NCBI GenBank assembly: GCA_000708835.1
Contig: DF237576.1
Coordinates: forward strand, 1-49,837
DNA length: 49,837 nucleotides
Origin: Klebsormidium nitens
Taxonomy: Eukaryota > Plantae > Klebsormidiophyceae
Reading direction: 5' to 3'
Position numbers and translations under genes: made by a program. This document shows positions 1 through 49,837 of this stretch, in pieces; position 1 is the first letter of the stretch; each line of letters opens with the position of its first letter. The notes below the pieces were generated by a model. That model did not search any database and was not told where the DNA came from. It saw only the letters and a list, made by a program, of their open reading frames with translations.

Positions 1-1
1 T

Positions 2-1096
2 CAATCGTCCCAGTAATCTGGTATTGTCTTCTTGACAAGCCGTGCCAAAACACCTGTAGAATACCTCTTGAAAGTCACCTGCGCATCCCTGGATTACAGT
101 GAAATTATTAGAGCCGTTATGTTGTCGTCCAAGGTAGCACGTTCGTGCACCATTGACGCAAAATTGAAAAGAACGATTGCCATTTGGAAGCACGGTCGAG
201 CCGCCATAGACGGCTGCACAATCGCTTGCTCTCTTTCGTAGCAGGTCTTGCACTTCGCGGCATGCTGTCGACCTCACGTTTGAAACAACGGTTTGAACGG
301 TGGGCGGCACGACTCCTGAGTTCGTCTCAAACTCTTGTACCGTGTCTCTGTGATTGACTTCTGAGCTTGCTTCCGGCAAAGAGTGCACATCCGGTGAACC
401 AGAAGCACGTCCAAGATTCACGAGGTCCACGAGGTACTGAGGCATCCCCTCTACACAAGCGTCTTTCAAGGTTGGCTCTGCACTCCATCTGTAGTGCAAA
501 ACCTTGCCATTTGGACCACTATAGGATGACGGCGGGGCAAATATTACACCACCAGTCCCTCTTCCATCGGCCCGGTAAATCTCGCCATCGACTTTCAAGG
601 TCTCAAAGTTGTTCAACTGCTTCAAGCCAGCGCTTTGATCCATTCGAAAGTACAGATGAAACCCTCCATTCCCGCTAATTGCTTTGAGTGTACTAGGCTC
701 CGTATGTTGAGTCATAAGCTTCCTCCAAAGGCTTAAACCACACAGTTTCCTCCCTTCATCGCCCACGTCAAAATCCAGGACGTAGAGCCCGCTCGGGCCC
801 GTCAGAATGGCAATACCATTGGGGTTTGGAAACCCTTCAAGTATGCCTTGAATGCTCTCTTTCCAGATCTGCGAAGTGAAAATATGATCCCACTTACGGG
901 GAAACTTAGTACCTTTCTTGCCGTTTGCTTTTACATAGATGCGTACTGGGATTCCGAAAAAATCAAGCATGCCTAGGCGCAAGATCTCAGCTTTGATGCC
1001 CTGGGGCCCTAGGGCCTTGGTTATATCTGGGGCCGAGGCCTTAGGACCGGCGACAGCGTGCTCGACGTCATGCGTAGCCATTCTTTCTACACTCAT
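2..1096 (-). CDS. Bifunctional primase-polymerase (Prim-Pol, PF09250-like) + Cys/His zinc finger, 3'-partial (runs off window)
   Basis: Hand translation from ATG 1096 gives 365 codons with no stop to position 2. It contains GIAILTGPSGLYVLDFD, SGNGGFHLYF, ADGRGTGGVIFAPPSSY..YRW and RTCYLGRQHNGSNNFTV..FYRCFGTAC. It is missing from the ORF track, presumably because it has no stop in the window. Confidence 0.9.
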   Translation of the reverse strand, partial: MSVERMATHDVEHAVAGPKASAPDITKALGPQGIKAEILRLGMLDFFGIPVRIYVKANGKKGTKFPRKWDHIFTSQIWKESIQGILEGFPNPNGIAILTGPSGLYVLDFDVGDEGRKLCGLSLWRKLMTQHTEPSTLKAISGNGGFHLYFRMDQSAGLKQLNNFETLKVDGEIYRADGRGTGGVIFAPPSSYSGPNGKVLHYRWSAEPTLKDACVEGMPQYLVDLVNLGRASGSPDVHSLPEASSEVNHRDTVQEFETNSGVVPPTVQTVVSNVRSTACREVQDLLRKRASDCAAVYGGSTVLPNGNRSFQFCVNGARTCYLGRQHNGSNNFTVIQGCAGDFQEVFYRCFGTACQEDNTRLLGRL

Positions 1097-1187
1097 CACA
1101 AGGAAAAAATCGAACCGTTCTGAACGCGACCACGTTTACTGCTGCGGTCGAGCAGCTAGCTTTATTTCCTAGCAACTACGTAGGACA

Positions 1188-1523
1188 ATGTCCCTGGTCT
1201 CCGGAGATTCAGCCAGCTTTGAGGACGGTGTTCGGCCGTGCCCTTGCAGGGCCTGCCAGAACCATAGGCGTTATCAACGATTGCATCCAGAAAGGCACAA
1301 AGAGCAAGTGAGGGCTTATTACGGTCGCAACCAGGAGAAGATTCTCCTGCAAAAGGCATATGCGCGATACATTGCAGGCCGCACAAAGAAATTCCACGAA
1401 CAAACTCTCGTGGGGCTGAGAAAGGCAGGATTTTCGATCCCACCACCGGACACAACGTCACAATTCACTAAGGAGAACGGACTATCTGGAGATATTCCGT
1501 CATATATATCAGCTGAGGCCTAG
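1188..1523 (+). CDS. Small basic hypothetical protein (virus-like helical motif)
   Basis: 111-aa ORF packed between Prim-Pol (divergent, 91 bp) and the recombinase (convergent, 62 bp). The basic segment RYQRLHPERHKEQVRAYYGRNQEKILLQK recalls YY..N.EKI motifs of large DNA virus orphans. Confidence 0.55.
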   Translation: MSLVSGDSASFEDGVRPCPCRACQNHRRYQRLHPERHKEQVRAYYGRNQEKILLQKAYARYIAGRTKKFHEQTLVGLRKAGFSIPPPDTTSQFTKENGLSGDIPSYISAEA

Positions 1524-1585
1524 TGGATACCTCACAGTGCTGCGATTCCGCTCAAACCTCAATGACAAGTGGTGTACATTGAGAC

Positions 1586-2647
1586 TTAAGCATTAGCAAA
1601 CTGTATCTTTGTTCCGTCTGGATTGTACTTCTTTTCATAGACTCTCATCTGCATTGAAGATGAATGAAGCATCTGTTTTGCGAGCGCCTCTCGTTCGGCA
1701 ATACTAGGTGCGTCCTTCATTGCATTCGAGACGCATATCTTTCGAAGCAAACAAGTGCCTACACGAGCATCCGGAAAGATCTGAGAGCAAAATTTGGTGA
1801 GGTAGTTGCGACTCATCGGCTGATCGGGTGTCCGCATGCGACTCAGGAGGAACTTCCGGGGGAAAACCTCGATACTCTCTGCGATTACGTTGTTAGTGCG
1901 CGTTGGCAGATCAATCGTTTGCTCTCCATACGTTTTTGCCGTTTTGAAATCCTTGAGCACAAGACGGAAGTGACCCTTTGCGAATTCGAGAAGATAGTTG
2001 CCGTTTCCGGCCATCAGGTCCTTCGTCGAAGGGGCATGGATATCATCAAAACGGACGATCGGGAGATCTGAAAAGTCATTGCGTAGACTCGGACCCTGGC
2101 TATACAACGAAAGCACTAAATAGCGAGTAAGAATGACCTTGTCTGCTACAGTAAGCTGTTCAGGAGATTTCGGCAAGATGGAGCGATTTACTCGTCGTTG
2201 CAGCTCCACGCGACGATCATTGATCTCTTGGAGAGTCTTCCAATTCCGAAATTCGGATTCGGTCATCACCTGCGGTGCAGGTTTGGCCCGTTCCATCAGT
2301 TCGCGGACCGCTTGATACCGTTTATAATATGTTTGATACAACTCGTTCTCTTTCGGGAACTCCTTCCTTACCACGACGAGAAGGGGGTTAATCCCCGTTG
2401 CTTGCATAGAGAGCTTGTCTGGATATGTATTAGCAAAGTAATCGATGATTTTAGTCGGATCCTTCAGCCAATCGAAGCTTGTTATCTCTGCCTCTGGACC
2501 GTACAACCCCTTATACAATCGAACGACATGATTGCAATATTGGCTGATGGTTATTGCCTTCCTACTGCCATCATCAAATACAGCTTGTAACAGCTCGAGT
2601 GTCCTTGGCAAGGTTATGGAGCGCGCGTCAGCCTTAGAAGCTTGCAT
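1586..2647 (-). CDS. Tyrosine recombinase/integrase (Polinton-like-virus/NCLDV-type YR)
   Basis: Intronless 353-aa ORF. Catalytic residues occur in order: R (PSLRNDF), K (DFKTAKTYG), R (CLLRK, with H of HxxR replaced by L), H (QMLHS), Y (RVYEKK). Confidence 0.9.
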   Translation of the reverse strand: MQASKADARSITLPRTLELLQAVFDDGSRKAITISQYCNHVVRLYKGLYGPEAEITSFDWLKDPTKIIDYFANTYPDKLSMQATGINPLLVVVRKEFPKENELYQTYYKRYQAVRELMERAKPAPQVMTESEFRNWKTLQEINDRRVELQRRVNRSILPKSPEQLTVADKVILTRYLVLSLYSQGPSLRNDFSDLPIVRFDDIHAPSTKDLMAGNGNYLLEFAKGHFRLVLKDFKTAKTYGEQTIDLPTRTNNVIAESIEVFPRKFLLSRMRTPDQPMSRNYLTKFCSQIFPDARVGTCLLRKICVSNAMKDAPSIAEREALAKQMLHSSSMQMRVYEKKYNPDGTKIQFANA

Positions 2648-2908
2648 AGTTGAGTTATCTTAGATACTATCGGAAAAATGTTGACCAGCAAACGAATCGG
2701 TCCGTCCTGGAAAAGTGAATATGGATGTTCGTCTTTTTCTGCGCGATCTGAGACACATAAAAGCTTTTGCAAGTTATCCGGTAAAAATGAGGTCCTAGAA
2801 CCCTTATTAGGCCTGGTCGAGGAAGTCTATTTTCGGCCGAAAAGTGAGTAAGCGAGAAAACGTGATTATTGCCGTACATCTTTCCTTCTTTGAGCACTTT
2901 GACGCCAT

Positions 2909-3457
2909 TCATTTTTCTAGATAGGGCAACGCTCCGTTACTTGTTGCTGATGCCGACCTCTTCGCCGGGTTCGCAAGCAGTTCGAGGCCCAGGACCTCAT
3001 CATCGTCTCCGGTCCAACCAATTGGCGAATCCCCAGTTGCTTCGCGCTCGAGATCGTGTGACCTGTGCTGAACATCTCCGTTGCTCCGCTCATGCATCCT
3101 GGCTCGTGGTTTTTGAGTTTTAAGAGCATTTCGTTTTGCTTTTCGGGCGCTATTGAGAGCCATTCGCCAATCTACGTGAACGCAGTAGGGCGATCCATGC
3201 ACGCCGCTCTTGTCCCAATGCGCATAAAAGCCCTCAGCAAGTAGGGACCTGACAATGGTCCGAGTAATGTGATCAAGACTGAAAGGTCGAGTCAGCGCCC
3301 GCAAACCTGCTATGGACCCTATATCAAGGTCAGTGCTCATGGATCCAAAGTCCTGATACGATCTCATGATTGCGAGTCTCACCGATCGAGATACTTTTTG
3401 ATCCATGTCGCGTATCATAGCTCGATCTCCAGGTTGATGACCAATAATAGAATCCAT
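2909..3457 (-). CDS. Hypothetical protein, 182 aa
   Basis: ATG-to-stop ORF upstream of and co-oriented with the recombinase. No recognised domain. Confidence 0.5.
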   Translation of the reverse strand: MDSIIGHQPGDRAMIRDMDQKVSRSVRLAIMRSYQDFGSMSTDLDIGSIAGLRALTRPFSLDHITRTIVRSLLAEGFYAHWDKSGVHGSPYCVHVDWRMALNSARKAKRNALKTQKPRARMHERSNGDVQHRSHDLEREATGDSPIGWTGDDDEVLGLELLANPAKRSASATSNGALPYLEK

Positions 3458-3549
3458 CCAATTCTGTGGACGTTATAGATTAGTACAGAGCAAATTGCGG
3501 GAGGTAATTGAACGGCCAAGATGATGTACATCCATTTACGAGCGGACTT

Positions 3550-4685
3550 CTAGTTGGATGAGGCGTGGCATCGTCTAAAGGCCTTCGACTTTCGAAATTG
3601 CCTCTCCAGCTGGTCGTTGATCCAGTTCTTCCTCGCTTCATCCAGCATATTCTTTGAGCACTCCTTCATTCGTTCTTCGTACTTGGCAAACTTCAGCAGA
3701 TAGACGATGTACTCTCTAACAAGTGCGAACTCTTCGTTCAGCCACTCCTTCCAGAGCATGCCTCCTGACTTCTGGGCAATCAGGCCGGGCTTGAAACGGC
3801 TGTCGTTCAGAGGCGCGAAGAGCTCTGTTGCATAGTGAGCTCGGACCCTTTCCCAAAGGCAATCCGCTCCTCCACATTCAAGCTCTCGTAGCCGGTCACT
3901 GTAGTGCCGCCTGAATTCTTCCAGATGTCGTGCGCTCCTCTCCTGTCAACATGCAAACACATTGTTGGAATATGTACACTGTTCTTGCAAATCATATTTG
4001 CAAAATGTGCCCCGGGCTACTGCAATGGTTGTAGATGTACATGAATAAAGCCTCTTTTGGTTGCAACGGTGAAGACTTAGCCTATTCAGCTCACCTGAAT
4101 CTTGTCTGGATGAAACCTGAGGGACCAAGTCGAGTGGCTCAATTGGATCGCCGCGGAGCCGAACCTCGACTTCACCTCGTTGGGGGTGAATTGAGCGTCC
4201 GCTAGAAGCCACGAGATCGGAGGCGGCATGTACCTCGGTGCTACGGGCTCCGGGGGTGTCAGTACGGCAGTCATGGATAGAGCGCGGTACTTCGCGATAT
4301 GGCGAGCGCGAAACACGGCCCGCTCTCCTCCCAAACTGGTCCTGTACTTTGCGACCGCCGCTTGATTGCCTTGCTGCTTCATGCAGCGGGCGGCATCCGG
4401 GCTCAGGCCTCGTAGTTTGGAGACGGGGCGCTCGCTGGGTAGCTTTGCTGGCTCGCAATCGGTCCTTGCACGGTGGGCCTCGAGAGCCTGCTTCGAAGCA
4501 AAGTCCTTATTGCATGCACCTTCAGATTGTATCGAATGATGCTCGAGGCAGACATAGCGGCCCTCACGCCTTTCCCAGCGCTGTCTGGATACCGCAGGCA
4601 CGTTGGAATGACTGTTTGAGGCGATGTTGGAATGTGCCATCCCGTGACTTAGTCTACCTGAAACTGAAGATGGTGTACATCTCAA
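3550..4685 (-). CDS. Two-exon protein with C2H2-like zinc finger and J-domain-like HPDK motif (exons 4685/4640-4095, 3942-3550)
   Basis: Exon 1 ends ..WSLRFHPDKIQ|gtgagc. The phase-0 acceptor ttgacag at 3943-3945 continues ERSARHLEEFRRHYSDRLRE.. to the stop at 3550. The N-terminal part has YVCLEHH..ACNKDFASKQALEAH. Confidence 0.6.
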
Positions 4686-4734
4686 ATTCTCCTAAGCCTC
4701 GATACGCTCCGTCGTCCAGCACGCTGGCCTGCGC

Positions 4735-5130
4735 AAACTCCGTCCGAGTGTCCGAGCTTTTGCCACGACTTTTCACCGGTCTTCCCTCATGACGTCAGCG
4801 GCCATGCCGGGCAAGTATGCGCTGTAATTGATAACGCAGACCCCGTCCGAGTGTCCGAGGTTTTGCCATGATTTTGGAGGGGGCTCGCTTGATGACGTCA
4901 GCAACCATAGATCTTGGGCAGTATGCGCTGTAGTTGATAGAGCGATCCCCGTCCAAGTGCCCGAGCTTTGGCCATGACTTTTAGCAGGGTCTTTTCTAAT
5001 GACGTCAGCGGCCATCCCGAGCAGTATGCGCTATAATTGATAGCGCAGACCCCGTCCGGGTGTCCGAGTTTTTGCCATGATTTTGCAATGGGCTCGCTTG
5101 ACGACGTCAGCAACCATTCCGGGCAGTATG
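4735..5130 (+). repeat. ~103-bp degenerate tandem array (GTCCGAG-T-GTCCGAG-N33-TGACGTCAGC unit)
   Basis: Core octamers at 4790, 4893, 5000 and 5102 (CGACGTCA). Units alternate A/B (..CAGCGGCCAT / ..CAGCAACCAT), forming a higher-order dimer. Confidence 0.9.
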
Positions 5131-7682
5131 TGAGTAGTAATGGACGGTGGGAACAGTGTCCAAGTTATTGCCATGGATCTCGACTGCAAATGGCGCACCC
5201 CGCGGACAATCAGAAGTTTCTTAAGTTCCAAGATACTCAACGCCGCCAGGTAGCAAACCACGCCGTATGTGGGCAATGCATGCCAATAGAATGATGGTTT
5301 TGAGACGGGCCTTCAGGATTAAAAAAGCATTAGCAGGATTAGATGAATGCCGCTACTAACTTGCAGTCATTATGTACAAAAACTCTGCACTCGTGAATAA
5401 ACAACTGCGAATGTTTGTCATCACTAATCGGTCTCTATAGTACCAGTAGCGGCGCAATTAACCATGCCCATAACTCACACTCAGATACATATCATCACTC
5501 GTATTCGCACTTCAACCCTACGTAGCAAGAACTTCGCTGGGACGGTGGCACGCCATCGAAGCGCCCGCCTCGCTTCGTTCTGTTGTAGCCCTTTGCGCGC
5601 ATTTGCCTAGCCAGCTCTTCCTTGGACATCTTGACCCCTGCGAACTCTTGGAACTGCCTCCAAAAGTCGTCCTCCCATGCGACGGACTGGGCTCCCTCGG
5701 GGGTCCCCTCCGGATCCACTTGGCAATGCTCTGACTGCAGAAACGTCTGCAGCTTGTCTCCACGGCGCAACCAAGCCATCTTGGCAGCCTGGACTGCCGG
5801 TGGGTGCCTGCGCAACACACTTGGATCTGCGTACCACGCGCAACTGCCTCTGACCAAAAAGGTAAGGAACTCCTCACAAACGGCAGGCGTCTCCATCCGT
5901 TCCTTGAGCTCGGTGTCAAGGTGCCTGTGCTTGGGGTTCGACTCGTCGAACTTGTCGTCCGAGACGTACTCGTTCGGAAATTGGACCACGACCAGGCGGC
6001 GCTCGACGTTGGGTTGGATGGCCAGCGTGGGTGGAACCTCGGGATCGTAGTTCGTTTGGATGAAGGGCGTGTGGGAGAATCGGAACGAAACGTTGTTCTG
6101 GTAAAGCAGCCGGGAACTGATCTTGCCGCCGCCGGTCATCGTGAGCACCAGTCCGAGATCCACGCGCTCGCCCGGGCTGGTCTCGTCGGTGATGGCAACC
6201 CGCAAGCCCTGCAATTCGGCCAGGTAGCCCGTGGCTGCGCCTTTCGAGGGGGCGCGCTGTCCAGGGGGCTTTACCACGGCGTCCTTTGACATGACGCCGT
6301 AGTAAGCGCCAAGCGTGGTCTCCAGCATCTGCTTACAGACCCCTTTCCCGTTACCTGGAGACATAAGCACGAACTGCTTGACGTTCGATCCGTGCACAGT
6401 CTAAAAAGCTTACAAGACGTACCCTTAGCATACGTTCGGTGCAGTCAATCTAACGAATAGTTCGTCGGATGGCTGCTGACGTCATCGAGGAGCTTGAGGT
6501 TCAAACTTGTTTCCAAAACTCAGACACTCGGACTCCGCACTTACAGATGCTGAGATGAGGCTGAGGATTCAAAGTTTGTCTGATTGCAGGAGCGTTGACA
6601 CCGAGCAAGCAAGCTGGCAGCGTTCGGACAAAGATTCATGTTCAGCTATTGCAAAGTGGACCTACCGCCGCTGCCGAGAAGAAAGACGATGATCTCCTCC
6701 GACGTCCGGCCGTTCATGGCGTATCCCCAGAGCCGCTGCATGAAGTCGATGAGGCCCCGATCGTCATTGAAGATGTCCGCCAGAAAAGCGTCAAGTGTGG
6801 GGGTCGGAAGGTCGAGTCCCTGCGCAAGATTGGCAAGTAAACTTGAGCACGGTGCCCCAATCTTTCCCAAAAGTGTGGCAAAAGACTGAGCAACCATCAA
6901 CTGAGAAGGCGTCTGTAGATAGCAGTCGCGGTTAGAGATATATGCCAAGCTGACTTGCTAATGTCGACCATTCTGCCGGGTACAGTTTCAAGTCTTCCGC
7001 ACATGTGAACGCTTGGTCCTTTCCGCGTTTTGTTGCTGATCAGGCTGGCTGTCTGGACGTCCGAAAAGGCGAGCGGTCGTGCTCGGTTCCAGTGAGGCAC
7101 TAAGCGGAGTGCAATTGATGTTTGGAAGCAAAAAGGGAAGAAGAAAAACTCACCCTGAAGGCAACATCGTCAAACTTTGTGCACATGTAGCCGGGCCTGT
7201 AGGTCCAACAGGCCTGTGCGCAGGTGGAGCACCCCGTTTTGGACGTTGAGGATGTCAGGATCGCTGTCCAACTCCTCCGCAAAGTGCTGGAACATCTCCC
7301 CTTCCATGATGCCCAATGTCGCATCCACCTCGTGCTTGTTGTTGTAGCTCTTGACTAGCTTCAGCAACATCATAAGCCTGAACTTCTCCTCGTCATCATC
7401 GGCCTGTTCGAGTTGAACCTCCAGCTGCTCTCGAAGGCGCCCATACACGATGCTGAGTTGATGCGTGATGGTGTATCGCACAATAGCATTGGTCGTCCGT
7501 TCGTACCGCCGGCCGTCCCAGACCCACCAGTCCTTCGAATCGTGCCAGAGCCTGCACCGAGAAAGACGAAGACCGATGTGGGTGTCAGTGCCACGCTACG
7601 CGAGACAGATTGGCTTACTGCTTTTCGAAATCGCTTTCAAGCTTAAGGGGAACGATGTCTCGTTTAGATCTTAATTGCTGAG

Positions 7683-8170
7683 ATGATGCTGTACGTGGGC
7701 GCCCTGGTCGATATGTGGCCGATCAGAAGATACGCACACGCGCACACTGAGTTCGTCTTTGTGGACGGGTTGCCGGAGAGCAAGTACTTTCGGCCAGATC
7801 AAAGCGGCTGGCAAGTCTACAAAGACAAAAGGACGATGGTTGCGTACATCAGAGCCAGCCTGCAATCTTTCGGCTGCGCGGCGGACCCACCCTGCGATCA
7901 TACTTTTTCAACCGGAAGGATGTCGACATACCAAAACAACCCAACTCCGAAGAACATTCTGCCCCAAGTGACAGCGCCTACCTTCACGCCTTTATGCCAG
8001 TACTGCCGCAGTTGCCTTCTTTGAGAAACTGCTATTGCACAGAGCTCTGTAGCGATGTGGAGTTGCTGGACACAGTAACGATTTCGACAATCCCAGAAGT
8101 ATCTGACATTTATGAGGATTTCAGCCACCAGAGGTACTGCGAAAACTGCGATGAGATTATCAAGTTGTAA
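7683..8170 (+). pseudogene. Antisense ORF nested in an intron (7552-8364) of the helicase gene; Rossmann/methyltransferase-like N-terminus; one frameshift near 7850-7900
   Basis: Starts MMLYVGALVDMWPIRR..EFVFVDGLPES. An overlapping frame (..QPAIFRLRGGPTLRSYFFNRKDVDIP..AYLHAFMPVLP..) stays open to TAA 8168-8170. Confidence 0.45.
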
Positions 8171-9039
8171 TTGCAGATGTGCATTTCACTTTGCAATCAC
8201 AGCGTGCATCAAAAGGCCGCTTAGTGATCCGAAATTGTGCTGCACACGTGCCAAAACACAGTGCAAAATGGGACGGAAGTGATTGTATCACTCAATGCAA
8301 TCCCGACCTGCATGTCAATCCGCAACAGAATGCTAGTTCAAGTCGATGAGAGCTTGGTGCTCACCTGTGGCTGTCCGAATACATCTGGGCAACAATCCGG
8401 CTGCCACCCTTGTCTCCCTGAAAGGCCCAGTTGTCCACAAACACCTTCGTCAGCCTCCCGTAGACAGTCATGTCCTCCGCTCCAAAGGGCGCTGTCTCGC
8501 CCAAGCATGCTCTCCTGCAGCGTGAGCTCCCCAATCATGCGCTTGGGCTGGATGTCGCAGCACTCGGAACTGCTGCAGTGGTACAGGAGTTTCTTCCCGT
8601 GCACCAGGACGCAAAAGTTGTTGGAGCCGCTGTGGTGCGCCCCATATGGGCACGTGCGCTCGCCGGCGACCCGGAAGACGTACATGTCGCCAACAGGGGA
8701 GCGCTTGCGCTTGTCGAAACGGGAGCGGAGATCGCCAGTGGCCGCAACACTCTCCTCGATGCGCCTCAGAAGCGCGGTTGCGGGAGGGTGGGCGACTTCG
8801 ACCGGATCGTCAACGTCTTCTGTGAAACGAACAGCGCAGCGAGCGACCCGATCGGACGACCTGCAAGAGACACGGAGGGTCAGCAAAAGAATGTGTGATT
8901 GTAGAATTTGCACGAGTGGCTGGTGACCTTATCAAACGACCACTCAGAAGGTCGCCACAAACTTTGGACTCTCGACATCGCGCCACAAAGTTGGACATTC
9001 GGACAGCTTTTCGGCTGTCAGTCCAAACCGGACTGCTGC

Positions 9040-9215
9040 CTTGATGGCTGCTGACGTCATCGAAAGAAGCCGTTCAAGAGTCACGGCAGAACTTCGGACA
9101 CTCGGACATGATCGACGCCATCAATCACATCGATTTTGCCCGGGATGGCTGCTGACGTCATCGAAAGAAGCCGCTCGAAAGTCATGGCATAAATTCGGAC
9201 ACTCAGACACAATGA
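9040..9215 (-). repeat. Two copies of the TGACGTCA/CTCGGAC unit inside intron 8861-9269
   Basis: TGACGTCA at 9052 and 9153, each followed after ~33 nt by a TTCGGACACTC(G/A)GAC motif. A single copy also lies at 6477 in intron 6355-6665. Confidence 0.85.
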
Positions 9216-10842
9216 CTCTGCTAGTCGTGTCACGAGAGCGCATTCGCTTCGGTGGAGGGAAGCACGCACCTGGGGGCGCTTGCGGGAGGATGCGCATCGC
9301 TCGCATTGAAGATCTGAATCAGCCAACCAGGCAATGCCCGCAAGTTGGAGCGGTCGGGGGCAATCTCTTGGACCCACTCGTACTGGCGGACCGTCCCGTC
9401 CAGGCCCTTGTAGCTGGAGGGCGCGACAAAGAGCATTCCTCTCTCCCCCCGTGTGTCAATCCCCACCTTCTTGCCTTTGTACCACACCCCGCCCTTGTTG
9501 CGAACCCCCTGCAGGCCCGCCTCTTTCGACTGAGAAAGGGAAAAGAAGAAGTGCTTCCCAGGCCGATGCCCCGTCCACTCCCATGGGGTGTCAGCAGGGA
9601 GGGCGCCGTGCTCCGCGAGCATCTCGTCAAAGGCCTCGCAACCGCCATCTTTAGAGTCGATGTCTACCACATACATGTCCGAAGCCCCCGTTGACATGGC
9701 CAAGCAATTCTGTCGTGGTTGGACCCAGCTCTGGAGGCAATTCCCAATGTCGCACTTGCTTTCCCAATCGCGCCTCAGCCCGATAGGCTTCTTCTTTTCC
9801 ACCCCTTTTCTGTTCTTATAAGCCCGGATCTGGAGGGTCATGGACACAACGCCGAGGCTGTGGAAGTGGTGCGCTGTGGCCAGGCACGGGTCGACGCAAG
9901 GGGCCCCGGGGACGGGACTGGTCTGAGCAGCAGGGCGAGGGCTGGCATCAGCGCAAGGGACGCGCGCAGCGGAACTGGGGCCTGCCTGGCCGGTTGGGGA
10001 GGGCGGAGGGGAACGGGGCAGGTCACCAGCAGCCGTGCGCGAGGCGTGAGCAGAGGGGCGCACAGCGACTGGCGCGCACGGCTCGCAAACGGAGAGCCCG
10101 GAAGCAGCAGCGGCGCTCGTGGCAACGGCCGGGCAAGCAGACTGTAAGGAGATGACAACGACATATTGAATCAGCAGTCGGAGATGCGCTGACCATGCAA
10201 TACGCAAAGCAATAAGCCGCTCACCAGGGAGCCAGATCTGGGACCACCGTTCTACTGAGGAAGAAAATCCAGATTCGCATATCTTTATACTGGCTCTGGT
10301 CGTCTTTCGTGTACATTTACATTGATATGCAGAGCGCAATTGAGATTGTACTTCAGATGGACATCAAAGTTGAGTAATGGTTTACACAAGTACTCCAAAC
10401 GCACTGGTCACTAAGTCATCTAGAGGCTTGGAAAAAAGTTGCGTTCTATCAAAAAGAGCCAAAAGTGCGATCCTGCCTGGTTCCAAAATGGAAGTCAACT
10501 CGGCAAGTACCTTTCTGGGTATTTTCAACTGGGAAAACGAACAGCCAAAACCTAGGATCGTTTGGTCATGGCTTCGGTAAGCTTCGTGTACAGATGCAGT
10601 TATTTCCATAAAAGTAAGTGCGAATGTACACCATACTGACTCCGTGTTGCTGAATGTACTCAAACCCCGCCGATCGTCAAGAGACCGTTGGATCTATGAG
10701 AGCAATGCATTGTCCGCGAATCTGGTCAGTCGGATTAACCCGAGCAGCTAACCCAGTCGGAAAAACACCGGCGTTCTTTTTCTGGTCAGAAGGTCGAATT
10801 CTGAAAGAAGGGGGAAAAAAGAAGCACTCGTGGCAAGCTCAC

Positions 10843-13800
10843 ACTGCTGCAGCCCCGCGGCGGACGTGGCACGATCACGCACTTGGTGACAAAGTCCTCC
10901 CCGACCTGGTCCACGTCGCCAGGCCCTAGGTCGTCGCCCTCGAGCCAGCCGTCGTCCTCGGGTCTGGGGGGGGGTTCGCTGGACAGCCACCGCGGCACGC
11001 TGTCACCGGTCTGGGGGGCTGCTTCAGGCATTGGGTGATCAGCACCCGCACCAGACTCAGGAGGGTCAGCCCCTCTGCGCCCCATGTCCTCAACACGTGC
11101 GGGGCTCTGGTGTCGGGGTGGGCTGCCCTCCTCAGAAGAGGACTCAGACGAAGCCAGCATCGCACGAGCCCGGCGCCTGGTTTGAAGAGGGGAACGAAGG
11201 TTGGTTGCCCCCTCCGGCGCTCCTCGCTTGAACCTCCGCCTCAGAAGCTGGGGGAAGTCTTCTGATTCGGAGTCGATGTCCATCGCTGCGTTGTACCGGC
11301 CGTGCTGAACCACAGGGTTCTCTTCGTCTTGAGAAGCGTCGTCGAACATGGACCCTTGGGGGGTCTCCTCGTCCGAAGACTCCTCCTCTCTCTCGAACTC
11401 TGCCCCCTCAATGTCCTCGCCCTCTCCTTCCGATTCCGAGCTCTGAGATTCGTCCTCACTGGGTGAGTTCGTCAGCTGATGGTTGTCCTTGCTGGCCGCC
11501 TGCAAAGAGATGCGCTTGCTTTTTAGTCAGCAGACGACTGAGGTCGAAAATAAGCACCCAAGGTGGCCCGCTGGTTCATGGCGGTCTGGTCGAACTCCTA
11601 GTCGCTCATGGGGAAAGCGCACATGGGGTGCAGCAACTGTGAAAGCCTTTGCAAAAAAGCCAAAGCTGCTGGTCCAAGTGTCCGAGCTTTTGTCATGATT
11701 CTACCTTCGAGGTTCTTAGTGACGTCAGCAGCCCGTCCCGCGTAGTATGCGCTAGACTGACGGCTCAACCCTGTCCAAGTGTCCGAGGTCTTGCCATGAC
11801 TCTGACCTTGTGCTACTGCATGACGTCAGCAGCACAGCCCCCGGCGTATTGCGTTGTGTTCAACGCCCCGTGCTCGCCTCCCTGGACAAGTGCGCGTAGA
11901 AAAAGACGAAAAACTTCCGTGCTGACCCATGGGCGCTGACATCATCCGAGAAGGTCGAAGAAAAGTTTTGGCGAAAATAAATCGGACACTCGGACAGTCT
12001 CTGCGCTGTGGATTACAGCAAATTCTACCTGGCCTGGGCGCTGACGTCATCAGGGAAGGTCGAGACGAAAGTTTGGGCAAAAACTCGGACATTCGGACAG
12101 GCTCTGCGCTGAACGGCGGAGGCCTCGCCTGTCCAAGTCGCCCGAGCTCCGAAAACATATCATAGAGCTGCGACGACGTCAGCAACGAAACACCGTGAAT
12201 ACTTTTGGCAAAACCTTGGACACGTGGACAGAGCTCCAAGCGCCCAACCCTCCTTAAAGGGACCCCAATTTTACAATGTCTGGCGGATACCTTGGCAAAT
12301 GTTCAGTGTCCTTCTGAAGTGTCCAGAATTCAGACGAAATCTTCCGGAACCAGTACGATGACGTTAGCGAATAGCTGCCAGAATTATCTTATGCCAACCC
12401 CCGGACACTTCGACAGCCCCTTGAGTGCCCAGACTCACCGAAAGCAATTGCAATCAAAACAATGTCTGGCGGATAGAGGTTGTCCGAATGTCCCAAGCTT
12501 CGGAACAAAATCCCCAAGAGCCAGTCAATGACGTCAACGAAAACATGTCCGAGGTTATTTGGACCAGGCCTCGGACGTTTGGAGGGACCAGCGAGCCTAG
12601 ACCAGCGAGCCCTACTAATAAGCGGTCTTGCAAAAGGCGATTTTGGCCAGGTTTGGCGCTGAATCTTCAGCTCGGACACACACGATGACGTCAGCAGCGG
12701 ATCTCGGCCAGCCTGTTGCGTTGTCGTCACCAGAGAGAGAAAAGGGATACTTCACACCAAACCTCACGCACCTGGATTGGTGGCCAAAAGCAAAGGACCC
12801 CGTGCTTCGAAGGAGAGCTCTCCAAATAACGAAGCCCGTCGAACATGAGCCTACCTGGCGAAAGGGCGTCGTCTCCTGCACCGCAGCGCGGGGGCTGGCA
12901 CGCGTAGGAAGTGCTGACGTGGCCGCAGACATGGACGCATCTCGGACGGATGGCCCGGCAGAAGTGGCCGCTGTCGCTGCGACGGGAGCCATCGATTCGC
13001 CGTGCTGGGGCACCGCCTGCACAAGTTCCAAATCGATCACATGAGAAAAGAGAAGCCGAAGTCAAACATCTCACCCGAGTTAGCCGCACAAGAAAAGCAA
13101 GTAAGATCACAATCACAACCGGGCAAGCTCCGATCAGATGTTAGGATAGGAGACACGCCGAAGCTGATCGCGCGCGCATCAGGTTCACTAATTCGTGTAC
13201 ATCCTCAAACAATGTCGTGAATGCCTGGGAATGTACACGAAGGGAGGGCAAACATGATCGACTATACACTTCCGTACGAACTGCTCAGGCCTCAACTCGA
13301 CGAGAACTTGAACAACTTCGGAAAGACAATCGACCATGGAAAGTGGGCACACCTGGCGCGCAAGAGACTCCCTGCGCTCCTGCCCCGAACGAGGGTGGAT
13401 GCGGCAAACGCTGAAGTACTGGCGCAGCTCCTCGGATTCGCGCTCGTCGTCCCAGCCCCAGAAAGGGTCGTCGTCATTACGAAGGTCCCCCCACTCGCTC
13501 GACGTAGCAGACTGCCCCCCTTCCTCGGAGCCCGACTCGCCAGCTTCCGCTTCCGCTTCCGACAAGATCACCCGGCGACGACGCCGCTGACGGGGCTGCG
13601 ACTCTCCACTCTGTTCGCTCCCTACGCGCTTGACCCGCTTGCGTGGCCCCCCCAATTGAACGCCCGACTCTGTCTCTGACGGCCAGAGCTCGGCGTCCAT
13701 TGCAGCGTACTCGCAGAATGGGGGGTGGTCCAGTGGCTGAGGCGAATCGTTCCTGAAGGCACGGTCCTGCGAAGTCTCCTCGTCAGAAGACTCTTCCTCC

Positions 13801-14724
13801 CGGTTGAATTCCACGTCCTCTATGTCCTCTCCCTGGGACTCTGCTTCCATGCTCGGACCGCCACTCTCCTGATAGAAAGAGAAAGGAACGGAAATGGTCA
13901 GAATGAGGGGATGCTTGGATGGACGCACTGCTTTTTAGGCGAATGTGTGAGCACCGTACACAGCCCACAGCCTTAGATCGACGGGAGATACCTCAGCCGC
14001 GCCCTGTTTGCCTTCAAGCCGTTATTAAAGCGCGTGCCCGATAGCCACATACACGAGCCATCATTACAGGAGATTCGCATAAGAGCCCCGTAAAAATGCA
14101 AAAACGCTGAAGACTGGCGGGGAGTCGGGCGCCCTGTAGGTCCACAAGAGAGAGGGGCTGAAGGCAGCCCTCTATCTGATGGTCAACGTCAGCATCGGAT
14201 CATGTGAAGCTGCCGCTTCAGCTGCCGACTCAGAACATTAAGAAAACCTCCAGTCCCTGCGAGATCTGATTGAATACTTTCTGCCTCCAAACTTGGCGTC
14301 ATCACGATTCTTTTTAAGCCTGTTACGTGGGCGTCCAAGATGTCCAAGCTTTTGCCTAAACCTTTTCGAAGATTGATTTCATGACGTCATCCGTACTCTC
14401 ATACCCTATGGCCTGACCTTCGGTTGGATACTCGAGATGGTCCGAACTCTAACCTGAAGTACCCTGCTCTGTGAACTGCATTTTGTAGTGTCGAATCACC
14501 AAATGTTGTGAACAACACCGTAAGAGATACAAAAAAGCGCTCACCTCCATCCTCGCGTCCTCCACGTCCCAATCTCCTCCACCGCTCCCCACAGGGGTCG
14601 GGCGCGACTGCGACAGGGGCGGGAACGAGGCTGAGGCCGAATCCGCGCTGCCCACCACCCCGTCTGATGAGGGCCCCGGGTTGCTCTCGACGCAACCAAT
14701 CATCAAGAGTATTGCTGCATACAT
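10843..14724 (-). CDS. Putative 5' exons of the Prim-Pol-helicase gene (14724-14545, 13868-13353, 13016-12855, 11499-10843): 2A-like peptide + acidic disordered regions
   Basis: Each exon has a canonical CAG acceptor and/or GT donor, and all junctions are phase 0, including 10843 to 10141. Exons 13868 and 11499 are paralogous (GEDIE.{2}EF.REEESSDEET.Q). Membership in one transcript is inferred, not shown. Confidence 0.5.
11670..12700. repeat. Cluster of TGACGTCA/GTCCRAG units in both orientations (intron 11500-12854)
   Basis: Forward units at 11720 and ~11821, reverse units at ~11936 and ~12042, a symmetric unit at ~12175 and degenerate ones at ~12359, ~12529 and ~12686. Confidence 0.8.
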
Positions 14725-14984
14725 CGGAAAGAGGGCGATTAGGGTGCACTGCGATGCTCAAACGTTTGGACAACTCGCAACAAAAAGAGAACGCTGACAA
14801 AAAGGGCTTCCCTGCAGGATGAAAGGGGCAGGCACTGCTAAGCAGAACGTAGGGTATTCAGCGCCTTACCTAGCAGCGCATGGCTCATGGGCTTCGTGGG
14901 GGGCAGCGCCGCTTTGAAGTTGGCCGCCTCCCAAACTGCACAAGCAACAAACGACGCGATCAGCTGAAAGCGACAAGACACTGA

Positions 14985-15490
14985 TGACGTCAGCTGATGA
15001 CGTCAGCAATCTGGACGACAGAAATACTTTGCGCTAGAGCTTGGACAACTCGGACAGGGCCTGTCCGAGTCCACGCCGTCAACTACAGACTGGCGGTCTG
15101 GTGACGTCGGCAAGCTGGACGACAGAAATACTTTGCGCCGGAGCTTGGACAGTTCTGACAGGCCCTGAGCGAGTCCATGCCATCAGTTACAAGGCACTAA
15201 TGACGTCAGCAAGTCGAACAAAGGAATACTTTGCGCGACAGCTCGGACAGCTCGGACAGCTCGGACAAGCCCTATCCAAGTCCACGCTATCAACAACAAT
15301 GAAACGATGACGTCAGCAATCGAACGAAGGAACTATTTTGCGCCAAACCTTGGACAGATTGGACAGGGCCTGTCCAAGTCGACGCTATTAGTTATAGGAG
15401 ACTGATGACGTCAGCAATCGAGCGACGGACTTACATTGTGCCGGACCTTGGACAAATGGGACAGGCCTTGACCGAGTCCATGCTGTCAGC
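14985..15490 (-). repeat. ~100-bp degenerate tandem array, same family as 4735-5130 in opposite orientation
   Basis: Cores at 14985, 14998, 15102, 15201, 15308 and 15406, followed after ~34 nt by CTYGGAC.. and a GGACAGGGCCTGTCC-type palindrome. Confidence 0.9.
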
Positions 15491-15650
15491 TACAACTTGC
15501 AAGAGAAACCCCTAACTCAAGGGAAACCCCTAATTGAACCCGTCAGCAAGGAACGACCGAAAAACAAACTGGAGATGGATGACCAGATCATTTCACCCCA
15601 GAGCTTAAACCTTTGAGAGCAAGAGCCTCGCAAGGCAGCAGAAAACTCAC

Positions 15651-16046
15651 CTGGCAAGCAGGAGGCTGACTCTGCAAGAGACGTGGCAGGCCCCTCCATC
15701 TGCTGCAGCTCCTCTTCGAGCCATGCAACCGCCGCTTCCAAACGGCGCTGAACTCGACCCCGTACCCAGACTGCAAAAGGCAGGCGCATTGAATTGAGAC
15801 CCTATGTGACGACAAACATGAAATCTTTAATGGACACAGCTGTACATGCATAAGCTTGCAAGAATGCTTCAGGCCTGTGCAAAGGCTTCACAAACCTCTC
15901 ACCTGCGCGGTCTTTGTCGATGCAGAAGCAGCCGTTGAAACGGGAGTGCGCGCTGCAGAGGTATCTCGTTTCCCCACCCTCCTTGCTTCCACGAAGCCCA
16001 TACTCCGCGGTGGTGCCGCACTCATGGCAATGAAGGCTATGTGGAT
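15651..16046 (-). CDS. Internal exons (16046-15903, 15770-15651) of an unknown gene with a Cys/His motif resembling the EsV-1-7 repeat
   Basis: The phase-1 junction gives HCHECGTTAEYGLRG..YLCSAH..GCFCIDKDRA|VWVRGRVQRRLEAAVAWLEEELQQMEG. First and last exons not found. Confidence 0.4.
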
Positions 16047-19000
16047 CTGGGAAGGATGTGGGAGAAATCCAAGTTTCAGGTGCAAAGCTTGTGCAGTCTA
16101 AAAGCGTCGAGAGCACTGCAAGCTGGGCTTGACCTGTCTGTCCAAGTGTCCAAGGTCTGGGGTAAGATTTTGAGTGGCATCAATCTGCTGACGTCATCCT
16201 ACAGGCTTCAAGATTTTTGCTTGGACACCTGGACAGTCAACTTCTTGGCCACATAGAGTTCTTGCTCTCACAACAGTCCTGGATCCTTGCCTTCTATTGG
16301 CAAATGAGTTTCAGTGTCCAAGGAACATGAATCTTGCCCGTGAAACCCAACTCAAGTTCCTTATTCAACTTGGTAGCAGCAACTTAGACGCGTGCTCCAA
16401 AGAACGAAAGAATCAAACCAGACACTTGGCGTGCACTCACCGGCACTATGCATGCTGATTGCCAACTTTGCGCTGGCCCACAGCCGTCCTGAGAGAGGGA
16501 TACTTCAGCGCTGCAAGCGGCACGCTGCTTGTGAGAACACTCGGTAGAGATCTAGATGGGCCACCCGTGTTCATTCACCCAGGCGTCCTGCAAGTATAAT
16601 AGCATGTATCAGTTGAGTCCAGAAAAGACGCAGTCTCTGATTGGCACTAGACATCAGTCACACGGTGTTAGGCATGCGATGCATGCTCGAACCCAGCTGC
16701 TTGACTTTGTGATGGGAGCTGACGGTCCTGCGAAGCTGGAGACCTTACATGCCTCATGATGGTCTTTGTCTCAGAAAGAGACCGGAATCTATTTGACCTT
16801 AGGATTGACTCCTACGTGCTGCAACCTGAAAACACAATGACTCTGAAAGCCCAGATTCTACAACCGCTGAGGCACAGCCATTTCTTCAGTTGCCAGCAAT
16901 CAGCACTTGAGGGACACCACAAATACAAGTCTATAAAGATGCTTTATAGATGTAAAACCCCCGGCAGCTTCAATAGCCACCGTTGCAGCTCAAAAAGGTA
17001 ACTCTTCAACGATGATTCATTCAGCAACAAGGCACAGCTTGAAAAAGCAATAGATGCTCACCACAGAAAGTTGCGCTCCCTCGCCTCCAGCTCCCCTAAC
17101 CTGAGGTTCTGCAGATCGATGTACTCCCCCCTTCTGAATGCTGGAAAAAGCCCTCTGGAGCACCTTATATATGGTGCACCGCCGGAAGCCGCCAACGGGT
17201 GCCATTCCCTGCCAGCCAGCCTGGCATATCTCAAGCCAGCTGAGTCAGAAGATGCTTTGCTGACTAAGCAGATGGACAGCTGGCAGGGCTGCAAAGTGGT
17301 GCCGGAGCCCGCCATTGTGTGCCGCATTGTGCCGGGCTGCCAGCTAGCTGCATGGTGGACAGCTGGCAGATTGCATGCAGAAGACAGCTTAGCCATCCCC
17401 ATTGCTGACCAACTCGTAGGAGAAAAGTCAGGGTATCAAAAACCTGAGAAAAACACGCCTTACGCAAGAGCCTACGTTCTGCTCAGGGCAGCCATTATGT
17501 GGCCCTTCTCTTCAAACTCCAAAGGTGCTGCAAAGCCAGCTTCAACTTCACGTTCAGGTTCCAAGTTCAAGCATGTCTGACTAGAGTACTCTCAGGAGTA
17601 GCCTGAGCGGAAAATGTTGTGACTGACAGGTAAAATGGGCCCGGTTTCGAATTTCACCAGCCTATACAGAAGTGTACAGGCCCTTATAGAATGCTTTCTG
17701 CTCCAAGACTGCCCGGCTAGGCTGCTAAAGGTAATCTTGCTTATAGAATATCTGGGAGAATTTAGAAGTGGGCCGGTGGGAATTGGCATTTGCGCCGTAA
17801 GTCTGTGCGCTCGGATGGTGTGCACCGCCTTGCATCTTCCAAACGTCAGGGAGCATGCAGGCTTTCGATCCGGGTTCGGTCTCCACAGGGGTTCTCCAAC
17901 CGGTTTGGCCCGGGGGGGCTGACGTGACGCCCCTCTATATGCCGTTCAACCATACAGATTCTCGACTACCTAGTGAGGCCAGACGTAGTCAGCTTCAAAA
18001 TCTTATAAGGCACAGATATGCACCACAGCACATGCCGATCAAAAACGCGATGAATGGTAAAGAAAAGTGCGTAAACTTGGTCTATAATCGTAGCGCTGAA
18101 AAGGAACTCCCGCTTGATGACATTTGCTCTAAAATGGCATATACAATAGCGGTTCATACATGCGGACCATGGCAGCCGGCACACCACTCGAATATATCTT
18201 GCATGAGGCTACATAGAAATTTCGTAGATCGACTGGTGCACCAAATGGTGCACCAACAAACTTTGTGGTCGTTCTATACGCCGCGCTTGGAAAAGATATG
18301 GCTTTGACATGACTCGTGACTTAAAATCACCTTTTGCGGGACCTGTTGTTTTACACATGACTTGCATCCAGCGCATTTGGACAATCTACACAAGTGTGAT
18401 CTCAAAACATTCTCTTACGCACCGCCAAACGGGTCTAACTATTGACATTGGTTACACCGGGGCATCCTTTGGGGGTTTCAGGTCTGCACGAGAGAGATGC
18501 AAATAAATCAGACTTCCAAACGAACATTGAAGATCTCCGCGCAAGCTCTACCGCCGAAGTGTGTCCAAAAGTGGTCTTCAAAGCAGTAGCAATGAGGTAA
18601 ATCTCTGCTTCTATCTACGAGGCACAATGGATTTGAGAGGCGCAGATATGCTGTGAGAAAGTTGGGGCAAACAGGAGGAAAGTTTTGGCTCAGAAACATC
18701 TTCCTTAAGTCCCTAGGTGGCGGCTCAAGCATTCTGTACTCCAGATGCTACTGGCTGTATTGGCGACTAGAGCTGAAGAGAGTTTCGTCCAAAACCATTT
18801 CCGAGAGTGCTTACATTCACACCAAAGCAAGAAACTCACGTTTCAGATGGGGTTCGAGCTCTCGCAAAGCTTCGTCCATAACCTGTCCCGCAAGGAGGAA
18901 GGGGTGCTTCGGTTGTGTCCGAATCTCGTACGGAAAGCCCAGAATCCTGCAAATTGACTACTATGTCTGTCACAGACCAGGGTGCGGAACGTATATAGCA

Positions 19001-19674
19001 CAACTTTCCTCAACGAGCAGGGATTTCGAGGTGAGCCAACAAAGAAAAAGAAGTAGAGGAGATTGTGGCCTCAATGGCATGGGGGGCAGCTTTGATGACG
19101 GTTCCAAATGATCCCCAAACGACATTGTTCGCAGCTGCAGCCGAAGTCAAAAAGCACGATAACATCCCAAGGAATTTGGAAGCCGCTGCCGAACCAACTG
19201 ATCAAGCCTAAAGGCGTCTCAACCCTCAATGAAGAGCAACTCGTGTCACTTCCTTGCCAAAATGTTTCAAGGCTAGTACTGCTGGTGGAGACATGGAGAA
19301 GAAGAAAAACAGCTTCCAACCACGAAGCACCTAAAGGGACCTTTCCACTTACTCGAAGCACGAGGCCAGCAGTAGGGTTTCTTCATCTTCTTGGTCCCCC
19401 CTCCAGAGGATGAACTTTTGGGCGTTTGGGTCGAGTAGATGGTGCGGCATATGCGATGCAGTCCAAATAACCTGAGCGTTACTCTCGATGTACCGCTGCA
19501 AATCACCGAGCCGCTTCTGGACAATCGGAACCCCCTCTTTTGATGCGCAGGTGTGGCAAAGGAGCGCACCGTCTTCACTGCAAAGTAGAAACCCATAAAA
19601 TGGTAGTAAGTATAGTTACTAATTGAGTTAGGACTAGTCCTATTCAGACTTGACTATCGTCAGGCAATACAAGC

Positions 19675-22118
19675 TCAATCTCTACTCCTCAAGACGGGGC
19701 GTCTTTTCCAGCGGGCGAAGTCTAGAGCGCTGGCACTTGTGCAATACCGATTTTCATTGTGAGGATATCGAGCAGGAACCATGGGAGATATCTGAACTTC
19801 CTTAAAGAGAAATCTGATTACTACTTCTTCAATTTCCATCAGATGCTTCAGGTCAACGGGCTGCTGCTCAGGTCGCTTTTTGTGATGACTGCAAATCAAA
19901 TGATTGTCGCTTGTTGAATATGAAAAGTAGGACAGTCCCGATGCAGAGACTCAGATCACTTCTGCCTATTAGCCCAGAACATTTTGTTGCGTCTAAACCA
20001 GAATTGGTGTTCTCTGGATGTCTTTCAATTCGAAATAGTGCACCAACTCATAACCCTCATCAGGATTCAGTGGCCGATCGTGCAAATTGCCTGGTTCCCT
20101 TCACACACAAGCGGATAGGCTCACCATCTTGCCAGGTGGGCGATGACAGACCATTTAGAGAACTGTGGGTTGGTGAGCCTGTAGCACTGGGCCCCGGTCT
20201 TTGGATGCGAGAACGGCTCCTTCGTGATCACCCCTGCACTTTCGAGCTCGGTGAGGTACTTGATGCAGGCTGAGTGTGAATGCTCGCCAGCCAAATGCGA
20301 CTTGAGGATCTCGCCAGCCGTGGCCTCAAGAACGGTTTTCTTAACGGACTGGCCTGTCTTGCGCTCAAGGTCGGATATGGCGTCGATGTAATCTGCAAGA
20401 CAGAAGGTCCAGTGTCAGCAAAAAAGGCGAACTTGCTAGTGACACAAGTACGTGTTTGTTACATAGCGTGTACGAAAGATTCATGTTCGCCACGGATTCT
20501 TGCTGACTTTGGAAAAGTGCAAGATGCGAAAAGAAAATGGTTGATCGGAAATGGGGGTTTAGCAGGGAAAGTTTGGTAGGCCGGTTTGCGAGGTTCAGCA
20601 GGAGTATTTGCTCGGAATGGCAGGGCATGCCGGACTCGCAAACCATATTAGGGAGGAGTTTGGCAGGTTGTGACTGGCAAAGTTCATCAAACTGTACCAG
20701 CAGGCAGCAGTCTGTATTGGACAGAGTTTGGCAGGGTTTGGCAGGCAGAGTTTGTCGGTTTCAACCGATCAGACTGCCAAGTTCTAACATTGGCGCACCA
20801 TGAAATAAAGCCATCAGTCTGGAGCCCATTTTTGCATCAACGAACTAAAGTACGACGAATAGTGTGGCCTCTAACACCACTCTATTTCCAATTACCGATG
20901 TGCATTCAGTATGTGTTAAGCCAACTCTCTGAGTTCAATCAGCAGCAACTCTGACACATGGTATTCTGACCTGGCGTGATGTCCGCCTCTCTCTGTCATA
21001 AGTATTAATCAACCCTTTCTTAGAGTTCCAGCTCCTCTCATCATACTTTCCTGTCTCCTAACGTAGGTGCTTCCGAGAACAGCAGGGAAGAAAAGCAAAC
21101 CAGGCCTTCTCCAGTACTTGCCTCATGATTGCGCGGAGCATGGCAGGATGCCCGTTGCTTCCCATGCACTGTGAATGTATCCTACTGTAACAGAGCATTC
21201 AGCTTGAACTTGGAAGCAAACCAAAAATCTGAAATGCTCTTCCATATGAGAACCCAGGCCATTGCACAAGAATCCCCTTCAGACAATTCAGAGGGAACCA
21301 CTCACTGGTAACATGCTTTGAGTTCAGGTAGACGAGACTGCTGTACCGGTCCTTGAGTCCTTGCACAACCTTCGTCGTCTCCTCAGCCTTCTCCCTCGCT
21401 TCTTCCGACAGCGCGCCCCACCTGTGTTCTGCAGCAGCCAGTTTACTGAGAGCATCCTTCGACTCTCGCTCCAACCCTCGGATGTACTTGATGACTGCGG
21501 CACCCCAGCCACTCTGCCACAAGAAAATGCTTGCTAAGTGAGTCTTGAACTGCAGAAACTTCCGACTTAGAACACGAACAAAGACAAAGTAAAAAGTCCA
21601 CCCACAGCTCAAGTGCTGAAAAAAACCTGCACGACAGACTCAGGCAACCGTGGTGAGCAACTGACATGGTTTACTAAACATTCAGATTTGTGAAGATTGG
21701 GGGCTTTGCAGAATGTCCTTTCAGTGCCAAAGAGAAGACGCAGCAGAAGGAGGGTGAAGTAGATAGGGCTCCTGTTCAAGATAAAGCGACTTGTGATCTA
21801 CGGGGACAAGCATATTGCAGAGGATGACAGCAAAAAAGAACAGTACTGCTGAGCATCCATGGAGGCCAAAAGAACGACACAATAAGGCAACATTAAAGCG
21901 GGGCCTGATTCAGTGGACAAAAGCCCCCGGTGATGCTTCTTGATAGAAACGATCCAGTTGCTCAACAGCCTCTACGAAACCTTCTGCTACAGCTCAACAG
22001 CCTCTACAAAACCTTCTGCTACATATCTTACCTGAAAAGCACTCTTGAGTTGGACCACAGAGGCCTTGTCTGCTACCACAGCTTGCTCCAAGTCAAGCAG
22101 CGAATCAACCGCATCAAA
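19675..22118 (-). CDS. Spliced gene of unknown function, partly coiled-coil (exons 22118-22032, 21549-21306, 20392-20125, 19888-19675; 5' end unresolved)
   Basis: Canonical splice sites with consistent phases (0,1,2) join into one open frame: FDAVDSLLDLEQ..FQ|FKTHLASIF..EEAREKAEETTK..VT|NYIDAISDLERK..LAR|CHHKKRPEQ..stop. Confidence 0.55.
21960..22023 (+). repeat. 32-bp direct tandem duplication (intronic)
   Basis: GCTCAACAGCCTCTAC(G/A)AAACCTTCTGCTACA x2 with one mismatch. Confidence 0.95.
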
Positions 22119-23383
22119 CTGCAGAGGAGGAGCAGGAGAGGTAAGGGCTTGACAAGTCAGAGTGATTGAAAGTGCTTTCAGGTGATCAGAACTGGAGAGA
22201 CATTGCGACTCCATTCATTCTAGATACACACAAAAGATTGTCGAAGTATGAGGATTAGACTACTTGCCAGAAATTGTGAACGAGGCTTCCAGCTCTGCAT
22301 AGCACTTACCCACAGAAAGAACTTTTGAAAAGCACTGAAAAGCACTGAATTCTAGTTGTACCTGGTTCTGTCTGATAACAGCACCCTCTCCATTCCTTGT
22401 GAGGACAACCACAACTGGATACGTATCCTGCGCACAACACCACTTGTTAGTCTATAGAGAAAGGGCAGGGTTATGCTTTCTTTCAACAGCTGGAGGATGA
22501 CGACCGACCGTACTATGTTGGTAAGGATCTACGCTATTACAGTGATACTTTCAGCCTCACCGTCATAGAGTCGGAACAGTAGCCCCTGCCCTGCCTTCCC
22601 CACATCCCCTTCCACTCTCCTGCAGTCGACCTTTTTGATCAGAACATCTGATGATGAGTTAGTTTTAATATAATGATATCGCAATGGGAGGGTCACAAGC
22701 AACACAACATCACCAGCAGCACCACCTTAACCGCCCTCCTTTCCAACCATGTCAACAGGTGGATAAATACTACCTTAGAGTTTTTTTGCGGCGTGTCACT
22801 TTGTGACATTTCCACAGCATAACTATGTAAATGTTCCTTCCGCAGCGATTGGACAGGATCATCTTGTGGCCAAACACGTGAAGCTAACCGTTTCAAGCTG
22901 GTAGCAGGTAAGCAGGTAAGGACAACCAACTGATGCAGTATTTCACTGAAATTGAGCCCTTGATAAGTGCAGCTCTCATAGGACAGTCAAGCCTTTATGC
23001 AACCTAGCCACTTAAAGACAGGCGCTCGCAACTCACCCCTTCCGAGTAAACTTTTCACCGCTTGTCTGAGAGCGCTTCCGCCGCTCCAGCGCAGAAAAGC
23101 CATCTCTGCCAATCGAGGCTGTCCAAGGCGGTGAGACCAAAACACAGGGCAACCTGATGCAATCTTGAGGACGAGAAGTGCACCAACGCACGCCGATTTC
23201 GATGTCAGAGGATGGATCGGGAAAAACTGCCTTGCAACTACCACATAATCATACACCTAGAGAGGGGTTTCGGAAATTTTGCAGCCTCTGACATTGTAAC
23301 TTGTTAAGTGTGAGGATAGAGGATGGGGCTTTCTTAGCCTTGCAACGTTGGTGAGCTGGCACCTATGGGAGCAAGGCAAGAAG

Positions 23384-23412
23384 TTAGGGTTTTAACCTTA
23401 GGGTTTAACCTT
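23384..23412 (+). repeat. Short telomere-like TTAGGGTTT motifs
   Basis: TTAGGGTTTTAACCTTAGGGTTTAACC, with another TTTAGGGTT at 23698. Confidence 0.45.
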
Positions 23413-24120
23413 TAAGTTAGTTCCCGGTTTCCGGTCCACCCCCTTCGGACTTCCAAGCACCACGGTGCTCGGTCGGTCGGAGGCCTTTCGACCCCGGTTT
23501 GGGCTCCCCATCCCCGGTGCAAAAAATATTGTACAGGTCGGGGCGTTTTTTTGAGCGAAATTGAGGGGTCGGGGTCGCCGAAGGCGGCCTCGGGGGGCTT
23601 GACGGGGCGCAGCCCCGGGGTCCCGGGGGCCCGAAGGGCCCAAATTTTGATCTGATTGGACTCGAGCATTGCTTGCATGTGCATACCTAATACAGCGTTT
23701 AGGGTTGGAAACCCCATGAATCGTGCTCGAATCGTGTGCACCGAAGCTATAAAGTGTTCAAAGCTACGTGTAATCTAGCCCACATAGTAGTCACGGAAAG
23801 AGACTCACATGCACTTGAGACATATTGGAAGACATATCTACTTCCATCGATGTAAAACCTTCATTCACTAGCTTGTTGCAGTTATACTAATTCTCGCACA
23901 TTTAGATTACAAATCTTTATATATGCATGACAATCTTGGCTTGAATAAATGGGGCCCAAATATTATGTCAAGGTGTCCAGTAATCAATCCATCTTGCAGT
24001 TTTCCTTCACAATCCAAATCGGAGTTCATAATCTATGCCGATGCAGGATTGCAGCCAAAAAAATAACAATAAATGAACAATCACAATAAAATATGCTAGC
24101 CTTGGGCTACCGGTTTGACC

Positions 24121-27100
24121 TCAAGCCTGTGGCTCATTGGTTTCTGACTCACTAGGCTCTACAATCGCTCTCCTATTCGGACATATACATAAACCTACCG
24201 GTTTGCCGCACCCCTTTCGGCAGTGCCGTTTTACACCTTTGCCCCCTCTATTGTTCTTGGCTGGTCGATGATCATGTGAAGATTTGCTCATGTCCTGCAA
24301 CCGTGTGTTTGCAAGTGAAGGATGTGATGGTGGCTGTGGTTGGACAACGGGCACGAACGGCCCTCCGAATGTCGAGTATGGCTGCGGTGCGGATAGGTGC
24401 GCGTGTTGAAAATTTGGCGAAGGGGTGGCGTAGGCGCCAAACGGGTTGGCGGCCATGGGAGTCACTGCGTAGGTGAAAGGCTGCACGGAAGGGTTGTTGT
24501 GAGCGTAGAGTGAGTTCAACGAATCCTTTCGTATGATGCCCGTAACCAGCTCTTTCTCGTACTTCTTCAAAAGCGGAATATTCTTCTGATGAATGGCGTT
24601 GTCCGCTCCCGAGATTCGAGAAACCGTAAGAGCAGCCCTTTGATTCCACTCATAGCACATGTTGGCCCAATTTGTGGAGCTCTTGCTAGAGTATTTGGCG
24701 TACAGCTCGCAGAACAGTCGAACTTCGGCAGGGGTCAATACGGGGCGGAAAAGTTCGCGAAGTGCTGGTCGTCGCACTCCGCGCTTCTTGAGGAAGGGCA
24801 GCCGTCCACTTCTCTTCACGAGTCTTGACCAACCCGAGCAGCCCCATCCACGCCCATGTTATGCTGCTCGTTTGATGTCCCGTCCCTCCCTGAATCACGA
24901 CGGCAACACATTAGAACCGCAAACACACGATTTGCTAGGGCAAAGCAGACCTTTACAAACAGAATTCCTTGACTGCCGAGAGTCCGCACGCCTTAGCATG
25001 CAAAGCTTCTGTACTATCTGCGTCAAGTATTCCGGCTGATTCGGAACTAAAAGCGTGCATCAGAATTGAAAGTGGGCAGTGCATAAACGTAAGCTGGTCG
25101 GCCGCCGTCGGATGTGACCTGCCAAAAGAGATTGGCTAGATACATTGACGGTTTTCTGGGCTCCTTTGTGCATAAGTCTTACGTAAAATGGTCATCAAGA
25201 AGTCTGCAGATGAACGAACTTTCCATATACATGCCAAAGCTTACCGACATAGGAGAGGCCCCCCGAGTGACTCTGCTCAAGAGAACGATGGCTCGAAGGC
25301 TGAAGCGATGCACAGAGGTCTTTCGAGTCTGTCGTCCTCTTTCTCTTCAACGCTGCAGAAGAAGACTGTAACCCTTTAGAAGTAAGCTAAACTGCTCAAC
25401 CGAACTCCAAATGCATGGTCTGCTTTTTGAAAGTATGCTGCTGATATGGACCTTTTGGCCGATCACTTTCAAAAAGTTGTGCAAATTGGAGCTAAAGCCT
25501 TGAATCAGATCAGCCGACTATGTGGTTTGCAAACCTGACACATAAACCAATGCATGCTTTTGATACATCATCGTTATCTCAAACAGATTTGGCAATTTTG
25601 AAGACCGCCGGCAGCAAACTTAATCAGCGCAACAACTTACCGAGCTTTTCCCGTCGGAAAGTGCGGGCATGCTCCCCTAGTGCGGGAGTCGACTGGTGTT
25701 GGGGGCCGGGCCCCACTGCAGCCGATGGCTGCCACTGATGAGTGTGGCCAGCCGATGCAACAGGCTGGGGTGGCTGGCCGTGCTGGTGAGGGACAATGGG
25801 AGCCACGGCAGGCGGCATGCCAACCGTTCGAGGGGGCAGGAAGGGCTGGCTGTACTTAGGGGGGGGCGGAGGGTCAAAGGTTACCCCGCTAGACGGCCCG
25901 GGGTGCTGGAATTGCTGGCCATGATGAGGGCCCATGGGAGCAGTGGGCATCGCGCTGCGCACCCCATGGGACCAGGAAGGCTGGCCNNNNNNNNNNNNNN
26001 NNNNNNNNNNNNNNNNNNNNNNNNNNNNNNNNNNNNNNNNNNNNNNNNNNNNNNNNNNNNNNNNNNNNNNNNNNNNNNNNNNNNNNNNNNNNNNNNNNNN
26101 NNNNNNNNNNNNNNNNNNNNNNNNNNNNNNNNNNNNNNNNNGCTGACCGCCGCAGGGGGCAGGATCGGCCTGCCTTGCAGGGGGGCAGCCGCTGCAACAA
26201 AAGAGCGCACGCCGTCTGCCCAATTGCGGGGCGACTTAAGAATTGGGTGCAGGGGGGCAGACGCCCATGATGCTGTCGAGGCTCGAGGAAAGCTGCTCAA
26301 AACGACAAATAAGGGCGAGCTAGCAACAAAACCGCGTTTCGAAAGGCGATGACTGCCTACCAGAACCTTATGCAATTTTGCACACAAGTGACACGGCAAT
26401 AATCGGCTACGAAAGTCAAGGGACATACACGCACCTGCAGTCTGCGCTTGCCTTTGAAGCTGCTTCTCCAAAATACCCTCAAGCACAGCGGCTTCTTCGT
26501 CCAGTACCTCAGGTTCTTGCTCCCCATCCCCCTCATATGTTGCAGCTGCTTGCATGGCTGCACTTGCAGCATGGACCCCAAATTGCTCTTGTGTGGGGGG
26601 CGCTCGCTGCCACTCGGGGCAGGGGTTTGGCCAGCCCATCGCAGCGCAGACCACCTGCATTTCCGAGTCTAGCAGCCAGTGATCAAACATTCCCCAATCC
26701 TTCGCACCCTTGCTGCGGACTGCGCACTCGTAGTTCCAACGGTAGTTGAAAAGTGCGATGAGGGCCCCGGCTAGCTCGGGGGAGTAGTTGCCTCCTCCAA
26801 GAAGTGCGTTCAGGTGGCGATGGTAGCCCTCAAGCGAAGAGCAGCCGCGGACCCCAATGTACTACCGAGGCATGGCACCAGGCGCGCTAACCAGGATGTA
26901 CATCTTGTCAACCTCGAGTGGATCTGCAAAGAGGTCGAATGGTTGTCAGTTTCGTCAAAGAGAGAAAACACAAAATTGCTTCCCAAAGAGTGGGTTAATC
27001 AGGTCAGAACAGGTCAGGGATAATCGTGAAGAGGTGGTTTGACTGCTAGAAGAAGTCAGCAAAAGGATCATACTCTATTAGAGTCAAGTCTTGAAAGCGC

Positions 27101-30100
27101 ATGTCTCCTGTGCATCAAAAGGAAAAACCCTTCTCATATCTATGCAATCGAAGCGAAGCAGAGAGATGAAGGGCTCCTGATGCTTGACACTCACCACTAA
27201 GAGCTCCTTCTCGCATGAGCTGCACCTGACGCTCATGAGCCGCTCGAACTTCCTCGGTGATGAGGGGGTCTCCATTGACAGCACAAAAAGCTGGCCCATA
27301 CTTGCTCATGACGGCTTCCACACCCGCCACAAGCTCCTCTGGTTGGGGAATGGTGTGCCTGCACCGCGCACGCCAATAGCTAGCAGGCTTTGCATCCACC
27401 TCTGCTTTTGTCCACTTGCGCTTCCCCGGACCTCCCGCCAAAAGAAATGCTCTCAGCGCCTGCTTGTCAGGGTGGTGCACCTTGAACATGGCCGCAGCGT
27501 AGTCACGGCAGAAGTCGGCTGCACGGCGGCAACACAGAAAGTTTGAATCAAACATCGAATTTTGGTTGCACGTGAGTGATTAAGCAACAAGTGTGCACTG
27601 CATATGGTTTAGACTCGAGCAACATGGCCTCAGTTTATGCTTAATCAAGCTACCGTGACCTCCCAAATCGAGGAATCTAAGCAAACTTTTAATGATCAAG
27701 TTTTTCATTGTTCTTTCAAGTCCAACACAGTGAGTGGATAGCAATCTGGTCAGAAGTGGTCTTTCACTGGTGACCTCACATGTTTGAGATGCAGAAACCT
27801 GCCCTCCAAGCAAAGCAATTGGCGCTACTTTGAAACCCTACAGGATCAGAATCAGAAAAGAAACTTCATACATCTACCTTTGCACGAATGGGCATCGGGA
27901 ATGAGCTCAAAAATACGCCGGAGGACATGTGTAGCATCTTCCAGAACCCGAGACAAGCTGGGAATGGCGTTGGAGAGCTGAGCTCCTACAGTCCGCGAAT
28001 TGTCGACCCACATGAATGTTGGCAGCTGTATGAGAAGTAAGAACTTATGTTGGCTTCATGTTACTCAGTGGAACCTGCTGCAGAAGCATTCTTTTGCACA
28101 TCGCGTCATCTTTGCGTCATTTAGCCTCAGGGGGAAACCTGCTCGTCCACATTGTGACAAAAGATACTTCAACTGCAGCACCTAGATGTGGGCAACTCAG
28201 ATGTGAAGAGAGAGGAGGCAGCCACATCCCTAAAGCACCTAGTAAGCAAGCACATCAGATTGTGCATACGTACCTGATAGCCCAAATCTTCATAGCGCTT
28301 CAAGACGCCTGCGAGACCGGACTCATATTCTTCAAAGGAAGTGTCGCCTACTGCCCGTTGCCCCACAATCTGTGACCACTCGTTCATAATAGAATAGACA
28401 GCCGCATAATCCTTGCGTCCATCGCCAGAGCGGATCCGTGATGGAGCTTGAAAGGTGTGGTCCCCCCTCCAGAACGAGCCGTCGACAGCAGCCAGGTGGC
28501 GGCATAGGAACTCCAAGCGGGAGTTCAAGGATGCAAGAATGACTCCTGCGGCAAAAGCAGGATCGCTTAGACATCTGAGCTGCGGAGCTGCGACTGGTTG
28601 CTCTGAAAACGTGTTGGACCAGATCTCATCCATCCAAGGAGCTATACGTGCAGCACAAGAGCAGAATGAAGAGGACATGTGGCACATGAATCTGCAGCAA
28701 CTCCAGCCCGTCGTGCTTGAGCATAAAGAACAATTGATGGAACAACGAACATTATGCACAAAGAGACAGGTTCTCCTACCAATCATGAAGCAGCTGCCGA
28801 ATAAAAGCCTCACCTGAGACCCATGAGGTGGAGGGGATCCAACCCCGATACCCATCCTTGTCATCGTACTCTCCAAAATCAGCTGGAGGAGAGGACTGCT
28901 GCTGGGAGAGCCCTGGAAAGAGACGCGCTCCAGCCTTCTCTTGCCGAAGCTTCACTCTTGCTGCTGCATACTGATAGTAGGTGTTCTTATGCTGGGCGAA
29001 GGTGCGCATATGCGCTTCCTTCACCATCTTCTGCTGGTCAGCAACAGACGCACCCGTTGCCACGTTCCGAACCATGGTGTCTAAAAGGCTGCGCTCAATC
29101 GCACCGCCGCGGGTGAAGATGATTGGAAGCTGCTCGAGGACCGCGGCAGGCAATTGACTCAAAACCCCCTCGTCATGGGAGCGGAACTGGTAGGGCTTGC
29201 CACCATTGGCTGCATTGAGGAACACGAAATGTCAATAAATGATTCAATTGAACTAATTACGGCAAAACTGATCACAATCTGTTTTGTAACACGAGATACT
29301 GTCAAACGGATCAGAGCATCTTGGGTTTGCAACCAAACTCCATCTGCAATCACTGATAACATGATCACCTGTCGCCTGATGATCGGCTACTGTGGAATGA
29401 CTACAAGCCTTGCTTTTGCAACAAAATATAAGCAAAATATGCACTGGGAAACAGGCATCACAATCACCTTAAACAACCAGGTGTGCAAGACAGAACTCCA
29501 GCAGACAATGCAAGTCGTTCTTACCTGGGCAACCCTCACCCTCTTTCTTGCCTTTCCCACACCTATAAACCTTGCTATAGATGAACGCAGGACCATCTGC
29601 TGCACAGACGCGGCGGATCTTGTCGGAGACACCTGTCCATCCGTCAGATGTGACCTTGTCAACCTTGCCGCACTTGGGGCATCTGATAATAGGAACCAGC
29701 TCTCCAAAGAAGAATGGCCAGTAGACAAAGTACACTACTTTGCCTGCAAGGTGAAAGTGGTTGGGCACCAGCGCGTTCTCGCCTCTGCTTGCCTGGACAG
29801 GATTTGGATACTCTCGTTTCATGCTTGGCCAATACCTTGGATCAGGGGCTTGATCCTTGGATGGCCCCAGCCGTGGGTTTATTTCAGGAATCACCCAGGG
29901 TGGCTTATTTTTCTTGTCTGGCCAATCTGCTGGGGCCACCACCTGGCTGTGACACCATTCCACAACATTTGTGGCCTTGACTTCATCCTCAACTCTAGGA
30001 TTGTAAGGGCCAAAAGCGTCTCCTACAGCTGGGGCCTCAGGGCCAGCTTCACCTCTGAGCTCAGCAGTCTGCTTTGACTGATTCGGTTCCATGCCGGTAT

Positions 30101-30128
30101 TGGCAGCTTGACTGGGGGCAGACGCCAT
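24121..30128 (-). pseudogene. Spliced DDE transposase, DUF6729-like / DxxH (MULE-hAT-P-Kolobok) clan; exons 30128-29525, 29209-28814, 28545-28274, 28025-27878, 27518-27195, 26923-26435, then low-complexity and Myb-like exons to 24121
   Basis: N-terminal Cys domain (IRCPKCG..DGW..RRV..YRC). Other motifs: QLP..LPIIFTRGGAIERSL, GDHTF (D1), MWVDN (D2), VLEDATHVLRR (DxxH), RGCSSLEGYHRHLN (E). In-frame TAG at 26862-26864 just before the E motif. Confidence 0.8.
25987..26141. other. Assembly gap (155 N) within a Pro/Gln-rich exon of the transposase
   Basis: Run of N in the sequence. Confidence 1.
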
Positions 30129-30385
30129 GCCTTCGGTTTGTACCTGTCAGAGCTTTACTTGGTATAACAGTCGAAAGAAGACAACGTGCCTGAGCTTCTT
30201 CTCCAGTAGCACTTTGACACCAGCTTTCGAAGTTGTTCAGAAGCTCAATTACGGGTCTCTCACCGAGTCCCACCACAACAACCCTCCAGACCTTGACTGA
30301 TGCTTCCCCCCAGAAGAGCGAGATAGCTGCAGCAACGTCGAGCCGTAGGATTCTGTGCCACGGTTCAAAATCGCATGGACCAGAA

Positions 30386-30505
30386 TGATCGTTAGACCGT
30401 CTTCATGTAACAAATACTTGAACATCATTGGTTGTTAGACCATCTTACTAGCACCAGATTCATCGTTAGACCGTCTTGAAAACCTTAGACGGTCTAACGA
30501 CGAAT
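30386..30505. repeat. Three direct GTTAGACCRTCT repeats ending in a 19-bp inverted repeat with 10-nt loop
   Basis: ATTCATCGTTAGACCGTCT (30458-30476), TGAAAACCTT, AGACGGTCTAACGACGAAT (30487-30505), 1 mismatch. It lies ~330 bp upstream of the transposase ATG. Confidence 0.9.
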
Positions 30506-31240
30506 CACAGCGCAGCATTCGACCCCGATCCACGCCCGCCCGCCCCGGTGCCTGACCTGGCGCCCTGTGAGTGGCTGGATTTTTATGCCGAACTTCATTT
30601 GGCTTGCTGGCAAGTTCCCGCGTCCGTCAGCAATTCTCCACCGTCGATATACTTTGACCGATGCACTCTCCCACGTGTCAGTGAATGGCGCTTGCCAGCT
30701 GTCCTTCACTTTCTTGCCAGCGAAGCAACTGAGCTTTGCAACGTTGCACTTTTCAAAATGGAGGACATTCTTTTTGAAACTGGTGCCAGATGTGCTCAAT
30801 GACAAGAGGGGCGCCAAGCAGGAGCTCGCGTTGAAGGTCTGTCATCGTCTTTCACGTAGAGATATCAATGCAGGAGTGCAGAGGCGCATGTTGCTTCGTT
30901 CAGTGATCGTAGCATGCGAATGCTGATTTTGGAACAGCAGCAGTGGCTTCAGATGAGAGTTCGCCGTCACCTGCTGAGGTCCAATGATTATGCCATCGCC
31001 TGTTGAGGCTGACTGTTGTTAGATTGCTTTCTGACAATAGCTGATTGTGGAACGACCTTGAATAATAGTCAAGCATTGTCTGTAATGAAATTCAACTGCG
31101 CATTTTGAGACCATTGTTCCCTGCCCTGCTTGAGGAACTGAGAGCAAGCACAGTAGACGGTCTCTACCTGGAACGCTGAATTGGCAGCATGGAATCAACG
31201 AGCTTCTAATTGGTGCTTGCACGATCTAAGCTCGTCAGCA

Positions 31241-34200
31241 ATGGCCGCAGTGAGTGGTTCGACATGCGCGGTCCCGTGCAAGCAGTTGCCCAAATGTTTC
31301 GGCACAGCCGCCTCTAGTATGAACGCACGGAATGTGAACAGCTTCCCTCTGCACGGAAGATTGTCTTCTGTAACTAGAAATGGTGGGTCTCAGCTGGTGC
31401 TGGATTTAAATCCAAATGACGGCAATTCGGCCGTCGTGCACAAACCAATCAGAAGGAGGGGCGTATCAAAATGCACAGCCGCGAAATTGGGCCAAGATTG
31501 GAGCCAATTCATGCGCGATGTGACCACCCCCAGGAAGGGATTGGAAGAAGAGGCGCGGCTGGAAAAGTCTAGGCTAGCTCACAGCGCATCAGATGAGAGG
31601 GGTTCTGCGGAACCAGTTGTCTTCCCAACCCACTCCCCTGCATTCGCAAGAATAGAGGCACCGAGGCGGGCCGCCGCCCCGCCTGATGTCAGCAAAGTCG
31701 CTTCTCTTGAGGCGGACCTTGATGGGAAGAAACTTAACCAGGTGCAACTAGACGAGAGGCGGCGGAGGCTGATCGAGCTCGGCAGCCAGGCAGTGAGCAG
31801 TGCGAGCCAAAGGGCCGCTGAGTCAGCGGATGAGGCGTCGAGAACCGCTGCCAAGCTGGCAAGATACGCGAGGCGCCGGTTCCAAGAGCGGACGGGGCGC
31901 GTTTACACGGGGACGACGATTGAGGACGACGTCTTTCCGATTCGGCAACCAACACGGAACGAGTTGTTCCTCATCGTGGGGGTTGCGTTTGCGATTGCGT
32001 CAGCTTTTGCGTGGAGATGGCAGGCAATGCTCGACGCAAAGGGCACCAGGCAAGGCCGCTTTTTTTGTAATCTCCGTGATTTGAGTGACAGTCGTCCTGT
32101 TGCCAGGATTTTGGATTCCCAGGGGTGCAATGCCACACTCCCTGTTCTCTGAGTTTCCACATTCTTCGTACGGCAAAGAGTGCGTCGTGGGCAGGTTTTG
32201 TAAGACAGGATCCGGACGGCAAAGTTACACTGGAAAGATAGAGGGAATGTGTGGCGAACGGCAGGTCCTTGGATTCAACATTACTTCAGTTTTTATTTGA
32301 GTTTAACACTTCTTACCAGAGCCCTAACCACACTCTCCAGCCCATACCGCCCTTGATGCCACACATGGACGACACTAGATTCCTGAACTTTGAAAAGGAA
32401 GTCCCTGATCAGTCCTTTGCAACGCGAGAAGATTCTTTTGTAAAAGCCCACAGCAAACAGTTTAACTCCACCTCAGGCAGACAGATAACGGAGCAGGCCC
32501 TCGAAGAAATCTCATTATCAAGCTTAAGAGACTTTCCCATTTGCTGCGATCCATCTCCAAACAACTGGATGGTGCCCCCTGACTAGAAGCTTCAAAGACC
32601 TTATGGGACAAGACAAGGTGATACAAATCACGTCGACGGGCTGGCCTCTGCTTCGATGTGCCGGGCTCTTCAGGAAGTGACCGCATATTTAGATTCTTGT
32701 AGCTTCTGAAAGCTGACGTTCCAGTGAAGACAACTGAATAGACACCCAACAAAATGAGTCGTGCAAAGGAACAGAAAGCGCTCTTTGGCTAGTCGTCCAA
32801 CGTCAAGCTTACCCTGCTTTCAGACATTAGACATCATCAAAATGGATCCCTGCACGGTTACGAACATCCCTCGGCCTGGGTCCACGTATCAAACAAGCCA
32901 AAGAGAATACTCTGAGTTGTGCAGATAGCAGCGACCCTTTGGCGTCAACCATACTGTGCTTTAACTCGTTAAATGTGGTCAAAACGGATCCTTGCAGGGT
33001 TACAAACATCCCGCCCGAGAAGCCCAAGGACCCAAACAGGCCAAAGACAATACCAAAAGTTGTGCAGAAGAGCAGTGATCTTTCGACGTCAACCATATCG
33101 TGCTTTATTGTTAGACATCATCAAAAGGGATCCCTGCAGGGTTACAAACATCCCCCCCGAGAAGCCCAAGGACCCAAACAGGCCGAAGCTGCCAGCACCG
33201 GTGCCCCCGATGCCGGAGCTTGGGGCCAACCCCCGCCAAAAGGAGAGCGCCGAGTGGCTCAACATGGTGCTCAGCAAGATCTGGAAGGTTTACCAGGTGG
33301 GGAAGGCACTGCGTTTGCGCTGTCTTTCGCAGCGGTCTCACTTCTTGTTTTCTTCATTCCGGACAGGTGATGAGAAGGGTGGTTCGCTGAGGTGTTTGGA
33401 GGAATTGAGAAGCTTTGTCCGTGGATTAGGAATCGGTTGCGCTCTGTTATGAGCGGTCTTTTCTTATGTTTCTTTCTTCCGCCCTTTCTTTTCTCCAATA
33501 CTGGTTAGGAAAGTTTTGAAGATGGTGCTCAGCAAGATCTGGACGGTTTCGCGGGTGGGCAGGGAACTTTCTCTGTGCCCTCTTCACAGCAGATCCCACT
33601 TCTCCCTTCTCTCCTATCTCCCATTTCCCTGTCTTTCTCTTGTCTTTACCTATGAGGGGGTCCTCATTCATGGTGCTCAGCAAGACCTGAAAGATATACC
33701 AGGGGCTTTGGAGATTTCGAAACGCCTGGCTTCATTCTCTCACAGCGCTACAGTGAAAAGCTTTAAGATTCTAAATATCTTACCAGCTGGGCACAAAGAT
33801 TCGGTTCTACTTCAGATGAGAGGGCTTCGTCTTCCTGCCTCTGCAAAAGTGTTGTTCGTCAGACGTTGAGCACAGCCTACTGTGTCATTCTTGGATCACG
33901 ACGATTCCTTATGACATTGATCCAGGCGGAACGCACATTATTGAGATGGCTGAGGGACAAGCAGCCAAGCTGTCGCTTTCGTCCATCTTGTCAACGTCGA
34001 CAAAATGACGGCTCCGATTTCTTCCATCTTCGTTGAGCACAAAAGCGGGGGCCCAAGCTTCCGAGACTGGTCCTGGTCGCTCAACGCTACTGCTCAAATG
34101 CTCTCTCAGACTGGCTGCATAAGCGGAAATCGGACGGCTGTGACAGGTTTTCGGCCACCTCAAACTTAGTGCGTTCTGCTTGTTTTCTGCTCATCTACAG

Positions 34201-37200
34201 CGTCCGGTCGAGTCCTGCATTGTGCAATCCCTCCAGGAATTCTCTCTCGCCGGCTTCGATTAGCGGATCTCTTGCAGGAGGCAAACTAATAAAGTTTTTC
34301 CTTTTCCTTTCTCTCCTTCATAATTCCAAGATCTTTGTGCTTTTACGAGCCTAGGAATCACGAAATCATTGACCTTTCGCAAGGTTTTTTTCCACTCATC
34401 TGCAGCGCGCACGAGTCCTATGTCGTGCAGTCCCTTCAGAAGTTCTCTATTGCCTGCTTCAAATGAGAAGATCCATATCAGGAGGAAAGCAAATGACGTC
34501 TCTCGACCTTCTTTCTCTCCCTTTCATTCTTCAGAGCTTTGTACTTTCTTCAGCTTGCCATTCTGAACCACACGAGCATCGGTGAACTGAGCTATTTGTC
34601 TCGCTCATTCTGCAGCGCGCGCTCGAGTCATGGATTGTGCAGTCCCTCCAGCCAGCCTTCGACGACTTATCCAAGCCTGCATGGGTCGGCCGGGTCATCA
34701 TCCAGCAGTTCTACCTCGGCGAGGAGCCCATCACTATCCGCAGCGTGCAGCGGCGCGTTTCACGTCGCGCAAACGACCTCCAGTAAGTGGTTTCGTCGTC
34801 ATGAAATCACTTTTGAGGGTTTCAATGGATATCACGTAGTTCCTTCCTAGAACTTGTAGATTCAAATCGGGATCCTCTAAGCGCGCAACGTGCAGCAAGC
34901 AGCGGCGCGCTTCCCGCGGGGCGAACGACCTCCGGTGAGCAGTCACCTCGTCTTTTCTTGGTTGCTGATCTGGTCTCATCTCCCCTGTCAACGCTGCCGA
35001 AGTTCCAAAGCCGGATTCCGTCTCCAAAACGTCGAGCGCGTGTCTTGCGGTGAGCAACCGCGTAAGTCTTTCGCTTGGTCCTCTAAAATTCATCGGTGCC
35101 GTCTCCTCTTCTCAACCGTTGTTCTCTGGAGTTCTGATGCTTAACGGGGCAAAAGGCGTCCACAACATTGCAGCATTGCATCTTGCACGACGAGCTTCGA
35201 TGAGTTCCTTGCTCCCCTTGTCTTCTTCTGGTGCGCATCGTTTGTCAATCTGTGCTTCTTCCTTCTCATTCCTATGCCGTCTTCTTCTCTATCGATTGAG
35301 GAAAGCATTTTCTTTGTTGAGCAGGAAGACTCTATCCAAGGGCACTGTGCATTTCGTCATAAGGATCGAAGAACGCGAGCTCGGAAGGCATTCAGTGATG
35401 CTAGGCCCAGTGGTTCAGTGTCCATGCCCTTCAAAGGTACTTCAATGATAAAAGTTAAATACGACTATCAAGAACGGCAGAGGACAGAAGGAGAAGAAAA
35501 ACAAGAGAATTCACAGGAAACTGCTACACCCACGCAGGTATAACCTGGCCTTCCGGTACACGGGCGGCGCACGAATGCTGCTCCTTGTGCCTATCCAATC
35601 GGGGCCGGTTAAGATCGAAATGCCGGTGAGCGCACTTATCCAAGTTGGTCTTTAGAGTCGTCACGATAAGCTCTTGAGAGTGATAATTTGGACGGGTGGG
35701 GTTAGTAAGGGGGTTTAAGGTGGACAGGGTGCGGAGCAGGTAGATGTGTGAGATACAGGCTTGACTTTTGGGTTAAAGTTAATGAATGTCATCGCTTTAT
35801 TCGAAGCTAGAAGTTGTGCATAAAATAACTGCTTTAGAGAATAATCTCGTCCAGTTTATCAGCGATCTTCTTGTTCCCTTCGGCAACAGTCAGCTCCCGA
35901 GTTCGTGTCTGAAAGTTGGATTGAGGCACGGAGCTGCGGATGAAGATCCCTCTCGATATTCCCATACGTGGGATTCTTGGTGTCGCTTTTGCGGACAAGC
36001 TCAAGAATGACAAGTTCAAAATGAGGTGTGGACGATGCTCCGCTAAATCTGTGCAACTGCACTCCACATGGACGCTTGCACACGCCCTGACTCCACAGGT
36101 CGGTGTCCGGAAGCTGGACTCAATAGCGGAGCTGTGGATCGAGATCCGATTCGTCCTTTGGAGCCGTACGTTAAAATCAGTATTGCCACGTATAGTTGCC
36201 CGCAAATCGAGCTCGTGCCAGCTAATTCTTGAAACGAATGCAACCCGCGGGTTTCTAAACCATCGCAGGTCGGTGTCCAGAAGCTAGACTTGAACACGGA
36301 GCTGCGGAAGAAGTTCTCTTTTTGTCCCTATGGAACCATACTTAAAATCCTCCACGTTACATTTGCCCGCAATTGAGCTGTTGTTGATACTTCAAATGCT
36401 GACTCATTACAGGTCGGTGTCCGGAAACTGGAGTTAGACGCGGAGCTGTGGATCAAGATCCGTCTCGTTCCGATGGAACCATACGTTGGCTCGTTCACGT
36501 GGGCGTTCGCTGATAAGCCCAAGATCAAGCTGGTGCTTGCTCATATCTCAAGGACCCTAAACTCTCCAACTGTGAAAAAACTCGAACCTGCCTTACATTA
36601 TGTTCTCTACAGGTCGGTGTCCGGAAGCTGGACTCAGATGCTTAGATCTGTCTCGTCTCGTCCAAGCTATGCGGAGTCGTTCACTCGCGTTGGCATTCAC
36701 CAACAAGCCCACAATTGTTGCTCGCTCACTCTATAAGCAAAAGCGCGAAAGCCTCGAGCTTAAAACAACATATTGTCTTCAGGTCGGCGTTCGGAAGCTG
36801 GACTTGGACGCGGAGCTGTGGATCAAGATCCGTCTCGTTCCTATGGAACCGTACGTTGGATCCTTCACGTGGGCGTTCGCTAATAAGTCCAAGTTCAAGC
36901 TGGTGCTCGCTTATACCTCTAGTTCAACTTTTTGACTGCGAAAAAAATCGAGCCTGACTCGCATTATGTTCTCTACAGGTCGGTGTCCGCAAGCTGGACT
37001 TGGATGCGGAATTGTGGATTAAGATCCGCCTCGTTCCTATGGAGCCGTACGTCGGATCGTTCACGTGGGCGTTTGCGAACAAGCCCAAGATCAAGCTGGT
37101 GCTGGCCCCGTTCCGCTTCGTGAACCTGATGAACATCCCGCTCATCTCCACGTTCCTGCTCAGACTGCTGACGGAGGATCTGCCGCGCAACTTCGAGCTG

Positions 37201-40200
37201 CCCAACAAGGTGCGCAAAACAAGTTTTTGCTGTCTGAGCTATTCTTACCATGGCTTGAACGATTTTGGCGAAGAAATTAAGATATCCTGAACGTTTCTGC
37301 TCATTCTACTGACGGAGGAGCAACCACGCAACTTCGAGCTGCCACAACAAGGTATGCTGGATGTCCCCATCTTTCTTTGGACCGTTTTGTCACCATCTTT
37401 CTAGGAAAGATGATCATTGTGGCGAAGGACAAGCGTGTAGGTTGTGTTAAGTTATCGTACATGAAAGTGCGATTGTCTGATCAGCTTTGGAGATCAAAAA
37501 GGTCACTCCAGGTCACCTGCTGACGTTGTCTTCGCTCACACGCTGAGGTCACTTCCAAACAGGTTCTGATCGAACTGCTGAAGAATCAGAGCCCATTGTG
37601 CAAATCGGCACGTTATCCGAACGATCAAGAGTTCTGGTCCTTATTTGACAAAATCATGTTCGTTAAATTGCTGACGTCGTATTCGCTGACGCGCTGACGT
37701 CGCCTTCCCGCAGGTCCTGATCGACCTGATGAAGGACCACGTCTCGGGCCCCGGCACGCAGACCGACTCCCCGGCTAAGCGATGGGACTTTTCGTCCCCT
37801 TTTGTCTAATCAAAGTCATCTTCGCTGACACGCTGACGTCACCTCCCCGCAGGTCCTGATCGACCTGATGAAAGACCGCGTCTCGGGGCCCGGCCCGCAG
37901 ACCGAATCCCCCACCAACCTCGCCTTCGACTCCGGTTTCAAGGGCGAGTTGAACGTCACTCTATGCGAAGCCGAAAACTTGCCGGTGTGGGGGTTAGGCT
38001 TCCTAAGCGATCCGCACTGCATTCTGACGATCGGGCAGCAAGAGGTGCGCAGCAAGCGGGATAGCGACACGTCGATCCGGGGCAAGGCCGGGAATCCGGT
38101 GTGGAACCAGGACTTCTTCTTCCTGATCGAGGATACGATCACGCAGAAGCTGGTGGTTCAGGTTAGTTTCTTTAACCCAGTCTACTATTCCTCTTTTCAA
38201 GTCTTTAAACCAAGGTTCGTTCCTCTGTGAAACCTTCCCCTCGGTTTGGGACACCGAGGTGAGCGAGGAGAGAGTCTACTGTTTTGAAGGGCGCCTTGTC
38301 TTGAGGGTACGATGGTGCTCTCTGCCCGTTTCGACTCGCTCCTTTTAGAGCGTTCGCTGAACAAGTTAGGTCGAAGCAGGGCTTTCCAGAATCTGGTCGC
38401 TAATCTCAGACCTAAAACATGATGGGCCGTCTAATGCTATTTTAACTTTGGCAACACCTTGCCGTATAGTAGAGTTTCATCCCGAGGCCATCATTAAATC
38501 GGAAGACAAAGGGCCTTAGGAAAGCAAAGACTGAACGGCGACACGGTGTCAACAAAGCCAGCTGTCCGCTTCCTCCCCCGGGAGCCCATCCCTTGTTCAT
38601 TCCTCATCGCTTCACTCCCGCTCAACGGCACCCCCAGCACCGCTGGATCAAGTTCCTTCTGGACATGTAAAAGCGTCATCCGCAATGTGAACCAAAAACG
38701 CCGTCCGAAATGCGAAGTGGAATAACGGCGTCCGAATGCGCAGGTCCGCGACAGCCCGACGACGCTCAAACTAGACGTGGCGAAAGGCGCCATCGACCTT
38801 GCAAACCTCCCCGATCTAGAGCCGGTGGATGTGTGGATCGATCTTGTGGCTAACCAAGGGTTCGGGCCCACAAAAGTTTCCCGGCCCGCGGGGCGACTGC
38901 TGCTGAGGCTGACGTACAAGTCGTACGTGGATGACGAAGACGAAGGTGGGTGTAAATGCGCTCTGACGTCACGTAGTTGCTCTAGGGTTGATTGTCTTGC
39001 CAATGTGCGTTTTCTGATTCACAAATAACGGGGAACGAAGTTTTCGGGCCCCACCAAAGTTTCCCGGCCCGCGGGGCAACTGCTGCTAAGGCTGACGTAC
39101 AAGTCGTACGTGGATGACGAAGACGAAGGTGGGTGTGAATGCGCTTCGGCGACACGTACTGGCGCTTTGTTGGTTCTAGTTTCTGCGGTACGGCTGGCGA
39201 TCAAAGCGCGTTTTCATGATGCATATTGACGGCAAACAAAGTGTTAGCGGATTGCCTCTTCCGCCTTGGGGAACGAAGACTGTATGGTCGAGCGGTTCTC
39301 GAAGCCAGATTCAGTGCTGCAAACAGTTGCACGCGAACGATGGCATCAAAGGAGGGTGCAAGTGCGCTCTTGTCTGCTCTTGTTACGGAGTTCTCGGCTT
39401 CTTCAAATGGTGCGAACCCGTTTCTTACTACTTTCTCGAGCGATTAAATTGCGCTCTTGTTGCGCTCTGTCTTGATCTTCAACTTTGTTTTGATGGAGGT
39501 CAGAGTGGCTACAGACACAATCACTTATAAGGCTAGCTGTGTCATTTTTACCATGCTCGTAAGGTCCCGCACCTCTTTCCTCCTTTCATTAGCACGATGG
39601 CTAAGAAAGCTCCGACAGACTGCAACTTCGATCGACTAAAGCGCACTCGTTCTGAGGACGAAGTTTTCGAAGCCCGTAACACTTGGGAACATTAACAGCT
39701 GAGAAGATTTCGTAGAGATGCATCATTCGTCGTGCCGAGCCTGACCTTGCTCCTCCACCCGAAAGCCACGAAAATAACCTGAAAGAGAGACCCACATTGC
39801 ATCAACCTCCTCCAAATCCGAAAGCTCACTGCAAACGATAACCTGCTAGCTTTGAAGAGACAAAAAGTATTTTGGATTTTGAGAAGTAGACTGAAAAGTA
39901 ATTCACTCCACCCCCCCGCAGGCCCGGTCCCGATGTCGTCACCCACCCGCAAGGGCAAGACCACCTTCGTGGAGGACCTGCCCGAGTTTGACGTCAGCAG
40001 GATCCCCGATCTAGTTACCAACGACATCCCGGTCGCGGTCGCAGAGGGCGTCCAGAAGGGCATCGACGCGCTGCCGGAGGAGATCCCGGCGGCGATTCAG
40101 AAGGGGATCGACGCGATCCCGCCGGAAATTCCGGAGGCGGTCGCGGCCGGGAGCGAGCGGGTAAGCACTTTAGTTCAATAGCATCTGCCGGTTGAACTCA

Positions 40201-43200
40201 AAATCCTATCGAAGTTTTTCGTTTCGTTCTCGTGATGGCTGCGACTGCGGCATCCATCCAGAAAGGGATCGACGCAACCCTGCCGGAAATTCCGAAGGCG
40301 GTTGCGGCCGGCAGTGAGCGGGTGAGCACTTCACCTCAACAGCATCTGCCGATTGAAGTCAAGATATATAAGTCCGCTTTGAGTTTGTGGTGGCGGCGAT
40401 TGTGGCGGCCAATTAGAACGGACTCCAGTCGATGCCGCCAGAGATACCGGAGGCGGTCGGCGCGAGCGAGGGAGCACTTCTCTCCTTCTCAACAGCCTCC
40501 CCGTTTCTACATTATGTATCAACATCGTCCTTTCTGTGCTATTCTTGATTTCCTGTTGTAGCAAAGGCGGCCGGCATCGAAACGAAAGTCGACCCCATCC
40601 CGCCGGGGGTATGGTAGGCGGTTTGCGGCTGGCAGTGAGCGAGTGAGCACTTTCCCAACAGCAACTGCCACTTGGTTTCACAAAATCTCACTTACAGTCT
40701 TTTGCTTTCATTGGTTCGTGGTGGCGGCAATTGCGGTGGCCATTCAGAAGGGATTCGGCGGCCGTCTCACATTGCCCCAAGCGGTGGCGGTCGGCAATGG
40801 AACAGAAGAACCATGATCCGGCTTGGGCGTGCTTCGCTTGATCATCATCTCCTTTCCAAGTCTCCTGATCAGGGGGCGACTGACTTACCAATCAAGAAGC
40901 ACTAACCCGTGACCCTATTATAAGGCGCGGTAGCCGTGGGTTGTCCTCACACTTGACCCTTCTTATATGCTTTTCTTGTTCCTACATGCGCCTTCCTTTG
41001 ATAGTCTACTCGAACGGGAACTTTCAATAGGGACTCGAAATGGTAATGGAGTGTTGCGAGGCCCGCCGGAGACCCCCGGGCCTTTGCATCAAAGCGTTCC
41101 TGATGCTTCTGCAAATCCTTTGAACAATTCTTTCAAAGGTCTTCGAACATCCCAATAGAAACCAACGACAACCTCCATAAACTTGCTTTCAAAGCCTTTC
41201 AGAACCCTTGAAGGATCCTCTAACATCCTCTCTTAAAGAGGGCGTCCCGTGAACCGTCACGCCTCGGCGACCATGTACCGCAGAAATGGGGCATATTGGT
41301 CGCTCGGGACAAATTCCAAGATGCAATTTAGTCCGTCCGATGAGTATTTCCCTAAGGACTTAGATGCCACTAGTGCGCTTGAAATTTGACGCCCTCTTTA
41401 ACAGGCTCAGGACGATATCGAGGTGGTACAGCAGAATTTGAACGAGGCGGTCCCGCCGTCGCTGAAGGAGGGCGTGAAAGACTTCCGGGAGAGCGCGAGC
41501 GACTTCTGGGCGGAGGGCATCGCAAATGCGGTCGAGAACCTAGGGTTCGGGGCCAACACGGCGCACGTAGAAAAAGTGGTGAGCGGGAGACTTCAAACCT
41601 CGATTCGAAATCAGTTTCTGAAAGGTCGTCGAGAAATCCGCGCTTTGGACCCAACAGAGCGCACATGTTGAAACAGTTGCGAGGGCGACCCTCCAAAACT
41701 TAACCCGGAAATGGTGAGATTTGTGAGACTGAGAACCTAGGGTTCGGCCAACAGGATTTACGGGGAAAAGGTGGTGACGGGAACACTTGAAATCTCACCC
41801 CAAATGTTCCATTTTACGAGCATTTGGTTGTGATTTGGAGTGACGTTTGAAGGAGAGCTAGGGTTTGGAGCCATTGGCGTACGTTGAAAAAGTGGCAAGG
41901 GACAGATATCTTTGAGAATCCCGAGTACAATCTGGATCAAAGCTTCGTTCGAGCAGCTGTTGCGAGCTGAACGTTGGTTCTCTCGTCATCCCCTCTGCGG
42001 CGTGTTGATTCCGACCACCCAATCCGCAGAACCCGCACGTGTGCTCTTTCAACCCGACTCTGCAGCTCATGAGTAAGTTGCACAGCACCAACGGTTTTCT
42101 CGCTCTCCTGCGGTTGTAACCAGAATACTGGTGTTTGTCGGAAGCAGATATCTCCGTCCGTATTTGGGGAGAAGTCTGCATCATGTCCCGTTTTTGGTGT
42201 TATAGATTTGCTGCGTCCATCTTGCCACCGAGGGAAGCAGTGGCAAGTCCCACATATTAAAGAAACTTTTCAATGAGCCTCTTAACTTACCATTTCGCCA
42301 CTGTTTTGGGAAGATGTCATAGCAGTCCTCTCCGTTTCAATCTTGGTATAATACCATAGCAGGCCCTCCGGTTCACTTTTCCGACTACCAATCCGTATGG
42401 TCCAATCCGCAGGAGCCTCCCAATGACGTCCGCGAGGTTGCGATCCGCGACAAGTCCAAGCCTGGCGTGCACGACTTTGCCGTCTTCCGCGACGAGGCTG
42501 ACGTCAGCAACACCGCGGAGGCTTCGGAGCCGGCCCTGCCGCTCAAGGTCGCCAAAGCCGGCTCCGAGGGCAGCACGTTTCACGTGGCCCAGGACGGGAA
42601 GGAGGCCGACGTCACCATTGCGGGCGGGAGTGACGTCAGCACCGTGCAGAATGACGTCAGCACCGCGACGATGACGCCGGTGGGGGCGTCAGCGCCGATC
42701 ACCGACAGCTCCCCGGTGGCTTCCGAGGCGCTCGAGCGGAAGCAGGAGGGAGAACTAGCGCGGGGAGTTAACCGCACCGGGAGAGCGCCGCCGCCGCGAA
42801 AGGAGGACGGTTCGGCGCCCAGGAGGCCGTCGGTTGCCAACGTCAGCGTGAGGGAGCCCACGCCGGTTGCTGACGTCAGCATCGCGGATCCTTTGGAGGA
42901 CCAGGCAGCGGAAAAAAACGTGATGGGCGATCCTGACGCCGTGGACCTCGGCGAGACGGTGGAGGATGTGAAGAAGCAGCTGACGGGCGCGCTCAAGACG
43001 CTGAAGGAAGGTAGATTTTCTTTGTGGGGGGGGTTTTGGGGACGTGCGTTTGGTTTGTTATGAGAAGTTGGGAAATTGTCGCGTTTTCAGCAGTATCTTT
43101 CTCTACATTCTCAAGCTCGTTTGAAAGCGTCTTGGGCCCGTCGGAAACGCGATTGGAGGTTGAAGTGAAGGGCCTGATGTTCCGCTTTCAAGTGCACCCA

Positions 43201-43563
43201 TCTGCTTTGAGAGCGTGAGAGATTGCCCTGTTGCTTGGGCATGTCGCGAATGCTTTCTGTTGCCGAAAGATCGAAGGAGATCTGTTTCAGTAAAGCCTCA
43301 ATCAAGTTCATTGCTTGCTCGCTGCTTCAGATTGGCTGTCCAGCCGACTCAATCAGACTGATCGTTGTTGCCATACTTTCAGTATATTTTGGCGGGGTCG
43401 GAGAGGATTAAGGCTGTTCCTTCCTGTCAGAAAATACTGAGAAACGATATTGCTCTCTGCAGGAGAGGACAATCGGCGAGTCTTAGTGTGGTTAGCTATA
43501 CTCATACCGCTCGCATACCTTCTATTGTTAAGTATAAACACCGACAACATTGCCAACCCTTAG
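31241..43563 (+). CDS. NTMC2T5: SMP + C2 domain membrane-contact-site protein (NTMC2T5 / tricalbin-like); 11 exons: 31241-32049, 33140-33296, 34616-34782, 35538-35625, 36979-37209, 37853-38161, 38744-38945, 39922-40160, 41405-41578, 42413-43010, 43463-43563 (1024 aa)
   Basis: The joined exons total 3075 nt in one frame. They match land-plant NTMC2T5 signatures: KESAEWLNMVLSKIWKVY, RRVSRRANDLQY..RYTGGARMLL, ELWIKIRLVP..PYVG, GELNVTL..SDP..RSK..GNPVWNQDF, LLRLTYKSYVDDED and the C-terminal TM helix ..LVWLAIL..NP*. N-terminal TM helix FLIVGVAFAIASAFAW. Confidence 0.9.
35880..36978 (+). repeat. Stack of decayed copies of the exon-5 acceptor and 5' end in NTMC2T5 intron 4
   Basis: CAG|GTCGG(T/C)GT copies start at 36099, 36269, 36413, 36613 and 36783 ahead of the real exon at 36979. 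A more decayed copy lies at ~35900. Confidence 0.95.
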
Positions 43564-44676
43564 TTCGACTGATCCAGCTCCGCATTGGCATTGTAGAAAT
43601 CCCGCACAGGTTACAGATCTTAGTTCAGGTGTTTGTGAGCAGCTTTTGCCGTCTTGTACGGGCTGTTGTGCGTGAATATGAGGATTGAGTTATCCTTAGG
43701 ACTAGCTGCTGATTCGATCATTCTACTGACCTCTCAGAGGTTACATACGCTGAGCCCCCTTGAGTGGAATGCGACGCTGCTCGGTACAAAGGGCAATCAT
43801 CATATATGTCTCCAATGTCAAGATTCGCTTGATGAACCTTCACGTGGGACGGCAAGAAGCGATAATATGAGCATTCAGCTACTGAATCTCCCAAGAGCAA
43901 TGCTTCAATACATATGTCTTCGTGGTGCACTAGCTACGGCAACATGCCAGCTGCTGCCGGCATATGTGCACTATTAGTTGCATGCACATGTGCGTTTGGC
44001 CACCCTTTCGCTCGTACTGCTGTCGGACCGGGGAGATTAACAGATTTGCCGCGCCTGCTCATCATTGAAAGTACACTGACATGGTTGCCATGGGATTGAT
44101 TGAGTAGCAAATCTTCAACACGTGCATGAAACCTCATAATTGCATGCTAGCTTCCAGCTTCAAATGATGCACATGTTTGTGTATAGGTATGTTGCGACAT
44201 GCACACTGAAGTATGGCTTAATTCGACTGTATGTGTATTCATTCGATCGAGTCCGCACTGCAGCATATACATTCGCTGGGCCAGGCGTTACCTTGTGTTG
44301 GAGCCTACTATTCCCAGTGTTTCAGTGCGTGGCAATCACTATCATTCAAAGTTCTGCACGGGTTTCTTGAAAGCGACTTTATTCCGGCCGCGCCTTCTAC
44401 TTCTGCGGAGGTTCAAGGTGTGGACTCAACAAGATCATTGCATGCAAGCTTGCTAGTGGTGAATGATACAGTAAGAGAGGTATAAGAGAGGACAAGCTGA
44501 AAATGGCGACAAATTGGTTGAACGGAAGGCTTCCCTCCCTGTTCAAGCTACAATAGAGCCACAATATTCTCGAAAATCATGTTTCTGAATTAACGGGCCC
44601 CAACCTTTTCATCGACCCTACGTCTTGATCATGCTTCAGCCCGACTACCGTCCTTTCCTGGAGGCACTCCAGATTC

Positions 44677-46545
44677 TCAGCCTTTTCCAGCCACACTATC
44701 CCTCTGGTCTAGCTTCCAGAATGCGGGAAGCCTGTCCGGCTCATAGCAGTCCCACCTCGTCGCGAAGTATTTTTGCAGGAAAGTAGAGACCCCGGGCTTC
44801 AGAGCCTGGTCTTCGTCTGGCACATGCTCCCACTTCAGCCATTCTATCCACCAAGCAATGTTCTTCTCGGTCAGTTCCACACACACCACAATCTGGAAGC
44901 AGACTTTGCGGGCGCCGCACGCGTCGGCTAGCTGGTAGACGTTCTGCAAGAATTCAGCGCGGTGAGAAAAGAAGCTACTGAGGTTTGAAGGCAACAGTTT
45001 CGTAGTGCTCTAGTTACGGAAGGAACACGTTTCTTTCCAAGTGTGCGAGAGCAATGCAGCGAGATGGTTTCTGGATGACTGCTTTCAGGAGTTCCCTGTA
45101 TTTTGCCGACATAAAATTTCCTGATTCGTCTCAAGTATCAAGTCCTTCCTTTTCAACCTTCGCTTTCTTGTATGGCCCAAGCATCACATGTAAGGTGAGC
45201 TTGCGTGAAGAGCTTCCGGAATGAACAATCTTCCTATATATGCGTCTTATATTCTGAACAATTAACGAACTTAAACTCACCTCAAACAATTGCAAGCTCG
45301 TGCCCCTCCACTCAAGAGCCTGTAAAACAACCGGCACTCCGTACAGGCAATTCAAAAAGGCCTTCACCATCTCTACATTGGCAGGGACCGGCAAAGGGAG
45401 CTTCAATCTCTTTTCAGAAGATATGTCGCCAGACCATCTCTCGCTTAGCAGTGGTTGGAAGTATGAAGCACTATCCTTCAGCACTGATGCATGAGCGGAG
45501 GTCGACCCGTCCTGCAATAGGAAGGTAGACTGGAGCTAAAAGAAGAGATAGATTCTGCTGCTGTAACAAATGACTTTCTGCCAAAATCATATAAGCCTGG
45601 AATTGCATCTAGGAGCAGATCTTAAAGCCTCGCATCAATGTGTTTAGAAAGTTTCTAAGGATTACGTACTCATTTGGAACGCACTTGAATTACATCAAAG
45701 ATCCGTCACCAAGAATGGCTGGACTTCAGTGATTACTGGCCTGTTTCACTCAAGTCACATACGCAACTAAAGCTATGATCGAACCGAGACATGCATACGG
45801 GTGCGCATGCTAGGCTAGGGTTACAAAAGCATTCACAGAGACAAAGTTACCTGTCCAATGAGATCGACGTCTCCAGATCTGTCGACTTCGCTGAGTAGCT
45901 TCCAACCCGGACGTGACCGCTGTACTTCGTTACGAAGTTTGTCGCTTTGCGAGTACGTTCGCTGCACCAGCACGCAGATACGAACCTGCACTGTGGCGTT
46001 TAAAGGCACTCTGCCGACGGCCTGCGTTCTGTAGACTTTGACTATTGACATGACGTAATCTTCCGGTCCTGTTGACACGGTGACAGGCCCCACCGATACA
46101 TTATGTGTCTCCTTATCTGAGTCTACGGTAGCTCTGACGGTGTCTCTTCCCAAGTAAACCTTGAAATCCTCAAGACCATCGCATGCTGCCAAGCGGTCTT
46201 TGTTCACCTTGAGGGTGAAATGGATGACAGACGACGCCCTGCATCCGGGCAATGCACGCCCGATCCCACGAGCTCAGAAACTTCTACTAAGCCAAACGAA
46301 TCACCGTCTTTCACAGGCACCGTTTGATCGTCCATCTCCGAAGATGTAAGGAGGGTCAACTGATATGGTTCAGCAGCTTGTAATTGGTGGCCCTTGAGCC
46401 TAATCTCATAATCTAGCTGATAATCTTGGTGACAGCTGGTCGTCCAAAAGCGTCGCACGCTTTCTGGCATGTCTTTCATCTTTCCGGAGTCTCTTCTGTA
46501 GACATTCTGCGCGCATCGTAAGGGTCTCAATACTTCGGAACCCAT
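44677..46545 (-). pseudogene. BTB/POZ-domain gene, copy A (exons 46545-45851, 45511-45281, 44943-44677); frameshift near 46250
   Basis: BTB motifs DGSTSAHASVLKDSASYFQPLL..FLNCLYG and VYQLADAC. Exon 1 changes frame between ..ELVGSG and ..ASSVIHFTLKVNKD relative to copy B. Confidence 0.75.
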
Positions 46546-47129
46546 GATGGGCGCCTCCTAAGAACTCTTGAACTCACTTTGAGTCTGTGTGCACCACCAT
46601 CATCGATGAACCTTCTGCAAAAGAGCCGACTGCGATGACTCGCGGCCGCCCTCGCGGCGTGGGGTTCGCAGAGGGTTTTGGCACCTGGTGACACTGAAAT
46701 CAGCTAGGGCGCTCGCGGCCGCCGGCCGTTGAGTCGCGCCACGGCGGCCACTCTTGCCAGGGGCGCGGCCGCCCAGCGAGACGGAACCGTTTCGATTAGC
46801 TGCGATATATATAAACCGCCTAACTCCAACCCTTTTACAGAGAGTTATGCGCTCTAACCCCCGAGCACTGCTTTCAGTAGATGTCTCGGAGGACAGCGCT
46901 GGGCGGCCGCGATCAGGGCCGGGCAAGAGCGGCTGCCGGCGTAGCGCGACGGCCGGCCAGGAGCGCTTCCGAGTCGGGCCTAGACAGTGCCAAAACGCGA
47001 GAAACCCCTTCCCGCGAAAGCGGCCGCGATCCGGCGCGGCAAGCCCTTTTCGAGATTGAGTTTCATGTCATTGTGAGAGTGGTATGGTCAGACTCAATCT
47101 GCTTTCGCAAGTTGTAGGGCGCATTCATC
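46546..47129. promoter_or_regulatory. Candidate bidirectional promoter between the head-to-head BTB paralogues
   Basis: GC-rich segments flank an isolated GATATATATAAA at ~46803, between two divergent ATGs. Confidence 0.4.
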
Positions 47130-49048
47130 ATGGGTTCCAGAGAATTGAGACCCTTAAGATGGGCGCAGGATGTTCAACAGTGGGATTCGGGACAGATGGA
47201 AGACATGCCAGAGAGCGTACGACGCTTTTGGACTACAAGCTTCGACCATTATTATCACTTCGACTATGAGACTACACTCGAAGGCCACCTGTTGAAAGGT
47301 GTTGAGCCATACCAAATGACCCTCCTAACATCTTCTGAGATTGATGGTCAAAAGTTGCCTTTCAAAGACGGTGACCTTGTCGGCTTTGTAGGAGCTTCTG
47401 AGGACGTGAAATTTCCGGGATCCAGTACGGCAGAATCATGGCCTTGTATCTACTTTCCCCTCAAGATGAACAAAGACCCCTTGGCAGCAAGCGACGCTCT
47501 CGGAGATTTCAAGGTTTCTCTGGAAAGAGTCAACGTCAGAGCTTTTGTGGAATCTGATGAGTCAGCTCAATATAGTGGGACCTGCAACCATCTAGGTCGG
47601 GGAGACGTCATGTTAGGGGTCACATTAACCAGGTACTTCGCCGCTGGCAAATTGCCTTCTAACTCCAGAGTGCAAGTGCTCATCAACGTGGTGCTGCAGC
47701 GAACGTACTCGAAATGTGACAAAGTTCGTATCAAAATACAGCGATCAGAAGGCTGGAAGTTGCTTAATGAGGTTGACGAATCTGGCGACGTCGATCTCAC
47801 TGGGCAGGTGAATGAACCTTACGCATCTGCTTACTTAGCCCTGGCCTGTCAAGCATATGCAACGAGGACTGTAAATTCAATCTATTACGACGGTAAGTGC
47901 ATGAGATAAAATATTAGGCTGAAAGACTATCTGACTGGAAGGTGAACAAAACAGCCCGTGATATCGTTGATTCCTGCCATGCTTGCTGACTATTTCTTGG
48001 TGCATGCCGAGTAAGTTCAAATTGACTTTATGTTAGATTGAGGCTATAGCAATGAAAAACTCCTTGCTTCTACGCGCTTTCCGTGCTGTATCCTTGTACG
48101 AAAATACCCCTGAGCCGACAGCAGATTCTGTGATCTGATAATTGTTTTGTTTGACCACAGTTCAAGCTTCGCGTTTTCTGTTCACAGGATGGATCAACCC
48201 CGGCTCATGCATCAGTCCTGAAAAAGTCTGCTCCTTACTTCCAAGCACTGCTGAGCGAGCGATGGTTCAGAGGCATGTCCTCTGAGGAGAAACGGGAGCT
48301 TCCTCTGCCTGTCCCTGCCGATGGAGAAACGGTCAAGTCCTTTTTGAAGTGCCTGTACGGAGTGCCGGTTGTCCTCCAGGTTCTTGAATGGAGGGGCACG
48401 AGCATGTTTGAGGTAAGTTCACGGTTGGGGGTGCTTACCTTCAAGATCAGTAAGGTTTGGAAAAGAGAAGTGTTGCTCCTGGAAGCTCTGCATGCAGAAC
48501 CCTAAATGTAACTCTTAAACCATCCTCGAACGCGATGGTCAGAATCGCTCGTCCTGGTACAAAAGTAAGGATAAGAAGTACTTATGTGAATGAAAAAGAG
48601 ACTCTTTGCTTGTTTCTTAAGCAGTCATTGCCTTAGCATGATCAGGAAGGAACGCGTTGTATAGTAAAAGCACTACGAAAACGAGATGCTTTCAAGCCTC
48701 AAAGCGGGCTCAAAGCACCCCGCGCTATCTTTCTGGCAGGACGTATACCAGCTAGCGGACGCGTGCAGCGCGCGTCAAGTCTGCTTCCAGATTGCGGAAT
48801 GTGTGCAGATGACCGAGACGAACATCCCTTGGTGGATTGAGTGGCTGAAGGAAGAGCATCCGCAAAACGAATACAAGCCTATAAAGCGCAGAGTCTGTGA
48901 ATTCATGCAAAAACACTTCGCAGCGAGGTGGGACTGCTTTGAGCCGGACACACTTCGCGCGCTTTGGGGAATGAATCAAGGGGATAGGGTCGCTCAAGAA
49001 AGGTTGAAGTGTGCCCTTAAGGAAAGAAAGTCAGCTAGTGACGGCTGA
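47130..49048 (+). CDS. BTB/POZ-domain protein, copy B (exons 47130-47807, 48188-48412, 48740-49048; 403 aa)
   Basis: Three phase-0 exons with canonical sites. BTB motif AHASVLKKSAPYFQALL..FLKCLYG. Same exon structure as copy A in inverted orientation. Confidence 0.85.
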
Positions 49049-49837
49049 AGCATGATCGTGGAGTCGATCATGCGGCCGGAGGGCCGTTTAGAACCAAACC
49101 GCCTTTTGTTTGACATCGAACAGTAGGAGGGGAAAAAACTCATGGGTGACTTGTCGGCAAGAGTGAGCTTGTACTCACTCGCTGCAGGATCTTTTACCAC
49201 TTACAGATTTGACGATTTTGGAATCGTCTTGTTCCATTTGGCAAAAAGAAGACTGCCGGAATACGGTCAGAGTCACACAATACTCATGGAGTACCCCAAG
49301 AGACATTGATTGAAGCGGATGTATTCCTCTTGACTACAACCGCAAGCAATGGTCCTTTATAGAGAAGATGAACCCACCGTCCGAAATCTTATTGCTTGCG
49401 TGCATTTGCGCGTGAATTGGGACGCGGTGGATTCATTACAACCATTTCAGAACGGTTTTGTGCCCCACCCCCAACCCTGTACAATTCTGCTTGTCTAGAG
49501 TGTCAATTAGTGGCATAATATATATATTACACGCAATAAGGGTAACTAGATTGCTTGGCGAGGGCGTAGAGCCACCAAGAATGCATTCAAGATCTCTCGC
49601 AATCCTGCATTTGAGCAAGAACATTTGAACAAGCATACAAGTTCATTGTAAGGAGGAGGACCATGACTTGGAGATACTCACAATGCAAGAAGCGCGAGCG
49701 TGCTTATTCCAAGTTCGCAAGCCGCTGCTTGGGACGCTAACGTTGAGTTATCAAAAAGGGCCGCGCCAATGATCATGGTTTTGTTTGTGGGATTCATGGT
49801 GTTAGAAGTATTTGCGCACTGCCACTCGGGCCACACT

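Follow-up and report, generated by a model that had tools for sequence, protein, structure and literature searches.

A recombinase-Prim-Pol module, probably of Polinton-like virus or virophage type, beside a spliced Prim-Pol-D5 gene in Klebsormidium nitens: most likely two neighboring units

The first 16 kb of a scaffold from the alga Klebsormidium nitens raise the question of whether a tyrosine recombinase (YR) gene and the Prim-Pol genes on either side of it belong to a single mobile element. The window is the whole stretch that was analyzed, 49,837 nt of contig DF237576.1, and a first-pass annotation had read positions 1-16240 as one integrative replicon, resident in an algal nucleus and without visible capsid genes. 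Several of its observations hold. The scaffold is that of K. nitens, the YR has catalytic R, K, R, H and Y (R189, K235, R302, H328 and Y337, invariant in an eight-sequence alignment), and Prim-Pol (PF09250) matches flank the YR at 2-1096(-) (E 7e-16) and ~9230-9841(-) (E 1e-15). Two neighboring units, not one element, most likely make up these 16 kb. The left unit (1 to ~3.5 kb) is intronless and consists of the YR, a small antisense ORF and a Prim-Pol gene; the right unit (~4.7-16.24 kb) consists of a spliced Prim-Pol-D5 gene and 26 repeats. Our preferred reading, to which we give about an even chance, is that a YR and Prim-Pol module of the Polinton-like virus (PLV)/virophage type adjoins a host-transcribed, spliced and decaying Prim-Pol-D5 relic.

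The left and right Prim-Pols are only 27-30% identical. In a tree, the spliced clade (KFL_006270020, KFL_007640060 and KFL_002130220) is split from the intronless Prim-Pols at 99/99 with a long stem, whereas a tree of the helicase alone has long branches and is uninformative. GC3 is 0.46-0.53 in the left genes and 0.74-0.77 in the right genes. Clade, gene structure, GC3 and repeats thus all set the right replicase apart, and the reading of 1-16240 as one element is not supported. Nor do the two replicases form one compact cassette: the left one has no introns and is truncated where the scaffold ends, and the right one has ~12 exons, two frameshifts and a clade of its own. A single element with two replicases would account for the main genes of 1-16240 all lying on the same strand and for the common architecture of Prim-Pol, HxGSNNF/Cys linker and D5 (the left D5 being predicted, off the scaffold), and pure chance is unlikely to place two primase-helicase genes next to each other, except where one unit uses the other as its target. 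However, besides clade and GC3, the intron and repeat contents differ, a repeat search gave no pair joining the left end to 16240, and the 6,906-nt contig with a linked copy of the left unit (see below) is too short for the spliced gene. We therefore consider a single element very unlikely.

The YR gene (1586-2647(-), 353 aa, intronless) encodes a protein whose assignment to the virophage/PLV/giant-virus type is supported by profile comparison with YRs in IMG/VR contigs (hhalign 99.9%, E 2e-31, 301 columns). The AlphaFold model is modest (pLDDT 64); in Foldseek it matches viral integrase-like proteins with a best E of 2e-7, and Cre and XerA weakly (E 0.012-0.03). The His position of the HxxR motif is Cys299. 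No Phage_integrase match was found in a Pfam scan and no match in a PDB sequence search, and neither 50,697 phage records nor GTDB genomes contained a close relative; a single GTDB match was rejected as a spurious, 33-residue non-coding match. Sputnik-type MCP genes (PF21915) lie near distant relatives of this YR in three of four distinct IMG/VR viral contigs, and contig L006 carries a YR relative together with an MCP, a penton (PF21507) and a D5 helicase. These capsid-linked YRs are ~24% identical to that of the window and fall outside its 30-row clade in an 82-row FastTree, from which rows shorter than 280 aa and P0110-P0187 were left out. In scans of IMG/VR and JGI metagenomes, neither the clade of the window YR nor the two replicase clades were represented by any locus.

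The left Prim-Pol gene (2-1096(-)) is intronless, encodes a Cys/His linker after the Prim-Pol domain and runs off the scaffold end; a DNA contig aligned on the scaffold likewise ends inside it. The protein has the motifs DxD, GGFHLYF, DGRG and HNGSNNF, and its relatives of 651-1057 aa carry D5_N. By this comparison, 2-1096 is predicted to be the N-terminal part of a Prim-Pol-D5/SF3 replicase. Divergent from it lies an ORF for a 111-aa basic protein (1188-1523(+)), which is kept at the same place in another copy; its similarity to a virophage basic ORF is weak and compositional. This ORF and an intronless 182-aa ORF at 2909-3457(-) are both orphans, the former having no family match in Pfam, PHROGs or NCBIfam and the latter no usable match in these or the Atlas. 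An 81-aa ORF at 2667-2912 may follow ORF 2909-3457. RNA-like contigs, from source datasets that are not on record as RNA, give next to no cover of 1-4000 in three runs, which does not imply silence.

Two further supposed orphans, 3553-3945 and 4086-4640, are probably one spliced gene between the two units. They are joined in frame by a predicted canonical GT-AG intron, giving a predicted two-exon gene (3550-4640(-)) for a 312-aa protein with a C2H2-like zinc finger (zf-C2H2_6, E 0.03), an HPDK motif and a helical C-terminus. The HPDK motif was considered as a J-domain and rejected, being without Pfam or PDB support.

The left module appears to occur elsewhere. A YR with 75% identity (P0002) and an intronless Prim-Pol-D5 protein with 37% identity (P0190) are each encoded on one Logan contig of 6,906 nt. 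P0190 is a Prim-Pol fused to a D5/SF3 helicase, and its N-terminal extension aligns to the antisense of ORF 1188-1523 (joint E 2e-12). Judged by equal size, equal source and this antisense match, the trio of YR, small ORF and Prim-Pol probably recurs on the 6,906-nt contig. Chance juxtaposition, which the first-pass annotation had named as a refuting outcome, is therefore unlikely for the left replicase. Only one of five relatives of the intronless Prim-Pol-D5 type is linked to a YR, and none of the four JGI contigs with such a gene matches a YR-bearing JGI contig in size.

One explanation of this recurrence is that the left module is a complete, capsid-less integrative replicon of ~7 kb with YR and Prim-Pol-SF3, which would resemble a plasmid or be packaged as a satellite by a PLV or giant virus, and which has multiplied in Klebsormidium; the spliced gene would then be a separate neighbor or an intron-gaining relative mobilized in trans. 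The visible part of the left unit and the ~1.8 kb of helicase that P0190 has in addition add up to roughly 5-6.5 kb, close to 6,906 nt, but 6.9 kb need not equal the element size because Logan contigs break at repeats. The YR has 28 close relatives at 53-75% identity, with a 19-row clade at 100 support that includes several subclades, and in two of its relatives (P0008 and P0011) catalytic arginines are substituted, as in decaying copies of a mobile family. The absence of capsid or ATPase matches to the right of the YR also fits a capsid-less replicon, although the scaffold ends within the replicase and distant YR relatives occur in capsid-encoding virophages. No ends, target-site duplication or empty site were found, one end of the unit being off the scaffold. 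We regard this explanation as unlikely.

Under the preferred reading, the left unit would be the integration/replication end of a PLV or virophage, the other genes of which lie beyond the scaffold end or have been lost. A YR beside a primase-SF3 helicase, a common but not universal PLV feature, is found here. This combination forms a PLV end module (PMC11296320; PMC4642659), and in a green alga, PLVs that are activated by a helper are marked by a YR with an adjacent D5 helicase-primase (10.1101/2025.10.09.676808). The YR would integrate and excise the circularized genome, the Prim-Pol would prime replication and the SF3 helicase fused to it would do the unwinding, and this replication would probably be giant-virus-assisted, by analogy with what is described for the Tetraselmis TsV-S2 elements. 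What is observed of this unit is its catalytic residues, its domain content and its membership in a multicopy clade.

The first-pass statement that capsid genes are not visible was borne out: no capsid, ATPase, PolB, RT or HUH match was found among the scanned ORFs (Pfam 32 + 11, PHROGs 15, NCBIfam 9) of a scaffold that ends inside the left module. In the first 17.5 kb, six frames gave no contiguous Walker A motif, and there is no otherwise unexplained ORF of capsid size in a module that runs off the scaffold leftwards. The capsid scan used no PLV-specific MCP profile, and the PLV minor capsid protein (penton) is poorly conserved (PMC4642659). The virophage MCP (PF21915/PF22031) and penton (PF21507) profiles matched none of the window ORFs scanned, while the same library finds them in contigs L003, L004 and L006. 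No TIRs bounding the left unit were seen, one end of which is off the scaffold. Neither the window YR nor any other member of its clade was seen with a capsid gene, an ATPase or a TIR alongside, which counts against the PLV reading. Published end modules have the order TIR, primase-helicase, YR (PMC11296320), by which capsid genes would be expected to the right, where none were found. A further point against the PLV reading, and in favor of a capsid-less replicon, is that 20 JGI contigs of differing size carry YR relatives, as compared to seven PLV/virophage-type MCP loci published for K. nitens (PMC10120064 supplement), the latter from a different assembly.

The best structural matches of both enzymes, which are giant-virus proteins, also count against the PLV reading and raise the alternative that both units are remnants of integrated giant-virus (Nucleocytoviricota) DNA, the right one older and intronized. 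The named top Foldseek matches of the YR are giant-virus proteins from Pyramimonas orientalis, Aureococcus, Tetraselmis, Heterosigma, Harvfo- and Hokovirus, and for the low-confidence replicase model (pLDDT 47.5) they come from Bodo saltans virus, Homavirus and Harvfovirus. Contigs of 89-260 kb carry three YRs of the sister clade, the IMG/VR contig L005 encodes a related YR and an AEP-PriCT-D5 gene with no capsid match in the two ORFs scanned, and phycodnavirus-like DNAP, MCP, ATPase and VLTF3 are present in Klebsormidium (PMC5294986). However, no Nucleocytoviricota core gene (PolB, MCP, A32 or VLTF3) was matched among the scanned window ORFs, the tight cassette of YR, small ORF and Prim-Pol recurs, and a multicopy, diversified YR clade fits a small mobile unit better. 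A giant-virus remnant is rather unlikely on this evidence.

Other classes of element were compared as well. No Pfam match was found to the hallmarks of Cryptons, DIRS, Helitrons and Polintons (Crypton-type YR, RT, HUH-Pif1, and pPolB with RVE, respectively). A P4/PICI phage satellite was rejected (the host is K. nitens, and there is no Phage_integrase or phage match), as was a transpoviron (the helicase here is D5/SF3, not superfamily 1).

The right unit is dominated by KFL_006270020 (5495-16047(-)), a spliced gene of ~12 exons that encodes a Cys/His-rich N-terminus, two acidic modules, Prim-Pol, D5_N and an SF3 helicase. The D5_N and P4/D5 helicase pieces are at 5495-7595(-), and NCBIfam gives a match to the P4-family primase C-terminus (TIGR01613). 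RNA-like contigs from two studies contain the joins 8858/9268 and 10141/10843 with zero differences, the join 13015/13352 (with CT..AC ends) is seen in three runs, and the transcript 3' end is near 5307. Among relatives of the spliced family, searched over 507-2000 aa, there are spliced paralogues that share an intron with this gene. Relative to the paralogue P0038, the window copy has frameshifts near 8500 and near 7200, and its helicase frame is lost. Splicing, intron-sharing paralogues and loss of the helicase frame are thus observed in the right unit. We propose that it derives from an older viral replicase gene, which was brought under host Pol II control, multiplied into a family and, in this copy, is in decay. 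The intron at 7552-8363 contains a 113-aa antisense ORF (7683-8024(+), GC3 0.67) with no homologue found in IMG/VR, NCBIfam, Pfam and Atlas searches. A six-frame scan gave a single putative 2A-like motif, CVESNPGP, in an exon of the spliced gene (14671-14694(-)); the canonical motif has Asp where this one has Cys.

The introns and flanks of the spliced gene, and none of its exons (0 of 26 copies), contain a ~100-bp TGACGTCA repeat. All 26 copies detected by nhmmer, using a profile for which 15 of them were seeds, lie within 4726-16240, and ten shuffles gave no matches. The first-pass annotation of 1-16240 passes over these repeats. The repeat core is GTCCRAG-TGTCCRAG ... TGACGTCAGC. Four tandem units of ~103 bp lie downstream of the gene (4711-5126(+)), twenty repeats are intronic (6468-15497, in clusters at 6468-6545, 8917-9231, 11660-12698, 14331-14393 and 14992-15497), and a head-to-head pair sharing one common TGACGTCA palindrome lies just upstream of the gene (16103-16240). 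This pair is a candidate promoter or end. The baculovirus hrs suggest, by analogy, a possible role of the TGACGTCA repeats as enhancers to which bZIP proteins would bind, and perhaps as origins of replication.

Should the left unit be a PLV end module, it would add a streptophyte to the known examples, with a separate YR clade and a replicase of the Prim-Pol type, a useful addition but no surprise. More unusual is the spliced Prim-Pol-SF3 family, which is multicopy and has CRE-type repeats confined to the element; we found no published description of this family. In it a viral replicase would persist as a spliced gene of the nucleus, in an alga related to land plants, and the conversion of capsid-encoding viruses into transposons without capsids, or into host genes, could be tested directly on it. 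K. nitens is available in culture and its genome has been sequenced. The boldest proposal is that Klebsormidium harbors a new capsid-less family of nuclear DNA replicons, comprising ~7-kb YR and Prim-Pol-SF3 elements (a eukaryotic counterpart of PICI/P4) and an intron-rich, Pol II-transcribed Prim-Pol-SF3 lineage with hr-like, CRE-bearing ~100-bp origin/enhancer arrays. We consider this unlikely; a capsid-less replicon family, if true, would be a class of self-replicating transposons with a primase-helicase instead of pPolB or HUH.

Among known systems, P4/PICI satellites combine an integrase with a primase-helicase. They and the transpovirons are small, capsid-less, helper-dependent replicons, as the left unit would be under the capsid-less alternative; P4/PICI differ in that the host here is a eukaryote and the YR has no close relative in phage records or GTDB. 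Transpovirons have a superfamily 1 helicase (PMC3671162). The ~100-bp repeats resemble the baculovirus hrs, which act as enhancers and origins (PMC13513840), in being dispersed arrays of 1-5 short units with CRE-type TGACGTCA motifs, but they lack the 30-bp EcoRI palindrome and occur in the introns of one nuclear gene, and we draw an analogy only, claiming no sequence relationship. The Cryptons are, as here, multicopy YR elements of eukaryotes, but the window YR is virophage-type and replicase-linked. Cryptons encode only a YR, of another family. Virophages with Sputnik-type MCP (the IMG/VR contigs L002/L006, L003 and L004) have a YR of the same family by profile, and L006 also shares the D5 helicase; the YR identity is low, as noted above, and capsid genes are present there and not seen here. 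Another close system is the PLV end module, as in TsV-S2x of Tetraselmis, Gezel-14T/PgVV and entomopoxvirus-associated PLVs (PMC11296320; PMC4642659; 10.1101/2025.10.09.676808). The window differs in that no MCP, mCP, A32 ATPase or TIR was found in it, in a YR that forms its own clade, and in a primase that is a PF09250 Prim-Pol, not TVpol or AEP; like these modules, the left unit has adjacent intronless YR and primase-D5/SF3 genes, clustered on one side, in an algal nuclear genome.

Scans of the window's ORFs against Pfam, PHROGs and NCBIfam found no match to a capsid protein, packaging ATPase, PolB, RT or HUH endonuclease, and 1-17.5 kb contains no contiguous Walker A motif. Since a tyrosine recombinase (YR) with its catalytic residues, two Prim-Pols and D5/SF3 sequences are all present and the scanned ORFs gave none of the capsid-type matches, the first-pass annotation's list of genes stands. 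That annotation also proposed that 1-16240 may be one satellite- or plasmid-like element with no visible capsid genes. Both halves do carry a Prim-Pol, and yet the left module (about 1-3.5 kb) differs in kind from the right-hand replicase. GC3 is 0.46-0.53 in its intronless ORFs and 0.74-0.77 in the exons of the right-hand gene, identity between the two Prim-Pols is 27-30%, and a 9-row tree separates the spliced trio from the intronless replicases at 99/99. With splicing and repeats also setting the halves apart, a single 16-kb element is very improbable.

The YR ORF (1586-2647, minus strand, 353 aa) has no match in Pfam, PHROGs or NCBIfam. Residues R189, K235, R302, H328 and Y337 do not vary in an alignment of eight relatives; catalytic arginines are lost in some YR relatives. 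The structure model (pLDDT 64) matches viral integrase-like proteins (13 Foldseek rows at E <= 0.001) and, weakly, Cre/XerA. Further copies, which the first-pass annotation had proposed to look for, were found: the YR is multicopy at the protein level, with 29 matches, 28 of them close (53-75% identity; 17 JGI, 8 Logan, 2 ENA and 1 named K. nitens), their host being deduced from that single named protein and its 90% cluster. Nineteen full-length rows form one clade (support 100, 82-row FastTree). Upstream of the YR (2648-2690, minus strand) lies TTTTTCC ... TATCTAAGATA, which, on visual comparison with the N-terminal extensions of two relatives (P0001 and P0003), appears conserved. Ahead of the left Prim-Pol stands a similar TTTTTCC, and the stretch is a possible candidate for a promoter shared by the two genes.

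The left Prim-Pol (2-1096, minus strand, from Pfam/PHROGs scans of ORFs) meets the scaffold end at base 1, where an aligned DNA contig extends only 30 nt beyond. Because D5_N is present in 5/5 long relatives (common linker, 37-61% identity, two named K. nitens), we predict that it is a fusion of Prim-Pol and D5 truncated by the scaffold end. The linkage of YR and helicase elsewhere, sought by the first-pass annotation, probably recurs. P0002, among the closest YR relatives, and P0190, a full-length intronless replicase, each lie on one 6,906-nt Logan contig, and the ORF at 1188-1523 (+) aligns in antisense with the N-terminal extension of P0190 (joint E 2e-12). From these proteins, we read the contig as probably carrying the three genes (YR, small ORF and Prim-Pol-D5) a second time. 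Against tight linkage, only 1/5 long Prim-Pol relatives is so paired, and 0/4 JGI replicase contigs equal in size any of 20 JGI YR contigs, in a search of replicase relatives covering proteins of 640-2000 aa.

Introns interrupt the right-hand replicase gene. Its helicase exon is 100% identical to KFL_006270020 of the streptophyte alga Klebsormidium nitens, of which the window is a complete scaffold, and the annotated protein maps as 11 segments along 16047 to 5498, with the Prim-Pol domain at about 9230-9841 and D5/SF3 pieces at 5495-7595 (Pfam/PHROGs scans); the paralogue P0038 reveals an extra D5_N exon at about 7551-7154. Contigs from runs guessed to be RNA ("RNA-like") cross junctions 8858/9268 and 10141/10843 without differences from the window in two studies, and three such runs contain junction 13015/13352 with CT..AC ends. 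Intron 6353-6664 is skipped by divergent contigs (54-98 other letters), and therefore spliced paralogues have it in common; those named are KFL_007640060 (74% in the helicase exon) and KFL_002130220 (47%). Relative to P0038, the window copy changes frame near 8500, a break that two RNA-like runs reproduce in contigs free of gaps and differences, and near 7200, seen only in one DNA run that is possibly the source of the window itself. Thus, this copy can encode at most the Prim-Pol, without the helicase.

An exon at 14671-14694 (minus strand) carries a 2A-like motif, LLMIGCVESNPGP, a candidate that could separate an N-terminal Cys/His module from the remainder of the replicase. The canonical 2A consensus has Asp where this motif has Cys, and the string was not found in the literature searched. 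One intron contains antisense ORF(s) of high GC3 (7683-8167, plus strand), with no homologue found in searches; RNA-like contigs cover 7525-8393 unspliced.

The gene is also studded with a repeat of about 100 bp, whose unit pairs TGACGTCAGC with two TGTCCRAG-like words about 45 bp away. All 26 copies, 15 of which seeded the profile, lie within 4726-16240 (20 intronic, 4 beyond the gene's 3' end, and a head-to-head pair ahead of the first exon). None overlaps an exon (0/26), the rest of the window has no copy at E < 0.005, and 10 shuffles yielded no copy either; independently of the profile, 29/31 of the window's TGTCCRAG words fall in 4700-16300. At 11660-12238, units run + + and then mostly -, a fold-back block of about 600 bp in one intron with a MITE-like layout. 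In baculoviruses, the hrs act as enhancers and origins and consist of 1-7 arrayed units that bear CRE-like motifs (PMC13513840); the likeness is in layout only, and by analogy the repeats might have enhancer or origin roles.

Other genes occur nearby. Between the two units, 3550-4640 (minus strand) holds a predicted zinc-finger gene of two exons. Its HPDK motif is J-domain-like, but a J domain found no support in the databases searched. Just right of 1-16240 is a spliced gene without a family match (18371-21640, minus strand), its exons joined by RNA-like contigs without differences. Farther right are a large fragmented, possibly transposase-like DUF6729 gene (24100-30200, minus strand; E 7e-6) spanning a 155-N gap; coding-like tandem repeats, one with an HMG-box-like KPKDPNRPK motif, a 7-copy family of about 60 nt and a C2-domain gene in which exons are repeated (32826-33188, 35897-37118 and 37829-41700); and a BTB-domain gene pair duplicated in inverted orientation (44689-48994, 76-80%).

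A YR profile search returned 4,307 proteins at E <= 0.001. Gene contexts come from one distant branch, at about 24% identity (hhalign 99.9% over 301 columns), represented by five IMG/VR loci, two being the same genome. A Sputnik-type major capsid protein (MCP) is encoded in 3/4 distinct loci, one also with penton and D5 helicase among ORFs scanned; the remaining locus carries an AEP-PriCT-D5 gene, and the 2 ORFs scanned there gave no capsid match. In the virophage contigs (L002/L006, L003 and L004), MCP, penton-like and protease-like genes are found close to the YR, and replication genes vary (D5 in L006, Herpes_ori_bp-type in L004). Nine nearer non-Klebsormidium YRs, some hypothetical proteins, are on contigs of 1-260 kb. 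The nearest Foldseek neighbours of both YR and replicase models are giant-virus proteins, the latter model being poor except in the Prim-Pol, and giant-virus core genes are present in K. nitens (PMC5294986). A giant-virus remnant is an unlikely reading.

We give roughly even chances to an end module of the Polinton-like virus (PLV) or virophage type, truncated by assembly or decay, beside a separate, host-transcribed replicase relic. In such a module, the YR would integrate a circular form, Prim-Pol/SF3 would carry out replication, and the left unit would depend on a helper. We say that it may "work like a PLV end module", a likeness rather than a claim of PLV membership. A capsid-less family of YR replicons is unlikely, if worth keeping in mind. 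In its favour, published end-module geometry would place capsid genes to the right, a side on which none is found, and capsid loci seem to be fewer than YR copies; against it, capsid genes do accompany the distant relatives. We found no description of this clade of Klebsormidium YRs or of the spliced family of Prim-Pol-D5 genes in literature searched with most subscription papers and Repbase outside its scope; the spliced, repeat-studded family is the part most worth pursuing.

Published accounts offer several comparisons. The defining genes of PLVs are those for MCP, mCP and ATPase, and some PLVs have an OLV11-like YR and primase-S3H (PMC4642659; 10.64898/2026.06.19.733378), and YR plus primase-helicase forms a mobile end module adjoining the terminal inverted repeat (PMC11296320). 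In K. nitens, 7 MCP loci of the PLV/virophage type are known (PMC10120064). Transpovirons are capsid-less and have an SF1 helicase (PMC3671162), in contrast to the D5/SF3 type in the window. In the integrated TsV-S2 of the green alga Tetraselmis, a D5 helicase-primase adjoins the YR and capsid genes lie on the opposite side; a giant virus activates these elements (10.1101/2025.10.09.676808).
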